Shown: piece by piece, positions 1 to 64,000 of the stretch | How positions within the stretch are numbered: position 1 is the first letter of the stretch | Layout of the letters: each line of letters starts with the position of its first letter | Source of the DNA: a bacterium | GTDB taxonomy: Bacteria; UBA8248 | Direction of reading: 5' to 3' | DNA: 64,000 nucleotides | Assembly (NCBI GenBank): GCA_965221165.1 | Contig: CBDCRP010000003.1 | Coordinates: 32,001 to 96,000 of the forward strand | Notes under the pieces: model-generated | The model's database searches: none | Seen by the model: the letters and a program-made list of their open reading frames with translations, nothing else | What the model was told of the DNA's origin: nothing | Position numbers and translations under genes: made by a program

Positions 1-45
1 GATAGATGAGTCATGGCGAACGATACAAAAGTAGGGGAGTGAAAA

Positions 46-1401
46 ATGAGTGAACCTTGGCGTTTAAGCCTCTCTGATGGGCTGAGAAAAATCGAGGAAG
101 GCGGCTTGTCCTCTTCTGAATGGACGCGCTCTTTGCTGGAGCGGATCGATGCGCTCGATGGAAAACTCCTGGCGTGGGCGCACGTGGACAGGGAGGGCGC
201 GCTGGCCGGGGCAAAGGCGATTGATGAGCGCATCGCCGACGGGCAGGGGAGTGGCGCGCTCGGGGGCGCCGCCATCGGCTTTAAGGACATCGTGGACGTC
301 GTCGGTCTGCCGCGTGAGGCGAACTCTCCTCTGCTCAAAGGCTATATAGCGGATGAGGACGCCACCGTCACGACGCGCTTAAAAAATGCGGGCGCGCTTT
401 GCCTCGGCAAGACGGTCACCACGCAGTTCGCCACATCCGATCCCTCGGAAACGCGAAATCCATGGAATTTCAAGAGAAGCCCCGGAGGCTCGAGCAGCGG
501 CTCCGCAGCCGCCGTTGCCACGGGAATGGTCCCGGCAGCCCTGGGCAGCCAGACGGGCGGTTCGACCTTGCGGCCTTCTGCGTTTTGCGGGGTAGTGGGG
601 CTCAAGCCCACCTATGGCCGGATACCGAGAAGCGGGCTGATTACTGTGTCGTGGAATCTGGACCACGTGGGCGTCATTACAAGGTGCGCCGAGGATGCGG
701 CGCGCGTTCTCACGGCCATCTCAGGCGCGGATGGGCTTGACGCCCAAGCGCCCGACGTCGCCGTGCCCGATTACGCCCAAGCCTCAGCACCGGCAAAACC
801 GAAGCGGGCGTGTTTCTGGAAAGAGGATCTCCTCCCCCACGCGAGCGAAGAAGTAGCCGGACGCATCGAGGAGTGCGTCGCGAGCTTGAAAGCTAGCGGA
901 GTAGATGTTGCAGAAGCAAAACTACCCGTAGACGTGGACGAAATGCACGCGGCGCACCGGATCATCATGCGCGTGGAGGCGGCCGCCTATCACGACAAGA
1001 TGTTTCTGGAGAATCAAGACGCCTATGCTTCCCAGATTCGAAAAAATATCTCCACGGGCCTCATGACGCCTGCGGTTCACTACGTGAACGCCCTGCGCTT
1101 TCGCGCCCGCTTCATTCAGCGGATGGAGGATTTTTCCAGAAACTTCGACCTCGTCATCTTGCCCTCCCAGGTGGAGCGCCCCCCCATCGCCGAGGAGTCC
1201 ACCGGAAACGCCCTGTTCAACGAGCCCTTCACGCAAATCGGGTTTCCGGCGGTCAGCCTCCCGGTGGGCCGGGGGGATGAGAACCTGCCCATCGGGATTC
1301 AACTGGGCGGACGCCGTTTCGGTGAGGCCGCTCTTCTCTCCGCCGCCCGCTGGTGCGAGGCGGAACTGGGCTGGGCCTCTGAATTTCCGGATATCGGATA
1401 A
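46..1401 (+). CDS. Amidase signature family protein (GatA-like)
   Basis: Catalytic Lys in FKDIVD, GGSSSGSAAAVA and GSQTGGSTLRPSAFCG amidase signature; SD GGGGAG upstream. Confidence 0.9.
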   Translation: MSEPWRLSLSDGLRKIEEGGLSSSEWTRSLLERIDALDGKLLAWAHVDREGALAGAKAIDERIADGQGSGALGGAAIGFKDIVDVVGLPREANSPLLKGYIADEDATVTTRLKNAGALCLGKTVTTQFATSDPSETRNPWNFKRSPGGSSSGSAAAVATGMVPAALGSQTGGSTLRPSAFCGVVGLKPTYGRIPRSGLITVSWNLDHVGVITRCAEDAARVLTAISGADGLDAQAPDVAVPDYAQASAPAKPKRACFWKEDLLPHASEEVAGRIEECVASLKASGVDVAEAKLPVDVDEMHAAHRIIMRVEAAAYHDKMFLENQDAYASQIRKNISTGLMTPAVHYVNALRFRARFIQRMEDFSRNFDLVILPSQVERPPIAEESTGNALFNEPFTQIGFPAVSLPVGRGDENLPIGIQLGGRRFGEAALLSAARWCEAELGWASEFPDIG

Positions 1402-1591
1402 GGAGATTCATGCCGTTTTCGAGGCCCATCCGTACGGTTTGGTTTTTGTCGCAAAACGGTGATGTTTCTTGATTTAACCGTCCGGTATGATTTAAGATTT
1501 TTCCATACGGTATTTTGATTTCATACATTGTTGTATGGGCGATGCCGAAGGAGCAGTTTATTTATTTGTTCCTCCCGACATTCGGCCAGGA

Positions 1592-2095
1592 ATGAACCGA
1601 GCGTTTATGTTCAAGACGACTAAGATAGGGCACGTCGGATTCTGGACGAAAGATCTTGCCCGAATGGAGGATTTTTACACCCGGGTGCTGGGTTTCAAGG
1701 TAACGAGCAGAAGCGGCCCGGGAGCAATGGCGCCGGGAGGCGCCTCTGTATTTTTGCGCTGCAATATCACCCATCATGAGGTCGTATTCTTTCAGGCCCC
1801 GGAAGATGCCTCGGGGCTCTATCCCGAATCAGGTAATTCCATGGCGGAGACCAAGCCGGGTTTTCAGCATCTGGCCTTCGAAGTGCTGAACCGGGGAGAG
1901 TGGCTCAAGGCGCTTCGGCATGTGAAAGAGTGCGGCGTCAAGATTGAATACGGCCCTTTGGTGCATGGTCCCGAGGGAGACGGGTTCGAGCAGGGCAGCG
2001 GCAACCGCGCTTTTTATTTCTGCGACCCGGACGGCAACTACATCGAGTTGTATTGCGATATCGACACGTTTCGTGAAGAAGAGGAAAGTTCTTGA
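1592..2095 (+). CDS. VOC/glyoxalase family protein (catechol dioxygenase-like)
   Basis: IGHVG...FYTRVLGF...HHE...QHLAF...YFCDPDGNYIEL; His/His/Glu metal ligands; start at 1592 or 1607. Confidence 0.85.
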   Translation: MNRAFMFKTTKIGHVGFWTKDLARMEDFYTRVLGFKVTSRSGPGAMAPGGASVFLRCNITHHEVVFFQAPEDASGLYPESGNSMAETKPGFQHLAFEVLNRGEWLKALRHVKECGVKIEYGPLVHGPEGDGFEQGSGNRAFYFCDPDGNYIELYCDIDTFREEEESS

Positions 2096-2168
2096 TTCCC
2101 GTTATTGTACGTAGATTCTGGGAATCGTTTTATTTCGTGCATTACTATTCACCAAGGAGGAAAGTCAG

Positions 2169-2222
2169 ATGAAGTACCTGAAAAACGCTGCGCCTCTGGA
2201 AGCGGAATCTACCGAGGGATAA
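2169..2222 (+). other. 17-codon ORF MKYLKNAAPLEAESTEG* behind a perfect SD (gene remnant or small protein)
   Basis: AAGGAGG at 2154-2160, 8 nt before ATG 2169; TAA at 2220-2222. Confidence 0.3.
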
Positions 2223-2371
2223 CGCCAAGTGGAGAGGTATGCCCCTAGACGCTGATGCCTCCTGCTGAAATTCTGCTTCGGGGGCGTGAAGACTTTCCCG
2301 AATCGGATATACGCTTTGGGTCGATGCGCAGGCTATATCAAGGTGACGGCGCCCGGGAAAATCCCCACCAT

Positions 2372-3121
2372 CTAGGCCAGAAAGAAACCCCCGTTCACGT
2401 CGATGGTGACGCCGGTGACGTGGCGCGCGTCGTCCGAGGCGAGAAAGGCGACGACGCCCGCGATGTCCTCGGGCGCGGCGATGCGTCCGAGCGGCGTGGC
2501 GGCTTCTGTTTTTCGCCTTTGCGCATCGTTCATTTGCTCAAGGATGCGCTCGGTGCCGACGACGCCCGGGGCGATGGCGTTCACGTTGATGTTGTGGGGG
2601 CCGAACTCGCGCGCCAGATGGCGCGTGAGGCCGATGACGGCGGCCTTGGCGCTCGAGTAGTGCGGCCCCTGGAGCACGCTGGCCGAGCGGCCCGCCACGG
2701 AGGAGAAATTGACGATTTTGCCCGCCCTCTGCTCCTGCATGTGGGGCAGCACCGCCCAGCAGGCGCGGTAGGTGGTCTTCACGTTCATGTCGAACATCTT
2801 ATCGAACGCCTCCTCGTCGATTTCCAGCGCCGAGAGGGGAAGCCCTCCTCCGACGCAGTTGACGAGGCCATCAATTGGCCCGTGCGTCGAAATCGCCTCC
2901 TGAAAGACTCGTTTCACGTCTTCAGAGTCGAATGCGTCGAAGGCCGTAGCGTTCGCACTGCCAACGCCGCATTCTTTGATGCGCCTCGCGGTATCCTCGC
3001 GCGAGTCGGCGATGTCCATACAGACGACGTGCGCGCCCTCGCGCGCGAGCCTGAGCGCGCTCGCTTGTCCGATACCTCCTCCCGCGCCCGTAACGATGAT
3101 GGTCTTGTTCTCGAAACGCAT
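2372..3121 (-). CDS. Short-chain dehydrogenase/reductase (FabG-like)
   Basis: TGAGGGIG Rossmann motif, YSSAK catalytic motif, VNGG C-terminus. Confidence 0.9.
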   Translation of the reverse strand: MRFENKTIIVTGAGGGIGQASALRLAREGAHVVCMDIADSREDTARRIKECGVGSANATAFDAFDSEDVKRVFQEAISTHGPIDGLVNCVGGGLPLSALEIDEEAFDKMFDMNVKTTYRACWAVLPHMQEQRAGKIVNFSSVAGRSASVLQGPHYSSAKAAVIGLTRHLAREFGPHNINVNAIAPGVVGTERILEQMNDAQRRKTEAATPLGRIAAPEDIAGVVAFLASDDARHVTGVTIDVNGGFFLA

Positions 3122-3310
3122 GTCATTTCTCCTCTGGATGAGGCCGCATCCTAGCCCAGGTTGAAAAAATTGTCTCGCTAGGTTGGAGCGCTTCTCAGGC
3201 CGTGAATAAGATGGTAGTTTGGGAGTTCTATGAGACGATAATACCGCTCGAGAAAGGGGGGATCGGTGTCAAGACCACGTATTCAGCAAGAAGACGAAGG
3301 ATGAGGTGAC

Positions 3311-4349
3311 ATGAAATTCTCGATTTTTTACGTGATTTGTCCCGAGGGAGACGAATCAGAAGCCGACGCCTACCAGAAGGTAATGGAGCAATGCCAGGCG
3401 GCGGATGAACTCGGTTATCACTGCGCCTGGTTCGCGGAGCATCATTTCTCAAAGGTAGGTATCTGCCCGGATCCCTTGCTGTGGTGTGCAGCGCTGGCGC
3501 AGAAGACCCAAAACATCCGCCTGGGCACGGCGATCTCCATCATGCCCTTCCACAATCCGGTGCGTCTGGCCGAGCAGGCGGCGGTGGTCGATCTGCTTAG
3601 CGGCGGACGGCTGGAACTGGGCGTGGGCCGGGGTTCTCAGCCCAAGGAGTTCAAGGCGTTCGGCATGAAACCCTCTGAGAGCAGAAAGCGCCTCGTAGAA
3701 GGCATGGAGATCGTCTCGAGGCTCCTGGAAGGCGAAGAAGTGACCTTCGAGGGCGAGTATTACCAGTGCAAGGACGTGCAGATTTCCCCCCGACCCATCC
3801 AAAAGCCGAGGCCGCCCATCTGGCTCGCCGGAACGAGTCCCGAGACCTACACCTACGCGGGCGAGAACGGGTTCAAGATCATGGCCTCGGCGGGCTTCAA
3901 GGGTCCCCAGGTCTACCGCGAGAAGATGAAGCTCTACGAGGTAGGCCGTGGCGGCGGCCGGGGGAGATACCTCCGACATCGACTACACCATGACGCATCG
4001 CTTCTACGTCTGTGAGGACAACGAGCAGGCCGATTATCTGGAAAATTTTGAAAAAGGGCTTTCCTCCTACCTCGAATACCGCGCCAGGGTGAACGAGGTG
4101 GAGTTCACGGACGAGGAGGGCAGGCACCTGCAGCGCAACTGGAGCTACCAACTCGACGCGCGCGAGTTTTTAAAAGGCGGCGGCGTCATCGGCTCCGCGA
4201 AAGAGAATATTCAGGAACTCTATCGCCTGAGGGATGATTTCGGGCTGAACCACGTGATTCTCGGCGTTTACGGCGACGGGATGAAACACGAGGAGTCTCT
4301 CAAACTTCTGGAGAGATTCGCCAAAGAGGTCGCGCCCGCGATGGCCTGA
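3311..4349 (+). CDS. LLM-class (luciferase-like) flavin-dependent oxidoreductase, with a one-base frameshift near 3942
   Basis: WFAEHHF, PVRLAEQAAVVDLLSGGRLELGVGRG; C-terminus (LERFAKEVAPA) continues in ORF 3948..4349; removing one base in GAGGTAGGCC rejoins the two parts. Confidence 0.85.
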
Positions 4350-4411
4350 CGCGCCGCTCACCCGGTGCGCCCCACGCCCACGCGAGCGCCAAGGCTTGGG
4401 AGGGTATCCGC

Positions 4412-4837
4412 ATGAGTTACGTGTTCGATTGGGACGACGGCGAAAAGATCGAGATGGAAGACATCGAATTGCCCCGGGGCTGGCGCATCCTCATCGACCC
4501 CCGGAATACGAAATCCCGGATGCTCAGCATGGGGAATCAGGACATCCCCGTCGGTGGCGGCATCCCCGTCCATCTTCATGAAAAAGAAGAAGAAATCCTC
4601 TTCTTCCACGAAGGAGAAGCCGAGGTGGAGGTGGACGGCGAGGTTCACCACGTCAAGGCGGGCATGACCGCCTTTCTGCCCGTGGGCGTGACGCATGGCT
4701 TAAGGAACACGGGCGACGTTCCCCTGAAACTCCTCTGGATGTTCTCACCCCCGGGATACGAGGAAATTTTCCGCCACATGGCGGGCATCGACACGGACCA
4801 CGGCAAGTACGAAGAACTGCATCCGAGGCAGGTGTAG
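4412..4837 (+). CDS. Cupin domain protein
   Basis: PVHLHEKEEEILFFHEG and PVGVTHGLRNTG cupin motifs. Confidence 0.85.
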   Translation: MSYVFDWDDGEKIEMEDIELPRGWRILIDPRNTKSRMLSMGNQDIPVGGGIPVHLHEKEEEILFFHEGEAEVEVDGEVHHVKAGMTAFLPVGVTHGLRNTGDVPLKLLWMFSPPGYEEIFRHMAGIDTDHGKYEELHPRQV

Positions 4838-5085
4838 GCCAACACAGACGTAACAGGGGGTATGATGCGAGTGGGGAGCGTTCTGCCTTCCTGCATCATC
4901 TCTTCAAATCGATCTTCTCGATCCAGTAATACTGCGAAGAGCGTGCTTAGGCCTGAGGGCGTTACGGAGACGAGTTCGGCCGTCGAATCCTTGACGCCGC
5001 GCATGCTGCCCAATTGCTGATAGATGCGAATGTGAAATTCCTCAGGCGGGAACTTCGCGCCAATCCGTTGTCCCGACTTTCAGCT

Positions 5086-5920
5086 TTACGCCTGCGCGAT
5101 GGGCGTATCCTCCCGGTTGCCCCACTCCTTCCAGGAACTCATGTAGTTTCTGACTTTGGGGTAATCCAGAAGTCTCAGGGCGAAATAACCGTGCGCCGCA
5201 CGGTAGCCCGTCTGTCAGTAGGCCGTCACTTCTTTTTCGGGCGTGATCCCGATGGCCTCGAACTGCGCACGAAGCTCGTCCGCAGGCTTCATCTCGCCCT
5301 CGGGCGTCAGGTGCTGGAGCCACTCCTGCCAGACGGCGCCGGGGATGATTCCGCTCCGCTTGGCGCGCATGCTCCGCCCCTCCCATTCCTCTATCGAGCG
5401 GGTGTCGAGCAGCATGTGGTTATCATCCTCGATGGCCGCCATCACGTCCTCGCGCGTGGCGAGGCGATGCGGCTCGAACGCCATTTCGAAAGAAGCGGCC
5501 CGGGGCGCTTCGGCGTCGCGCGTCGTCTCGAAGCCCGCCCGCTCCCATGCGCCGTAGCCGCCGTCGAGCACGTGGACGTCCTTATGGCCGAAAAGCTCCA
5601 GCATCCAGAAGCCGCGCACGCTCGTGTTGCCGACGAAGTCGTCGTAGAAGACGATGGTGTTCTCGAACGACACCCCCCGGTTTCCCAGCAGAAACGCCCA
5701 CATGCTGAAGAAATTCCTCAAGCGGGGCCTCGTCCGAATCGTCGCTGTTCACGCCGTAGACGTCGAAGTGGCGCGCGCCGGGGATGTGGCCCATCGTGTA
5801 GCGCTCGCCGGGGCGCGTGTCGATGATTCTTAAATTCTGGTCGTCCATGCGCTCTTTGAGTTCTTCGGCCGACCAGAGCAGATCGGGATTCGCATAACCT
5901 TTTGGACTGTCGCTCGACAT
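5086..5920 (-). CDS. Tandem-domain rhodanese/sulfurtransferase; probable selenoprotein (TGA 5215-5217 at the catalytic Cys); one frameshift near 5720
   Basis: IIDTRP..Y..GHIPGA, VLDGG, LLDTRS.EEW, GIIPGA; reading through the TGA gives [45 protein letters not shown] (TAA 5086-5088), which includes the C-terminal rhodanese signature. Confidence 0.85.
5176..5214 (-). promoter_or_regulatory. Bacterial SECIS-like hairpin immediately 3' of the in-frame UGA
   Basis: Perfect 7-bp stem ACCGUGC/GCACGGU with loop GGC starting 18 nt after UGA; lower pairing GGGC/GCCC and CAG/CUG. Confidence 0.75.
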
Positions 5921-5935
5921 GGTGTTCTCCTCCGT

Positions 5936-6683
5936 CTAATCCGTCCAGAAACCGCCGTTCACGTCCACGGCTTCTCCGTTGATGTGGGCGGCCTCCTCGC
6001 TCGTTAGGAACAAGACGGTGTGCCACACGTCCTCGGGCGTCGTGAGCCTGCCCATCGGATGGGCGTTCGCGGCGTTCACCAGCATCTCGGGCGGAGACTG
6101 GAAGTGAAGGCCCGTATCGGCCGGGCCCGGCTGTATGGTGTTGATCGTTACGCCCGTCTTGGCGAGTTCGCGCGCCAGGTTGAACGTCATGGCGAGCAGG
6201 CCCGCCTTGGCGGCGGCGTAGGTGAGATTCGGGCCGATGCCCCCCATTTTACCCGCGATGGAGGCGAAACTGATGATGCGCCCCGTGCCAGAGGCCTTGA
6301 GCGCCTCGATGGTCTCCTGGATACAAAAATAAGGCGCCAGCAGGTTCACGCCGAGCACCACCTCCCAGTCCTCTTCTTCGAGTTCGAGGGGAGGGCGAAT
6401 CGGCATGTAGCCGGCCACGTTGGCCAGCACGTCGCAGCCGCCCAGCCACTCGAGAGCCGTGCGCATGGTGGTGCGAATGGCGTCCACGTCGGCCAGATCG
6501 CAGGGGAGCTTGAAGAGTTGATCGGATGGGCCGTCGATGGCGTCGAAGGCCTCGCCTTCCCTGTCGGTGGCGAAAACCTTGGCGCCGGCCTCCAGGTATC
6601 CTTGCAGGATGCGGCTTCCCATGGCGCCCGCAGCACCCGTGAGGATGACCTTTCGGCCCTGGAAAGTCAAAATGAATGGACAT
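5936..6683 (-). CDS. Short-chain dehydrogenase/reductase; true start probably ATG 6683 with a one-base frameshift near 6664
   Basis: TGAAGAMG, YAAAK, VNGG; GGAG SD precedes ATG-TCC-ATT-CAT-TTT-GAC, giving MSIHFDFQGRKVILTG if one base is removed. Confidence 0.85.
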
Positions 6684-6837
6684 CGCGTTACTCCAACTCT
6701 GGGTTTTTGGTATGAACGGAAAGTCCCTCTTCAGCTTCTCGATGGGCGGATAATACACCACAAAACGAAGGGGAGGAAGCGGGAGGGGCTATTTCCCGAA
6801 ATGCCATGAGGGGCCTTTTTCGTCGATTTTTGGGGGT

Positions 6838-6865
6838 TTTACTTTGCCCCTGGAGTTGCTATGAT
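6838..6865 (+). promoter_or_regulatory. Putative sigma70 promoter for the Mo-hydroxylase genes
   Basis: TTTACT-N16-TATGAT with extended -10 TG. Confidence 0.35.
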
Positions 6866-7025
6866 AGGCTCATCGAATGCAAGGAAGGCGACATCGCGTT
6901 CTGTCGAATCCGGGGGATTGCGATGTGATCGATGTAGTATACCTATCCAATAATCAAGCAAAGGATAAGAACATAAAAGCGCCCTGCGGCATGCGCTTCG
7001 ATGCCGCAAACGAGTGGAGGTTGTG

Positions 7026-9311
7026 ATGGCTGAACTCTCATACGTCGGAAAAAGCGTGCCTCGCGTCGATGGACCGGAAAAGGTGACGGGCCGGGCCATG
7101 TACACCCTGGACCTCCAGTTGCCCAAAATGCTTCACGGGAAGCTGCTGGGAAGTCCCCTGCCGCACGCGCGAATCAAGAACATCGACACCAGCCGCGCCG
7201 AGAGGCTACCCGGCGTCAAACTCGTGATGACGTCCAAGGACATCCCCGAGGAAGTGGAATGGGGCGTCGTACCCGTTTGCTACGATCAGCGTCCCCTCGC
7301 CTCGGACAAGGTGCGACACGTGGGCGACTCGGTGGCCGCCGTTGTGGCGACGTCTGAAGACATCGCGAAAGAGGCGCTCGACTTGATCGACGTCGACTAC
7401 GAGGATCTTCCCGCCGTCTTCGATCCGCACGAGGCGATGCAAGAGGGCGCCCCCATCCTCCATGACAGATACCCGAACAACATCGCCTTCACCAAGCACA
7501 TGGAATTCGGCGACGTGGACCGCATGTTCGACGAAGCCCACCACGTGAGCGAGCTGGCCACCACCTCCTCGCGCCAGATGCACGGGTCATTCGAGATGCA
7601 CGTCTCCATCGCCGAGTGGTCGCAAAAGGGCGACGTGACGGTCTACAACTCCTCGCAGTGCCCGAGCCTTTCGAGCCAGTATTTCTCCAAACTCCTCAAG
7701 ATTCCAGAGGCCCAGATTCGCGTGATCACGAACTACGTGGGCGGGGGGTTCGGCGGAAAGGCGACGAGTAAGTTCAACATCGATTTCCTCTCCATCATCG
7801 CGGCGAAAAAGCTGGGTCTTCCCGTGAAATTCTACTATGACCGCGAAGAGGAGTTCCTTCTCGGCACCCACCGGACGAAGCAGTTCCACGTCTGGCGCAT
7901 CGCCACGGACAAGGACGGCATGCTCCTGGCGCGCGACACCCGGATGGTGGTGGAAAACGGCGGCTATTCCGATTACGGCCCGGCGGTCGGCGGCATCACC
8001 GCGCACATGGGCGGGAGCATCTACAACTACAAGGCCTATCGCCACCACGCCGACGTCGTCTGCACGAACGTGCCGCCCGGCGGCGCGATGCGCGGCATAG
8101 GCAACGGCGGCTATTCCTTTGGTTCGGAACTCGCGATGGAGAAACACGCCGAGGAAATCGGCATGGACCCGGCGGAGTTTCGCATCAAGAACTTCGTGAG
8201 GAAGGGCGACACCACCATCATCGGGGCCAAGATCACGAGTTGCGGTGTTTCCGAGTGCGTACAGGAAGCGGTCAAGCGCGTGCCCTGGCGTCAGGAACAA
8301 CCGAGCAGCAACGGGAAAAAGCGCGGCTTCGGGCTGGCCGCGGCGGTCCATTTCACCGGCGCGCGCGCAATGGGACCGGAGACGGCGGGCGCGTTCATCA
8401 AGATGAACAAGGACGGCACCGTGCAGTTGCTCTCGGGCACCATCGAGATGGGCAACGGCTCGGACACCACGCTCGCGCAGATTTGCGCCGAAGCGTTGGG
8501 TGTGCGCGTGGAGGACGTGCGGATCATCAACGGGGATACCGCGGTGAACCCCTACGGATGGGGCGTGCGGGGAAGCCGGACGACGACCATCGACGGCGAG
8601 GCTACGCGCCTGGCGTCGGTCCAGGCGAAGAACCTGCTCTTCAAGGGCGCTGCGGAACTGCTCGAGTGCGACCCGAACGACCTGGACGCTCGTGAGGGCA
8701 AGATTTTCGTCACCAGTTCTCCCGAGAGGCAGGTGACCCACAGCGAAGCCTACATGAAAATATACGAGAAAGAGGGTAGCGAGGCCGTCTACACGGCGTC
8801 TTCGTACGACTCGCCGAGCGAGACGCCCGACCCCGTAACGGGCTATGGAAACTGGTCTGCGGCCTATGCCTACGGCGCCAAGGTGGCGGAGGTGGAAGTG
8901 GACACCGAAACAGGCGCGTTCGAGGTCTTGCGGGTCATCAGCACGAACGACGTGGGAACCATCGTGAACCCAGCCGGCGCGCAGGGCCAACTGGACGGCG
9001 GCGTGCTGATGGGCGTGGGCTACGCCATGATGGAGGATTTCGAGGTCGAAGACGGCCAGCCCGTGAACGCGAACTGGCTCGACTACAAGCTGCCGACGAC
9101 GCAGGATTTGCCCGAACTCGAAGCGGTGCTCATCGAGACGGAAAATCCCTCGGGGCCTTATGGGGCGAAAGGGCTGGGCGAGATGGCGCAGTTGGGAACG
9201 TCGGCGGCGATAGGGAACGCGATCTATGACGCCGTGGGCGTGCGGATCACGTCGCTGCCGATAACGCCCGAAAAAGTGCTGGCCGCATTGAACGAGAAAA
9301 ACGGCGACTAA
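7026..9311 (+). CDS. Xanthine dehydrogenase family molybdopterin-binding large subunit
   Basis: VGKSVPRVDG.EKVTG, VGGGFGGK, AMRGIG, EMGNGS, GSRTT, GAKGLGE motifs; SD GGAGG at 7016-7020. Confidence 0.92.
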   Translation: MAELSYVGKSVPRVDGPEKVTGRAMYTLDLQLPKMLHGKLLGSPLPHARIKNIDTSRAERLPGVKLVMTSKDIPEEVEWGVVPVCYDQRPLASDKVRHVGDSVAAVVATSEDIAKEALDLIDVDYEDLPAVFDPHEAMQEGAPILHDRYPNNIAFTKHMEFGDVDRMFDEAHHVSELATTSSRQMHGSFEMHVSIAEWSQKGDVTVYNSSQCPSLSSQYFSKLLKIPEAQIRVITNYVGGGFGGKATSKFNIDFLSIIAAKKLGLPVKFYYDREEEFLLGTHRTKQFHVWRIATDKDGMLLARDTRMVVENGGYSDYGPAVGGITAHMGGSIYNYKAYRHHADVVCTNVPPGGAMRGIGNGGYSFGSELAMEKHAEEIGMDPAEFRIKNFVRKGDTTIIGAKITSCGVSECVQEAVKRVPWRQEQPSSNGKKRGFGLAAAVHFTGARAMGPETAGAFIKMNKDGTVQLLSGTIEMGNGSDTTLAQICAEALGVRVEDVRIINGDTAVNPYGWGVRGSRTTTIDGEATRLASVQAKNLLFKGAAELLECDPNDLDAREGKIFVTSSPERQVTHSEAYMKIYEKEGSEAVYTASSYDSPSETPDPVTGYGNWSAAYAYGAKVAEVEVDTETGAFEVLRVISTNDVGTIVNPAGAQGQLDGGVLMGVGYAMMEDFEVEDGQPVNANWLDYKLPTTQDLPELEAVLIETENPSGPYGAKGLGEMAQLGTSAAIGNAIYDAVGVRITSLPITPEKVLAALNEKNGD

Positions 9312-9329
9312 CGAGGAGAGGGGATAACA

Positions 9330-10196
9330 ATGGCTTTTCGGCATCTATCCGCGAACAGCGCGGAGGAAACGCTCGCCGCCATGAAGGAGCACGGCGAGGA
9401 CGGGAAAGTGTTCGCCGGCGGCGTGGCCCTCTCGATTCTCATGAAATCGCGGGTGTACGAACCCGAGGTTTTGATAGACATCGCGGGCGCGGGGGACCTT
9501 GATTTCATCGAAGGAACCGAAAACGGAGGCGTCCGTATCGGGGCGAAGACGGTGCACCGCAAAATCGAACTCTCCCCACTCGTTCAGGAACGCTTCCCGC
9601 TGCTTGCGGAGATATTTCACAACGTGGCGACGATTCGCATCCGAAACCAGGGGACGGTGGGCGGCAACCTGTGCTTTGCGGAACCGGCATCGGATCCGCC
9701 GGGCGCTTTTTTGGCCCTTGAGGCCCGCATGAACACCAGGAAGGCGGACGGATCGGAGCGCGTGATTCCCGCGACGGAGTTCTGGACGGGATATTACGAG
9801 TGCGCCCTGGATGAGGATGAGTTGTTGTGCTCGATCGAGGTCGACCCGCTGCCCGATGGCTTCCGGACGGCCTGCACGCGCTTCACCACGCGCTCGAAAG
9901 AGGATAAGCCCTGCGTATCCGTCTCCACCGCGGTGCTCACCGAAGAAGACGGCAAAACGGCCAAAGAGGTGCGAATCGGCCTGGGCGGCGTGGAGGCCGT
10001 GTTCAGACGCCTCAGGGCGGCGGAAGAAGGCCTGCGAGGCAAGGAACTCACCCAGGAGAACATCGACGCCGTGCTCTCAGACGCGCTCGATGACCTGGAG
10101 CCTCTGACCGATATCCGCGCGAGCGGCGACTACAGAAGGCAGGTGACGCCCGTCTTGATCAGGCGAACCATTCTGAAGGCGTTGGGCGCATCCTGA
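9330..10196 (+). CDS. Xanthine dehydrogenase family FAD-binding medium subunit (CoxM/CutM-like)
   Basis: AGGVAL, IRNQGTVGGN, DIRASGDYR. Confidence 0.92.
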   Translation: MAFRHLSANSAEETLAAMKEHGEDGKVFAGGVALSILMKSRVYEPEVLIDIAGAGDLDFIEGTENGGVRIGAKTVHRKIELSPLVQERFPLLAEIFHNVATIRIRNQGTVGGNLCFAEPASDPPGAFLALEARMNTRKADGSERVIPATEFWTGYYECALDEDELLCSIEVDPLPDGFRTACTRFTTRSKEDKPCVSVSTAVLTEEDGKTAKEVRIGLGGVEAVFRRLRAAEEGLRGKELTQENIDAVLSDALDDLEPLTDIRASGDYRRQVTPVLIRRTILKALGAS

Positions 10197-10415
10197 CCTG
10201 AGGGCTTGGGTTTGTTACTCGAATTGGGGTTGATTGAGCAAGCTACGCCCACATAAAAATATGTTTCACCACGTCCGCGGATAAGGATGAGCGAGGCATC
10301 CTTTCGATTATTCGCTCCACAAGGGATACTTAATACTCGAAGAGGTCGTTTTCGTGAAACCGCCTCTTCAGTTGCAGGATGCTGCTTGTCGAACTTCAGA
10401 CGGTGGGACAGAGAT

Positions 10416-11768
10416 ATGAAGAGAAATAGGACAAATCGTTTCGGTTTAGCGCTTCTTGGATGTGTAACAGCCATGGCGTTGTTCGTTGCGTCGGCTGCCG
10501 GAGGCGAGATCGATGATATCAAGGCGCAGATCAAGGCGCTCATGAATCGGCTCGAAGGCATTGAAGCCCGAGAGAAGAAGATGAAGGCCGACATGAAGGC
10601 CGCGGCGGAAGCCGTCAAGACAAAGGCCGTGGCTACCGGCGACTTCCCGGGTTCCTGGAAGATGCCGGGGAGCAACACGTCGGTCTCCTTTGGCGGCTAC
10701 GTCAAGCTCGACGCGATCTACGATCTCGACCAGGCTCTGGGCGATACCTTTTTCGGATACGATTACGGGGGCGACCCGAGTCCCATTAAGCTGGATGACA
10801 GTGGTCAGCGCAAGTTCTCCATGCACGCCAATCAGACGCGCCTGCGTTTCGACAGCCTGACGCCGACGAAGATGGGCAACCTCAAGACTCGCATCGAGAC
10901 CGATTTCTTATACGACAGCGGCTCGCATCTTCGCCTTCGCCACGCCTACGCCTCTTTGGGTGGGGTGCTGGTGGGCCAGAACTGGTCGATCCTGGGGGAT
11001 GAGAATACCTACGCCGACACGATTGATGTCGAAGGGCCCGTGGGCGTGGTTGCCATACGTCGGCCCCAGGTGCGCTATACCTCTGCCATGGGGAAGAATC
11101 TCACCGCCCAGATAGCACTCGATGACCCCGACAGCCCGAAGATCCTGACCGTCAACGCTGAAAAGAAGAAAGCCGATGATCCGATTTTTCTCAAGAAGCC
11201 CTCCCAGGATCGGATTCCGAACCTTCTGGCGGCTCTGCGCCTGAAAACGAGTTGGGGCGCCATTAACGTGTCGGGCTTGGTGGGGCAGGTTCTCTACGAA
11301 GATAGGAAGCTGGGGGTGGAGGAAAATCTCACGATCTCCGCCCTCCACCTCGGCGCGAACGTCGGCTTGGGCAAGGACACCCGCCTCTGGGGGAGTTTCA
11401 ACATCGGCCAGGGCGGACTGCAGGGCTACATGGTCGGGGCGACCGCCGCCGCCACTCTGGGCGCGGGCGGTGAACTGGAGGCCGTAGACTCCACGGGCGG
11501 TTTTGTCGGCCTCACGCACAACTGGAGCGGCTCCGTGAGTTCGGGCGTGTACTACGGCTGGGTCGAGACCGATTATGAGGATTCCGCCAAGACAACCTAT
11601 GCGAGTGCCCACAGCCAGTCGCAGCGTACGCTCCACGTCAATTTCTGGTGGTCGCCCGCACCCAAGATGCGAGCCGGCGTGGAGTTCATACAAGGCTGGC
11701 GCGAGACCAACGACGACAGAAAGGGCAACGCTTCGCGCCTGCAATTGGGTCTTGTGTATAGCTTCTAG
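10416..11768 (+). CDS. DcaP-family outer membrane porin
   Basis: Signal peptide, N-terminal coiled coil, FGGYVKLDAIYD, LRLRHAY, GQNWS, RRPQVRY, C-terminal YSF. Confidence 0.85.
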   Translation: MKRNRTNRFGLALLGCVTAMALFVASAAGGEIDDIKAQIKALMNRLEGIEAREKKMKADMKAAAEAVKTKAVATGDFPGSWKMPGSNTSVSFGGYVKLDAIYDLDQALGDTFFGYDYGGDPSPIKLDDSGQRKFSMHANQTRLRFDSLTPTKMGNLKTRIETDFLYDSGSHLRLRHAYASLGGVLVGQNWSILGDENTYADTIDVEGPVGVVAIRRPQVRYTSAMGKNLTAQIALDDPDSPKILTVNAEKKKADDPIFLKKPSQDRIPNLLAALRLKTSWGAINVSGLVGQVLYEDRKLGVEENLTISALHLGANVGLGKDTRLWGSFNIGQGGLQGYMVGATAAATLGAGGELEAVDSTGGFVGLTHNWSGSVSSGVYYGWVETDYEDSAKTTYASAHSQSQRTLHVNFWWSPAPKMRAGVEFIQGWRETNDDRKGNASRLQLGLVYSF

Positions 11769-11856
11769 GTTTTTCGTTCGAGGCTTGCGGCTCTCTGCTT
11801 GAATTGAGAGGCGTTGGGGGCGGGAGAGCCGCCCATTCCTTGATAACCTTCACTAA

Positions 11857-11893
11857 TAAAGCCCCGTCACCCTGCACAGGTGGAGGGGCTTTA
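11857..11893. terminator. Bidirectional intrinsic terminator between convergent genes
   Basis: TAAAGCCCC...GGGGCTTTA inverted repeat with inner pairing. Confidence 0.7.
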
Positions 11894-11962
11894 CTTTGTC
11901 GGCGCTCGGTCAAATGCGCTTTTTAGCGGGATGACGGCGAAAGGCTCCCCAAGCGTCTTGCT

Positions 11963-12634
11963 TCAACTCCCCGTTTCTTGTTTTCTCTTCCTGGCGGCCA
12001 GAAACTCCGCTTCCAATTCTAATATCCCATCGGCGATGTTTTGAGCGAATTCCCTGCGGTATTCCCGGCCCTTTCCTTGCGCCGGTTGGATGACCTCGCC
12101 CACCCGGATGACGAGCCAGGAGTCGAGGATTCCCCTCGGGCGGATAAGCGTATTCGACCCCGCGATATAGACCGGAAGAACGGGGGCGCGGCTCATGGCG
12201 GCGAGGGTGGCGACGCCTTCTTTCACTTCCACCTCGGCCGTCGAATCCACGATGCCGCCCTCGGGAAAAATCACCACCGCGCCGTTGAGGCTCAGGAGCC
12301 TGAGCGCCGTCCGGAAGGTGCTGGCGCGCACGGTCCCATCCCTGTCCACGGGAAAGGCGCCGAAATTGGTGATCAGCCTCGCGAAAACTGGATTGCGGAA
12401 CAACTCCCGCTTGGCCATGTGATACACCCGCCTCGGCAGGAAGGAGGCGAGAATAACGGGGTCGAGATAGCTGCGATGGTTCGAGGCGACGATCAGCGGG
12501 CCATCGGGCGGCACGTTGTTCATGCCGTGGACCTCGACTCCGCCGAAGGCGAGCCGAAAGCCCGCCTGGAAAATCTTTTTGAGCCAGGTCGGCTGGCCGC
12601 TCGAAGGCAGCGTGGATAGACGTTGCGTGTTCAT
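11963..12634 (-). CDS. plsC: 1-acyl-sn-glycerol-3-phosphate acyltransferase (PlsC family)
   Basis: NHRSYLD (HX4D), AKRELF, FPEG. Confidence 0.85.
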   Translation of the reverse strand: MNTQRLSTLPSSGQPTWLKKIFQAGFRLAFGGVEVHGMNNVPPDGPLIVASNHRSYLDPVILASFLPRRVYHMAKRELFRNPVFARLITNFGAFPVDRDGTVRASTFRTALRLLSLNGAVVIFPEGGIVDSTAEVEVKEGVATLAAMSRAPVLPVYIAGSNTLIRPRGILDSWLVIRVGEVIQPAQGKGREYRREFAQNIADGILELEAEFLAARKRKQETGS

Positions 12635-12773
12635 TTTTGTGGTTCCGGCATTCTGTTTCCCGGCGCTCTCTTCTCCAAAAAACGATCCTCGCGAGCATGA
12701 ATATCCAGGCTTCCAGCTAGTTCATCATATGAAAATCTTCGCACTCTCCGCAAAGCATTCGGGAAGCGCGTCA

Positions 12774-14537
12774 TCAGTCGGGGCCGTGTTGATGGTGCTG
12801 CCGGCCGCGCCATACCTTGCCGAAGGCGTGGATCACGTCCTCGGCGGTGATGATTCCCAAAATCTCGGTCGGGTCCTCGCGGCTCACCACGGGCAGGCGC
12901 GAGATGCGCCTGTCACCGAGCTTGGCCATCACCGAATCGAGCGATTGATCCGGATGCGCGTGCATGATGTATTTCTTTTTCGCAATCTCGCCCAGGGGTT
13001 TTTGCAGGATGCCCGCGGCCTGCGCCTGGCTGAAGTCGTAATTACTCGCCATGCCGGAGAGTTTTCCGCTCGCGTCCAGGACGGGATATCCGGTGATCGC
13101 GCTCCCCCTCGTTCTCTGAATCGCCTCTTGTATCGTGATGTCCTCAGGCAGGGTGACGACGTCTCTGATCATGGCGTCGGACACGTGAATCTCGTGCAGG
13201 AGATGTTCGGTCTCATGGTCGGGCAGCGCGACGCCGTCTTGTGAGGAAAGCGCGCTGTATATCGGTTCGGGATGCCAGTATCGCGCGAGAGCGAGCGATA
13301 TGGCGTTGGCCACCATGAGCGCGAGAATGATGTTGTAGTCCTGCGTGAGTTCGAAGATGATGAGCACCGACGTCATGGGCGCGCGAATGACGGCAGCGAA
13401 GGCCGCGCCCATGCCCACGAGCGCGTAACCGCCCGGATGGGCCACGAAGCCGGGGAAGGCGAACTCGGCGAGAGAGGCCACGGCGCCTCCCGCCATCGCG
13501 CCCATGAACAGCGTCGGCGCGAAGATGCCGCCCAAAGAGCCGGTTCCATAAGAAACCGCGGTGGCGATGAGCTTCAAGACGAGCAGGGAGAAAAGAAAGG
13601 GCAGCGTATAGCTGTGCGTGAGCGCCTTGCTCACGGCGGGATAGCCCACGGCGAACACCTCGGGAACCCAGATGCCGACGACGCCCACGAACAGGCCGCC
13701 GAGACCGGTGGCGATCATGCCACGGAAGCCTCGCAGACGCTTCCATCCTGCTCGTATGAAGAGCAATCCCTTGATGAACGCCACGGCGACGATCGCGCAG
13801 ACGACGCCCACGAAGGCGTAGAGGAGCAACTCCAGGGAACTGTCCAGTGAATAAGCCGGCACGGAGAACACGGGTTCGTTGCCGAGTATGGCGCGCGAGA
13901 CGACCGAGGCGGAAACCGCGGCGAACACGATGGAGCCGAGTACGCGCGCGTTCAGGTCGCCCACGAGTTCTTCGAGCGTGAAAGTGACGGCGGCGATCGG
14001 CGTGTTGAACGCGGCGGCCAGGGCGGCGGCGCAGCCCACGGGGACGAGCGCCTGCACGCGCCGTCTTTTCAGCGAAAACGTCTCGCCTATCCAGCTCGCC
14101 GCGCCCGAGCAAATCTGCACGGTGGGGCCTTCGCGTCCCAGGCTCGAACCCGAGCCGATGTTGAGGACCCCGATGAGGAACTTGCCTATCCACACGCGCT
14201 TGTCGATGTGGCCGTTGTGGGCGACGTACGCGATTTTCGTCTGGGGGATGCCGCTGCCACGGGCTTCGGGGGCGAAGTATTGGAGAAAGAGCGCGGAGAG
14301 AAAAGCGCCCCCGGCAGGTATGACCGCCACCCAGTACCAGGCGCGGTGAATCTCGGAAAGATCGTGGGAGCCGAAGAGAACGTGATGCGCCCAGCCCAGC
14401 GCGAGATGAAAGAAGACGGCGACGAAGCCGGTGAGCGCTCCCACGATGATGGTCGTGAAGTAGAAGATGCCGTCGTCTGAGATATCGAAGTGGAGCAGCC
14501 AGCCGAGAAGTCGGATGCGAAAATTTTTCCAGCTCAC
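12774..14537 (-). CDS. ClC chloride/proton antiporter with C-terminal CBS pair
   Basis: GSGIP, GREGP, FTLEE, GGIFAP; CBS domains at the C-terminus. Confidence 0.92.
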   Translation of the reverse strand: MSWKNFRIRLLGWLLHFDISDDGIFYFTTIIVGALTGFVAVFFHLALGWAHHVLFGSHDLSEIHRAWYWVAVIPAGGAFLSALFLQYFAPEARGSGIPQTKIAYVAHNGHIDKRVWIGKFLIGVLNIGSGSSLGREGPTVQICSGAASWIGETFSLKRRRVQALVPVGCAAALAAAFNTPIAAVTFTLEELVGDLNARVLGSIVFAAVSASVVSRAILGNEPVFSVPAYSLDSSLELLLYAFVGVVCAIVAVAFIKGLLFIRAGWKRLRGFRGMIATGLGGLFVGVVGIWVPEVFAVGYPAVSKALTHSYTLPFLFSLLVLKLIATAVSYGTGSLGGIFAPTLFMGAMAGGAVASLAEFAFPGFVAHPGGYALVGMGAAFAAVIRAPMTSVLIIFELTQDYNIILALMVANAISLALARYWHPEPIYSALSSQDGVALPDHETEHLLHEIHVSDAMIRDVVTLPEDITIQEAIQRTRGSAITGYPVLDASGKLSGMASNYDFSQAQAAGILQKPLGEIAKKKYIMHAHPDQSLDSVMAKLGDRRISRLPVVSREDPTEILGIITAEDVIHAFGKVWRGRQHHQHGPD

Positions 14538-14576
14538 GGCGTCTTACCCATGGAGAAACATTCCTCGTGCGGCGGT

Positions 14577-15179
14577 TCAGTGTGAGGGAACCCCTGTCGG
14601 ATGAGGACCGACGGGCGGATGAGGGGCGGGGTCGATTCCCTCCCGGCGGAGTCGATTTTCATACCATTCCTTCTCGATGCCGTTGGCCTCGTCCATCCGG
14701 GCCAGGTCGCAAAAGATTTCGATCCGGTGACCGTCGGGGTCGCAAAAGTACATGGCCCTGTTCTCTCCCCACGTGCCGTCGCCTTCGGGATGGGTGGGGC
14801 TGTGCACCAGGGGGCCGCGCACGATTTTAATTCCGCATTCCTCGAGCCACTCTTTCCAGGCCAGGAACTCGACCCGGTCTTTTACCCGAAATGCGAAATG
14901 ATGCAACCCCAGGTCCTTGATCGGGCCCTGATCGTCGGTTTTCAGTTGCGCCAGCGCGGGCTGCTCGCCGGTGTGGTATACTAGGTTCAAATCGTGATGA
15001 AACGCGGTACACCGCAGAAAACAAAGGCCCACGGCGAGGGTGGGGTGTTCTCCCGGGTCGTGGCGCTCCGAGAGGGTGAAGCCGAGAATCTCGGTATAGA
15101 ACCTGAGAGATTCCTCGATGTTCGACACCTTGACGGCGACGTGCTGGAGTTCTTGAAATGAGGTTTCCGGTCGGGGCAT
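14577..15179 (-). CDS. VOC/glyoxalase family protein (paralog of 1592..2095)
   Basis: LQHVAV, HHD, LHHFAF, YFCDPDGHRIEI; SD AAGGAG before ATG 15179. Confidence 0.85.
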   Translation of the reverse strand: MPRPETSFQELQHVAVKVSNIEESLRFYTEILGFTLSERHDPGEHPTLAVGLCFLRCTAFHHDLNLVYHTGEQPALAQLKTDDQGPIKDLGLHHFAFRVKDRVEFLAWKEWLEECGIKIVRGPLVHSPTHPEGDGTWGENRAMYFCDPDGHRIEIFCDLARMDEANGIEKEWYENRLRREGIDPAPHPPVGPHPTGVPSH

Positions 15180-15269
15180 GGTGCAACTCTCCTTGTTTTT
15201 GGCCATCCCGGGCGCGCTGCGTCGCGCGAAGCTGAATATAGCGCAACTTTTCTGTAGGAGAAACGCGGG

Positions 15270-16028
15270 TTGAGCCGTTTTGAGGGAAAAAAGGCGCTCG
15301 TAACGGGCGCATCGCGCGGAATCGGCGAATGCGTGGCGCATCGCTTCGCCGCCGAAGGGGCGAGCCTGTACCTGGCTGCCGATGGAACGCAGGATGAACT
15401 CGAAAACGTCGCACGCGAATGCGAAGCTGCCGGAGGCAGGGCTGCTATCGGGGTCTACGATCTAGCGGTTGAAGGAGCCGCCGAGCGCATGGTGGAAGCC
15501 GCCGCGGACGCTATGGGCGGCGTTGACGTTCTCGTGAACAACGCAGGAATTCGTGCAAGCCAACCATTCGGGACATTTTCGTATGCGGATTTTGGCCGCG
15601 TGGTCGCCGTGAATCTGCGCGCTCCTTTTTTCGCGAGCCAGGCGGTGCTGCCCCTCATGCGTGAGGCGGGCGGCGGCAGAATCATCCACGTCGCGAGCCA
15701 ATTGGGTTCCGTGGCGGCGCGCGAGACCGCGCTCTACAGCGCGACCAAGGCGGCGCTGATTCAGCTCACACGCTCCATGGCCCTCGAACTCGCCGGTGAG
15801 AACATTCTGGTGAACGCCGTCAGCCCGGGGCCTACGGCGACGGAATATCTCAAGAAACACGCCTACAAGACGCCTGAGGAACGCGCCCAGCGTCTGGGGA
15901 CGGTGCCGATGGGGCGTTTCGGCGAGCCGATGGAGATAGCGGGCGCAGTATTGTTCCTGGCCTCCCAGGACGCCTCTTTCGTGCATGGGCACAACCTCGT
16001 GGTGGACGGCGGTTATATCATTCACTGA
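15270..16028 (+). CDS. Short-chain dehydrogenase/reductase
   Basis: TGASRGIG, NNAG, YSATK; TTG start with SD AGGAG. Confidence 0.9.
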   Translation: MSRFEGKKALVTGASRGIGECVAHRFAAEGASLYLAADGTQDELENVARECEAAGGRAAIGVYDLAVEGAAERMVEAAADAMGGVDVLVNNAGIRASQPFGTFSYADFGRVVAVNLRAPFFASQAVLPLMREAGGGRIIHVASQLGSVAARETALYSATKAALIQLTRSMALELAGENILVNAVSPGPTATEYLKKHAYKTPEERAQRLGTVPMGRFGEPMEIAGAVLFLASQDASFVHGHNLVVDGGYIIH

Positions 16029-16116
16029 TGATGCATAGACAGTAAAATTTTCGTATCTGATACCGGCGGGCGAGGGACATCCATCCGCCGCCGCATTCAA
16101 AAGGAGCTTGAGAGCC

Positions 16117-17001
16117 GTGAGCATGAAAGTGGGAGTCGTGGGTTTGGGCGTCATGGGCGGTGCGTTTTCGGGCCATATGCTGGACGCCGGCATGGAAGTG
16201 GCGGGTTATGACCCGCTCGATGCGATGTACGAGAAATTCGAGGGCAAGAACCTGCGCAGGGCATCCTCGCCTGCAGACGCCGCCAACGGGGCCGATCTGG
16301 TGATGACCTCGCTTCCGAACTACAAGATCGTGGAAGAGGCGGTGACGGGCGAGGGAGGCATTCTGGAAGGGATTTCATCCGGCGGCATCATCGCCGATAT
16401 GAGCACGGTTCCGCCGAAATTTTCCAAGGAAATGGCGGAAAAAGCGGGCGAGAAGGGTGTGAGTTGGCTGGATTGCCCGGTGAGCGGCGTGGGAAAGCAG
16501 GCCGCCGTGAAGGATCTGGTGGTGATGTCGGCAGGCCCCAGGGACGCTTTCGATAAGGCGAAGCCCGCCTTCGACGCCATCGGCAAGAAGACGATTTTCG
16601 TGAGCGAGCAAAACGGGTTGGCCGCCCAGTTGAAGCTCGTGGTGAATCTCGTGCTCTTCATCAACATGGCGGGGGCGTGCGAGGGCCTCACGCTCGGCCT
16701 CAAGGCGGGAATCCCCAAAGACGTCATGCTTGAGACCCTGTGCTCGGGCGCGGCCGGATCAAATGTGCTCGACGTGCGCGGTAAGGACATGCTGGCCGGC
16801 AATTTCCCCGAATCAGGCCCGATATGGATAGTCTTGAAGGACCTGGAATGCGCCATCGACTCCGCCAAGGACCTGGACGTACCCGTGCCGCTCGGCGGCC
16901 TGCTGGAACATTTCTATATGGCACAGCGGAGCAAGGGCAGGCAGCATGAGGACGGGAGCTCGATTTTCCGCATTTACCAGGAACTGGCCAACATCACCTG
17001 A
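16117..17001 (+). CDS. NAD(P)-dependent 3-hydroxyisobutyrate dehydrogenase family protein
   Basis: GLGVMGG, DMSTV, DCPVSG, KLVVN, KDL; start between 16108 and 16123. Confidence 0.88.
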   Translation: MSMKVGVVGLGVMGGAFSGHMLDAGMEVAGYDPLDAMYEKFEGKNLRRASSPADAANGADLVMTSLPNYKIVEEAVTGEGGILEGISSGGIIADMSTVPPKFSKEMAEKAGEKGVSWLDCPVSGVGKQAAVKDLVVMSAGPRDAFDKAKPAFDAIGKKTIFVSEQNGLAAQLKLVVNLVLFINMAGACEGLTLGLKAGIPKDVMLETLCSGAAGSNVLDVRGKDMLAGNFPESGPIWIVLKDLECAIDSAKDLDVPVPLGGLLEHFYMAQRSKGRQHEDGSSIFRIYQELANIT

Positions 17002-17028
17002 GCGTGAGATAAGGAAGCGGTTTTCAGG

Positions 17029-17060
17029 GCCGGGTTGTCGGGACGAACCGGCTTTTTGTT
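17029..17060 (+). terminator. Intrinsic terminator
   Basis: GCCGG...CCGGC stem followed by TTTTTGTT. Confidence 0.7.
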
Positions 17061-17206
17061 GCCGTTAGTGTTCATTCACGCTTTGGTCAAGCAGGTGCGT
17101 GGATGCAAAAATAAGGCGATATACCACTTTAACTACTATCGGCAACTATCTGAAATAACATATATTCAAAAAATAATATTGAAACCTATCCCGCAACCGA
17201 ACTTTT

Positions 17207-17452
17207 CTAGCCGGTGACGGATGAGCGGATAATCTGACGCAACTCCTCGTCGTTCAGCCCGGCGATTTGCTCAAAGGTGATGAGGGCCATGGTGTCCGGA
17301 TCCCCCCGCTCTCCCCACCAGAGCCGGAAACTCTTCTCCTGGTAGCTGTAGCGGATATCCGCATCGACACCCTCGATCTCCCCGGCCAGAATGCCGCTGA
17401 TGCGCTCGGTCATGATGCGACTGTGTTTTCTTTGCGCCTCGATGTCTTCCAC
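17207..17452 (-). CDS. Small hypothetical protein (81 aa)
   Basis: GTG start with GAGGAG SD; natural-looking composition; no family recognised. Confidence 0.6.
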   Translation of the reverse strand: MEDIEAQRKHSRIMTERISGILAGEIEGVDADIRYSYQEKSFRLWWGERGDPDTMALITFEQIAGLNDEELRQIIRSSVTG

Positions 17453-17539
17453 GAAAGCGTCTCCTCATCCTTTGTTCTGTAATTTTAAAGAAGGCGATAA
17501 GCCGGATGGCTTCTTTACATCCCTCGAATCGCCGCTTCT

Positions 17540-18301
17540 TCACAAGTAATACGTTTTTCCCTCTTCGAGCAACTGGATTCTCGGCTCGTTCAATGCCTTG
17601 ATTTCCGCCTTGGTCTCATTGTGATACTGGGTCTTGATGTGAAAGATGTAGACGGGAATATCGGGCGGCATTTTTTGCATCTCCGCTTGGAGCATGGCCG
17701 GCGTCATGTGTTTGGACATGCGCGCGAGTTCCTCCATTTTGTTCGGAAACGACACCTCCGTAATGATGGCGCGCAGGTTCTCCGTCCCGGAAGCGCCCCG
17801 CCAGATGGCCTCAGTTGGGCCCGTGTCGCTGGTGTAGAGCAGCGCGCATTCTGTGTCCTGGATGATGTAGCCGAAGGTGGTGCCTTTGTGGTCGACTTTG
17901 TAGGGGGTCATCCGAACCCCGTTGCAGGAGCGGGTTTCCATCTCCTCGATGGCGGAGAAATCGAGTATCGGTGTGCCTTCGTGGCATATCGCGCAAAAAT
18001 CCGGCCAGACGGCGTTGTTGAAGATGGACTTTTGAATCTGCTCGAGCACGTCTCGCGCGCCGATGATTTTCAGCGAATCATCCCGCAGGCCGAAGATGTT
18101 GTCGGCAAGGTAGGGCAGTTCCGCAATATGATCCAGATGCGCGTGGGACACCAAGACGCCGGTGAGCTTGGCCTGCTCCTCGATGGTGAGGCCGGAAGCG
18201 GCCGATCCGCCCTCCAGCAGCAACTCTTCGTTAATGAGAAAAGACGTCAACTGACACCCGGGCGCTTTGCCGCCCGCGCAGCCCAACACACGGAATTGGA
18301 T
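17540..18301 (-). CDS. MBL-fold 3',5'-cyclic nucleotide phosphodiesterase (class II-like); probable ATC start at 18301
   Basis: SHAHLDH, YTSDTGPT, EVSFPN, HMTP; N-terminus (I)QFRVLGCAGG; GGAGG 7 nt upstream of ATC. Confidence 0.85.
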   Translation of the reverse strand: MQFRVLGCAGGKAPGCQLTSFLINEELLLEGGSAASGLTIEEQAKLTGVLVSHAHLDHIAELPYLADNIFGLRDDSLKIIGARDVLEQIQKSIFNNAVWPDFCAICHEGTPILDFSAIEEMETRSCNGVRMTPYKVDHKGTTFGYIIQDTECALLYTSDTGPTEAIWRGASGTENLRAIITEVSFPNKMEELARMSKHMTPAMLQAEMQKMPPDIPVYIFHIKTQYHNETKAEIKALNEPRIQLLEEGKTYYL

Positions 18302-18398
18302 GGCCTATCCTCCGCCTGAAGCCCCGTGAATGCAAAGAATCTTTCGCTTGCCGCCTGATTATAGGCACAGCCGAATCGTCTTGGGAAGATGTCTTTTT

Positions 18399-19124
18399 CT
18401 ATACCTTTTCCCATCTCCCGCTCTTCGAGCGCCTGCGTTTTCCGAAATCAGCCATCTGCGCGACGCTGCTCGCGGAAAATATGGGGCCGTCCGTACATAC
18501 GCGCCAGCCCGAGCAGGTGCATTGGCCGCACAGGCCCACGGCGCACTTCATGTACCGCTCGATGGCGAAGTAAGTCCGCTCGGCGGGGAGTTTCGGCAGG
18601 CACGCGGCCATCATTCGCTCAGGACCGCAGACGGCGTAGCTTTCCGCCTCGACGGGCAGGAGTTCGGTCACCAGGCCTTTGTGTCCGAGGGAGCCGTCCT
18701 CGGTGGCGACGTGGACGGGGCCGAGTTCGCGGAATTCTTCATAATACAGAATCTCATCCGCCGTGCGTCCGCCCAGAACAAAGCAAGGCGCTTCGGAGGC
18801 GAGTGCGAGCAGTCTCAGCTCCGCAATGCCCACGCCGCCGCCGATGAGAGCGGGGCGCTTGAGGGCAGGGTAGCCTTGGCCCAACGGGCCGCGCAGCCCT
18901 ATTTCGTCTCCCGGCTCCACGGCAGCCAGTTTTTCGGTGAACGCGCCCGCTTTTTTGACGGTGACGGCGTTCGGATAGGAGAGCGTGAAGGGTTTTTCGC
19001 CCAAACGCGGCAACCAGACCATCATGAACTGTCCGGGAGTGGACTCAATCTCCTTATCGAAGAAGATCGTCTGCGTCCACTCGCTTTCCCGGCGGTTTTC
19101 CACGACCTTATAGACGCTACGCAT
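18399..19124 (-). CDS. pyrK: Dihydroorotate dehydrogenase electron transfer subunit
   Basis: PGQFMMVW, RGPLGQG, GGGVGIA, CGPE, MKCAVGLCGQC...CTDGP; start overlaps the pyrD stop. Confidence 0.9.
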   Translation of the reverse strand: MRSVYKVVENRRESEWTQTIFFDKEIESTPGQFMMVWLPRLGEKPFTLSYPNAVTVKKAGAFTEKLAAVEPGDEIGLRGPLGQGYPALKRPALIGGGVGIAELRLLALASEAPCFVLGGRTADEILYYEEFRELGPVHVATEDGSLGHKGLVTELLPVEAESYAVCGPERMMAACLPKLPAERTYFAIERYMKCAVGLCGQCTCSGWRVCTDGPIFSASSVAQMADFGKRRRSKSGRWEKV

Positions 19125-20052
19125 GGGAGCCGCCTCCGTTCGCCGGGCGGTGCGCGCCGCCGATGAGCGCGGACATCGGCTCATCGCCCAGATATTCCTG
19201 AATCCCCTCCCAGATATCACGGGTGAGCGCTGCGGCCTCATGCGTGTTCTTTCGCAAGAAGGCGGTGCCGATTCCCAGGACGCAGGCTCCCGCCAAAATG
19301 TATTCCACGGCGTCCTCCCAGGTTTCGATTCCCCCGTATGCGACGATGGGGCAGCGAAAGCGCGCGTAGGACTCATACGTCATGCGCAGGTTGATGGGCT
19401 TGAGCGCAGGGCCGCTGATGCCGCCCGTCGTGCCCGCAAGAATCGCCGCCCGGCTCTGGATGTCCACCGCCAGGCCAGGTCCCAGGGTGTTTCCGCAGCC
19501 AAGGGCGTCCGCACCCGCGCTCAGGCATGAATCCGCCACGGCGAGGTAGTCGCTGTTGGGTGAGAGCTTGGCGATGACGGGCTTGTCCGTCTCGCCTCGC
19601 ACGCGCTCGATGACCTCGGCGGAGAGAGCGGGGTTTTGGCCGATGCTCTCCATGATGGTCTGCTCGCCCGGCTCCTTGTTGGGGCAGCCCAGGTTCACCT
19701 CGATGGCGTCGCTGAACCTCGACATCCGGCGCGTGACCTGTGCGAATTCTTTGGAATCTCCGCCATAGACCGAGACGATGAGTTTAGCGTTCTTGAGCTT
19801 TATCTCTTCCAGGTCGCGCTCCCAGTCCTCGGCGCTTTGCGTCGGCAGGGCGAGGGAGTTGAGCACCGCGCCTTCCGGGGGGTATACGACCACGGGATTG
19901 TCGTTGCCCGGCTTCTCCCGGGGGCCGACCGATTTCGTGACGTAGCCGCCCAGGCACGCGCCCGCGCTCTCGAAGGCGACAAAAACTTCCGGATAGCTCA
20001 AAATGCCGCTGGCGTTGATCAGCGGCGGGTGGATATCGGGGAGCGGTATCAC
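19117..20052 (-). CDS. pyrD: Dihydroorotate dehydrogenase family 1B catalytic subunit
   Basis: NASG, TKS, EVNLGCPN, KLSPN, NT, GGISG; adjacent to pyrK. Confidence 0.88.
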   Translation of the reverse strand: MIPLPDIHPPLINASGILSYPEVFVAFESAGACLGGYVTKSVGPREKPGNDNPVVVYPPEGAVLNSLALPTQSAEDWERDLEEIKLKNAKLIVSVYGGDSKEFAQVTRRMSRFSDAIEVNLGCPNKEPGEQTIMESIGQNPALSAEVIERVRGETDKPVIAKLSPNSDYLAVADSCLSAGADALGCGNTLGPGLAVDIQSRAAILAGTTGGISGPALKPINLRMTYESYARFRCPIVAYGGIETWEDAVEYILAGACVLGIGTAFLRKNTHEAAALTRDIWEGIQEYLGDEPMSALIGGAHRPANGGGSHA

Positions 20053-20301
20053 GGTCTGCTGCCCCTCCTGAGGTGGAGTATGCGGGCGGGTTCAATTGGA
20101 TGGAGTATAGTGGGAATGGGTGCCTCAAGCCAACTTGGCGAGTAGAAAATCTGAGCCCGGGCGCCGGTGGCGCACCGGATTATTGCAAAATGCCCGAAAT
20201 GGTGGTCTAAATGGCTTTGTTCGCCCGTTTCCGTGGACGGAGATGGGAAAGGCTGTTTTCACAATCGCAAGGCGCGGCCTTGCGCTGAGAGGGAAACTCC
20301 A

Positions 20302-21069
20302 GTGGTCGCCATCCTGATCGGCTGCTATCTCGTTGCGGCGCTCACGCACCTGTATCTGCTCTTCACGGGCAGGTCCGCAGGCGTCGTCTACGGGGTCGGC
20401 GCGCTGCTCGTGGGATTTGCGCTTCATACCCTCATGCTGGGGGTGAGCTTCGCCTCCGGCACGCCCGAGGGCTGGGGGCCGTGGCTGAGCGGCATGGCGT
20501 GGGTGATCATCCTGATGTACCTGATCGTCTATGCGCGCTACCGCGATATCGCCCTCGGTGGTTTCGCCGTGCCTACGGCGTTCATTCTCGAGGGATACGC
20601 ATCGGCCTTTCCCGGCGTGTGGGGTGCGGGTTCGAGCGCCGTACAGGGTTATTTGCTGAAAGGCCACGCCGTGCTCGCGCTGCTGAGCTCAGGCGCGTTT
20701 TTTCTGCTCTTCGCCTCTGCGCTGATGTATCTCGTGCAATCCCAACAACTCAAATCAAGACGTCCCAGCGCCTGGCTGCACCGTCTGCCCTCGCTCGATA
20801 TTCTGGACGACCTGAACCACAAGATTCTCTATTTCGGCTTCGCGTTCCTGACGGCGAGCCTGCTGCTCGGCTCGATGTGGGCGAAATCGCGCCACGGCGC
20901 CTACTGGAGCCTCGACCCGGTGCGCACCTGGCCGCTGATACTCATCTGGGGCGCGTACGGTCTCCTGCTCTTCTGCCGGCTCACCAGAAGCTGGAAGGGA
21001 AAGCGCTCCGCCGTTTTCTCGATGGTGGCCTTCTTCGCCGCGCTCCTCGCGCTGGTCGTCCATTTCTAG
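20302..21069 (+). CDS. CcsA/HemX-like cytochrome c assembly family membrane protein (start uncertain, 20167-20302)
   Basis: Multiple TM helices, LPSLDILDDLN, WWD-like domain GSMWAK...YWSLDP; first gene of the hem operon. Confidence 0.8.
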   Translation: MVAILIGCYLVAALTHLYLLFTGRSAGVVYGVGALLVGFALHTLMLGVSFASGTPEGWGPWLSGMAWVIILMYLIVYARYRDIALGGFAVPTAFILEGYASAFPGVWGAGSSAVQGYLLKGHAVLALLSSGAFFLLFASALMYLVQSQQLKSRRPSAWLHRLPSLDILDDLNHKILYFGFAFLTASLLLGSMWAKSRHGAYWSLDPVRTWPLILIWGAYGLLLFCRLTRSWKGKRSAVFSMVAFFAALLALVVHF

Positions 21070-21083
21070 GGGCGCGGAAGAAT

Positions 21084-22394
21084 ATGTCCATCATTCTCGC
21101 CGGCGTGAGCCACCACAACACGCCGCTCAGCATTCGAGAGCGCCTCTATTTCCCCGAAGGAAACATGAGCGAATGGCTCGACAGGCTGGCCGGCTACAAC
21201 GGGCTCGATGAGCGGCTCATCCTCTCGACGTGCAACCGGGTGGAAGTCTACAGCGCAGTGGATGATCTGGAACAGGGACTCGATGCGATTCATCGCTTTT
21301 TCCTGGAATCACGCGACGTCGGCCGAGAAGAGTTGAACGCCCATCTCTACGTTCACCGCGAGGCCGAAGCCACCCGGCATCTGTTCACCGTGGCGTCGAG
21401 CCTCGATTCCATGGTGGTGGGTGAGCCGCAGATTCTGGGCCAGGTGAAAGAAGCCTACCGGGTCGCCCATGCCTCGGGCCACGCCGGAAAGGCGCTCACG
21501 AACCTCTTCTCCCGCGCGTTTCGGGTGGCGAAAAAGATTCGCGAGCAGACGCCGATAGGCGAGTCGCCGGTGTCGGTGAGTTCCGTCGCCGTGGATTTGG
21601 CCAAAAGAATTTTTGGTTCGCTTGCGGGCAAGAACGTGCTCTTGCTGGGCGCGGGCGAGATGGGCGAGGCGGCGGCGAGGCATCTCAAGGCGAGCGGGGC
21701 CGACACCCTCCAGGTAGCGAACAGGACGCTCGCGCGCGCCCAGGAGTTGGCCGCAAAACTCGGGGGACTTGCGTTAAGTTTCGATAATCTGGAAGGAGCC
21801 CTCATCGACGCCGACGTCGTCATCGCATCTACGGCCTCGCCGGGTTTCATTCTGGATAAGCCGACCGTGGCCGCTGCGCTGGAGCGCCGCCGCGACGCGC
21901 CGGTATTCCTCATCGACATCGCCGTGCCGAGAAACGTCGCGCCCGACGTGAACGAACTGGAAAACGCCTATCTCTACGACGTGGACGATCTGCAATCCGT
22001 CGCGGCGGACAACCTGCGGGACCGCGAGGAGGTGGCCCGCGACGCGCGCGCGATCCTCGAATGCGAGGTGCAGACCTATCTCGCCCGCCAGAAGGCGGAG
22101 GAACTCAGGCGCACCTTCGCGGCCATACGCTTCTTTGCGGAGTCGATGCGCCGGACGGAAGTCGAAAAAACCATTCCCCGCCTGCCTGAAATAGGTAAGG
22201 GAGGCCGTGATGCGCTCGACGCCATGACGAAGGCGCTGGTCAACAAGCTTCTCCACCATCCCTTCGCCGTCCTGCGCCGGATGGCGGAAGAAGACGTGGA
22301 GGACATTTCCATTGAATCCGTCCAGAAACTCTTCGGCGTGGAGCCAGAAGGCGATGAGAACCCGCCCGGCCCGCCGCCGGATGAATCGGTCTGA
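21084..22394 (+). CDS. hemA: Glutamyl-tRNA reductase
   Basis: STCNRVE, SMVVGEPQILGQVK, GAGEM, DIAVPRN; real start MSIILAG at 21084. Confidence 0.95.
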   Translation: MSIILAGVSHHNTPLSIRERLYFPEGNMSEWLDRLAGYNGLDERLILSTCNRVEVYSAVDDLEQGLDAIHRFFLESRDVGREELNAHLYVHREAEATRHLFTVASSLDSMVVGEPQILGQVKEAYRVAHASGHAGKALTNLFSRAFRVAKKIREQTPIGESPVSVSSVAVDLAKRIFGSLAGKNVLLLGAGEMGEAAARHLKASGADTLQVANRTLARAQELAAKLGGLALSFDNLEGALIDADVVIASTASPGFILDKPTVAAALERRRDAPVFLIDIAVPRNVAPDVNELENAYLYDVDDLQSVAADNLRDREEVARDARAILECEVQTYLARQKAEELRRTFAAIRFFAESMRRTEVEKTIPRLPEIGKGGRDALDAMTKALVNKLLHHPFAVLRRMAEEDVEDISIESVQKLFGVEPEGDENPPGPPPDESV

Positions 22395-22397
22395 GGG

Positions 22398-23318
22398 ATG
22401 AACGACACGCTGCGACTCGGCACACGGGGCAGCGCGCTGGCGCGCGCGCAGACGGCCGGTATAGCCACGCAACTGAAGGTGTTGAATCCGGGCCTCGAGG
22501 TGGAGGAAATCATCGTCCGCACGCGGGGAGACGCCATGCTCGGCTCCCCGATTCACGAACTGGGCGGCAAGGGCCTGTTCGTCAAGGAGATCGAAGACGC
22601 TCTGCTACAAGGCGGAATCGACGCCGCCGTCCATAGCCTGAAAGACCTGCCTAGTGAACTGCCTGAAGGGCTCATTCTCGCCGTGATCCCCGCGCGGGAG
22701 GAACCCTGGGATGCTCTGGTCTCGCGGGGCGGCGAATCGGTGCGCGGCCTGGCGCCCGGCAGTCGAATCGGCACGAGCAGCCTGAGGAGAATCGCGCAGC
22801 TCAGGCGCTTCCGGCGTGATCTGAAAATCGTGGAGTTGCGCGGAAACGTGGATACGCGCCTCGAAAAAGTGGCGGCGGGCGAGGTGGAGGCCGCCATACT
22901 CGCCCTGGCGGGTCTCAAGCGGCTGGGGCTCGAGGAGCGGGCGACGGAGACGCTCGCGCCCGAACTCATGCTCCCCGCCGCGGGACAGGGCGCGCTTGCT
23001 ATCGAAACGAGAGCCGATGATGCGGCCACGCGCCGTCTGATGGGAGGGCTGGATCACCTGGAGACGAAACGGGCCGTGATGGCCGAGCGGGTCGTGATGG
23101 CGCGTTTGGAGGGCGGGTGCCAGTTGCCCCTGGCTATCTTCGCGGAAATTCGCAAGAGCGAATTCCATATCAAAGCCCGTCTCGCGAGCGTCGACGGCGG
23201 GCGGATGGTGGAGCGAGAACGAGCGGGCCCGCCCGATAACGCCATGAGCATGGCCGAAGAGGTGGCCGAGGAGGTTCTCGCCCATGGCGGGGCGGAGATA
23301 CTGAGAGACGCGCGATGA
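22398..23318 (+). CDS. hemC: Hydroxymethylbilane synthase (porphobilinogen deaminase)
   Basis: GTRGSALA, GKGLFVKE, VHSLKD, GTSSLRR, RGNVDTR, GGCQLP. Confidence 0.95.
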   Translation: MNDTLRLGTRGSALARAQTAGIATQLKVLNPGLEVEEIIVRTRGDAMLGSPIHELGGKGLFVKEIEDALLQGGIDAAVHSLKDLPSELPEGLILAVIPAREEPWDALVSRGGESVRGLAPGSRIGTSSLRRIAQLRRFRRDLKIVELRGNVDTRLEKVAAGEVEAAILALAGLKRLGLEERATETLAPELMLPAAGQGALAIETRADDAATRRLMGGLDHLETKRAVMAERVVMARLEGGCQLPLAIFAEIRKSEFHIKARLASVDGGRMVERERAGPPDNAMSMAEEVAEEVLAHGGAEILRDAR

Positions 23319-24175
23319 GCGAGGTCATGAACGAGGACAGGGATGGACGCCCCCTTGCGGGCAGGCGAATTCTCGTTACGCGCCCTGATGAAGGGGCATC
23401 GCGCATGGGCGAGATGCTCGCGGACCTGGGCGCCTGCGTGCTCCTTGCGCCCATGATACGAATTACGGAACCTGAGGATTGGACGCCGGTGGATGCGGCG
23501 ATCCGCGCGCTGGATAAGTATCAATGGATAATTTTCACGAGCCCGAACGGGCCGAAATTTCTGGTGAAAAGGCTTGATGATCTGGGCGTCGCCCCTGAGG
23601 TGATCTCCATCAAAACTTCCATTCTGGCCGTCGGACCCGCCACGGCCGCAGCGGTGGAAAAACATCTGCGAAGAACACCCGAGAAGGTGGCCGGAAAATA
23701 TGTGGCCGAGGGCGTCGTCGCGCTGTTCGAAGGCCGGGATATGGCGGGAGAACGCGTTTTGCTGCCCCGGGCGAAAGAGGGGCGCGACGCCATCCCGCAG
23801 GCGCTTTTGAAAATGGGGGCCATCCTGGATGACGTGGCCGTTTACCGGACAACGCCTTTGGGACGTGAAGCGCTGCGCGAGGCGTGGGGAGAGCTTGAGG
23901 CCGGAAAAATTGATATGCTTACCTTCACGAGTTCCTCGGCGTTCGATGGCTTCATGAGGGCGGCGGGCGAGGAGAGGGCGAAGGGATGGATGAGGCGCGC
24001 GCGCGTGGCCACCATCGGGCCAGTGACCGCCGCCACGGCGCGCATATGGGGGGTCGCGCCGGATGTGGAGGCCGCCGAATCGACGATTCCCGGCATGGCG
24101 CGGGCCATCGTCTCGTTTTATCGGGAACAAGAGACGGCGAACGATACGCAGAAAACGGAGGATGAAATTTCATGA
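23315..24175 (+). CDS. hemD: Uroporphyrinogen-III synthase
   Basis: ILVTRP, FTSPNG, VGPAT, VYRT, FTSSS; position in the operon. Confidence 0.92.
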
Positions 24176-25209
24176 TGCCTGACGACAATTTAATACTCTC
24201 GGCTCTCGCGGGCGAGGTGAGAAACCGCACGAGGCGAACGCGGGAGACGGCCGCCATGCGGCGCATGGTGCGCGAGACGAGACTTTCCGTGGATAACCTC
24301 ATCTACCCGATGTTCGTGGTCGAGGGAGAGGACATCAAGCGGGAAATTTCCTCGATGCCCGGACAATACCAGCTCTCCGTCGACCGGCTCGTGGCGGATT
24401 GCGCGGAAATAGCCGCTCTCGACATACCGGGCGTCATCCTGTTCGGCATTCCCGATCATAAGGACGACCTCGCGAGCGGGGCTTACGCGGAAGACGGAGT
24501 CGTCCAAAACGCGGTGCGCGCGCTCAAGGAAGCCTACCCCGAGCTTTGCGTCATCACGGATGTTTGTCTTTGCGAATATATGGATCACGGCCATTGCGGC
24601 ATCATCGAGGGCGAGAAGATACTGAACGACCCCACACTCGAGCTTCTCGACCAGACGGCGGTGAGCCACGCGGAGGCGGGCGCCGACATCATCGCCCCAT
24701 CGGACATGATGGATGGCCGCGTCGGCTCGATTCGCACGGCCTTAGACGCTGCGGGATTCACCCAGACGCCCATCATGGCTTATTCGGCGAAGTTCTCGAG
24801 CGCCTACTACGGGCCTTTCCGCGAGGCGGCGGAGAGCGCGCCCGCCTTCGGCGACAGGAGTTCCTACCAGATGGACCCGGCCAACGCGCGCGAGGCCATG
24901 CGCGAGATAGCCTTCGACATCGAGGAGGGGGCGGACATCATCATGGTGAAGCCGGCACTCGTCTATCTGGACGTCATCGCCCGGGCGCGCGAGATGATGG
25001 ACCTGCCCGTCGCCGCCTACAACGTATCGGGCGAGTTCGCCATGCTGGCGGCGGCGAGCCGCAACGGGTGGCTCGACCCCGAGCGCGCGTTCACCGAAAT
25101 GCTCACCTCCATCAAGCGAGCAGGGGCTGATATCATCCTCACATACTTCGCAAAAGACGCCGCCAGAAGACTCAAGGGCGACGCCGCCACGCCGCTCTCG
25201 TGGATGTAG
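24172..25209 (+). CDS. hemB: Porphobilinogen synthase (Zn-binding type)
   Basis: [39 protein letters not shown]. Confidence 0.95.
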
Positions 25210-25233
25210 GGGGCTTTCAAGAAAGTCGAAAAA

Positions 25234-25262
25234 TTGACATATTACGCGATGGAGTATACCTT
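25234..25262 (+). promoter_or_regulatory. Putative sigma70 promoter of the two-gene module
   Basis: TTGACA-N17-TACCTT. Confidence 0.45.
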
Positions 25263-25371
25263 CGATTCTTGAGTTGAATGGTCCGGGAGGGGTATCGAAC
25301 CTCACGAGTCGATGTTGGACTTCTGCTTTTCGCCTCGGCGTATTCGCCTCACAGAAAGAAATGGTGACGGA

Positions 25372-25575
25372 ATGGGCAAGAAAAAGAAAAAGACGGAACA
25401 AAAAGTGATTGTGTATCGCTCGGGGGTTTTGAACCACGCCGACGCGGATAGATTCGAAAAGGCGTGCGAGGCATACCTCAAGAAAATATCGAAATCAAAA
25501 AAAGCCGCGAGGGAGGCTCTTGTCAGGTTGGGGACCCACACGCCCGACGGACAACTTACCGAACGATTCAGGTAG
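25372..25575 (+). CDS. Small basic hypothetical protein, candidate antitoxin
   Basis: 67 aa, Lys-rich, ends SKKAAREALVRLGTHTPDGQLTERFR; stop lies 3 nt before the next gene. Confidence 0.65.
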   Translation: MGKKKKKTEQKVIVYRSGVLNHADADRFEKACEAYLKKISKSKKAAREALVRLGTHTPDGQLTERFR

Positions 25576-25578
25576 AAA

Positions 25579-26166
25579 TTGCACCGACTAACGACGACTT
25601 TCGTGCTTGGATATCACGGGTGTGACGAGGCCGTGGCCGAGCGACTTATCTCCGGCGAACCATTTCAAAAAAGCATAAACGATTACGACTGGCTCGGTCC
25701 CGGAATCTATTTCTGGGAAGCCAACCCGCTCCGTGGGCTCGAATTCGCGGCTGAACTGCAGAACGCCCCCTGGGGTTCCGATATTACGACTCCTGCGGTT
25801 GTCGGGGCGATTATCGACCTCGGATTTTGCCTTGATTTGACGACGGCGGCGGGTATCCGGCAGGTTCGGGCCGCGCACGCGAGTTACATTTCAAACTGTG
25901 AACAAACAGGGGACGTAATCCCCCAAAACTCAGCGGATGCGAATTATCTTCGTCGTCAGTTGGATTGCGCAGTATTCACGCAGTTACATCAAATTCGCGA
26001 AGATGACGAAGATCAGCCCATAGACACCGTGCGCGGGGTCTTCGTGGAAGGCGAGCCGGCATATGAAGGGGCCGGTTTCCGCGCGAGAACCCATATCCAG
26101 ATATGCGTCTGCAATACCTACAGCATCAAAGGCTTGTTCCGGGTGCCCAAAGATCAACTGTTGTAG
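25579..26166 (+). CDS. ADP-ribosyltransferase-fold (HYE-clade/DUF3990-like) hypothetical protein
   Basis: GYHGC...DWLGPGIYFWE...HIQICV pattern resembles the H-Y-(E/Q) strands of ARTs; TTG start. Confidence 0.6.
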   Translation: MHRLTTTFVLGYHGCDEAVAERLISGEPFQKSINDYDWLGPGIYFWEANPLRGLEFAAELQNAPWGSDITTPAVVGAIIDLGFCLDLTTAAGIRQVRAAHASYISNCEQTGDVIPQNSADANYLRRQLDCAVFTQLHQIREDDEDQPIDTVRGVFVEGEPAYEGAGFRARTHIQICVCNTYSIKGLFRVPKDQLL

Positions 26167-26425
26167 CGGCGTTCAACCCGACTCACCATCACCCCTTCTC
26201 ACGGCACTATCCAAAGCAAAAAATACTTGTTCTCGCACGGCGGATTTGACTTGTAGGAGCACGGATGAAACGTGAAGGCTTCCATCTGGAGCTTTCATGC
26301 TCATCTCACCCTCCACACGCACTCCCCTTGCGCTTCGCTTCGCCTTGGCGTTATGTTGAGGGCAAGAGAAAAAGATAAAACTGAAATTTTGTTTTCCTTA
26401 CATTTGAACCGGGAGGAATAGGGGA

Positions 26426-27616
26426 ATGTCGGATAAGGATATCGTTTTTCTGGGCGGAGCGCGGACGCCGTTCGGCGCTTTTCTGGGCGCCTTGAAGGAG
26501 ATGTCGGCCACGGAGCTGGGCGCGCTGGCGGCGAAAGAGGCGATGACGCGCGCAGGCGTTACGCCCGAGGATATCGACCACACCGTGGTGGGCAACGTCA
26601 TCCAGTCGAACTCGGACGGCGTCTACATCGGAAGGCACGTCGCGCTGGCGGCGGGCGTCCCGCTGGACAGGCCCGGCTACTGCGTGAACCGCATGTGCGC
26701 CTCGGGCTTTCAGGCGGTGGTGAGCGGGGCGAAGGAGATTATGACCGAAGACGCCGACGTGGTGCTCGCCGTGGGGGCGGAGAACATGAGCCTGACGCCG
26801 CACGTGATCAGAAATTCCAGAACCGGCATGAAACTCTTTCAGGCCCCGATGGAGGACGGCCTCTACACGGCGCTCACCGACACGCACGCCAACGTGCCCA
26901 TGGGCATCACGGCGGAGAATCTGGCGGATAAATACGACCTGCACCGCGAGGCGGTGGATGAGTTCGCAGCTTTAAGTCAGGCGCGCACACACGATGCGTG
27001 GGAGAGCGGACGGCTGGCGGAGGAATGTTTCGCCGTCGAGGTGAAAGAGCGCAGAAAGACGATTACTTTCGATCGCGACGAGCACCCACGTGCGGATTCG
27101 AACGAGGAATCGCTCGCGAGGCTCAGGCCCGCATTCAAGGAAGACGGCGTGGTGACGGCGGGCAACGCGAGCGGCATCAACGACGGGGCGGCGGCGCTCG
27201 TGATTTCCTCGCGCGCGGCGGCGGAGCGTTTAGGGCGCAAACCCATCGGGCGGCTCGTCTCCTGGGGCGTTTCGGGGTGTGATCCCAAAATCATGGGCAT
27301 CGGCCCGGCGGAGAGCAGCCGCATCGCGCTCAGGAAAGCGGGTTTACAACTCGACGACATGGATTTACTCGAGATAAACGAGGCGTTCTCCGCCCAGTAT
27401 CTCGCGGTGGAAAAAGATCTGGGCCTGGACCGTGAGAAGACGAACGTGAACGGCGGCGCCATCGCCATCGGCCATCCCGTGGGCGCAAGCGGAGCGCGGC
27501 TCACCCTCACGATACTGCATGAGTTAAGACGCCGGGGCGGGAAGTACGGTCTGGCGGGCGCCTGCATCGGCGGCGGCATGGGCCTCTCGGTGATCGTCGA
27601 GGCGTATGGGGATTAG
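26426..27616 (+). CDS. Acetyl-CoA C-acyltransferase (thiolase)
   Basis: NRMCASG, NEAF, GHPVGASG, CIGGGMG. Confidence 0.95.
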   Translation: MSDKDIVFLGGARTPFGAFLGALKEMSATELGALAAKEAMTRAGVTPEDIDHTVVGNVIQSNSDGVYIGRHVALAAGVPLDRPGYCVNRMCASGFQAVVSGAKEIMTEDADVVLAVGAENMSLTPHVIRNSRTGMKLFQAPMEDGLYTALTDTHANVPMGITAENLADKYDLHREAVDEFAALSQARTHDAWESGRLAEECFAVEVKERRKTITFDRDEHPRADSNEESLARLRPAFKEDGVVTAGNASGINDGAAALVISSRAAAERLGRKPIGRLVSWGVSGCDPKIMGIGPAESSRIALRKAGLQLDDMDLLEINEAFSAQYLAVEKDLGLDREKTNVNGGAIAIGHPVGASGARLTLTILHELRRRGGKYGLAGACIGGGMGLSVIVEAYGD

Positions 27617-27649
27617 GGTTTCTCGACAAGGAGCGTTCCAGTACCCGGC

Positions 27650-27698
27650 GTAGGTGGAGCGGGGGAGTTTCAGAGGATGAAAACCCCGCTTCGTTTAC
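27650..27698 (+). other. Long GU-rich hairpin downstream of thiolase (terminator/stabiliser or REP-like)
   Basis: GTAGGTGGAGCGGGG pairs with CCCCGCTTCGTTTAC using several G-U pairs; inner TTTCA/TGAAA. Confidence 0.45.
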
Positions 27699-27742
27699 CT
27701 TGCCTTGGGCGCGATAGAGTTGATTTAAGGGGCGGATCAAAC

Positions 27743-27782
27743 CTGAAAAATTCGATAAATATCGATAAAATACGATAAATTA
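27743..27782. promoter_or_regulatory. Operator-like element with 10-bp-phased CGATAAA repeats (copy 1)
   Basis: CGATAAA at 27753, 27763, 27773; 27 bp identical to 57000-57026. Confidence 0.6.
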
Positions 27783-27844
27783 GCGGGGTTTTTCCGTAAA
27801 TTTATTTTGGTGAATACAGACTTGAGGAATAGGACGATAAACCA

Positions 27845-28627
27845 TTGAATTATAACAATTTGATATATGAAACGGACGGGCCGATCGCCATTTGCACGTT
27901 CAACCGTCCTAAAGCATTAAATGCTTTGAATACAGAGACGATGGATGAGTTTTCTCATGTGATATCTACTTTTAAAGATGATAATGGTCTGAAAATATTG
28001 ATATTAACGGGTTCAGGTGATCGGGCTTTCATCGCAGGGGCGGACATCAAGGGCATGGTGGGCCGAAGTCCACTCAGCGCAAAGTGGCTCTCGGAACACG
28101 GTACGAAAATCTTGAGAAACCTGGAAACCATTGGAAAACCTTCGATTGCGGCGGTGAACGGATTCGCCCTGGGGGGCGGCTGCGAGGTGGCGATGGCATG
28201 CTCCATTCGGTTGGCGTCGACGAACGCGCTCTTCGGCCAGCCGGAGATAAATCTGGGGATTATCCCCGGCTACGGCGCTACCCAACGACTTCCTCGGCTC
28301 GTCGGAGCGGGGAGGGCCCTTGAGATTATGATGACTGGTGATCCGGTAAACGCTGAGGAAGCCCACCGCATCGGCTTGGTGAATAAGGTTTGCGAGCCGG
28401 ACGCCCTGATGGATGAGGCGAAAGCGCTGGCTGGAAAGCTGGCGTCCAAGAGCAAACCTGCTATTGAACTGATTTTACAGGCCGTTCACGGTGGACTGGA
28501 GGGCGGCCTCGAGGAAGGTCTGACACTCGAAACCGAGAAATTCGCCTTGGTGAACAGCACGGAAGATTCACAGGAAGGCCTCGGCGCATTCATCGAGAAA
28601 CGTCGCGCCGATTTCCAGGATCGCTAA
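27845..28627 (+). CDS. Enoyl-CoA hydratase (crotonase)
   Basis: NRPKALNALN, AFIAGADI, GFALGGGCE, GQPEINLGIIPG. Confidence 0.93.
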   Translation: MNYNNLIYETDGPIAICTFNRPKALNALNTETMDEFSHVISTFKDDNGLKILILTGSGDRAFIAGADIKGMVGRSPLSAKWLSEHGTKILRNLETIGKPSIAAVNGFALGGGCEVAMACSIRLASTNALFGQPEINLGIIPGYGATQRLPRLVGAGRALEIMMTGDPVNAEEAHRIGLVNKVCEPDALMDEAKALAGKLASKSKPAIELILQAVHGGLEGGLEEGLTLETEKFALVNSTEDSQEGLGAFIEKRRADFQDR

Positions 28628-28651
28628 TCCCGCCTCACCGAAGGCTCATCC

Positions 28652-29116
28652 ATGAAACGGATAAAGCCATTAAAAATAAAAGGGAAGAAAGGCGGCCGCA
28701 TCTGGAAAGTATCTGCGCCAAAGGGCCGAAAGCAAGACGGCCCCGAACTCATCCCGATGCACAAGACGAAAAAAGAGCGCCGCCTGGATGAAATCCAGAG
28801 GTGGATGGACGAGAACCTGCCTCCCGCCGGCACGCCCGAGTGGGAAGCGCTCTGCACTGGCTGCGGAAAGTGTTGTTACGACAAGGTGTGGGAGGGAGAC
28901 AGGCTGCTCTTGTTGACGAGCTCATGCCCGCAACTCGAAGTCGAGACGAACCACTGCCGAGTCTATGCCGATCGATTCGAGAAAGAGCCGATGTGCATGC
29001 CGATTGGCCCTGAAATCATCGAAATGGGCGCTCTTCCCGAGGATTGCCCCTACGTCGAGAATCTTCTGGGATATCGAGGTCCCAAAGTCGTCGACAAGAG
29101 CCTGGAGGAGATGTAG
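28652..29116 (+). CDS. YcgN/YkgJ-like cysteine cluster protein
   Basis: WEALCTGCGKCC (CxxCxxCC), CRVYADRF, LPEDCPY. Confidence 0.8.
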   Translation: MKRIKPLKIKGKKGGRIWKVSAPKGRKQDGPELIPMHKTKKERRLDEIQRWMDENLPPAGTPEWEALCTGCGKCCYDKVWEGDRLLLLTSSCPQLEVETNHCRVYADRFEKEPMCMPIGPEIIEMGALPEDCPYVENLLGYRGPKVVDKSLEEM

Positions 29117-29472
29117 CCGTCCCCCGGAGACTCGATTCATTGCCGGCCCACGCGGTTTTAGGTGCCGGCTCCTCCGAATCCCTCTCATCTCGAATCGCTA
29201 TCCATGCCGTTTCGTTCGTTTCATAGCGCCTGAAGCTATCCTGAAAGACGCATTCCGTGCCATAATCATTACTCCATATACTGCCTGTTAGGAAATCCTT
29301 TGGCGGAATTCTTCATCCACATTCTGAGTCGTTGCAAACCCCCTTTATCGCTCTCAACTTCGTTTTTTGAAATCCGGTGCCGTCTAAGGCGGATTATCGA
29401 CAGTACCGTGCGTATCCGGGGTCTCATGATGGAAGCATGGGGGAAATGAGTTTTTCATAAAAGGTCGACGTT

Positions 29473-30360
29473 TTGCTTGATGGCATTCATCCCAACATTT
29501 TAGCGCTCAGCTGCGCCACGCTCATCGCCTTCGCCCGTGTTTCGCAGCGCTATGCGATTCCGCGCATGAAAATGCACACGGCCAATCTGATTATGGCATG
29601 TGTGACGACCACTCTCGGTTGGTTTTTCTACTGGATGGAGGGTCCGCTCGATCAGATCCCCTACCAGGGTATTTTCTGGTTCATGGCCATGGGATTTTTC
29701 GGGAGTTTTTTAGGTAGATACATCAATTTCATCGCCATCCGCTATGCCGGTCTCGCGCGTGCGGCGGTGATGAACCAGACCGTTCTGGTGTGGTCGTCGG
29801 TTCTGGCCGTTTTTATACTGGGCGAACACATGTCGCTTCAGAAGGCGGGCGGAATTCTGGGCGTCATGTGCGGGGCGAGCCTGCTCGTCTACAACCCCAA
29901 GGGAGACATTGGACGCAGGATACCGCTTCATTATTATGCGATCCCCATCGCGTCCGCGCTGATGTACGCATTCGCGCATCTGGTGGGGAAGTTCGCGTTC
30001 GAGTGGATTTCCTCCTCCGCTTTCGGGATGGCGATAGCCAACTCGACATCGCTCACGCTCTTGCTGGGAATGTTGCCCTTCGCGCAAGGGCAAACAAACC
30101 CGGGCGCAGGCGGCGATAACAAAGGCCTTCTGGTCCTTCTCCTGGGCGCCGCACTGCAGGGGTGCGGTATTTTCTTCTTCTGGTCCTCGTTGAAACTCGG
30201 CGAGATCACCCGCGTGATTCCCTTAACCCGCCTGTCCGTCTTGTTGATCATCTTTCTGTCCTGGCTGTTGTTCCGGCAGCAGGAAAACGTGACATGGCGC
30301 GTCGTCCTGGGCGCGTTGATTGCTCTTGCGGGCGCTTTCTTTACCGTAACGGGAAGATAA
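29473..30360 (+). CDS. EamA/DMT family transporter
   Basis: About 10 TM helices in two repeats, ILGEH and FRQQE loops. Confidence 0.8.
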   Translation: MLDGIHPNILALSCATLIAFARVSQRYAIPRMKMHTANLIMACVTTTLGWFFYWMEGPLDQIPYQGIFWFMAMGFFGSFLGRYINFIAIRYAGLARAAVMNQTVLVWSSVLAVFILGEHMSLQKAGGILGVMCGASLLVYNPKGDIGRRIPLHYYAIPIASALMYAFAHLVGKFAFEWISSSAFGMAIANSTSLTLLLGMLPFAQGQTNPGAGGDNKGLLVLLLGAALQGCGIFFFWSSLKLGEITRVIPLTRLSVLLIIFLSWLLFRQQENVTWRVVLGALIALAGAFFTVTGR

Positions 30361-30363
30361 GCG

Positions 30364-31242
30364 TTGGTCGATTCCATCCATCCCAATATCCTGGCTCTCA
30401 TCGCCGCTTGTTTTATCGCCTCCGCCCGCACTCTTTACCGCGCCGGCGTGGCGCGCCTGAGCCTGGTTGTGATGAACGTCATCATGGCTCCCGTGCAAGT
30501 GTGTTTCGGCACTGTTTTTTACTTCCTGGAAGGCGGTGTGGCGGATTGGCCGCTCGGAGGCCTGCTCAGGTTCGCCGCCATGGGTGTTTCCGGCTCGCTT
30601 ATCGGCCGTTATTTGAGCCTCGTGGGCATGAAGCTGGTGGGATTGGCGCGTTCCTCGATCGTCACTCAAACGAGTCTCGTGTGGGCGTCGTTGTTTGCGG
30701 TGGTTTTCGCAGGGGAGCAGATGACGTGGATCATCGCGGTCGGGACGCTGGCCATCATGATGGGCTCGATTCTTCTTGTTTATGAAAAAGGCGATATCCA
30801 AAAGCGCATCCCGCTTACTGCTATATCTTCCCTTTGGGGACCGCTGTTTTGTTTGCGATGACGCACCTGTTCGGCAAGTTTGGGCTGCAGCTCATCAAAT
30901 CCGCCTCCTTCGGTATGACGGTCGGCAGCATGATGGCGTTTTGTTTCATGATGATTGTCCTGCCTTTCTCCGTCGAGGGAAGAGCACCCAAATCCTGGGA
31001 TAAAAAGGGAGTCGTGGCCGTTTTAGGCGGCGCATGTCTGAACGCCATAGCGGCCTTTTTCTTCTGGTCATCCATCAAAACGGGGACATCGTTCAACTCA
31101 TTCCTCTCAACCGCTTCTCGGTGTTGCTCATCATTTTCCTGTCCTGGGTGTTTTCAGAAAACAAGAGGCGGTGGGCTGGCGTGTCGTCATCGGCGGTTTC
31201 TTGTTCGTCCTGGGAGCCGTTGGGGTTGTTTTGGGCAAATAG
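30364..31242 (+). pseudogene. Tandem EamA/DMT paralog with three one-base frameshifts (pseudogene or assembly errors)
   Basis: Collinear with the upstream paralog (DSIHPNILAL ... IPLNRFSVLLIIFLSW ... WRVVIGG ... LGK*); shifts at short homopolymers near 30815, 31083 and 31152. Confidence 0.75.
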
Positions 31243-31365
31243 ATTTAAGGAAAAGGTCGCCCGCCCGGGCGGAGCAATTCAATTTTGCTCGTCTCGCGTC
31301 CCAAATGCTGATAAAGTGAGAGCACAAAACAGGTTTCGGGTATTCATATGTATGAGAGGAACACT

Positions 31366-32355
31366 ATGCTGGAAGTCGGTATCATCGTCGCGTTGACGCT
31401 CAAGGGCACGTATATCGGCGTCTATGAAAAGTTGAGAGAAATCGCCCGGGAGGCGGAGAGAATCGGCATTGATTCGCTTTGGCATTGCGATCATTTCGTG
31501 ACGCTCGATCCCGCTTCCTATGGGAACCAGACGGGCTTCGGCGCTCAGGATGAGAAAGAACAATCCGCCGACACTGCGATTCTCGAGCCCTGGACGACCC
31601 TGGCCGCCCTCGCGCGCGACACAGAAACCCTGCGGCTGGGTACATTGGTGACGTGCGTGGGATATCGGCCGCCGGCCATGCTGGCGAAGACGGCTGCGAC
31701 GGTAGACGTGATCAGCAAAGGCCGCGTGGATTTCGGGATTGGAGCCGGCTGGATCGAAAATGAATACCATTCTTTCGGGTATCCATATCCGAGCGCTTCC
31801 GTACGGATAAAACAACTCGAAGAGGCCATTCAGTTGATACGCGGGATGTGGACCGAACCCGCCCCCCATTTCGAAGGAGGGTATTTTCAAATTCAAAACG
31901 GCGTTTGCGACCCGCCTCCTGCTCAAAAACCGCACCCGCCGATATGGACGGGAGGTGAGGGCGATAAACTGCTCGGCGTTTCGGCCCGTCAGGCGGATGG
32001 CTACAATTGCCGCTGGTGGACTCCTGCGCAGTTTCTGGAGAAAAGACCCGTGATTGAAGCGGAATGCAAAAAAGCGGGAAGGGACCCGGAGGCGATAAGG
32101 GCCTCTCTCATGGTCATGGTGATTCCCGAGAAGGACAGGGCGGTAGCGAGGGCGGCTCGTGAAAAATTGAGCGTCATCCCGGAATCGGGGACCGTCTATG
32201 GAACGCCTGATGATTGCATCTCACGCCTCAAGGAATATCCTAAAGCGGGCGTGAACCACATTCTGGTCACCATACCGGATCTGGATACCAACCCTCACAG
32301 GTTGACCCTTTTAGGCGAAGAAATCATACCGGCGCTCCAGGCGCATGGAGGATAA
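31366..32355 (+). CDS. LLM-class (F420/flavin-dependent-like) oxidoreductase
   Basis: DHF, EPWTTLAALARDT..LRLGTLVT, YRPPAMLAK, GIGAGW..EY. Confidence 0.88.
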   Translation: MLEVGIIVALTLKGTYIGVYEKLREIAREAERIGIDSLWHCDHFVTLDPASYGNQTGFGAQDEKEQSADTAILEPWTTLAALARDTETLRLGTLVTCVGYRPPAMLAKTAATVDVISKGRVDFGIGAGWIENEYHSFGYPYPSASVRIKQLEEAIQLIRGMWTEPAPHFEGGYFQIQNGVCDPPPAQKPHPPIWTGGEGDKLLGVSARQADGYNCRWWTPAQFLEKRPVIEAECKKAGRDPEAIRASLMVMVIPEKDRAVARAAREKLSVIPESGTVYGTPDDCISRLKEYPKAGVNHILVTIPDLDTNPHRLTLLGEEIIPALQAHGG

Positions 32356-33506
32356 TGACGTTGCCTGTCATGACGAACACGGAATTAACGGAAAAAGAAG
32401 CGCTCCTCCAGGAAGAGGCTAGTGTCTTCTCCCAAAAGCGACTCGCCCCCGGCGCCCTGGAGCGTGACCGGGACGCCATGTTCTCTATCGAGTTGTACGA
32501 AGAGGCGGCGGAGGCGGGGTTCATCGGCGTCAAAATACCTGAAAGTCTGGGCGGTTCCGGCCTTGGATTGTTTCAGGAATGTCTCGTCATGGAGGAACTG
32601 GCCGGTGGCGACCCGAGTTTTGCGCTCACGATCAGCATATCGGCGGGCCTGTGTGGTGGTCATTTTCTGCATTATGGGGCGGATGAGCAGAAAAAAAGCT
32701 GTATTCCTTCTCTCACGAAGGGCGCCATTGGCGCGTGGGGGATCACGGAACGGGTCGCGGGCAGCCATGCGGCGGCTCTGGAGTGTGAGGCGAGGCGGCA
32801 GGGGGATGCGTATATCATCAACGGTGCGAAAATGTTCGTCACGCAAGGAATGGATTTCGAGAGTATGGTTATCTTTGCGCGTACGGCGGAGGGGAAGAAC
32901 GGCATCAGCGCATTTTTGATAGAAAAGGAAGATCAGGGGCGCAGAAGCGTCGTCCTCGCTCAAACTCTCGGGGTGCGCTCAGCAGGCACGGCGGAAATCT
33001 TCTTTGAGAACTGTGAGGTTCCGGCGGAGCGCCTCATCGGGCAGGAAGGGGATGGCCTGCGACAGGCGATGCAGGTTCTGAATGACGGAAGAGTCGTGCT
33101 GGGCGCGATGTGCGTCGGCATTGCGCAGGCGTCACTAGAAGCCGCGGCATCCCATGCGAAGGGGCGTGAAGCGTTCGGCAAGCCCGTCTCTGATTTCGCC
33201 GGCTTGCGCGGGATGATGGCCGAGAGCGCCATCGACATCGCTACTGCGCGGGAAATGGTCGTCCATGCGGCGAAAATACGGGACCAGTGTGGAGATAACA
33301 AGGAAGAAGTGGCCATGGCGAAACTTTTCGCCTCGGAAGCCTGCCTTCGCGTGTGTGACAGGGGTATTCAAATACACGGCGGGTATGGATATATCGGCGA
33401 AACGCCGGCGGGGATGTTCTGGCGCGATGCCCGGGTGTTCACTCTCGGGGAAGGTACGAGCGAAGTGCATCGCAACCTCATCTCCCGTTATCTATTCGAT
33501 TCTTGA
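32355..33506 (+). CDS. Acyl-CoA dehydrogenase
   Basis: WGITE..AGS, INGAKMFVT, AFGKP, QIHGGYGY, GEGTSEV. Confidence 0.92.
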   Translation: MTLPVMTNTELTEKEALLQEEASVFSQKRLAPGALERDRDAMFSIELYEEAAEAGFIGVKIPESLGGSGLGLFQECLVMEELAGGDPSFALTISISAGLCGGHFLHYGADEQKKSCIPSLTKGAIGAWGITERVAGSHAAALECEARRQGDAYIINGAKMFVTQGMDFESMVIFARTAEGKNGISAFLIEKEDQGRRSVVLAQTLGVRSAGTAEIFFENCEVPAERLIGQEGDGLRQAMQVLNDGRVVLGAMCVGIAQASLEAAASHAKGREAFGKPVSDFAGLRGMMAESAIDIATAREMVVHAAKIRDQCGDNKEEVAMAKLFASEACLRVCDRGIQIHGGYGYIGETPAGMFWRDARVFTLGEGTSEVHRNLISRYLFDS

Positions 33507-33571
33507 GGGTTCTTCCTCCTTCAATGGACAACTTGAGAATACGCCCACAACATATTGATAAATAATCTAAA

Positions 33572-34525
33572 ATGAGCGACAGAAATCAAATACAAATCTC
33601 ACAGATTCTCGATGGAATGGTTCGCCCCGCAGCCAGACTCATCACGCTGGTGGAAGACAACGACCCCCGCGCGAAACCCATTTTGCAGGAACTGTACCTG
33701 AAAGGCGGTAAGAGCTTGGTCATCGGCATTACCGGCCCACCGGGAGCGGGCAAGAGCACGCTTTCCGATCAGCTGATCACCCATTATCGCGCACAGGATA
33801 AAAGGGTGTGCGTTATCGCCGTAGACCCGACGAGTCCGTTTACGGGCGGCGCCATTTTGGGCGATCGAATCCGCATGGGCAGGCACAACACGGACCCGAA
33901 AGTCTTTATTCGGAGCATGGCCACGCGCGGCCATCTGGGAGGACTCGCCTGCGCGACGGGAGATGCGCTCTGCGTCATGGATGCCATGGGCTGGGACGTC
34001 GTGATCATCGAGACGGTAGGCGTGGGGCAGGGCGAGGTGAGCATCATGCAATGTGCGGGCGTGGTCGTTTTGCTGCAAACCCCCGGTGGTGGGGATCATA
34101 TTCAGGCGGCGAAGGCGGGAATCCTGGAAATCGGCGATATTTTCGTGGTGAACAAGGCGAAACGTGACGGCGCGGACCGCACCGTCAAGGAAATCGAAGA
34201 AATGCTGGATTTCAAGTTCCATCCCGGCGACGGTTCATGGAGGCCTCCCGTGCTGAAGGCAGAAGCGCTCACGGGCGAGGGCACGAATGAATTGGTCGCG
34301 CAGATCGAGGCGCGCGCGTCTTTTCTGAAAGAACATCCGGATGAAGCCGGTCGCCTGGGACGGGAGCGCGCCCGCATCACGCTCGCAGAGGTGATGAAAG
34401 AACTCGCGGTCGAGCGCATGGTCTATGGAGGGAAAGGCGGGCAGGAACTGGATGAACTCTTGGACGCCATCGCCACGCGAAGGGTGGACCCTTACAGCGC
34501 AGCCGAGAAGATACTGGGCGCATGA
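33572..34525 (+). CDS. meaB: Methylmalonyl-CoA mutase-associated GTPase MeaB
   Basis: GITGPPGAGKST, AVDPTSPFTGGAILGDRIRM, ETVGVGQ, VNKA. Confidence 0.92.
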   Translation: MSDRNQIQISQILDGMVRPAARLITLVEDNDPRAKPILQELYLKGGKSLVIGITGPPGAGKSTLSDQLITHYRAQDKRVCVIAVDPTSPFTGGAILGDRIRMGRHNTDPKVFIRSMATRGHLGGLACATGDALCVMDAMGWDVVIIETVGVGQGEVSIMQCAGVVVLLQTPGGGDHIQAAKAGILEIGDIFVVNKAKRDGADRTVKEIEEMLDFKFHPGDGSWRPPVLKAEALTGEGTNELVAQIEARASFLKEHPDEAGRLGRERARITLAEVMKELAVERMVYGGKGGQELDELLDAIATRRVDPYSAAEKILGA

Positions 34526-34535
34526 GGAGAAAGCC

Positions 34536-34865
34536 ATGAAGGATGGGCGGGCGTTCCGGGTCGTGATAAGTACGGCGGGTACTGAAGAAGAGGGAGCGCA
34601 GATTGCGAAATCATTGCTCGAGCGCAAGCTGTGCGCCTGCGTCAATCTGGTGCCGAAAGTTCGCAGCTTCTACCGCTGGGAGGGGACGATTCAGGACGAT
34701 GCGGAAGTCTTGCTCATCATGAAGACCACAAAAGAGAAACTACAACGTCTCTCCGAGCATCTGGCCGAAATTCACAGCTACGACGTGCCGGAGGTGCTGG
34801 CCGTAGCAATCGATCAGGGTCGTGCGTCCTACCTTGAGTGGCTGGAGGAGAGTTGCGCCGACTAG
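34536..34865 (+). CDS. cutA: Divalent-cation tolerance protein CutA
   Basis: LCACVN, SFYRWEG, HSYDVPE, YLEW; SD GAGGAG. Confidence 0.9.
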   Translation: MKDGRAFRVVISTAGTEEEGAQIAKSLLERKLCACVNLVPKVRSFYRWEGTIQDDAEVLLIMKTTKEKLQRLSEHLAEIHSYDVPEVLAVAIDQGRASYLEWLEESCAD

Positions 34866-34921
34866 CGCGCCTCATTCCCTCGCTTCTTCCTTCCCGAGAG
34901 GGGAGGCGTTATCCAAAATAA

Positions 34922-36271
34922 TTAAAGAATGGAGAGATATTTGTTGAGTTCGAAATCCGAGACGTGAGCGCGATAAGGCGCCCATTCGAGTTTTTTGTTC
35001 TCGATGAATTTCTCGAAAAGCTGGTTCCCGAACACGCCTCTCAGTAAATCGCTCTGCTCGGCCAGCACCGTGGCCTCCCGCAGATTCCCCGGTAGGTTTT
35101 TGATGCCTTGCTCCCGACGCTTTTCCTCACTCATTTCAAATACATTTTCTTCCGAGGCGGGGACCGGCGGCAGGCCTTCTTCGATTCCCGCAATTCCGGC
35201 CGCCAGCATGCAGGCGAAAGCCAGGTAGGGGTTGCACGCCGAGTCCGGCGAGCGCAATTCGATGCGCGTGTCGGATTCCATGCCCTTGCGCGTGCTGGGG
35301 ATGCGGATCAGATCGCTGCGGCTCTTATGCGCCCATGTAACGTAGGTGGGCGCTTCGAAACCGGGGACGAGGCGTTTGTAGCTGTTCACCCACTGGTTGA
35401 GGACGAGCGTCATCTCGAGGACGTATTTCAAGAGACCGGCGATGAACGCCTGGCATGTATCTGAGAGCCCGCCCGGTTTTTCGGGGTCGTGGAACGCGTT
35501 CGTCGAACCCTGGAACAGGGAGAGATGGGTGTGCATCCCGTTTCCGTTCGCTTCTGATATCGGCTTGGGCATGAAAGTGGCGTAAACGCCGTGGCGCATG
35601 GCGACTTCCTTGACGACGAGCCGGTAGGTCATCGCATTGTCCGCCATCGTGAGCGCATCGCCGTAGCGCAAATCGATTTCGTGCTGGCTGGGCCCGACTT
35701 CGTGGTGGCTGTATTCGACCCCGATGCCCATCTTCTCGAGATCCAAAACCGTTTCGCGCCTTAAATCGCTCGCGATGTCGAGGGGAGTGAGGTCGAAGTA
35801 TCTGCCCTTATCGAGCGTTTCAACCGGCGGTTCGGGGGATTTGAAATAGTAATGTTCATATTCCACGCCTGTGTAAAACGTAAATCCCTTTTGCGCCGCA
35901 TTCTGAAGGGTTCGCCTGAGCACGAATCTCGGGTCGCTTTCATAGGGGTTGCCGTCGGGGTCTTTGATGTCGCAAAACATTCTCGCGACGCCGCCGCCGT
36001 CCTGCGGACGCCAGGGCAGTACGCAGAACGTCGTGGGATCGGGGTGGGCGAACATGTCGCTCTCCTCGATGCGCGCGAAACCCTGTATGGCGGCCCCATC
36101 GAAAAGATGCCCCTCATAAAGCGCATTTTCCAGTTCTTCTATGGTGACGGCGAAACTCTTCAGGAAACCCAGTATGTCGGTGAACGACATGCGGATGAAA
36201 CGCACGCCGAGTTCGCGGGCTTGATTGATTACGAATTCCCGATCTTTATCATCAAATGCGTCAGTCATCAT
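34922..36271 (-). CDS. glnA: Glutamine synthetase type I
   Basis: FDGAAIQGF.RIEESDM, HHEVGPSQHE, FMPKP, NGNGMH, NSYKRLVPGFEAP, ELRSPD..CNPYL. Confidence 0.95.
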   Translation of the reverse strand: MMTDAFDDKDREFVINQARELGVRFIRMSFTDILGFLKSFAVTIEELENALYEGHLFDGAAIQGFARIEESDMFAHPDPTTFCVLPWRPQDGGGVARMFCDIKDPDGNPYESDPRFVLRRTLQNAAQKGFTFYTGVEYEHYYFKSPEPPVETLDKGRYFDLTPLDIASDLRRETVLDLEKMGIGVEYSHHEVGPSQHEIDLRYGDALTMADNAMTYRLVVKEVAMRHGVYATFMPKPISEANGNGMHTHLSLFQGSTNAFHDPEKPGGLSDTCQAFIAGLLKYVLEMTLVLNQWVNSYKRLVPGFEAPTYVTWAHKSRSDLIRIPSTRKGMESDTRIELRSPDSACNPYLAFACMLAAGIAGIEEGLPPVPASEENVFEMSEEKRREQGIKNLPGNLREATVLAEQSDLLRGVFGNQLFEKFIENKKLEWAPYRAHVSDFELNKYLSIL

Positions 36272-36310
36272 GAACTCCAGATGAGCCGATACTTCTCCTC
36301 AAAGCAATTC

Positions 36311-36386
36311 AGCCTATATCGTGAATGTTTCTTGCCGGTTTCGCAGCGTCGGTTTTTCGTCTCGCCGGAAAAGTCGCAGAAGTTTC
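36311..36386 (-). promoter_or_regulatory. glnA promoter with GlnR-box-like GAAAC-n6-GAAAC repeats
   Basis: Minus-strand GAAAC at 36382-86, 36338-42 and 36327-31 (11-bp phase); -10-like TAGGCT at 36311-16. Confidence 0.55.
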
Positions 36387-36391
36387 AGGCG

Positions 36392-37061
36392 TCATAATGA
36401 TTCTCCGATGAACTTGTACCCGACCCCCCGCACCGTGGAAATAAACGAATATCCATTGACTTCGATTTTCGCGCGGATGCGGCGGACGTGAACGTCGACC
36501 GTCCGCGGGCCTCCGAAATAGTCGATCCCCCAGACGAGGTTCAGGAGCTGCTCCCTGTCGAAGACGCGCTCGGGATTGTTGATGAGGTGCTTCAAAAGCT
36601 CGAATTCGCGGTACGTCAGGTCGATCAACTCTCCATCGAGCCTGATCTCGTTGCGGCTCTCATCGAGCGTTAAACCCTTGCTCTTGAGGGTGCGGCCTCC
36701 CTCGACCTCATGGGTGGTGCGATGGCACAGGTTGCGGACGCGATACAAAAGCTCTTCTTCCCGTACGGGTTTCACGAGTATGTCGTCGGCCTCGATGGGT
36801 GTGCGAATGACGCCAAGGCGGTCCGGTTCGAGGAGCAGGAGGATCGGCAACGTGGTCTAGTTCCTCATTTCCTCCACTTTAGGCAGTGCGGGGGCGTCAT
36901 CGAGCAAGATGAGGGCCAGCCCTCTGGCGCGCACCTCCTGTAAAGCCGTGGTTTCGTTCTGCACCATTTTGCAGAAATGGCCTTCACGCCTCAGGGCTCG
37001 CCCGAGCGCATCCGCGAACCCATTGCCCATTGTCTGCCGTGTAAATCAGTAGATTCGCCAA
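36392..37061 (-). pseudogene. GlnR-like OmpR-family response regulator, interrupted by in-frame TAG (36857-36859) and a frameshift near 37027 (real or sequencing artefact)
   Basis: wHTH LTYREFELL..L...P.RVF.REQLL..VWG.DYFGG.RTVDVHVRR.RAK; receiver-like region continues upstream through the TAG (ALILLDD...RN*TTLPILLL) to TTG 37061. Confidence 0.75.
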
Positions 37062-37140
37062 TTCCGTTCCCTGTCCGTGAAAGCAGGCCGATAAAAGTGT
37101 AATTTATACAAACAGACGAGGTGCGAAGAAAGAGGAGTTT

Positions 37141-38406
37141 TTATATGCGCGCGATCTTGTTCGTCATGTCGATCAGACTGTCGAGGTTGTGGGCCGCCAG
37201 GAATTCATCGCAATAGGGCAGGGCCGTTCGCATACCTCTGTCGATCGGGCGGTAGCCGGGGCTGCCCAGCAAAGGATTGAGCCAGAAGAGTTTGTAGCAG
37301 ATTTTCTTGAGGCGATTCATTTCCTCCGCCAGCGTATCCGTATCGCCCCGATCCCAGCCGTCCGATATGATGATGACGATGGTGCGGCTGTTCAGGACGG
37401 TCCTGCCGTATTCATAGTTGAATGTTTTGAGACAGTTGCCGATCTGCGTGCCGCCGCTCCAGTCGTGCACTTCCATAGATAGGCGCTTGAGAGCGGTGTT
37501 TACGTCCTTGTGGCGCAGATACGGCGTTGCGTCCGAAAGACGCGTGCTGAATACGAAGGTGCGCAGCGATTTAATCTCGTTTTGCAGGCTGTAGAGAAAC
37601 TGAATCAGAAATTGACTGTAGCTGTCCATCGACCCCGATACGTCGCAGATCAGCACGATCTGGGTTTTTTGTATCTTTCTTCTCCGGCGGAAGAGTTTCA
37701 GCACCTCCCCACCCGAGCGAACGCTTCTCGTTACGCTTCGCCTCATGTCGATTTCGGGAGAGCGCATGTCGGGCCGTTTGCGGCGGCTGATTTTGGTGGC
37801 GAGCTTTGGCACGAGTTTCGCAATGAGGCGCCTGAGTTCGGCGACCTGGTCCATGTTCAGTGCGGAAAAATCCTTGTCCGATATGACTTCGGCGGGACTG
37901 TAAGAGGGCACTCCCTCGTCGTCATCTCCCTGCTCACCGGGTTCGGCGGCGCTTTCGACGTCATCTTCCGATGGAAGCCCTGGATTTTCCTGCCCTTCGC
38001 CCTCGGCGTCCGATTCTCCTTCCTCCGAAGTTCCGCCCCCCTCGCCGGCTTGTCCTTCGCCTTCTTCTTCGAATTGAGTGTCGACCTGCACCGATTCGTC
38101 GCCCGAGTAAGGATTTCCTTTCTCGTCGAACCAGTATTGCCGGAACACGGCGTCGAATATCATGCTCTCATCCTGGCTTGAGATGAGATTCGACTTGCTG
38201 GCGATATAGATGTTGTCGAGATTCGTGGCCTCGAGCGAGTCGAAACTGCGGAACACGTCGATGATGCGGCCGGAGGTTATCTTGAGACCCGCGCGCCTGA
38301 GGATACGGCAAAAGCCGATCATCTCACCTTTCAGGCCTCGGCCCCTTACCCGGACTCGGCGCTTGGGAAGAGTCCCTTGCACGATGGGACGGATGGTGGT
38401 TGCCAT
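37141..38406 (-). CDS. CoxE-like VWA domain protein
   Basis: DVSGSMDSYS MIDAS, FVFSTRL, DWSGGT.IG, ISDGWDRG, WLNPL. Confidence 0.9.
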   Translation of the reverse strand: MATTIRPIVQGTLPKRRVRVRGRGLKGEMIGFCRILRRAGLKITSGRIIDVFRSFDSLEATNLDNIYIASKSNLISSQDESMIFDAVFRQYWFDEKGNPYSGDESVQVDTQFEEEGEGQAGEGGGTSEEGESDAEGEGQENPGLPSEDDVESAAEPGEQGDDDEGVPSYSPAEVISDKDFSALNMDQVAELRRLIAKLVPKLATKISRRKRPDMRSPEIDMRRSVTRSVRSGGEVLKLFRRRRKIQKTQIVLICDVSGSMDSYSQFLIQFLYSLQNEIKSLRTFVFSTRLSDATPYLRHKDVNTALKRLSMEVHDWSGGTQIGNCLKTFNYEYGRTVLNSRTIVIIISDGWDRGDTDTLAEEMNRLKKICYKLFWLNPLLGSPGYRPIDRGMRTALPYCDEFLAAHNLDSLIDMTNKIARI

Positions 38407-38419
38407 GAAAATGCCCGGA

Positions 38420-39370
38420 TCAGGCGTCGGGCGCCAGTTGCGCCGTCGCTACCATGCTGTCGAGACCGTCATTCTCCACACGTTTGATGTCGTCCTGGTA
38501 CTTGAGTATGCAGCCGATGGTTTCTCGCACGGCGTCTGCGTCGAGTTCATTGCGGTGCAGCGCCAGGAGCGCCTGCGCCCAGTCGAGGGATTCCGCCACG
38601 CCGGGGCGTTTGTAGAAGTCCATCTGCCTCGCCTGCGTCATAAAGCGGGAGATTTGTTCGGCCAGCCGATCGGTGATCCCGGGCACCTTCGTCGTGATGA
38701 TCTCCACTTCTTTCTCGAAGGAGGGATAATCGACCCACAGATAAAGGCAACGACGCTTGAGGGCGTCGTGAATCTCGCGCGTCCGGTTGCTGGTGAGCAC
38801 CACGAAGGGTTTGCTGGCCGCCTTGACGGTCCCCATCTCCGGAATCGTGATCTGGTAGTCGGAGAGAATTTCCAGCAAAAACGCTTCGAATTCTTCGTCC
38901 GAGCGGTCGATTTCGTCGATGAGCAGGACCACCGGCTTCTCTTTCGAGTGCAACAGCGCGCGAAGAAGGGGCCGTTCTATCAGGTACTCTTGGCTGAAGA
39001 TGTCTTTTTCAATCTTCTTCGCGTCCGAATCCCTGCCTTCTTCCATCTTGATGTGGAGGAGTTGTTTCGCATAGTTCCACTCGTAGAGAGCCGAACTCGC
39101 GTCGAGGCCCTCGTAGCATTGCAAGCGGATGAGTTCGGTATCCATCGCGCTGGCGAGCACTTTTGCAAGTTCCGTCTTCCCGACACCGGCTTCGCCTTCC
39201 AGGAAGAGGGGTTTTTCCAGCTTCGTGGCCAGGAAGAGTGTGGTCGCCAGAGTTCTGTCGGAGATGTAGTCTAGTTTTCTGAACGAATCCTGAACATCCT
39301 CGACGTCCGTAAATCCTGATGAGGACCCTTTCTTCCCTTTGGTTGAGTTTGATGAGGCAGTCACGCTCAT
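38420..39370 (-). CDS. CoxD-like MoxR AAA+ ATPase
   Basis: LEGEAGVGKT, RLQCYEGLD, LIDEIDRSDEEFEA, HDALKRRC. Confidence 0.92.
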   Translation of the reverse strand: MSVTASSNSTKGKKGSSSGFTDVEDVQDSFRKLDYISDRTLATTLFLATKLEKPLFLEGEAGVGKTELAKVLASAMDTELIRLQCYEGLDASSALYEWNYAKQLLHIKMEEGRDSDAKKIEKDIFSQEYLIERPLLRALLHSKEKPVVLLIDEIDRSDEEFEAFLLEILSDYQITIPEMGTVKAASKPFVVLTSNRTREIHDALKRRCLYLWVDYPSFEKEVEIITTKVPGITDRLAEQISRFMTQARQMDFYKRPGVAESLDWAQALLALHRNELDADAVRETIGCILKYQDDIKRVENDGLDSMVATAQLAPDA

Positions 39371-39927
39371 TTCCCTTTTCCTTTCTTCGAGGAAAGTTCT
39401 TCAGCCGCCGCCTCGATAGCGTCGATAATCTTCACATAGCCGGTGCAGCGACAAAGATTACCCGCGATGCCGACCTTGATTTCCTGTCGGCTGGGGTTCG
39501 GGGTGTTGTCGAGCAATTCCTTCGCGGCGACTATCATTCCAGGCGTACAGAAACCGCACTGAATGGCGCCGTGCTCGATGAATTTTTGCTGGATCGGGTG
39601 GAGGTTGTCCACCGTTCCGATGCCTTTGACCGTGGTGATTTCACGGCCTTCCGCCTGGACGCCGAGCGCGCAGCACGCGTTCATCGCCAGACCATCCAGA
39701 AGAATCGTGCAGGCGCCGCAATCGCCCGCCTCGCAACCGTTTTTCACTTCGGTGAAACCCAAGTCACGCAGCAGATACAGCAAAGTGGTGTGCGCGGGCG
39801 CGTCAGTGTTGACTTCCTGGTCGTTCACCGTGAAGGAAATGGGCACCTTCTTTGGGGGCACGTATGCGGGTGCGCTCGATTTTTTCTTCGCGGTTCGTTT
39901 TGATTTGCTCGCTGTAGCCATCTTCAA
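39367..39927 (-). CDS. 2Fe-2S small subunit of a Mo-hydroxylase (CoxS/CutS-like)
   Basis: GCEAGDCGACT, QCGFCTPG, GNLCRCTGY. Confidence 0.93.
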   Translation of the reverse strand: MKMATASKSKRTAKKKSSAPAYVPPKKVPISFTVNDQEVNTDAPAHTTLLYLLRDLGFTEVKNGCEAGDCGACTILLDGLAMNACCALGVQAEGREITTVKGIGTVDNLHPIQQKFIEHGAIQCGFCTPGMIVAAKELLDNTPNPSRQEIKVGIAGNLCRCTGYVKIIDAIEAAAEELSSKKGKGK

Positions 39928-39964
39928 GGATTCTCCAATAAAATCTAAGAGACGATGGAGTCTT

Positions 39965-40831
39965 CTATTCGTTGTCCTGTGAAATATCCAGCGCCTGGCA
40001 AATGAGGCGACGGGGCAAGACCTCGCACATCAGCTTGCGGTATTCCGCCGATGCGCGAATGTCGTCAATCGGCGTCGCAACGGCGGCGCATGCCTCCGCG
40101 GCCTTTTGAGCCAACTCGAGGTTTACCATATTGCCTTCGAGAATTTTCTCCGCCTCATAGCAGCGGATCGGAGCCGCCGTAACGGAACCCAGTGAAATGC
40201 CCGCTTCCTCCACCTTCTTGCGCCTCACCTTCAACACGACCGCCACGCCCACCACGGTGATGGCCATGGCGTTGCGGCGGGCGAGTTTGTAATACCCCCA
40301 CTTGTGGTTCCTGCCGGGGGAGGGGAAAGTCACGGCGGTGATCAACTCATCCGCTCTGATGGCCGTCTGGCGGTATCCGGTGAGGAATTTATCGAGGTCG
40401 ACCGTTCTTCTTCCTTTTTCGCTGGCGAGCCTCACCTTCGCTTTCAGGGCGAGCAGGGGAGGAACGGCGTCGGCCGCAGGCCCCCCGTCGATGATGTTGC
40501 CGGCCACCGTAGCGCGGTTTCGGATGATCGGCCCTGCGAATTTCTCCGCCATCGCCGCCAGAACGGGCGCTTCCTTGAGGATAATCTTGTTTGTCAGTAA
40601 ATCCGTCATCGTGGCGAGGGCGCCCAGCTTCACTACCCCTTTGGATGAGGATATGCCCCGCAGCGCAGGAACCCGCATCAGGTCGATGACGACTTTCGCC
40701 GGGCCGTCGTGCTGATGCCTGAGATCGGGCAGGAAATTGGTGCCTCCGGCAATGTATTTTGTGTTTCTGCCTTTTGCCGCCTTTAAGGTCGCCGATAAGG
40801 TCGTCGGCGCCACGAATTCAAAACCACGCAT
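39965..40831 (-). CDS. FAD-binding medium subunit of a Mo-hydroxylase (CoxM-like)
   Basis: IAGGTN, IRNRATVAGN, DDIRASAEYR; SD GAGGAG. Confidence 0.92.
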   Translation of the reverse strand: MRGFEFVAPTTLSATLKAAKGRNTKYIAGGTNFLPDLRHQHDGPAKVVIDLMRVPALRGISSSKGVVKLGALATMTDLLTNKIILKEAPVLAAMAEKFAGPIIRNRATVAGNIIDGGPAADAVPPLLALKAKVRLASEKGRRTVDLDKFLTGYRQTAIRADELITAVTFPSPGRNHKWGYYKLARRNAMAITVVGVAVVLKVRRKKVEEAGISLGSVTAAPIRCYEAEKILEGNMVNLELAQKAAEACAAVATPIDDIRASAEYRKLMCEVLPRRLICQALDISQDNE

Positions 40832-41129
40832 AGACGAAATCTCTCCTCAATCATCTGAAATAGAATATAACCACACCTGTCATGAAAACTGAAAACGATG
40901 CCGAATCATACCCGACAGAAGGGGATCAAGGAAAACGCTCGGAGTGTTGTGTCAGCCAGCATCCCCTGGTGAACTGGCCGGACAAGTAGTTCTCACTCTC
41001 ATACGGGCGGCGTTACCCTATCAACTGCCACTCTTCCTAGTCAAGCGAAACAGCCCTTGCGGGCCAATTTGCGCAAAGCGTAAGATTGGCTGTAAAAGTA
41101 GCATTTTTCAACATTTGAAGGTAGCCCGA

Positions 41130-42542
41130 ATGAACGAGACGAGCGAAGCCATGAAGAGCGAAAGCGCGAAACCCCTGCGGCTCGCCCTGGCGAATCTGGG
41201 GTGTAAGCTCAATCACGCCGAGGGCGAAGCCATGAAGCATCTGAGCGCCGGGGCCGGGTTCGAGCTCGTTCCGTTTGACGCCGAGGCGGACGTCTACGTC
41301 GTCAACAGTTGCACGGTCACGGCGGAAGCCGACCGCGAGGGCAGGCGGTTGGCGCGCAGAGCGCGGCGGTTGGGCGGCGCAAACGCCCGGGTCGTCATCG
41401 CGGGATGCTCCGCCCAGGCGAACGCGGAGAAAATGCTGATCCCAGAAGCGGATCTCCTGCTCGGGAACAGGGAAAAGCTCAGGCTCCCCGATGAGCTGGC
41501 TAAACCGCTGCTGAGAAATGAGACGCCCGAGATGCGGGTTTCTCCCATCGAGGAGAGCCTTGATATCGAGAGCGTCGTCCTGCCTCAGTTCGGCAGCCGG
41601 ACGCGGGCGTACCTCAAGGTGCAGGACGGCTGCAACTTTTCCTGCTCTTTTTGCGCGACGACCATCGCGCGCGGCCAAAGCCGCTCCCTGGCGGTGGAAT
41701 CATGCGTGGAGCACGCCGATACCCTTCTTGCGGGCAGACACGAAGAGTTGGTCCTCACCGGAATCCATCTCGGCGCATACGGCAGGGACATGAAGCCGCG
41801 CAGCACACTGAGCCGCCTGGTGAGCCGATTGCTGGAGATGAAAAGAAATTTCCGCCTCAGGCTCTCCTCCGTGGAGCCGGGGGAATTCACGCGCGAACTC
41901 ATCCGCGTCGTGGCGGGCGAGGCGTACGGTGCAGGCGCGTTGAGCGAGGGGAGTTACGTCTGCCGCCATTTCCACATACCCGTCCAGAGCGGAGACGATG
42001 AAACGCTCGCGGCGATGAACCGCAATTACACCGCTGCGCGCTGCGCGAGCCGTTTCGATGAAATCGCGAAGAAAATAGAAGGGGCGTGTCTCGGCGGAGA
42101 TTTTATTGTCGGTTTTCCCGGCGAGAGCAAAGAGGCGTTCGAGCGAACCATGGAATGGGTGCGGGAATCGCCTCTGGCGTATCTGCACGTTTTTCCGTAT
42201 TCGCCGCGAGAGGGTACGGCGGCCATCGAAATGCCGGGGCAAATACCAAAAGCCGAGCAGAAAGTCCGGGCGCGCGCACTGCAAGAATTGGGACGAAGAA
42301 AATGGGCTGCGTTCGTATCCTCCCAAACGGAGAGGGAGACGGACGTGTTGTTCGAGAGCCGCCGCGCAGAAGACGGCTTTCTCACCGGCTTGTCGGATAA
42401 CTACATTCGCGTGTTGGCCTCCGGTCCCGATGAATGGATAGGCCGCACGGTTCGGGTACGACTGGCGCCTTTGCGCGACAAATGTCAATTTTCCCGCATC
42501 GCCGCAAGGTCGGACGCCTTAAGGGGAGAGTTCGCGCCATGA
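41130..42542 (+). CDS. mtaB: tRNA methylthiotransferase MtaB (radical SAM)
   Basis: LGCKLN, NSCTVT, KVQDGCNFSCSFC, LTGIHLG.YG, VGFPGE, HVFPYS.R.GT. Confidence 0.9.
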   Translation: MNETSEAMKSESAKPLRLALANLGCKLNHAEGEAMKHLSAGAGFELVPFDAEADVYVVNSCTVTAEADREGRRLARRARRLGGANARVVIAGCSAQANAEKMLIPEADLLLGNREKLRLPDELAKPLLRNETPEMRVSPIEESLDIESVVLPQFGSRTRAYLKVQDGCNFSCSFCATTIARGQSRSLAVESCVEHADTLLAGRHEELVLTGIHLGAYGRDMKPRSTLSRLVSRLLEMKRNFRLRLSSVEPGEFTRELIRVVAGEAYGAGALSEGSYVCRHFHIPVQSGDDETLAAMNRNYTAARCASRFDEIAKKIEGACLGGDFIVGFPGESKEAFERTMEWVRESPLAYLHVFPYSPREGTAAIEMPGQIPKAEQKVRARALQELGRRKWAAFVSSQTERETDVLFESRRAEDGFLTGLSDNYIRVLASGPDEWIGRTVRVRLAPLRDKCQFSRIAARSDALRGEFAP

Positions 42543-43426
42543 CGGACGATCAATCGCGCCCGAATCCTTTCCATGAGGGCGCTCCCGATTTCGAAGAGGA
42601 AAGCGGTGCTCAGCCGCTGGTCACGCTTCTCACGGATTTCGGGAGCGATGAGCACTATGCGGGAGTGATGAAGGGCGTTGTCCTTGCGATAAATCCGGTA
42701 GCCCGGATCGTGGATATCACCCACGCCATCAGGCCTTACGACGTAAGGGGCGCATCGTTGATCCTGGGTTCTTCGGCGCATTATTTTCCGCGCGGGACCA
42801 TTCATGTGGCGGTCGTGGACCCGGGCGTGGGAAGCAGCCGCAGGGGACTGATCGCCGCTACGGAAAACTATTATTTCGTGGGTCCGGACAACGGCCTGTT
42901 TTCCTGCGTATACGACGACCCGCTCTACATGTGGACGCGAGAGCTCGAAGAAGATGCTTTTTTCCTGAATGAGGTGAGTTCCACCTTCCACGGCCGGGAC
43001 ATTTTCGCGCCCGTAGCGGGCCACCTCTCCTACGGGGTTCCACCAGAGGATTTCGGCTCCGTCATCACCGACCCGGTGCGCTTCGATTTTCCCTCGGTGG
43101 AATTCGAGGACGCCGACACCATCACCGGCGAGGTCATCTACGTCGATCACTACGGGAACCTGGTGACGAACATCGACACCACCACTTTCTGGCGTTTCGA
43201 TTATACCGAGGACGATTCCGCGCACCTGCCGGTCATCGAAATCAGCGGCCATGTCATCAACGGGGTGAGCGAATACTACCAGGCGGTGAAGGCGGGCGAT
43301 CTCGGGGCGCAGTTCAACAGTTGGACGCGGCTCGAGATATTCGTGCCCGAAGGAAACGCCGCGCAATTACTGGGAGCGGGCATCGGTGAAAAGGTGAAGG
43401 TGCACATGGCGCATATGAAGATATAG
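42539..43426 (+). CDS. SAM hydroxide adenosyltransferase (DUF62, fluorinase/chlorinase superfamily)
   Basis: TLLTDFG, VVDPGVG, GPDNG, STFHGRDIFAP, VDHYGNL. Confidence 0.9.
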   Translation: MTDDQSRPNPFHEGAPDFEEESGAQPLVTLLTDFGSDEHYAGVMKGVVLAINPVARIVDITHAIRPYDVRGASLILGSSAHYFPRGTIHVAVVDPGVGSSRRGLIAATENYYFVGPDNGLFSCVYDDPLYMWTRELEEDAFFLNEVSSTFHGRDIFAPVAGHLSYGVPPEDFGSVITDPVRFDFPSVEFEDADTITGEVIYVDHYGNLVTNIDTTTFWRFDYTEDDSAHLPVIEISGHVINGVSEYYQAVKAGDLGAQFNSWTRLEIFVPEGNAAQLLGAGIGEKVKVHMAHMKI

Positions 43427-43487
43427 TTTTGGTGTTTATCGTTGGGGTTCGAGACTATGGCGATGAAACAAAAGGAGAGAGAAGACA

Positions 43488-44144
43488 ATGGATAACGCCC
43501 CTGTACGGTTCACGGTATACAGTGATTTTTTGTGACCCTGGTGCTTTAACTCGGCCGTGCGCCTGAAGAAGATAAAAGAAGAATACGGAGAGAAAGTAGA
43601 TATTCAGTATCGGGTTTTCATGCTGAGGCCCGAGCCGGACCCCACGGCGGTGTTCAACGATTACCGCAGAAACCACTGGACGAACGCGAATTCGCAGCCC
43701 GATTCCGGTGATTTCACCTTATGGGAGAGCGAGGAGGAATTCCCGAACTGCTCGATGCCGTCTGCAGAAGCGGGGCTGGCGGCGAGATTCCAGGGACCCG
43801 AAGAGTGGGAAAAATTTCACGACAATCTTCTGGCCGCTTTCTTCACGGAAAACCGGAACATCTCGGACAAGAAAACCGTGGGCGACGTGGCGGAGGAAAG
43901 CGGCCTGGACATGGACAGGTACCGCGACGCTATTGAAAACGGGAGTTTGAAGGAAAAAGCCGTCAAGGAATACATGGAGGCCACGAATTTGGGGATAACG
44001 GGCATCCCCTCCGTAGTCGTGAACGATCGCGCGGTCATGGTCGGCGCGGTGCCGGCCGAACAATACAGATACGTCATCGACAGCATCCTTGAGACCGGTG
44101 AATTGCCTGGACGCGCACCCGGCGAGTTGCCAATCGCGGACTGA
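43488..44144 (+). CDS. DsbA/FrnE-like thioredoxin-fold oxidoreductase; probable selenoprotein (TGA 43533-43535, UPWC motif)
   Basis: SD AAGGAG, ATG 43488, MDNAPVRFTVYSDFL-U-PWCFNSAVRLKK in frame with ORF 43557..44144; C-terminal cis-Pro GITGIPS and GAVP. Confidence 0.85.
43544..43568 (+). promoter_or_regulatory. Weak SECIS-like hairpin after the UGA
   Basis: CUUUA/UGAAG lower stem, 4-nt bulge, GGC/GCC upper stem, loop CGUGC starting 21 nt after UGA. Confidence 0.4.
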
Positions 44145-44186
44145 AGCAGCCTCTGTGGATGCGCCAGGAAACGAGGAGTCTTTCTT

Positions 44187-45179
44187 CTGAATCCTTCTGA
44201 TCTCAAAGGCTACATAACCGATGTTCCGGGCTTTTATCTCGGCCACGCGCACGATGATGGGGCCAAAACGGGCGTCTCCGTGGTGCTTTGTCCGCCCGGA
44301 ACCGTCGGGGCGTGCGAATTGCGCGGCACGGCGACGGCCACGCGCGGTATGGATGCTTTGCGCGCAGAACACCTTGTCGGAGGCGTGGATGCGATCGTCC
44401 TGACGGGAGGAAGCGCATTCGGCTTGGCCTCTGCAGACGGCGTCATGGCCTTCCTGGAAGAGCAGGGCAGGGGATTTCCCACCGGGCGGTTCAACGTGCC
44501 CACGGTCGCCGCCGGAGTGCTGTTCGACCTGCATTTCGGTGATGGCCGAGTCCGTCCGGACGCCGCCATGGGACGCGCCGCATGCGAGGCGGCCTCGAAC
44601 GCCGAAGGCCCCCAGGGAAGCGTGGGCGCGGGCGCGGGAGCCACGATAGGGAAACTGTTCGGCCAGGAGCGCGCCATGAAGGGCGGCATGGGGACGGCGA
44701 GCGTTGAGCTGCCGGGGGGCGGCGTCGTGGGCGCGGTTGCCGCGGTGAACGCCTTCGGCGGCATCTATGATCCTGAGACGGGAAATCCCCTCGCAGGGCC
44801 GAGGGCGATGCCTCCTGACCAAGGAATCGTGAATACGGAAGAGCACTTGAGGATCCACGGAAGACCCTTCGAGGGATTTTCCAACACTTCCGAGAATACG
44901 ACGCTCGTAGCTGTCGCGACGAATGCCTCCTTGACGAAAACCGAAACCCACAAACTCGCCCAGTTGGCGACGAACGGGCTCATTCGTACGGTCCGTCCTT
45001 CTTTTACGACGGTGGATGGAGACATGGTGTTCGCACTCTCCCGCGGGGAGCGAGAGGTGGCTCTCGACGTCGTCGGGGCTGCCGCCATGACGGCCGTCGG
45101 CCACGCGATATGCCGCGCGGTGATGGAGGCCGACGGCGGAGGCATCCTCCCCGCCTGGCGCGATCTTCCCGCATCGTAA
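44187..45179 (+). CDS. Peptidase family S58 (DmpA/P1 peptidase); probable CTG start at 44187
   Basis: ITDVPGF.LGH...TGVSVV upstream of the GTG at 44280, LTGGSAFGL, VGAGAGA, ENTT, DGDMVFA; SD GAGGAG 8 nt before CTG. Confidence 0.88.
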   Translation: MNPSDLKGYITDVPGFYLGHAHDDGAKTGVSVVLCPPGTVGACELRGTATATRGMDALRAEHLVGGVDAIVLTGGSAFGLASADGVMAFLEEQGRGFPTGRFNVPTVAAGVLFDLHFGDGRVRPDAAMGRAACEAASNAEGPQGSVGAGAGATIGKLFGQERAMKGGMGTASVELPGGGVVGAVAAVNAFGGIYDPETGNPLAGPRAMPPDQGIVNTEEHLRIHGRPFEGFSNTSENTTLVAVATNASLTKTETHKLAQLATNGLIRTVRPSFTTVDGDMVFALSRGEREVALDVVGAAAMTAVGHAICRAVMEADGGGILPAWRDLPAS

Positions 45180-46408
45180 TGACCTCTGATGCGCAAAAAC
45201 CGGTTTGGAGATTCGGCGATTATTTTGATCTAAGCGTCATCGGCTTGACCCACGGGCTGAGCGATGGGTTTTCCAACATGCTCGTTCCCGTTCTCGCGCT
45301 CATCGTCATCGAGCTCGAACTCTCGCCCTTCGAAGTGGGAGTCCTGCTCAGCACTTTCAGTCTGGGGCAGATGATCTTTCAATACCCCCTTTCCATACTG
45401 GCGGATAATACGGGCGCCAGAAAACGAATCCTGCTGATGGGTATGGGCGTTTCCGCTGCGTCTTTCATTGCGATGATGTGGGTGAGCCGGTTCTTGCCGA
45501 TGTGCGCCCTGGCGTTTCTGGCGGGCGCGGGAAATTCCGTCTACCACCCGTGCGGAACGGCGCTGGCGGCGAATCGCTTCGAGCGCGACCGCGCATTCGC
45601 CATTTCTTGGCACAGCCTGGGCGGCAACCTCGGAACCAGCATCCTCCCGCTGGCCCAGGCGGCGCTGGCGGCGGTAGCCGGATGGCGCGCGGCCATCGGC
45701 GCTTGCGCGGCTCCCGCCATTGCGCTCCTCCCTCTGGTGAGCGCCCGGTTCAGCGATGGGGAAAATAGATCCATCCGCGAAGCGGGAAAAACGGCGGACC
45801 TGAAAGTCTTCTCCATCATCAGGCGGGTCGTCGAGAACAGAAACACGGTGTGGCTGGCGGCGACCTACACCTTCCGGAGCATGTGCACCAAGGGAATGAT
45901 TGGTTTTCTGCCCCTGCTGGCGACCTCGAAGCTGGGGATGAACACGGCGCAAATCGGCGTGGCCGTATCGCTCCATTTCGGGTTCGGCATGTTGGCCAAG
46001 CCATTGATGGGAATCCTGTATAACCGCTGGGGGGCGAGGGCCGCCCTGTTCTGGCCCATGACGTTACTGGGAGTCTTCGTTTTCGCCCTGCCGTTCATGC
46101 AGTGGGAAACGGGTTTTTATATTCTATCCGCATTGACGGGCGTCGTCGGGTTCGTGAGCCCGATTATCCTCACCGCGGCGGCTGATTTTTCGGAGAGAGA
46201 CATTCTCACTTCATCCGTAGGCTTTATCTACACTTGCCACGGCTTGAGTTTTCTCGCCCCCTTGTTGGGCGGGTGGCTCGCCGGGCAGGTGAATCTGGAT
46301 GCGAGCTATTTTTGTTTTGCGATCATGGGTTGGCTGGCCGTTTCGACGTCGGCGCAGTTGCGAGGCAAAAAGCAAAAACCTGACGACTCGAGGAGAGAGA
46401 CGACATGA
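45179..46408 (+). CDS. MFS transporter
   Basis: About 12 TM helices, LADNTGARK motif A-like, GNSVYHP, GGNLG. Confidence 0.88.
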   Translation: MTSDAQKPVWRFGDYFDLSVIGLTHGLSDGFSNMLVPVLALIVIELELSPFEVGVLLSTFSLGQMIFQYPLSILADNTGARKRILLMGMGVSAASFIAMMWVSRFLPMCALAFLAGAGNSVYHPCGTALAANRFERDRAFAISWHSLGGNLGTSILPLAQAALAAVAGWRAAIGACAAPAIALLPLVSARFSDGENRSIREAGKTADLKVFSIIRRVVENRNTVWLAATYTFRSMCTKGMIGFLPLLATSKLGMNTAQIGVAVSLHFGFGMLAKPLMGILYNRWGARAALFWPMTLLGVFVFALPFMQWETGFYILSALTGVVGFVSPIILTAAADFSERDILTSSVGFIYTCHGLSFLAPLLGGWLAGQVNLDASYFCFAIMGWLAVSTSAQLRGKKQKPDDSRRETT

Positions 46409-46797
46409 CGCGAGAGTATTTCAAGGGCGCCTGGCAGGAGGATCGCTCGTTTTCGCCAGCGGTGAAGACGAAAGGAGGCGAGCAGATATGGCTGGCCGGC
46501 GTAGGGGCGTGGCGCGATGATGAGGGGAACGTGCTGGCGGGGGATTTCGACGCGCAGGTGCACGCCACGTTTCGCCAGATGGAGCGCACCCTGGAGCGGG
46601 CCGGCGGAAAACTTCAGGATATCGTGACGATGACGGTGTTCACTCTCGACGTCCAGTACGGGGGTCGCTTCGTCGAGCTCAGAAAGCAGTATTTCCCGGA
46701 TGGATATCCCGGCAGCGCCTTGATCACGGTGGCGGGTTTCGCCAAACCGGAAATGATGGTCGAAATACAGGCCATCGCCGTCGTGGGCGAGGAGTAG
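46405..46797 (+). CDS. RidA/YjgF family protein
   Basis: IWLAG, LERAGG.LQDIV, R.QYF...YP.SAL, VEIQAIA. Confidence 0.88.
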   Translation: MTREYFKGAWQEDRSFSPAVKTKGGEQIWLAGVGAWRDDEGNVLAGDFDAQVHATFRQMERTLERAGGKLQDIVTMTVFTLDVQYGGRFVELRKQYFPDGYPGSALITVAGFAKPEMMVEIQAIAVVGEE

Positions 46798-47004
46798 CAT
46801 AGGAGGCGCAGAGCGAGGCTCCAGATTTGCCGCCTTCGGTAAAGGATGCTAGTCTCGAAAAATTATTGAAACGCTTCCGGGTGGTGAGCGGGCGCCGCGT
46901 TTTTCATAATACATCCGGTCTGTGGCCCTCATCAGTGCGGCGAATCATCTCGCCATCCGAACGAAGCGTATGCTGCCGCTTTCTCGACAGGAATTCTCTT
47001 ATCC

Positions 47005-47814
47005 ATGTCCCCATCCGATAACGGCACGAATCCAACGCTGCGCCTTCAGGGCGTCGGGAAATGGTTCGGCTCCCTCCATGTGCTCGATGAAATCGACATC
47101 GACGTGAAGACACAGGAAATCCTGACGATTCTTGGTCCCAGCGGGTGCGGGAAGACGACGCTTCTTCGGATCGTGAACGGACTCATTTTCTGCGAGAGGG
47201 GAGAGGTTTCCTTCAAAGGAGAGGTGGTCACCGGTCCGAGGCCGGAGATGGCCATGGTTTTCCAGAACTTTGGGCTTTTCCCCTGGAAGCGCCTCGACCA
47301 GAACATCGGCTACGCGCTCAGGATACAGGGTAAGGAGAAGGGCGAAATCGACAGCCTCGTGAGCCACTACACGGAGCTGGTGGGTCTGGAGGGCTTTGAG
47401 GCGAACTACCCCTCGCAATTATCGGGGGGTATGCAGCAAAGAGCGGGCCTGGCGCGTGCGCTCGCCGCACAGCCCGACGTTTTGCTGATGGATGAGCCTT
47501 TCGGCGCGCTCGATGCGCTGACGCGTGAAACGCTGCAGGAGGAGTTGCTGCGCATCAACGAGGTGGAACCCAAGGCGATGATATTCATCACCCACAGCAT
47601 CGACGAGGCGCTTCTGCTCGGGGATCGCGTTCTGGTGATGACGCCCAGACCGGGGAGAATACGCTTTCAGTTCGAAACCGGCTTCGGCCGCGGCAGAGAC
47701 CTGGAAGAACTCCGGGGCGGCAAGCGCTTTCAGGCGCTGCGCCATTACCTCTGGGAAGCCATGCGCAATCCCGACGAAGAGCCGGAACCCATTCCCGAAC
47801 TTATCGCTGAATAG
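47005..47814 (+). CDS. NitT/TauT-type ABC transporter ATP-binding protein
   Basis: GPSGCGKT, LSGGMQQR, LLMDEPFGALD, ITHSIDEA. Confidence 0.93.
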   Translation: MSPSDNGTNPTLRLQGVGKWFGSLHVLDEIDIDVKTQEILTILGPSGCGKTTLLRIVNGLIFCERGEVSFKGEVVTGPRPEMAMVFQNFGLFPWKRLDQNIGYALRIQGKEKGEIDSLVSHYTELVGLEGFEANYPSQLSGGMQQRAGLARALAAQPDVLLMDEPFGALDALTRETLQEELLRINEVEPKAMIFITHSIDEALLLGDRVLVMTPRPGRIRFQFETGFGRGRDLEELRGGKRFQALRHYLWEAMRNPDEEPEPIPELIAE

Positions 47815-47828
47815 GAGGCATCAGTCCT

Positions 47829-48653
47829 TTGGCTACCGACGCCCCTGCGGCAACAGGCGTATCGACGGCGGAAAAAGCAACCTGGGAGCGCATCAAGGAA
47901 CCCGCCGTATACGTGCGCTTGATATCGCTGGTGGTCGTCATCGGCGGGTGGGAGTTGATGGGGCTGACCGGCAACATCGATCCGGTCACCTTCAGCTACC
48001 CGAGCGCCATATCCGTCGCGTTCTGGGAACTGATTGAAAGCGGGAAGATGACAGCCGCCGCATACGAGAGTTCGCAAATCCTGGTGGCGGGTCTGCTCAT
48101 CGCGATCCCCTTAGGCATCGTGCTGGGGACCCTCATGGGGCGCTTCCAGATTTTCGAGTACGCCGTGGACACTTACGTGTTCGCGCTCTACGCCACGCCC
48201 GTGGTCGCGCTGGCGTTTCCGATAGCCATGGTTCTGGGTGTGGATTTCGTCGGCAAGACGACCATCGTCGTCTTCTTCGCCATCATGCCGATCATCGTGA
48301 ACGTCTATCACGGCGTGCGGAACGTGGACCTCTCGCTCCTCGAGGTGACGCGCTCTTTCTGCTCAACGGAAAGCCAGAGGTGGCGGGATTTGATTTTCCC
48401 GAGCGTGGTTCCTTATCTCGTCGCGGGCCTGGGGCTCGCGTGCGGACGCGCGTTGGTGGGAATGGTCGTCGCGGAGTTCCTGATGAGCATCTCGGGACTC
48501 GGCGCGCTGAGCCAGGACTACATCGGGGATCTGGAACTGGACAAAGGCCTGGCGCCTGTTGTCTTGTTGATGGCAGTCGGTATAGCTTTAACCAAAGTCG
48601 TGAACGTCTGCGAGACGAAGTTTTCATCCTGGAGGGTTCGGCAAGAGTCCTGA
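47829..48653 (+). CDS. NitT/TauT-type ABC transporter permease
   Basis: TM helices, EAA-like loop, VVAEFL; TTG start with SD GGAGG. Confidence 0.9.
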   Translation: MATDAPAATGVSTAEKATWERIKEPAVYVRLISLVVVIGGWELMGLTGNIDPVTFSYPSAISVAFWELIESGKMTAAAYESSQILVAGLLIAIPLGIVLGTLMGRFQIFEYAVDTYVFALYATPVVALAFPIAMVLGVDFVGKTTIVVFFAIMPIIVNVYHGVRNVDLSLLEVTRSFCSTESQRWRDLIFPSVVPYLVAGLGLACGRALVGMVVAEFLMSISGLGALSQDYIGDLELDKGLAPVVLLMAVGIALTKVVNVCETKFSSWRVRQES

Positions 48654-48709
48654 TGGTGGGCAGCTTGCCGAGACATGAATTTTCTATTCTTCTTAAGGAG
48701 TTTGGTGAA

Positions 48710-49723
48710 ATGAAAAAGACATGGATGGTATTGGTCGCGGCGTTCGTTCTCGCCGCAACGACGTGGAGCGCGCCGGCGCAGTCCGCCGCCGCCGACAAGA
48801 TAGTGCTCGGCATGCCCGTGCGGCCGCCGGTCATGGTGCACCTGCCTGTGTTCTACGCGCTGGACAACGATATTTTCAAGAAGCACGGCCTGGACGTCGA
48901 GATTAAATTCTTCCGGGGCGGCGTCGCCACGCACCGGGCGATAACGAGCAAGAAGAGCGGCCTGGACGCCGCCTGGGTGCCGGCCCCGATTGCGATGGTG
49001 GGCATCACCAAGGGCAGCCGCATGAAGTTTTTCCACTCGATGGCCTACCTGAACGAAGCGCAGATGGCCGGGAACGAGCAGGTCAAGAAGCCGTCCGACT
49101 TGAAGGGCCGCACCATCGGCATCGAGGGGCGCGGCGGATACAGCCACCTGGGCGCGCTCGCCGTCTTGTCGACCGCAGGCCTGGCGGATAAGGACGTGAA
49201 ATACATCAAGACCCCGCCTCCGGCGCGCGTTCCCTTCCTGCTCAAAGGGAAAGCCGACGCCGTGGTCATCCACGTCGAGCAGGTTCTCGTCGTCAAGAAG
49301 AGAAAACCCAGCTTCAACAAGCTGATGGACCTCTGGAAAGCCATGCCGAACTTCTTCTACGGGGCGTTCATCGCGCCGTCTTCGAAGATCAACGCGAACA
49401 AGGACGCCTACGTGCGCTTCGCCATGGCGATGATGCAGTCCAACCGATCCATCTACAAGGACAAGGCGGGCTATCTTAAATCGGCGAACAAATGGGTGCG
49501 TCCCGTCTATAAGAAAAACCCCGAAATCATGTCGAAAACTTATGACATCTTCGTGGCGGAGAAAATCTGGGGCGTGAACAACGGCATCCCCAAGGCCTCG
49601 GTTTCCTTCACGGCGGACTACATGAAGCGCCTCGGCAAAATCAAGGGCAAGGCTCCCTCTTATGAGGACATCGTCGACACGAGCGTGACGAAGGCCGCGC
49701 TCGCCAAGGCAGGCAAGATTTAG
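48710..49723 (+). CDS. NMT1/THI5-like ABC substrate-binding protein
   Basis: Signal peptide MKKTWMVL..., FKKHGLDVEI, DLKGRTIG; SD AAGGAG. Confidence 0.88.
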   Translation: MKKTWMVLVAAFVLAATTWSAPAQSAAADKIVLGMPVRPPVMVHLPVFYALDNDIFKKHGLDVEIKFFRGGVATHRAITSKKSGLDAAWVPAPIAMVGITKGSRMKFFHSMAYLNEAQMAGNEQVKKPSDLKGRTIGIEGRGGYSHLGALAVLSTAGLADKDVKYIKTPPPARVPFLLKGKADAVVIHVEQVLVVKKRKPSFNKLMDLWKAMPNFFYGAFIAPSSKINANKDAYVRFAMAMMQSNRSIYKDKAGYLKSANKWVRPVYKKNPEIMSKTYDIFVAEKIWGVNNGIPKASVSFTADYMKRLGKIKGKAPSYEDIVDTSVTKAALAKAGKI

Positions 49724-49745
49724 ATATCTCATTGCGCGCAAGAGT

Positions 49746-49787
49746 CAGGGCCGCTCGCGCTCTTCGAGTGCGGCGGCCCTGTTCTTT
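49746..49787 (+). terminator. Intrinsic terminator after the ABC operon
   Basis: CAGGGCCGC...GCGGCCCTG stem followed by TTCTTT. Confidence 0.75.
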
Positions 49788-49811
49788 GATAACGAGAAAG
49801 GGAGTAGTAAC

Positions 49812-49935
49812 GTGAAGATTGTTCTGTATTCCGACATCCACGCCCAGCTTGCGCCTCTGGATGCCTCACGGCGAGCGAATCGCCAAAATGGTGCGGACCG
49901 GAGAGTTCTGGAACCCGGCCCACATGCCGCATTAG
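49812..49935 (+). pseudogene. Internally deleted metallophosphoesterase remnant
   Basis: SD GGAG, GTG start, MKIVLYSDIHAQLAPLDA (DxH motif I); then in another frame MPHGERIAKMVRTGEFWNPAHMPH*. Confidence 0.55.
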
Positions 49936-49942
49936 GCGTCCC

Positions 49943-50693
49943 GTGCCCGTAACCGTTCATGGCGTGAAGCCCCGGGCGTGGGAGGAGCAGGTGAAATCCT
50001 TCGTCAGAAAGCGCTACGCGCATCTGGCGGAGGCGCGATGCGTTCCCCGAAGGCGGTGCGGACAGAGCGCGAGGAGCAGGCTATCCCGCCCGCTTTATCG
50101 ACGGACTTCCCGAACGCGTTTCGTCCTCTTATTGCGGCTGCGGGTACCTGCTCGAGGGAGTCGACCTCGCGGGCGTGCAAACGGCCGTCGAGTTGGGATG
50201 CGGCGCGGGATTAGACGCGCGTCTTCTGAGCGAGAAGCTGGAGGCGGGCGCCAGGCTGTTCGCGGTGGATTTGGCGCCCCAGATGCTTCATCGTACGCGC
50301 GAGGCGTTTGTGGGTCTCCATCAAGACGCGCGCGTGCATCTGCTGTCCGGGGACATGGAGAACATCCCCATTATGGACGGCGTCGCCGACGTTGTGCTCG
50401 CTAACGCCTCGCTCAACCTGACGGTGAACAAGAAAAAGGCGCTCGCCGAGGCGCGCCGCATATTGAAGCCGGGTGGCCGCCTCGTGGCCCGCGAATTGAT
50501 ACGTGAAGGCGAATTGCCCGGTGAGATCGCCCAGGACCCCCAGGCGTGGAACGCCTCGCTCGGCGGGGTCTGCGAACAGACCGAATGGGAGTCCCTGCTG
50601 GCGAGCGCCTGTTTTTGTGATATTGATGTTTCCGGCCACGCTCCGTTTCGTCCGGTGGTTTCGGTTCGGATCCATGCCCGAAAGGCCGCTTGA
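49943..50693 (+). CDS. ArsM-like SAM-dependent methyltransferase, frameshift near 50035
   Basis: VKSFVRKRYA then (other frame) GYPARFIDGLP...SYCGCG...VELGCGAGLD, GDMENIP, RILKPGGR. Confidence 0.75.
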
Positions 50694-51784
50694 GGAGAAG
50701 AAAATTGAATGAATCCGCCGCCGACGCGCTTACGCAAGAGGCCCTCTCGCACTGGTACGTCCGCCTTCTGGCGAACGGCATCTCCTACATCGACGCTTCG
50801 GAAGTCATACCCAAAGTAAGTTCCTGGCACGAATGGTGCCGCCTCTGGATGGAGCGCGCAGCCGTTCGCGAGCGGGAAGCCCGCGAGATGGAGAAGGCGG
50901 GCAGGATGTTGAGCGCCGCCGAGGCCTATGTGCGGGCTTCTCTCGCCTATCATTTCGCCCAGTTCGTCTACCATGAGGATCTCGAACTCAAGGCGGAGGC
51001 GCAAAAGAGAAAGGTGGCGGCCTACCTTCGCGCCGCGCCGCATCTGGACCCGCCGGCCGAGCGGGTGGAAATTCCCTGGGCCGGCGGAAGAATTCTGCCG
51101 GGCATCTTGCGAATTCCCGAGGGGGCGAAAGGGGAGGGCGGCGCGCCGTGCGTCGTCCTGGTATCGGGTCTCGATTCCACGAAAGAGGAATTTTATACGC
51201 TCGAAAAAGTCCTCCACGCTCGCGGCATGGCGACTTTCGCCTTCGACGGCCCCGCCCAGGGGGAAAACGCCGACATGCAGATGCGGCCTGATTTTGAGCG
51301 CGTGGTCTCGGTCGTTATGAATCATCTTGTGGAAGATGCGCGGCTGGACTCCTCCCGTATCGGGGCCCTGGGGGTGAGTCTGGGCGGCTACTATGCGCCG
51401 CGCAGCCTTGCGGGCGAGCCTCGCCTGAGGGCGGGAGTCGGCGTGTGCGGACCATACGACATGGTGGAGATATGGGAGGGTTTACCCGCATTGACCCGCC
51501 AGGGAGTCTGCGTCTCCTTTCAGACGGAGAACGAAGAACAGGGCGCACTCAAATCGCAGGAAATTTCCCTGGGCGGGTGTTTAAGCGGTCTGGATCGGCC
51601 CCTGCTGATCATTCACGGCGCGCGCGACAGGCTGTGCCCCGTGGAGCAGGCCCACAAGATAGCGGCGGAGGCGGGTGATGCGTGCGAACTCGTGGTGTAT
51701 CCAGAAGGCGCACACGTATGCAACAACATTCCCTTTTTATGGCGACCCCTCGCCGCCGACTGGCTTGCGGACAAACTGAAGTAA
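50690..51784 (+). CDS. Alpha/beta hydrolase (2,6-dihydroxy-pseudo-oxynicotine hydrolase-like)
   Basis: GLDSTKEE, FDGPAQGE, GVSLGG nucleophile elbow, HGARD, GAHVCNN. Confidence 0.85.
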   Translation: MRRRKLNESAADALTQEALSHWYVRLLANGISYIDASEVIPKVSSWHEWCRLWMERAAVREREAREMEKAGRMLSAAEAYVRASLAYHFAQFVYHEDLELKAEAQKRKVAAYLRAAPHLDPPAERVEIPWAGGRILPGILRIPEGAKGEGGAPCVVLVSGLDSTKEEFYTLEKVLHARGMATFAFDGPAQGENADMQMRPDFERVVSVVMNHLVEDARLDSSRIGALGVSLGGYYAPRSLAGEPRLRAGVGVCGPYDMVEIWEGLPALTRQGVCVSFQTENEEQGALKSQEISLGGCLSGLDRPLLIIHGARDRLCPVEQAHKIAAEAGDACELVVYPEGAHVCNNIPFLWRPLAADWLADKLK

Positions 51785-51822
51785 CTGAGCAGCAAAGATG
51801 AAGACGAATCCCTGATCGTCTC

Positions 51823-51850
51823 TTGACTCTTGATGCGAGTTGGGTAAACT
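51823..51850 (+). promoter_or_regulatory. sigma70 promoter of tRNA-Gly
   Basis: TTGACT-N16-TAAACT, 13 nt before the tRNA. Confidence 0.65.
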
Positions 51851-51863
51851 TTTTGCGCTGTAT

Positions 51864-51938
51864 GCGGGAATAGCTCAGTGGTAGAGCACAACGTTGCCAA
51901 CGTTGGGGTCGCGGGTTCAAATCCCGTTTCCCGCTCCA
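51864..51938 (+). tRNA. tRNA-Gly(GCC)
   Basis: GCGGGAA/TTCCCGC acceptor stem, anticodon stem CAACG/CGTTG with loop TTGCCAA, GGTTCAAATCC T-arm, encoded CCA. Confidence 0.97.
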
Positions 51939-51952
51939 TTTATCCATGACAA

Positions 51953-51982
51953 AGCGGGGAGCGCGGGCATGCGTTCCCCGCT
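51953..51982. terminator. Hairpin terminator between tRNA-Gly and the convergent gene
   Basis: AGCGGGGAGCGC...GCGTTCCCCGCT. Confidence 0.65.
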
Positions 51983-52610
51983 ATTTCATGGGCGAATAAT
52001 CCACCGGATACCAGATCTCGGAAGTCTCGCTCCGCAAGTAGGGTTTGTAGCCGCTCTCCCAACCTGGGAGATTCGCGGCGTCTCTTTGCACCTCGGCCCA
52101 GTGGTTCAAATCCCGATAAGGCCAGATGTGCAGAAACTCGTTCAGGATGCCGGACTCAAACTCTCCCGCCGGGTTGGCGAACGCCGCCGCCAGGGGTGAG
52201 AGGCGCTCCCTTTCGGGAAGATTCTTCTCCCACGCCGCGCTGATGGCGCGCATCTTGCCCGTGAGCATCACGTCGCTCCTGATCTCGTACACACCGCCCA
52301 TTTCGCCCGCCCGCGGTTTAGGACAAAACGGCGCGGCCCGCATGATCCTTGTTTGCTGGTGGAGGATTTTGTCCACCCTGAGCGGCGGCCACCACGGCTG
52401 GGCGAGGGCTTCGGCGCGCGCTTGTTCGCGGTGGGCGGAGTTCTCATACTCCCAAATGTGCAGAATCCTGTTCAGCCCACCAATGGCGGAGATGAAAAAA
52501 CCGACGAGCGGGGATATGGCGGCTCTTTTCTCGATGATCCTGCCGAAATCCTCCACGCCCTCGGTGGCGTCGCCTGCCGTGAACGTGTACGCGCGAACTT
52601 CATAGATCAT
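51981..52610 (-). CDS. NIPSNAP family protein (two domains)
   Basis: MIYEVRAYT...LNRILHIWEY and VYEIRS...LNEFLHIWPY repeats; SD GGAG. Confidence 0.85.
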   Translation of the reverse strand: MIYEVRAYTFTAGDATEGVEDFGRIIEKRAAISPLVGFFISAIGGLNRILHIWEYENSAHREQARAEALAQPWWPPLRVDKILHQQTRIMRAAPFCPKPRAGEMGGVYEIRSDVMLTGKMRAISAAWEKNLPERERLSPLAAAFANPAGEFESGILNEFLHIWPYRDLNHWAEVQRDAANLPGWESGYKPYLRSETSEIWYPVDYSPMK

Positions 52611-52761
52611 GGGATATGGGCTCTCCATAAAATGGATACCGAAAAACATCGTCAAACCGCTGGAGTCAATATAATCTGCCTTACAAACCATCTATAATAC
52701 AATGAATGAACAGTATCTATTTCTTCATTGATGGATATATCTGCGTAAATGGAGGCTGAAT

Positions 52762-53481
52762 ATGGACAGGGCGGTATGGGCGATCATCTACGATCTGCCC
52801 GAGGAGGGACGGGATGAATACATGGAGTGGTACCACGGAGTCCACATCCCAGAAAAACTTGCTCGCCCGGGCTACACCTGGGCGGCGCACTATGAGGTGA
52901 AGCATCCGGGGGAGAGGTTCGAGAAAATAGCGGCGCGCCTGAACCGCACCGACGATCCTGCCCTTGCATCAGGCGCAGGATTCATCGCGCTGTTCGGCGG
53001 GGAATCCACCCGGGTCTTCTACGATCCCAGTCCTGCGCAGCTAAAAGAACGCCAAAACGCGGAAACCCGTAAAATGACGGGGATGCGGATTCAGGCGAGG
53101 GGACTCATCCTTTGCGAGGAATGGCGGATCGACGGCCCGGACGCAGGAAAGAGGGAAGCGCCCGACGTCATGGCGCCCGCGATTCAGATGGGCCGCTACG
53201 AAGCGCTGGGCAACGATGAGGATCTGGAGGCGTTTTACGCCCAGGAGCGCATGGCGGGAGTCGCGGATACGCCCGGCTGCATCGGCGCAAGAAAATACCT
53301 GGTGGCGACTGGTTCGCCCAAACATTCCGTGCTGTATGAGTTCACATCGCTCGAAGCGCGCGCGGAGAACTACATCGCGCTCGAGGAGACCGAATGGACG
53401 AAGCGCGTGCATGGATACCTCGTGCATCCCCCCGGCTCGCCTCTGGCGGCAAGCCGCATCTGGCCGCAGCAGAACGGGTAG
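52762..53481 (+). CDS. Hypothetical protein with two EthD/DUF4286-like alpha-beta barrel domains
   Basis: EWYHGVHIPEKLARPG and FYAQERMAGVADTPG repeats; SD GGAGG. Confidence 0.6.
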   Translation: MDRAVWAIIYDLPEEGRDEYMEWYHGVHIPEKLARPGYTWAAHYEVKHPGERFEKIAARLNRTDDPALASGAGFIALFGGESTRVFYDPSPAQLKERQNAETRKMTGMRIQARGLILCEEWRIDGPDAGKREAPDVMAPAIQMGRYEALGNDEDLEAFYAQERMAGVADTPGCIGARKYLVATGSPKHSVLYEFTSLEARAENYIALEETEWTKRVHGYLVHPPGSPLAASRIWPQQNG

Positions 53482-53593
53482 GGCCACTTGCGCAAACCCG
53501 ATGAAATTTGCCCGTCATCCCGGCTGGGGAATAGGGTGTTTCTCAAAATCGCCACCCCTTCCTTTTCGATCAGGCTTGATAATTGCCTTTGAT

Positions 53594-53724
53594 CGTCTTT
53601 CCGGCGCATGCCGGAATCCAGGGAATTTGCATTTTGCCTCTATGCCTACCGATCACATGGAAATGTAAGGCCGCAACGTCTTCCATCTTCTCGGTTCTGG
53701 ATTCCGGCATGCGCCGGAATGACG
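53594..53724. repeat. CGTC-type REP doublet (REPIN/MITE-like): 28-bp inverted repeats around a 75-bp spacer
   Basis: 53594-53621 CGTCTTTCCGGCGCATGCCGGAATCCAG vs the reverse complement of 53697-53724 (1 mismatch); each arm is internally palindromic. Confidence 0.85.
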
Positions 53725-53836
53725 GAGCTTTTTGTGGGGTCCCGCTATGCAGATAGGATACCCGCCCTAGCCTATGCGGCTTTTTCGTCCATCTTCCGCT
53801 ATAATGCTCGAAATCACCATTATGAGGATTGCGCTC

Positions 53837-54682
53837 ATGATGCAAAAACCGGCAATGATTTTTCTCCTCCTCGCATTTGGCTTGTCCCTGGTGTTTGCTG
53901 AAGCCGGACACGCCGATTCACGAATAAAGATGGGCAAGGGCAAATACGCGAGCATGGCGCTCATCCCCGCCGGACCGTTCACGATGGGCAGGAACGATGG
54001 TCCTTACGAGGAAAAACCCGCGCACCGCGTGTTTCTGCCTGCTTATTACATCGACCGGAATCTGGTGACCTGGGCGGATTATCTCCCCTTCATTCAAGAG
54101 AGGGGCCCGGAGGGACCGAAAGGGGAGATGTACCTGGATACCGACGACCCGGACGCCAAAATCATTCCCAAAAGAGACGCCTGGGTCATCGAGAAAGGTT
54201 TTGAAAAATTCCCGGCAAGCGAGATGGCCTGGAGCGGGGCTTTAGCCTATTGCCGCTGGAAGAGGAAGAAGCTGCCAACCGAAGCGCAATGGGAAAAGGC
54301 GGCGCGCGGAGGCGACGGACGCCTCTACCCGTGGGGCAACCAGAAGCCGTCGGGAGAATACCTGCTCCTTGGGGATTTCAGGGGCCAGACGGTAGTTGTG
54401 GGCAGCTACCCCAAGGGCGCGAGCCCATACGGGGTGAACGACATGGCGGGGCAGGTGTGGGAGTGGACGGCCTCTCTGGCGATGCATTACCCCTACAAGC
54501 CCAAAGACGGACGCGAGAGTTTGGGCGCGGTGGATGCGCGCGTGATCCGGGGCGGCAACTCGGCGAGTGCGCCGGACGGCATGACGGCCACGAGCCGGGA
54601 AGTCGTAATGCCCGGCAGACAGGCGACGGGGCACGGCTACATCGGCTTTCGGTGCGCCGCCCAGCCGCCTCATTCGACTTGA
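53837..54682 (+). CDS. Secreted FGE-sulfatase (SUMF1) domain protein
   Basis: Signal peptide, IPAGPFTMG, LPTEAQWEKAARG, YPWG, DMAGQVWEW, GFRCA. Confidence 0.88.
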   Translation: MMQKPAMIFLLLAFGLSLVFAEAGHADSRIKMGKGKYASMALIPAGPFTMGRNDGPYEEKPAHRVFLPAYYIDRNLVTWADYLPFIQERGPEGPKGEMYLDTDDPDAKIIPKRDAWVIEKGFEKFPASEMAWSGALAYCRWKRKKLPTEAQWEKAARGGDGRLYPWGNQKPSGEYLLLGDFRGQTVVVGSYPKGASPYGVNDMAGQVWEWTASLAMHYPYKPKDGRESLGAVDARVIRGGNSASAPDGMTATSREVVMPGRQATGHGYIGFRCAAQPPHST

Positions 54683-54750
54683 TGGATGGGAATAGTGTTT
54701 TTATTCCCTAAAGAGGGGTGTGTGGTACTCTCTTTCAGGAAATGACGGCC

Positions 54751-54972
54751 TCACCACAGCGCGCGGGTGAGGTCGCTCAGGGAGCATTTCTGGCGGCCGG
54801 CGGCATCGAAATTATCAGGCTCAAGCCAGCGTGCGTGGGCTTCCCGTACGGCGGGCCATTCCTCTTGCGTGATGGAGAACCAGGCGGTGTCCCGGCTGCG
54901 TCCTTTGACGATCACGTGGTTCAGGAAAATTCCCTCGTAGCGAAAGCACAGACTCAGAGCCGCGGCGTGCGA
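54751..54972 (-). pseudogene. Diverged 3' fragment duplicate of the GNAT gene at 56249..56980
   Basis: FRYEGIFLNHVIVKGRSRDTAWFS...SLSDLTRALW* nearly identical to the C-terminus of the intact gene; similarity ends near 54972. Confidence 0.85.
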
Positions 54973-55234
54973 CAAACCGTTTTCGACTGGCCGAAAATAA
55001 ATCTGAACCAAACCACAGACCTCGAAACCCAATCACCCCATCAACAACCCACATGAAACCGGTCGGTTTTTCAGCACCCTGGAAAGATATGTGGATTATT
55101 TCGACTTTAATGGTGAAGGGGCGAAGATGAACATTTTCATTGCCGCTTCGAGTACGAGAGTGCTAAGTTGGATCGTACGGGGAAGATGATAGAATGCCAG
55201 GAAGTACATTATGGTTTTAGCCAGAGGACCCTTC

Positions 55235-56227
55235 ATGAAATCCATTCCTATGCTGCTCGTTCTGTCGTTTCTACTGACCGCCTGCATGGGAAGCGGCGGC
55301 GGCTCGCCCGCCGGGGTCCCTATCATGTTCGAGAGGAATTCCGAGTTCGACGGCGAGAGCCTGCGGTTTTTCGTGACGCTGGACGACGGAACCGAGGCTT
55401 CCGTCAACACGACCGACGATGTCATCGGGACGGCGCCCGGCGCAACGCCCATACCTGGCCATCAGGCGCTTACCTGGACGTTCCTGAAGATTTCGGATGA
55501 CGCCACATCGGTAGCCCACAGCCTGGTGAGTTGGGACCCGGACGACCCGGCGGACTACCTCGTGGCCGGCTGGTGGGCGGAGTTCCCCGACCAGAAGCCG
55601 CCGCTTTCGTTCAAGGGATCGGTGCGGTACGCGATTATCGACGGCCCGGAGATCAACCATGACGTCGCGCCGCAACTGCCGGTCGACGGGACGGCCACTT
55701 ACGCGGGTCCGGCCGGGGGGCTCTACACATACGAGGCCGGGAGCGACTGGGGGGAGAATGAGGGCGAATTCGTGCTCGAGGAGTACCAGGGGGCGATCAC
55801 CCTCATCGCGGACTTCGAAGACGGCACTCTGAAAGGCTGCATCGGGTGCGTGGGCGATCTCGTCACGCAGCGCGGGCATTTCGGCGTTTTCCTAGGCCAA
55901 GAGGTGAGCGACGTGCAGGGCATCGCCAAGGATTACGAGATCCACCTCGCCACGGCGATAATCAGAGAGGACGGCACGTTCGATCGCGACAGGGTGACGG
56001 TGAAACACCCGGAGCGGACCGTCACGCTATCGGAGGGATTCTGGGGCGGTTCCCTTTCCAGCCGCCAGGACACGGACGGGAACCCCCGGCTGGTGGCGGG
56101 CTTCAGCCGCGCTGTTTTCGAGGAGAGCGACGGCAGCGCGGGCGCGTTCGTCGGATCGTTCGTGGGCATTAGCGAGACCTTCCGGAATAACGGGGTGTCT
56201 CGTTATCCTCCCCGTGATGGCAACTGA
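55235..56227 (+). CDS. Lipoprotein, possibly TbpB-like beta-barrel surface protein
   Basis: Lipobox LLTAC-MGSGGGS; acidic, beta-rich; GTATYAG, ADFEDG, FWGG, FVGSF resemble TbpB barrel strands. Confidence 0.6.
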   Translation: MKSIPMLLVLSFLLTACMGSGGGSPAGVPIMFERNSEFDGESLRFFVTLDDGTEASVNTTDDVIGTAPGATPIPGHQALTWTFLKISDDATSVAHSLVSWDPDDPADYLVAGWWAEFPDQKPPLSFKGSVRYAIIDGPEINHDVAPQLPVDGTATYAGPAGGLYTYEAGSDWGENEGEFVLEEYQGAITLIADFEDGTLKGCIGCVGDLVTQRGHFGVFLGQEVSDVQGIAKDYEIHLATAIIREDGTFDRDRVTVKHPERTVTLSEGFWGGSLSSRQDTDGNPRLVAGFSRAVFEESDGSAGAFVGSFVGISETFRNNGVSRYPPRDGN

Positions 56228-56248
56228 TCGATTGCAAAACGCCCGTTT

Positions 56249-56980
56249 TCACCAAAGCGCGCGGGTGAGGTCGCTCAGGGAGCATTTCTGGCGGCCTTCG
56301 GGGTCGAAATTATCCGGCGCGAGCCAGCGTGCGTGGGCATCGCGGACGGCGGGCCATTCCTCCTGCGTGAGGGAGAACCAGGCGGTGTCCCGGCTGCGTC
56401 CCTTGACAATCGTGTGGTTCAGGAAAATTCCCTCATAGCGAAAGCCAAGGCGCAGGGCCGCGCTGCGCGAGGCTGCGTTCAAGGCGTTGCATTTCCACTC
56501 CAGGCGGCGATAGCCGAGGGTTTCCAGGACGTGGCGCATCTTGAGCGAGAGCACCTCGGTGGCTTGCACATTGCGCTGCCAGGCGCGACCGAACCAGATG
56601 TGGCCGATTTCTGCGACGCCCACGGCGGGCCTGATTTCCATAAAACCGCCCATCCCGCCGAGGCGGCCGGTATCACTATCGCGGTAAACGGTGAAAACCG
56701 GGTCTTGAGACGCCTGGCGTTCGACCAGCCAGGCATGTACTTCGGCCTCATTGGAGAAGGGACCGTAGCCAAGATAATCAAATATCCGCTCGGGCTCCTC
56801 GCCTCCGGTCGCGGCCCTGAAGATATCGGCTGAGTCGCGCTCCGCCACGACCGGCTCCAGAGAGGTTCTGGGACCCGAGAGCGCGACGCCCTCGAAGCCC
56901 TCCCAGCGGCGTGGCGCGACTTGGGCGTTGCCTATCGGGCGTCTGTTCGCCGCGCTCGCCAACTCCTTTTCCGTCGCCAT
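56249..56980 (-). CDS. GNAT family N-acetyltransferase (RimJ/RimL-like)
   Basis: EIGHIWF, LGYRRLEWKCNALNAASRSAALRLGFRYEG, KGRSRDTAWFS. Confidence 0.92.
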   Translation of the reverse strand: MATEKELASAANRRPIGNAQVAPRRWEGFEGVALSGPRTSLEPVVAERDSADIFRAATGGEEPERIFDYLGYGPFSNEAEVHAWLVERQASQDPVFTVYRDSDTGRLGGMGGFMEIRPAVGVAEIGHIWFGRAWQRNVQATEVLSLKMRHVLETLGYRRLEWKCNALNAASRSAALRLGFRYEGIFLNHTIVKGRSRDTAWFSLTQEEWPAVRDAHARWLAPDNFDPEGRQKCSLSDLTRALW

Positions 56981-56999
56981 GAAAAGCCCTTTTCCATTT

Positions 57000-57050
57000 C
57001 TGAAAAATTCGATAAATATCGATAAATTCACGGGGTAAAACGATAAATTA
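57000..57050. promoter_or_regulatory. Operator-like element with phased CGATAAA repeats (copy 2)
   Basis: CTGAAAAATTCGATAAATATCGATAAA identical to 27743-27769; third CGATAAATTA at 57041. Confidence 0.6.
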
Positions 57051-57102
57051 AAACGGCCGCATATACTTAAAGTAATAGGTTAACGATATCTTGTAATATC
57101 CT

Positions 57103-57606
57103 CTAAAAGCCTTTATTCAGCGCGAGACCAAAGAAAATAGCGAACAGGGCGAGCACCGCATTCCCGAGGTTCACGCGCTCGAGCGTCTTGAGGAGTTTCA
57201 TGCGCTCATCCGTCGTATCGCCAATGGGGCGCCCGTTTCCGGCGGGGCCAGTCCCACGCGTCAGTCTTAAACCCACGGCGAAAAACTGAAAGCTGATTCC
57301 CATCATCATCAGGAAGACCGTGAGCAGCTTCAGGCCCAAAGGCACGAAGAGTTTGCCGAAAGAAGGGCCCATCGCCATCTTGAGGCCCGTGAGATACCAG
57401 GCGCCCGTCATGATGAGCACACCCATGCATATCAGAATAAAGGGATGATAAAAGCGCAGTATGGAGGTGACTTCGCCCGCAAATTCTTCAGGAGACAGCC
57501 TGCGCCTCAAATGTCCCATGAGGATCCAGAAAAAAACGAGCGCGCCCTCATACAGACAGGCCGCCAATATATGGACGTAAAGTAGCCAGAAATTACTGTT
57601 CGTCAT
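57103..57606 (-). CDS. Four-TM membrane protein (CopD-like)
   Basis: HILAA in TM1, LIMTG, KLL motifs. Confidence 0.6.
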   Translation of the reverse strand: MTNSNFWLLYVHILAACLYEGALVFFWILMGHLRRRLSPEEFAGEVTSILRFYHPFILICMGVLIMTGAWYLTGLKMAMGPSFGKLFVPLGLKLLTVFLMMMGISFQFFAVGLRLTRGTGPAGNGRPIGDTTDERMKLLKTLERVNLGNAVLALFAIFFGLALNKGF

Positions 57607-57634
57607 TCGTATCTTCTAGGAGGAAATGTTTTGT

Positions 57635-57670
57635 AAAAAACACCCCCCGGAGCCTGCGCCCCGGAGGGTG
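57635..57670 (-). terminator. Intrinsic terminator after the nitrilase gene
   Basis: CACCCTCCGG...CCGGGGGGTG followed by TTTTTT on the minus strand. Confidence 0.75.
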
Positions 57671-57677
57671 CTTGTGA

Positions 57678-58535
57678 TTAACCGGCTGCGCCTTCTTTAG
57701 GGAAGAATTTGTCATATAACTCAGGCCTCTGCCACTGGGTCAGCACGCCGGCCTTCGCTCCGTTCTGGCCCGATGAGGTCACCTCGTCTCGTTGTTCGCG
57801 AAGCTCGCGGATTCTCTCCAGATCCACGTCGACCATGAACATGCCGGCCCGCGTGCTCTCGAATACGATCTCCTCGGGCGTCGCCACCATCGCCAGGCCG
57901 CGATGACTCTTTTCAAAAAGGTTCTGTGTGGTGATGACAATCGCCAGGTTTTCTATCGCGCGCGACCAGATGAGGTTCCGCCAGGTGCCCCACAGCTTCT
58001 TCTTGTCCACACCTGCGGGCAGGAAGATGATTTCGGCTCCCCTGAGCGAAAGGGCACGCGTCACTTCGGGCATGTAGACTTCGCTGCACATCGCCATGCC
58101 GACCTGGCCATACTGGGTCTCGAAAACGGGATATTCGTTTCCAGCGACGTACTGAAATTCCCAGATGCCGCCGCCTGTGTAAATCCAGGGGCCCGGGGGA
58201 TGGGTTCTGCGGTAGCGGCCCGAGGGACCGCCGGCGGGCCGAGCGAGATTCAGCAGGTTGTGCGCCGTTTTCTTCTCGTCATCCAGCGGCTCGAGCGTTC
58301 CGTATTGGACATATACGCCGCAGCGATTGGCCACTTCCTCCATCGCCTCGGTCGGGTCGAACGTGGCCGGCATGCGCCAGGGACCCGGATACGATTCGGG
58401 GAAGGCGACAAAATCGGCTCCCTGCGCGGCGGCGTCTTCCACATACCGGACGGCGTCGGCCACGTTTTTCTCATCTTCGGGCGGGGGATATCCCATTGGT
58501 TGCACAAGCGCCAGCCTGAAATTATCGGTGCCCAT
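57678..58535 (-). CDS. Carbon-nitrogen hydrolase (nitrilase superfamily)
   Basis: FPE, YRRTH, MCSE, GAEIIFLP, RAIEN. Confidence 0.88.
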   Translation of the reverse strand: MGTDNFRLALVQPMGYPPPEDEKNVADAVRYVEDAAAQGADFVAFPESYPGPWRMPATFDPTEAMEEVANRCGVYVQYGTLEPLDDEKKTAHNLLNLARPAGGPSGRYRRTHPPGPWIYTGGGIWEFQYVAGNEYPVFETQYGQVGMAMCSEVYMPEVTRALSLRGAEIIFLPAGVDKKKLWGTWRNLIWSRAIENLAIVITTQNLFEKSHRGLAMVATPEEIVFESTRAGMFMVDVDLERIRELREQRDEVTSSGQNGAKAGVLTQWQRPELYDKFFPKEGAAG

Positions 58536-58569
58536 CTCGGCCCCTCCTTACATGAAAGGATGTTCGGCT

Positions 58570-58755
58570 TTATTTGTCTGCGTAAAGCGTTCCACCAGCC
58601 GCCCATGAGTCCGTTCCGATATCCTGAAATATGACCGTGATGACGTCTTTGGGGGCGCCTGAGTGCTTGTGAACCGTCTCGGTAATTTCATCCGCCATCG
58701 CGCTTTTCGTCTCTTTCGATCTTCCAGACAGCAGGCTTACTTGAACAACGGGCAT
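58570..58755 (-). CDS. 4-oxalocrotonate tautomerase family protein
   Basis: N-terminal Pro (MPVVQV), GRS.E.K, WAAGG; SD AAGGAGG. Confidence 0.88.
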   Translation of the reverse strand: MPVVQVSLLSGRSKETKSAMADEITETVHKHSGAPKDVITVIFQDIGTDSWAAGGTLYADK

Positions 58756-58803
58756 TGGAATACCTCCTTTGGAATGTGAACTCGACTCGTCGGGTATGAA
58801 CTC

Positions 58804-60440
58804 CTAGATTTTCGGGCCGGCCGCCGCGACGTCCGGCGTCACCCGATCCGCGAACTGCTCGAAATTCTCCCGGAACGCTCCGGCGAGCTCGCGTATTTTC
58901 TCGTCGTATTTTTCAGAACTCGTCCAGAGCTTTCTGGGGACCATGAATTCATCGGATACATCGGGACAACTTATGGGAACATGGAGATCGAATATCGGCA
59001 CGTTCTGGGTGGGAACATTGGCGAGCTCGCCCGTTAAGGCGGCCGTCAAGAGCGCGCGCGTATGATGCAGGGGCATTCTGTCGACCTCGCCGGCCGCTCC
59101 GCCGATCCAGCCTGTGTTGACGAGCCAGACTTGTGCGTCGTGCTTCTTGAGCCTGTCCCTGAGCATCTCGCCGTATTCGGCGGGGTGTAAGGCCAGGAAG
59201 GGTGCTCCGAAACAACTGCTGAACGTGGCCATCGGCTCATCGACGCCCGCCTCGGTGCCCGCCACTTTCGCCGTATAGCCGGAGAGGAAATGGTAGGCGG
59301 CCTGTTCGGGCGTGAGTTTGCTGATGGGGGGCAGGACGCCGAATGCGTCGCAAGTAAGGAAGAATACGTTTTTCGGGTGCCCGCCCATGCCTGAGAGTAC
59401 GCAATTGTCGATGAAATGCGTAGGGTAGGTGGCGCGCGTGTTTTCCGTTATCGACATGTCGTCATAGTCGATCTCCCGCGTTTCGTGGTCGACGATGACG
59501 TTTTCGAGAACGGACCCAAAGCGGATCGCATCCCAAATCTGGGGCTCTTCCGCTCTCGTGAGATTGATGGTTTTTGCGTAGCAGCCCCGCCTTCGAAATT
59601 GAAGATGCCCGAATCCGACCACCCGTGCTCATCGTCGCCGATGAGTTTTCGGTTCTGATCGGCGGAGAGCGTGGTCTTGCCCGTGCCGGAAAGTCCAAAG
59701 AAAAGGGCCGTATCCCCATCGTGGCCCATATTCGCCGAACAATGCATCGGAAAGACGCCTTTTTGCGGAAGCAGGTAGTTCATGATGAAAAAGGCGGATT
59801 TCTTCATCTCTCCGGCGTATTCCGAGCCGCCGATGAGCGCCATGTTTTTCTCAAAATTCACGAGCGTGAAATTATTTTGCCGGAGTCCTTCCGCCGGCCC
59901 TGCTCCCAGGAACTTACCCATATCGATCACCGTGAAGGGGGTTTCGTGATTTTCCAGTTCACCGGGTTTGGGGCGCACAAGGAGGGTCTGGCAGAACATC
60001 GAGTGCCACGCCTGTTCGGAAATAACGCGCACGGGGAGCTTGTAACGCGGGTCGTTTCCCACAAATCCGTCGAAGATAAAAAGGTCGCGCTTTTGGGCGT
60101 AACTGGCGATTTTCTGGAAAATGTTGTCCCAGTTTTCGGTCGATATTTTCTGGTTGATGGGTCCCCACCATATCTTCTCGTTGGAAGGCCCCTGGTCTAC
60201 CGTGAATTTATCCTTTGGGGAGCGACCCGAGAATTTGCCGGTATGGACCACGAGCGCGCCATTGGTGGCGAGGTATCCTTCGCCGCGCGCAACCGCCATT
60301 TCATTCAATTCTGCGATGGGAAGATTCCGGTAAACGGTTCCAATATTTTTGAGACCCAGTTTGTCTAGACCAAACGTTTTTTCCGTTCCTATGCTCGCAC
60401 GTGAGGGGGTTCCCTTTCCTCCCTCCTTGGCTTGTGCCAT
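58804..60440 (-). CDS. pckA: Phosphoenolpyruvate carboxykinase (ATP), frameshift at the G-run near 59586
   Basis: GRSPKDK, YAGEMKKS, FFGLSGTGKTTLS, IGDDEHGW, FNFEGG|CYAK, ENTRATYP, FLSGYTAK, LVNTGW. Confidence 0.93.
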
Positions 60441-60648
60441 GTGTTGCTTCCTCCCGGGAGTCGAATTTCAGTGCAACAGTTTCGCTCGTCTGCGGAGCAT
60501 TTTCCTGAATTGTCTTGCGAATTGCGTACGAATCCGCCCAAAGAATGTCGCAATATGCCTCGCAGAGTGGAAGAAGTCAAAAGCAAATCGGGGCAGTTTG
60601 CACCTCTCCGCCGCGCAAATTCTTTCAGGTTTTATCGATTACCCACGT

Positions 60649-61725
60649 CTATCTGGTGACTTCAATTTTTTTCCGGTAGAAGGGCAGGCTCTCGACTATT
60701 GCCTCCACATCGCCCCCTTGAACATCCACCTTCACATGCGTGCCCGGCTCCATCTGGGCGCGGGGCAGATACGAAAAAGCCAAAACGGCGCCGACCGTAG
60801 GGCAATATGCGGCGCGGGTGATGGCGCCGATGCTTTTCTCGTCGGAATAGACGGCGGCTCCCGGCCCGGGCGCAGCGTCTATGCTGATTTTGAGCCCTAC
60901 AAGTCCACGGTTCACCTGGCCCAGATACTTGATCTTGGCGATGACTTCCTGACCGATGTAGCAGCCTTTCTCAAAGTCGATGGCTTTTTCCTCGAGCCCC
61001 GCCTGCATGGGATTGACTGCGGAAGTCATGTCTTTCCCGAAGAGCGGCACTCCGGCCTCCAGGGTGAGCGATTCAAGGGCGGTAAGGCCCGCCGGCTTCG
61101 CCCCCGCATCCGATAGTGCGCACCAGACGGATTCCGCCTCCTCGCAAGGCCCCATGAGAAGATATCCGTCTTCCCCTGTCCAAAATTCACGGGCTATTAT
61201 CACACCGCCAGCCGTCGCGTGGCCGTGTTCATCGAGCGAAAGCTCACCCATGCCCGCTTTGGCGATGATTTCCCGTGAAGCCGGACCGAAGAGCCCGATA
61301 CAAAACAATTTTTCCGTCTCGTTCACCACTTCCACCTGGTCCATGATGATGAATCTGTCGATTTCTTCGGCGAGCGTATCCGCCATTCCCGGAGCTACGG
61401 AAGCGACGACGGAGGCTTCGCCTTTGTACATATACAGATCGGAGATAAACTTTCCCTGTCTCGTGAGAAAGGTGTTGTATGTTCCCTCTCCGGGCTTTAG
61501 CTCTTTTACGCGGTTCGAAAGCATGCGGTGGAGGAATTCTTCCGTGTCCGGGCCGCTGAAGCGCAAGCAGCCCCTGTGGGAGAGATCGACCAGGATGGCG
61601 CTTTCCCGGCACGCGAGGTGCTCGGATGCCGCGTCTCCGAACGTCGCGGGGATTTCCCATCCCGCTTCTTCTGTGAGGTGGGCGTTGGCCGCCTGATGCA
61701 AGGCAAGCAAGGGAGTGGCTGGCAT
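60649..61725 (-). CDS. ygfZ: YgfZ/GcvT-like folate-binding protein
   Basis: KGCYIGQEV YgfZ motif on a GcvT scaffold. Confidence 0.85.
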   Translation of the reverse strand: MPATPLLALHQAANAHLTEEAGWEIPATFGDAASEHLACRESAILVDLSHRGCLRFSGPDTEEFLHRMLSNRVKELKPGEGTYNTFLTRQGKFISDLYMYKGEASVVASVAPGMADTLAEEIDRFIIMDQVEVVNETEKLFCIGLFGPASREIIAKAGMGELSLDEHGHATAGGVIIAREFWTGEDGYLLMGPCEEAESVWCALSDAGAKPAGLTALESLTLEAGVPLFGKDMTSAVNPMQAGLEEKAIDFEKGCYIGQEVIAKIKYLGQVNRGLVGLKISIDAAPGPGAAVYSDEKSIGAITRAAYCPTVGAVLAFSYLPRAQMEPGTHVKVDVQGGDVEAIVESLPFYRKKIEVTR

Positions 61726-61881
61726 TTGTTTCCTCTCTGGCGCATTGTTTGATTCAATGCATGAAACGATTATCCGGCAACTATTTCAACAGGCTCTATT
61801 CTACGCATTTAGCAAGAGTGAAGTGAAACGATTAAGGGAAATGTATTTTAACTCTATCCGCGCGAGGAGGCGAGGTCGAGA

Positions 61882-62757
61882 ATGGGTGAGAAACTTGGAT
61901 TCATCGGTCTGGGTAAGATGGGAACTCCTTTGACCCGGAATCTCATGGCTGAGGGCCATGAGGTATGTGGTTTCGACGTCGACGAGATGCGCATGGAACA
62001 ACTCAGAGAAGCCGGCGGAACTCCTTGCGTGAACGCAAGGGAGGTGGCCGAGCGATCAGACGTGGTTTTCACAATGCTACTCAAGCCCGAGCACATCGAA
62101 ATGAATACCATCGGGCCGGAGGGAATCGCCTCCGCGGGGAAGGAAGGTCTCATTCTCATCGAGATGAGCACGATGAACCCTACGTGGTCCGCAGGCTTGG
62201 CGAAGAAACTGGAGGCGAGAGGCGTGGAGATGGTCGATGCCCCCGTTTCGGGAACGGTGCCGCACGTAGAATCGAGGACGCTGGCTTACATGGTGGGCGG
62301 GAAAAAGGAGATTTTCGAGCATATCAAGCCCATCATCGAACCCCTGGCGAAAAGCGTCCTCCATACCGGACCCAACGGCACGGGCTGCTCCATGAAGCTG
62401 GTGACCAACCTGATAACGAACGCCGGCGTCGCAGTGCTGGCCGAAGGTTTGCTCCTGGGCGAGCGCTCAGGACTGTCTCACGATACGATTATGGATTGCC
62501 TGCGCTCGGGAGCGGTAGCGGGTGCTCTTCTGGAGATCAAAGGGGAGAAGATCCTCACGCGCGATTTCACGCCCCATGGTTCCATTGGAATATACGTGAA
62601 AGATCTCGGCCTTTGCGTTGACCTCGCGAAAGAAAAAGGATTTGATGCGTTTATGACGCAAGCGGGGCTCGAGATGTTCAAGCGTGCGCAAGACGCGGGC
62701 TGGACGGAGGACGATTGCGCGCGCGTGGTGGAGGTGTATGAGGGGAAAGACCAATAG
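61882..62757 (+). CDS. NAD(P)-dependent 3-hydroxyisobutyrate dehydrogenase family protein
   Basis: GFIGLGKMG, EMST, DAPVSG, KLVTN, KDL. Confidence 0.9.
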   Translation: MGEKLGFIGLGKMGTPLTRNLMAEGHEVCGFDVDEMRMEQLREAGGTPCVNAREVAERSDVVFTMLLKPEHIEMNTIGPEGIASAGKEGLILIEMSTMNPTWSAGLAKKLEARGVEMVDAPVSGTVPHVESRTLAYMVGGKKEIFEHIKPIIEPLAKSVLHTGPNGTGCSMKLVTNLITNAGVAVLAEGLLLGERSGLSHDTIMDCLRSGAVAGALLEIKGEKILTRDFTPHGSIGIYVKDLGLCVDLAKEKGFDAFMTQAGLEMFKRAQDAGWTEDDCARVVEVYEGKDQ

Positions 62758-62799
62758 CATTCATCGTTGGTTTCATGGCGATTCGATAGGAGACGGACA

Positions 62800-63981
62800 A
62801 TGGCGAAAGGCGCACCGGCTGAATCCAGAAACTTCAAATTAATAGGGCACGACCCGGATGCGGCATGGGGAGGCGGGAGTCTCGTCGAGGTGAAAAATGG
62901 ATACGCCTATGTCGGGGCCGTGGGAACGGCGAGTTATGACGGACCCGAGGGCTGGACAGTTCACGACGTATCAGACCCCAGCAAGCCGAGACGAATCACC
63001 GAAGTGTTCGCCCCTCCCGGACTGCACAACCACAAAGTCCGCATCGTGGGGGATGATCTCCTTTACGTGAATCACGAACGCTTAAAGACGCCGGAAGGAG
63101 AAAAGGCGAGGGCAGGGGTATGTATTTTCGATATCAGCAATCCATCCCAGCCGAAAGAAGTGGGTTTTTACGAACTGCCCGGATCGGGGCCGCACAGATT
63201 CGGCGTCGACAACGGGCGCGGCCTCGCATTTTTCCCGAACCATGCCGAAGGGTGGAGAAACCGGGTCATGTGGACCCTGGACATCAAAGACCCCTTAAAG
63301 CCCGAAGTGCTCAACATCGTCGGTCTCCCGCAGCAGGATCTGAGCCTCGATTATGAATACGAGGAGCCGGATGATTTCGAACGCTCATGGACGTGCCACG
63401 GGCCGGCCACCATTCGCGGGAATCGTATGTACTGCGGCTTCTGGGGAGCGGGTATGGGTATTTTCGATTGTACGGATCTGCGCAACATCACCTGCGTGGG
63501 AAACCTCTGCTGGTCGCCACCCTTCATCGGCTCCACGCACACCGTATGGCCGCTCGGCGACAGGCCGTACGTGGTGGTGACGGACGAGGCGCGCGCCCAG
63601 GAAAACTACGAACACAGCCAGTTCATGTGGGTGGTGGACATCCGGGATGAGACGAACCCGATTCCCATTTCCACCTACATACCCGACAGGGAAGAGAACA
63701 TGAACCGGGGCGGCCGCTTCGGCGCGCACAATATTCTGGAATACGTTCCTGCGGATGGCCCCTGGAAAGACATTATTTTCCTCACCTATTTCAATTCAGG
63801 TTTAAGGGCGGTTGATCTTTCAGACCCCTTCCAGCCCAAAGAAATCGGGCACTACATACCCGAACTCAACTTCGGGAAAGACTATGCGCAGTCGAACGAC
63901 ATCGGCATGGACGAGAACGGCCTGCTGTATCTGATCGACCGCAATGGAGCGGGGATGCACATCCTGGAGTACACCGGATAA
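62800..63981 (+). CDS. LVIVD-repeat beta-propeller protein
   Basis: Repeated (V/I)xDVSDP..P strands, FGAHN, YFNSGLRAVDLSDP, DRNGAGMHILE; SD AGGAG. Confidence 0.8.
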   Translation: MAKGAPAESRNFKLIGHDPDAAWGGGSLVEVKNGYAYVGAVGTASYDGPEGWTVHDVSDPSKPRRITEVFAPPGLHNHKVRIVGDDLLYVNHERLKTPEGEKARAGVCIFDISNPSQPKEVGFYELPGSGPHRFGVDNGRGLAFFPNHAEGWRNRVMWTLDIKDPLKPEVLNIVGLPQQDLSLDYEYEEPDDFERSWTCHGPATIRGNRMYCGFWGAGMGIFDCTDLRNITCVGNLCWSPPFIGSTHTVWPLGDRPYVVVTDEARAQENYEHSQFMWVVDIRDETNPIPISTYIPDREENMNRGGRFGAHNILEYVPADGPWKDIIFLTYFNSGLRAVDLSDPFQPKEIGHYIPELNFGKDYAQSNDIGMDENGLLYLIDRNGAGMHILEYTG

Positions 63982-64000
63982 TCGTCATGGGCCGGCGTCC

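Follow-up and report, generated by a model that had tools for sequence, protein, structure and literature searches.

A tandem-domain rhodanese gene with a predicted selenocysteine codon at its catalytic position in a bacterium of the UBA8248 lineage

Introduction

Selenoproteins of the rhodanese kind have been in the literature since 2005, when the selenoproteome table of the Sargasso Sea study by Zhang, Fomenko and Gladyshev (PMC1088965) listed a 'rhodanese-related sulfurtransferase, COG2897' with three sequences. The table of the GOS survey includes a 'Sulfurtransferase COG2897' (PMC2398784); a 2022 review places the COG2897 sulfurtransferase under predicted selenoprotein families (PMC9312934); and a 2026 review distinguishes five forms of selenocysteine (Sec) rhodanese, crediting form 4, a rhodanese-related sulfurtransferase with a UxxG motif, to the 2005 paper (PMC13188914). 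These reviews list the Sec-rhodaneses as predicted and describe no biochemical characterisation of them. A gene of the kind described below is therefore not new. The BSepDB ranking of bacteria by number of selenoprotein genes has, among its top ten, three MAGs (named as Nitrospinota, Nitrospinaceae and Nitrospinae; GTDB UBA8248) with 48-54 such genes each (PMC13326102).

The locus examined here belongs to a bacterium listed under GTDB UBA8248 and lies in a stretch of 64,000 nucleotides, called the window throughout (GCA_965221165.1, contig CBDCRP010000003.1, positions 32,001 to 96,000). A sequence-only reading of the window had proposed that it hides a selenoprotein, a tandem-domain rhodanese with Sec in place of the catalytic Cys and a SECIS hairpin behind the UGA. 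The reference for such an element is the SECIS of E. coli fdhF, a hairpin within the open reading frame on the 3' side of the UGA, with about 11 nt to the minimal stem, a bulged U in the stem, and an apical loop that carries the characteristic G as part of a G-U dinucleotide.

Results

Reading frames and neighbours of the gene

One extra base divides the gene, 5086..5920 on the minus strand, between two frames. Its start codon, the ATG at 5920-5918, stands 6 nt downstream of a ribosome-binding site, GGAGGAG (5927..5933, minus strand), which is mostly kept in the aligned relatives, one base being altered in a few rows. In the assembled sequence the frame set by this ATG becomes meaningless before it closes at 5582; the remainder of the rhodanese is encoded in another frame, which is open from 5721 and ends at a TGA, 5217-5215. 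The proposal that the frame runs on past this TGA for 42 more codons to a TAA was confirmed, on the minus strand: with TGA taken as U, those codons follow without a break and end at the true stop codon, TAA 5088-5086 (5086..5088). Intact orthologues are 277-279 aa long with Sec as residue 235. One of them, L026, which yields 277 aa on read-through with a single U at residue 235, served as query in placing the TGA on solved structures, so that the broken pieces of the window copy did not have to be joined.

Two rhodanese domains can be placed on the minus strand. The N-terminal domain (5560..5872, boundaries approximate) was delimited by Pfam PF00581 and by alignment to the RhdA structure 1e0c; the PF00581 match falls on residues 17-69 of P0002 (E 1.4e-10) and continues into P0001. 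In the 1e0c alignment this domain has Asp at the position that matches the Sec of the C-terminal domain, and it is predicted to be non-catalytic. The C-terminal, catalytic domain (5119..5454) is matched by PF00581 on residues 90-201 of P0001 (E 1.7e-21).

Directly upstream on the same strand is a short-chain dehydrogenase gene (5936..6670; Pfam adh_short_C2, E 1.9e-45). Its stop codon lies 15 nt ahead of the rhodanese ATG, and the two genes are therefore probably co-transcribed. The junction between them is kept in relatives of the same genus and also at the Cys-type locus of G024, where the spacer is longer. The dehydrogenase offers no clear hint at the substrate of the rhodanese. Contigs of the RNA run X17 cover 5086-5217 and 5753-6079; coverage of this sort is no proof of transcription.

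The UGA and the catalytic position

The best solved relatives of L026 are RhdA of A. vinelandii (1e0c) and a Thermus rhodanese (1uar), both at E 1.3e-43, and it also aligns over its full length to 1uar, 1urh and bovine rhodanese. The alignment to 1e0c is near full length (residues 11-274 against 6-269), runs through the six-residue active-site loop without gaps, and sets the U of L026 against Cys230, a residue number counted along the alignment, which we take to be the catalytic residue of RhdA. This bears out the earlier claim that the TGA (5215..5217, minus strand), predicted to be read as Sec in a loop U-Q-T-G-Y-R, occupies the position of the rhodanese catalytic Cys. The alignments to 1e0c and 1uar both reach the C-terminus, that is, they include the stretch past the UGA.

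Active-site loops of six residues are of the sulfurtransferase type and those of seven residues of the Cdc25 type. The present loop, counted from the catalytic position, has six and is of the former type; within the Pfam Rhodanese domain its U-Q-T-G is the UxxG motif of form 4. Among NCBIfam models the top match is SseA (NF008557), at 141.5 bits against a cut-off of 250 and over profile positions 6-279 of 281; the curated Sec-rhodanese models rhodanese_LYCAU (NF041203; 39.2 bits, cut-off 115) and TsoB (NF045694; 16 bits, cut-off 805) stay far below threshold. Taken with the alignments, these scores point to a tandem rhodanese of RhdA/SseA architecture that is an equivalog of no curated family.

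A hairpin 3' of the UGA

A predicted SECIS-type hairpin, ACCGUGC / GGC / GCACGGU (5188..5204, minus strand), lies inside the coding sequence just past the UGA. Its stem, a perfect 7 bp, starts 10 nt after the UGA, and its GGC loop begins at the 18th nucleotide. The sequence-only reading had described a perfect 7-bp hairpin with a G-initiated loop 18 nt downstream: stem and loop stand as described, but the 18 nt fit the loop and not the stem, which sits at 10 nt.

The two strands of the window together contain 1,874 TGA triplets, and the hairpins behind them were counted. Eight of these TGAs, about 0.4%, the present one included, satisfy a loose rule (a stem of at least 7 with at most two G-U pairs, a spacer of 9-11 and a G-initiated loop of 3-5); this TGA alone is followed by the exact form, with a stem of 7, a spacer of 10, a loop of 3 and no G-U pair. 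TGA-plus-hairpin matches at 61931 and 51947, both on the plus strand, have translations that look non-coding or out of frame and were set aside as background. The local minimum free energy (MFE) of a 76-nt region is unremarkable (z -1.37), a measure that does not discriminate in this G+C-rich DNA: the Cys-type loci have similar or lower fold energies, but no hairpin at that position. An Rfam scan of 5050-5350 with E up to 10 gave no match.

Two further UGA codons of the genome are followed by comparable structures. In a second Sec-rhodanese the UGA is followed by N10 and a 9-bp stem with a GUC loop; in selD, judged by eye, N10 precedes a GGA loop on a 7-bp stem, two of whose pairs are G-U, though the MFE fold of the stretch differs.

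As to whether the hairpin is conserved, a point raised with the original proposal, it proved to be kept even at synonymous sites. It is present in 46 of the 47 Sec-type sequences collected, with one mismatch in a few. In L066 and L068 (from the genomes of L041 and L044) a U-to-C change stands at stem position 5, and in L045 and L069 (the latter from the genome of L050) a U-to-C change at the last pair removes the terminal pair; none of these is compensated. Compensatory covariation is not seen because the stem is nearly invariant.

Conservation of the UGA and its surroundings

A search of 40 relatives, 22 of them further genomes of the genus, found a full orthologue with a single TGA (84-98% identity) in 21 of these 22; in the 22nd the match ends at a contig end, ahead of the TGA site. 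The TGA is likewise present in G023, of the sister genus (72%), and in the second copy that G000 carries, and at this codon no stop occurs in G024, of the next genus (65% identity), or in any more distant match. The named genome collection, made up of MAGs, has the TGA in all 24 complete loci, a 25th locus being truncated; six of the 25 records are titled Nitrospinota, one Nitrospinaceae and the others 'bacterium'. What relatives carry at this codon had been put forward as a check on the proposal, and the answer is TGA in every match of the genus that reaches the site and in G023 of the sister genus, and Cys in more distant homologues.

The nucleotides are constrained as well. In the DNA alignment a 30-nt stretch that opens with the TAC ahead of the TGA and closes with GGT is near-invariant, and the flanking codons vary freely at third positions. 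The 47 collected coding sequences reduce to 31 unique ones, in which synonymous-codon entropy, taken in 10-codon windows, reaches its gene-wide minimum of 0.096 (gene mean 0.70) in those starting at codons 233-234, exactly over the UGA and hairpin. Of the twelve codons 233-244, nine show no variation among the 31 sequences. Past the hairpin, at 10 of the 18 codon positions 245-262, the amino acid is fixed among the 31 while two to five codons are used for it; this combination indicates translation beyond the UGA.

Sec machinery of the genome

The sequence-only reading had called for a search of the genome for selA, selB, selC and selD, and selA (564 bits), selB (384 bits), selD (330 bits) and tRNA-Sec (75.9 bits) were all found, each above its curated cut-off. 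selB adjoins selA on the contig of the window; selD, itself of the Sec type with one in-frame TGA, is on another contig, as is tRNA-Sec. The bin has 8.47% contamination, and a second copy of the region, colinear over 40 kb and 83-92% identical, is on another contig (C2), so that two relatives may be mixed in what is taken as the 'own genome'. Since the bin is contaminated and selD and tRNA-Sec are on another contig, the machinery search was repeated in five relatives of the genus whose genomes are single contigs: selB, tRNA-Sec and a selD with a TGA are present in all five.

UGA otherwise serves as a normal stop. TGA closes 33 of the 70 stop-to-stop frames of at least 250 codons in the window and is the commonest stop there, which argues that UGA is not reassigned. 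The second tandem rhodanese mentioned above lies outside the window, is 32-35% identical to the first and has UGA at the same catalytic position; every closed genome of the genus that was checked has at least two Sec-rhodanese paralogues together with a Sec-SelD.

Cys homologues and the origin of the Sec form

All 13 Cys-type loci have TGC or TGT at the aligned codon, and none has the hairpin there. Among the best 120 database matches 94 are full length with Cys, 25 are of 234 aa and end before the UGA, and one is partial; 57 of those 94 Cys proteins have the loop C-Q-T-G-Y-R-S-A-H. The 234-aa records bear out the prediction that standard annotation would truncate such a protein: they are orthologues entered in public databases as 'sulfurtransferase' or 'rhodanese-like domain-containing protein', several from Nitrospinota MAGs, and they end just before the UGA.

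The Sec clade has R-A-A-H-G where most Cys forms have R-S-A-H-A. Its codons for Ala241 and Gly244 correspond to Ser and to Ala or Thr in the Cys-type loci, and, as read from the sequences, the Ser-to-Ala and Ala-to-Gly changes each replace a mismatch in the stem by a Watson-Crick pair. In a quick maximum-likelihood tree of 83 rows (the query and 82 of the first 86 matches, four of a length outside 230-320 aa having been dropped; midpoint root; Sec label assigned from the 234-aa length) a branch with SH-aLRT 100 has all 26 Sec rows on the same side, and a single change of state suffices. On this phylogeny the Sec clade has a single origin among Cys homologues; the wide spread of the Cys forms suggests that the change ran from Cys to Sec.

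The extra base at 5720-5723

An indel near 5720 had been suspected from the start, and the assembly does contain it: comparison with relatives identifies one frame-shifting extra base within 5720-5723 (minus strand), which of these 4 nt is the additional one being ambiguous. None of the 24 related sequences has it, and in a 20-kb comparison it is also missing from G005 and G007. Public runs matched at best 0.46 of the sampled words, and the contigs drawn from them represent related strains, not source reads; in these Logan contigs all depth at the site is one letter short (15.2 of 15.2 in X1 and 10.1 of 10.1 in X4), possibly from other strains. Among the differences listed for the Logan contigs of related strains, none falls at 5215-5217. 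A second intragenic insertion of 1 nt, at about 3942 and 1.8 kb away, splits a gene for a luciferase-like monooxygenase (3311-4015 and 3948-4349) that is intact in G005 and G007.

Programmed +1 frameshifting is rejected as an explanation of the extra base at 5720-5723: of the 25 sequences compared, only this assembly has it, and around the site there is neither a slippery nor a stop-codon context like that of prfB. As assembled, then, the window copy has either a real break or an assembly fault ahead of the Sec codon.

Discussion

Proposed decoding and chemistry

The gene very probably specifies a cytoplasmic two-domain sulfurtransferase of the RhdA/SseA (COG2897) kind, in which the catalytic Cys of the C-terminal domain is replaced by Sec. 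The original idea of a Sec-dependent transferase is thus supported, with two corrections: the family is not a new one, and the window copy is frameshifted as assembled.

Selenium incorporation, substrate and chemistry we infer as follows. The hairpin 10 nt past the UGA would recruit SelB carrying Sec-tRNA(Sec), the UGA would be decoded as Sec, and the 42 further codons would complete the active-site loop and the C-terminal signature. In the enzyme a selenolate would then replace the thiolate of the double-displacement cycle, taking up sulfane sulfur as an enzyme Se-S intermediate and handing it to an acceptor; the lower pKa of Se and its better leaving-group character would be expected to speed both half-reactions.

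A different role can be imagined for the same Sec, that of a dedicated selenium carrier rather than mainly a sulfur transferase: the selenolate would hold a second Se as an Se-Se perselenide and pass it to the Sec-type SelD. According to PMC9369223, the perselenide that ordinary rhodanese forms is stable in vitro, and the enzyme has been proposed as Se donor for selenophosphate synthesis; a carrier of this kind would support a large selenoproteome. In this genome the Sec-rhodanese has no genomic linkage to selD or to selA/selB, which sit elsewhere, and we consider the carrier role unlikely.

Other readings of the UGA and of the window copy

Two readings dispense with Sec at the UGA, and both have very little probability. 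Were it a plain stop, the product would be a 234-aa rhodanese with no catalytic loop and the last 42 codons would go untranslated; public pipelines have indeed called 25 of the best 120 matches in just this way, and TGA is the most frequent stop in the window. Against this, the 42 codons are open and conserved as protein, with synonymous change, over the 31 unique sequences; with them the active-site loop is complete, and their match to solved rhodaneses extends to the C-terminus; the truncated product would be without its catalytic residue; and the genome has the Sec machinery. These points make a plain stop highly improbable. If a near-cognate tRNA, that of Trp or Cys, or a reassigned code brought about the read-through, the downstream frame would be held under selection just as with Sec insertion. 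This reading is, if anything, slightly the less credible of the two: TGA ends 33 of the 70 long frames, which speaks against general reassignment; a hairpin at a fixed distance of 10 nt is common to this gene, selD and the second Sec-rhodanese; synonymous change is suppressed exactly over that hairpin; and Trp in place of the catalytic Cys would kill the enzyme.

A third possibility accepts the selenoprotein family as real and concerns the window copy only, which could be a genuine pseudogene, made by a true 1-nt insertion that is perhaps tolerated through the intact copy on C2. The base is there in the assembly and lies outside any long homopolymer, the C2 copy (L045; G000:C2:70754-71386) is intact and 94% identical, and the public runs, with at most 0.46 of sampled words matched, are not the source reads. 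Set against this, the remainder of the gene is undamaged and its protein 98% identical to the G005 orthologue; the second insertion at about 3942 looks like a pattern of consensus error; the depth of the X1 and X4 contigs is entirely without the base, though these possibly come from other strains; and the block that contains the C2 copy is as diverged (83-92%) as another species, so that this copy may belong to a different organism. On balance we lean modestly towards an error of the consensus rather than a real lesion, and regard a true pseudogene as a serious but somewhat less favoured explanation. If the frameshift is real, the window copy cannot make the full protein.

What the locus adds

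None of these results overturns present knowledge. Their value lies partly in annotation: the 234-aa records, which lack the catalytic residue, represent a systematic mis-annotation of the gene as truncated, in consequence of which metabolic reconstructions and proteomic databases for these bacteria would miss the active enzyme. The locus further provides a clear example of a Cys enzyme turned Sec enzyme, apparently with one origin within a Cys family, and of two nearby amino-acid replacements that each gave one more base pair to a SECIS stem within the open reading frame.

Comparison with known systems

The two-domain fold is common to the present protein, RhdA of A. vinelandii (1e0c) and the T. 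thermophilus protein 1uar, as is an inactive N-terminal domain; RhdA has Cys in a loop C-Q-T-H-H-R, and the present loop, U-Q-T-G-Y-R, begins with the UGA-coded residue. E. coli SseA, the 3-mercaptopyruvate sulfurtransferase (1urh), is alike over its full length, yet the score stays below the equivalog cut-off. Mercaptopyruvate enzymes have loops of the type C-G-S-G-V-T, from which the present loop differs. Two curated families, rhodanese_LYCAU and TsoB, share with the present protein a rhodanese homology domain with Sec, but the former is a single-domain CxU protein and the latter a DsbD fusion with UxxxxU; neither is a tandem protein with Sec at the catalytic Cys.

As an RNA element the hairpin resembles the SECIS of E. 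coli fdhF in lying within the coding sequence directly 3' of the UGA and in having a G in its loop, and differs from it in its perfect 7 bp with no bulged U and its GGC triloop with no G-U dinucleotide.

The likeness to form 4 of the Sec-rhodaneses, the COG2897 selenoproteins, takes in an SseA/RhdA-type tandem, Sec in the catalytic loop, a U-x-x-G motif, and a standing, like that of the present protein, as a computational prediction. It is a likeness of motif and description, and among the listed records of the orthologues there is none of the accessions that the reviews name as representatives. The COG2897 entries of the published tables give no organism for their representatives; the clade described here comes from MAGs, some of them titled Nitrospinota.

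Integrity of the assembly and of the bin

The frameshift in the Sec-rhodanese gene of the window, one extra base within 5720-5723, is not the only one of its kind. A luciferase-like monooxygenase gene (window 3311-4349, + strand) carries one extra base near 3942 that breaks it into two overlapping frames and is absent from the relatives G005 and G007. Taken together with the rhodanese frameshift at a distance of 1.8 kb, this break suggests an assembly with single-base insertion errors.

Window positions 1-40000 have an inverted colinear counterpart of at least 40 kb elsewhere in the bin, on a different contig (G000:C2:36782-78072), at 83-92% identity, a divergence equal to that of other species in the genus; within this block lies a second, intact copy of the Sec-rhodanese (C2:70754-71386). 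Given the diverged C2 block and the 8.47% contamination of the bin, G000 may be a mix of two relatives; alternatively, it may carry a large, old duplication.

Divergent from the dehydrogenase-rhodanese pair are genes for the large subunit and the FAD subunit of a molybdenum hydroxylase of the aldehyde oxidase/xanthine dehydrogenase family (window 7014-10196, + strand).

Other TGA codons followed by hairpins

Under a loose rule (TGA, spacer of 9-11, stem of at least 7 with at most 2 G-U pairs, G-initiated loop of 3-5), SECIS-like hairpins in the window also follow TGAs at 61931-61933 (+) and 51947-51949 (+); the surrounding frames, once translated, are not protein-like, and both were taken as chance matches.

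Outside the window, a tandem rhodanese paralogue of 282 aa (locus L046, G000:C3:1059118-1059747, - strand), 32-35% identical to the Sec-rhodanese of the window, likewise carries UGA in the catalytic position, its loop reading U-R-L-S-H-R. A 9-bp hairpin capped by a GUC loop begins 10 nt after this UGA, and the paralogue has a TGA-bearing match in most genomes of the genus. The selD gene, likewise outside the window (locus L011, G000:C2:975065-976027), is assigned to the Sec-type selenophosphate synthetases because of an in-frame TGA within its G-G-U-G-S-K motif. A hairpin judged by eye (7 bp, GGA loop) lies 10 nt downstream of this TGA, which is present in all five of the five closed genomes of the genus.

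Follow-up and report, generated by a model that had tools for sequence, protein, structure and literature searches.

The gene considered here lies on the forward strand of the window, by which is meant the whole 64-kb stretch of DNA that was analysed. An ATG codon at 43488-43490 opens a frame of 218 codons that closes with a TGA stop at 44142-44144, and codon 16 of this frame is itself a TGA, at 43533-43535. Reading that codon as selenocysteine (Sec, U) gives a 218-residue product that begins MDNAPVRFTVYSDFL-U-PWCFN, with YSDFL-U-PWCFN as the local context of the residue. The features of the locus are listed below, nucleotides of the hairpin being counted with the U of UGA as nt 1.

43474..43477, forward strand: Shine-Dalgarno sequence GGAG, 10 nt upstream of the ATG at 43488
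43488..44144, forward strand: full coding sequence of the probable FrnE/DsbA-like selenoprotein, 218 codons plus the TGA stop
43533..43535, forward strand: U16, the in-frame TGA read as selenocysteine, placed by alignment as the putative first residue of the U-P-W-C redox motif
43542..43544, forward strand: Cys19 (TGC), the second and presumably resolving residue of UPWC, nearly invariant in the alignment
43544..43571, forward strand: candidate bacterial SECIS hairpin, nt 12-39
43749..43751, forward strand: Cys88 (TGC), the sole other Cys besides C19, adjoining the invariant Ser89
44007..44009, forward strand: Pro174 (CCC) in a G-I-P loop, invariant in 24 of 24 aligned sequences
44142..44144, forward strand: the true stop, TGA, where relatives stop with TGA, TAG or TAA

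Standard gene callers open the gene further downstream, with a GTG start at 43557 and an ORF of 195 amino acids that shares the frame of the 43488 coding sequence. This shorter product contains a single Cys (C88 in the numbering of the full protein) and no CxxC motif. The initial annotation had read the locus from a Shine-Dalgarno sequence and the ATG at 43488 through the in-frame TGA into this ORF without CxxC, placing the TGA on the first Cys of a CPWC motif. All of these elements were recovered here, and the last of them holds both in the alignment with a FrnE structure (5cnw) and against the YSDFLCPWCFN of Cys-type homologs.

Read at full length, the product matches the Pfam DSBA family (PF01323) with E = 1e-22 over residues 10-197, which covers positions 4-190 of the 191 in the model and spans the TGA; since the match crosses the TGA, the domain requires the portion encoded upstream of it. 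The top sequence match in the PDB is FrnE of D. radiodurans (5cnw, E = 2.1e-12, residues 4-190 against 10-208), in which the TGA stands opposite the first Cys (FrnE Cys22) of SDIACPWC. An AlphaFold2 model built on 24 sequences (mean pLDDT 89.9) shows a thioredoxin fold with an inserted helical domain, in the order strand-helix-strand, helices 58-167, strands 175-185 and a final helix. Helix 1 of this model begins at residue 17, right after U16, so that U16-P-W-C19 sits at the helix start, and on the basis of the fold Pro174 would occupy the cis-proline position of thioredoxin-fold enzymes. The best Foldseek matches of the model in the PDB are the FrnE entries 5cp1, 5xwh, 5co3, 5cnw and 5coh, together with 3kzq and 2in3; a probability of 1.00 is reached by FrnE, 3kzq, 2in3, SCO1869, YjbH, a kappa-class GST and the cytosolic reductase DsbM.

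The N-terminus (MDNAPVR) is free of any hydrophobic stretch, with strand 1 running from residue 6, and the protein is probably located in the cytoplasm. There is no Cys beyond C88, the C-terminal 130 residues being Cys-free and devoid of a C-terminal CxxxxC tail. No selenoprotein model of NCBIfam was matched at its cut-off; the best was the Rcas_1661 family, with 47 bits against 190, and an assignment to this thioredoxin-like selenolipoprotein was dropped, the score being below the cut-off and the C-terminal half alone being matched.

A scan of genome contigs recovered 33 related loci, from MAGs labelled Nitrospinota, Nitrospinaceae, Tectomicrobia, “bacterium”, Deltaproteobacteria or Binatia, with protein identities down to 37%. 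The codon aligned with codon 16 is TGA at 32 of these loci and TGT at one (L032), and the TGA aligns with a Cys of L032, of the distant homologs P0046-P0048 and of 22 CxxC representatives. Every one of the 33 loci has a start codon 13-20 codons upstream of this position and an open frame, and in most of them a AGGAGAGAG-type stretch lies ahead of the ATG. Cys88 is part of a P-x-C-S motif in 18/18 rows of the main Sec clade, while the equivalent position is H or E in L032, L033 and P0046-P0048.

The gene also keeps its surroundings. Of the 30 loci L001-L030, 28 maintain on either side of the gene the order CoxM / MiaB-like / SAM-hydroxide adenosyltransferase / selenoprotein gene / S58 peptidase / MFS / RidA / ABC ATPase, the exceptions being L020, which differs upstream, and L030, which runs off its contig; this order is absent from L031-L033. 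The CoxM-like neighbor is a flavoprotein and the MiaB-like neighbor a radical SAM protein; no functional link was seen among the neighbors, and no operon is claimed.

A maximum-likelihood tree was calculated from 36 rows, namely 24 alignment rows and the first 12 full-length CPWC representatives, with truncated and multi-domain matches left out. The 18 Sec rows form one clade (support 98/97), and the Sec-bearing L033, from Binatia, is nested within a Cys clade (support 100/98). The position of L033 means that at least two changes between Sec and Cys are needed in the family.

The nucleotides that follow the TGA are nearly invariant as far as about +39 and display ordinary synonymous variation beyond. 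No other 12-codon window of the gene has a synonymous diversity as low as that of codons +1 to +12 (0.185), and codons +6 to +12, with 0.096, rank lowest among 206 seven-codon windows, compared with 0.33-0.59 for S, A, V, R, L and K, the amino acids concerned, at other places in the gene. The weak hairpin with a CGUGC loop to which the initial annotation had drawn attention is indeed present in this region: the apical loop occupies 43556-43560 (nt 24-28), 20-21 nt past the UGA, and the GTG at 43557 from which the callers start is G25-U26-G27 of that loop.

Local minimum free energy folding of nt 10-42 gave one hairpin with G25-U26 in the apical loop for 18/18 distinct sequences, with CGUGC, GCCGUG, GUUC, AGGUC or GUGC as the apical loops seen. 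Members of the main clade have hairpin energies between -3.6 and -7.4 kcal/mol, as against -10.1 to -14.5 kcal/mol for the divergent L030, L031 and L033. In the window the hairpin is weak (local energies of -3.6 to -5.0 kcal/mol), and shuffled sequences reach a comparable stability (z = 0.09 and 0.31). RNAalifold retains a 4-pair core only, for which the covariation term is -0.12; compensatory change is seen at pair 19-34 (UA 18, GC 2, UG 1). A named structure of 10 pairs is able to pair in 86.2% of cells, as against 42-61% with the partners slid, a comparison biased toward this structure as it was derived from the same sequences. Three pairs vary on both sides, a measure on which 92 of 500 shuffles fare as well, and the support from covariation is thin because the hairpin region hardly varies. 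The hairpin is not formed by the Cys-type locus L032 (one sequence), and Rfam returned no match to a SECIS family in the whole window at gathering score. The hairpin downstream of the UGA is likely to be a SECIS.

TGA is not reassigned in this organism's window: it is the stop codon of 17 of the 43 Pfam-supported ORFs (TAG 16, TAA 10) and also ends the selenoprotein coding sequence. The 64-kb window contains no selA, selB, selD or tRNA-Sec; the tRNAs found there by ARAGORN, and by Rfam at gathering score, are for Gly only, and there were no Sec-pathway families among the Pfam families returned for 60 window ORFs.

A further Cys-aligned TGA emerged when 176 TGA-bridged segments of the window, mostly outside Pfam-assigned genes, were translated and scanned against Pfam. 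A Pfam domain spans the TGA in two of the 176, one being the FrnE/DsbA-like gene and the other a rhodanese:

5217-5215, reverse strand: Cys-aligned TGA of a two-domain rhodanese, in the context A-Y-U-Q-T-G-Y-R

The U of the rhodanese aligns with the active-site-loop Cys of the Thermus rhodanese 1uar (E = 3.8e-35), and its TGA is followed, from 13 nt downstream, by a hairpin of -15.6 kcal/mol. A 2026 review counts a rhodanese-related sulfurtransferase among the selenoprotein forms, with the motif UxxG (PMC13188914). Seven other segments were rejected as Sec candidates, since their TGA falls outside the Pfam domain as judged from translations and domain coordinates: those of an SDR (2375-3355), an acyltransferase (11894-12721), a metallo-beta-lactamase (17468-18304), an EamA protein (30361-30915), an AAA protein (38327-39457), a BPD_transp protein (47529-48710) and a methyltransferase (49968-50690). 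Apparent frame breaks also occur in the window, where PEPCK is split into two ORFs and the N-terminus of the rhodanese lies in another frame.

It had been argued at the outset that two TGAs on catalytic Cys codons within 64 kb would hardly be random error and would point to an organism rich in selenoproteins. The pair itself is confirmed, the rhodanese on the minus strand being its other member, the alignment of homologs at codon 16 (TGA in 32/33, TGT in 1/33) speaks for more than chance, and a lineage rich in selenoproteins would agree with the BSepDB paper, which lists 54 selenoprotein genes for FO_M_Nitrospinota_01 (PMC13326102). This is the MAG that holds L025, a syntenic homolog locus with the same gene order as the window.

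These data bear on whether the UGA could be decoded as something other than Sec, either by near-cognate or suppressor read-through as Cys or Trp, or by a recoding peculiar to the lineage that does without SelB. Such decoding would sit comfortably with a window in which the Sec machinery was not found and with a SECIS candidate that is minimal. TGA nevertheless serves as an ordinary stop throughout the window, and the codon lies at the redox Cys, a position at which Sec regularly pairs with Cys among members of the published family (PMC1088965). The TGA of the rhodanese falls on a catalytic Cys as well, there with a strong hairpin, and the MAG with the syntenic L025 locus is catalogued as rich in selenoproteins. 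We regard decoding as an amino acid other than Sec as improbable, even if it is the strongest of the competing explanations.

A second alternative takes the TGA at its word, as a true stop. The gene would then start at GTG 43557 and encode a 195-residue DsbA-like protein without an active site, with the 15 upstream codons a leader or a product of chance. The public protein records appear at first to favor this: a clustered protein collection gave 48 matches to the full-length query, and all 44 with at least 50% identity are 152-197 amino acids long and cover at most 89% of it, the 14 of these that were aligned beginning at or after query residue 22, typically with “MRLKK”. The full-length matches are limited to the distant P0046-P0048 (33-34% identity), which read YSDFLCPWCFN. 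The weakness of the hairpin points the same way. The short records are, however, the output of gene callers and no evidence of initiation, and the DNA upstream of them encodes the strand V-R-F-T-V-Y-S-D-F-L, which matches the Cys-type homologs and FrnE residue for residue.

In 25-33 of the 33 rows the residues of this strand are retained, although the codons used for them differ. The 13 codons ahead of the TGA have a synonymous pair diversity of 0.425, similar to the 0.377 of the gene body, with values of 0.24-0.68 for codons -10 to -1, and conservation at the protein level extends over both flanks of the TGA in the 33 rows. Residues that are kept while synonymous sites vary are the signature of a translated sequence. 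In the predicted fold, the product starting at 43557 would be without strand 1 and the first turns of helix 1, and the GTG itself has no SD-like sequence before it, as opposed to the GGAG ahead of ATG 43488. Termination at codon 16 is therefore a very improbable reading of the locus. The same signature excludes that the TGA arose through faulty sequencing or assembly, or through recent pseudogenisation at a TGT or TGC codon, and although the frame breaks in PEPCK and the rhodanese N-terminus imply an assembly that is not error-free, these apparent errors are indels rather than substitutions and the TGA is shared by 32 independent assemblies with protein identities down to 37%, so that this explanation has next to no probability.

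It is thus very probable that 43488-44144 is a genuine selenoprotein gene, encoding an enzyme of the FrnE branch of the DsbA family with Sec in place of the first active-site Cys. Sec would be inserted at UGA 43533 in a manner dependent on SelB: the UGA would be recoded co-translationally, SelB with its Sec-tRNA(Sec) being brought to the ribosome by the hairpin that lies 12-39 nt downstream and carries G-U in the apical loop. Other bacterial selenoprotein mRNAs recruit SelB in such a manner. In the mature enzyme the selenolate of U16 would be the attacking residue and C19 would resolve the mixed intermediate, the enzyme cycling between a selenolate/thiol form and a U16-C19 selenenylsulfide and thereby reducing or isomerising the disulfides of cytoplasmic clients. 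The analogy with FrnE suggests a disulfide reductase or isomerase of the cytoplasm; we infer both the direction of catalysis and the reductant.

A more ambitious proposal, which we put forward tentatively and consider unlikely, is that of a FrnE-type enzyme rebuilt around selenium, with Cys88 as a third redox residue and a shrunken, sequence-based SECIS confined to nt 12-39. Cys88 may serve to resolve the U16-C19 selenenylsulfide, replacing the regenerating C-terminal CxxxxC tail of D. radiodurans FrnE. The SelB of this lineage may likewise recognize nt 12-39 more by sequence than by the stability of the helix.

The practical value of the present analysis lies in the correction of annotation. 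Records from this lineage contain DsbA fragments of 194-197 residues without an active site, which is missing because the gene callers start at a GTG inside the loop of the putative SECIS, and the correct reading is very probably that of a conserved, syntenic selenoenzyme in a selenoprotein-rich group of uncultured bacteria. The effect may reach further. A wider search of 1.84 billion representatives returned 7616 matches at E <=0.001, 38 of them at E <=1e-30. Among the best 150 of the 7616 matches, 104 are long proteins (384-1196 residues) in which DsbA-like domains stand in tandem and 4-10 stretches are matched, and the single-domain proteins comprise 22 with CxxC, two with CPWR or CPWS, 13 that start with “(M/V)RL” directly past the missing motif and nine other fragments. 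The 13 “(M/V)RL” starters, of 46 single-domain proteins in the best 150, are candidate hidden Sec forms, and Sec forms of FrnE-like proteins may be under-counted well outside the present clade. What is contributed is a well-supported family member, an alignment of the putative SECIS for the lineage and a family in which Sec and Cys were exchanged at least twice; no new question on selenium biology is raised.

The family itself has been described before. A “DsbA-like protein” (COG2761, UxxC, 9 sequences) was reported in 2005 as a new selenoprotein family of the Sargasso Sea metagenome (PMC1088965), a DsbA-like selenoprotein is recorded from the genomes of Anaeromyxobacter, Desulfovibrio and Desulfotomaculum (PMC1794560), and a “DsbA-like protein form 1, PF01323, UxxC” appears in the 2026 review (PMC13188914). 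Compared by description, the present gene resembles this family in its PF01323 domain, in a UxxC motif with Sec in first position and in a hairpin right after the UGA. It differs in belonging to a deep, syntenic clade, found in MAGs labelled Nitrospinota, Tectomicrobia or “bacterium”, and in the nearly invariant downstream sequence and clade-specific Cys88 of that clade. Literature matches for FrnE with selenocysteine, going by the titles and abstract openings of those listed, included none on bacterial FrnE selenoproteins, and a search for Nitrospin* with selenoprotein gave nothing besides the BSepDB paper (PMC13326102). The gene may already be catalogued in BSepDB.

Of the characterized relatives, FrnE belongs to the DsbA family and is predicted to be cytoplasmic; it isomerises and reduces disulfides in vitro, and the FrnE mutant shows increased sensitivity to cadmium and diamide (PMC8945050). 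The D. radiodurans protein carries a C-terminal CxxxxC tail that has been proposed to regenerate the active site, yet the tail is not strictly defining, as the FrnE forms of S. roseofulvus and D. maricopensis are without it (PMC8945050). The window protein shares the position of the CP(W/F)C motif and the fold with D. radiodurans FrnE (DR_0659; 5cnw, 5co3, 5cp1), from which it differs at an identity of about 20% in that FrnE has Cys rather than Sec and possesses the CxxxxC tail; absence of the tail is a trait that the window protein shares with the forms from S. roseofulvus and D. maricopensis. The fold is similarly shared with DsbM of P. aeruginosa (5hfi, 5hfg), with 2in3 and 3kzq and with YjbH (6ghb), at query TM-scores of 0.67-0.79 and a probability of 1.00, whereas these proteins, with functions as given in their PDB titles, are Cys or non-redox forms with identities of 18-20%. 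Set against these known systems, the gene is a well-supported addition to a selenoprotein family that has already been described.

The window's FrnE/DsbA-like gene was described in the initial annotation as a second selenoprotein, and the first is probably a rhodanese gene on the opposite strand:

5092-5938, minus strand: two-domain rhodanese/sulfurtransferase gene, with an in-frame TGA at 5217-5215

The TGA occupies the position of the active-site cysteine, in the context A-Y-U-Q-T-G-Y-R, and the surrounding region matches the catalytic loop of 1uar in alignment. A hairpin of -15.6 kcal/mol lies 13 nt downstream. The first ~75 codons of this gene, from an ATG near 5921, sit in a different frame, placing a frame break near 5700-5720.

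Other apparent or possible frame breaks are found in the window, and the genes concerned, together with an intact neighbor, are as follows:

3305-4349, plus strand: luciferase-like monooxygenase ORF, covering only model positions 1-208 of 314
29461-30357, plus strand: complete EamA transporter, preceding the second EamA-type gene
30361-31316, plus strand: second EamA-type gene, apparently in two frames
58807-60467, minus strand: ATP-dependent PEP carboxykinase gene, divided between two ORFs that overlap

Of the 465 positions in the Pfam model, one PEP carboxykinase ORF covers 2-265 and the other 253-464, an apparent frameshift caused either by assembly error or by decay to a pseudogene. The second EamA-type gene also looks to be interrupted by a frame break, with its first domain (Pfam E = 1.1e-11) encoded in the frame of 30361-30858 and a putative second half, judged by eye to be membrane-rich, in another (30786-31316, plus strand, for which there was no Pfam match). 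A 135-codon ORF in a different frame comes after the luciferase-like monooxygenase ORF and overlaps it, and this region may represent another break. A further ORF is longer than its recognizable domain:

20289-22391, plus strand: glutamyl-tRNA reductase (hemA) stop-to-stop ORF, with Pfam GlutR_N from residue 272

The ~270 residues ahead of GlutR_N may extend the protein at its N-terminus, or they may belong to a different gene that lies upstream and in frame with hemA.

Immediately downstream of the DsbA gene the question is one of translation start:

44145-45179, plus strand: S58 (DmpA-type) peptidase gene, in the frame of the TGA stop of the DsbA gene

No ATG, GTG or TTG is present in this gene upstream of the GTG at 44280, and the conserved S58 sequence (I-T-D-V-P-G-F...) begins ahead of that codon, near 44220. 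A CTG at 44187, 7 nt past a GAGGAG, is kept in eight of ten aligned relatives, and the S58 gene of one related locus (L025) carries an ATG one codon after the CTG position. CTG is the likely start, in which case gene callers would shorten the peptidase gene.

The syntenic block of MiaB-like, SAM_HAT, DsbA-Sec and S58 genes occurs twice in the MAG SCS3bin.47 (loci L021 and L026), where the DsbA proteins share 73% and 61% identity with the window protein. The two copies could derive from duplication, or the bin could mix two related genomes.

Among the best 150 of 7616 representatives matching the window protein, 104 (within P0051-P0198) are long proteins of 384-1196 aa that contain several tandem FrnE/DsbA-like domains, since 4-10 stretches match in one chain. 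Thirteen of the 46 single-domain representatives, all from separate 50%-identity clusters, begin at "(M/V)RL", just past the expected CxxC (P0036, P0055, P0096, P0115, P0121, P0134, P0142, P0148, P0150, P0159, P0173, P0182 and P0196). As this is the same truncation seen in public homologs of the window's DsbA gene, the FrnE/DsbA-like family may commonly include hidden Sec forms.
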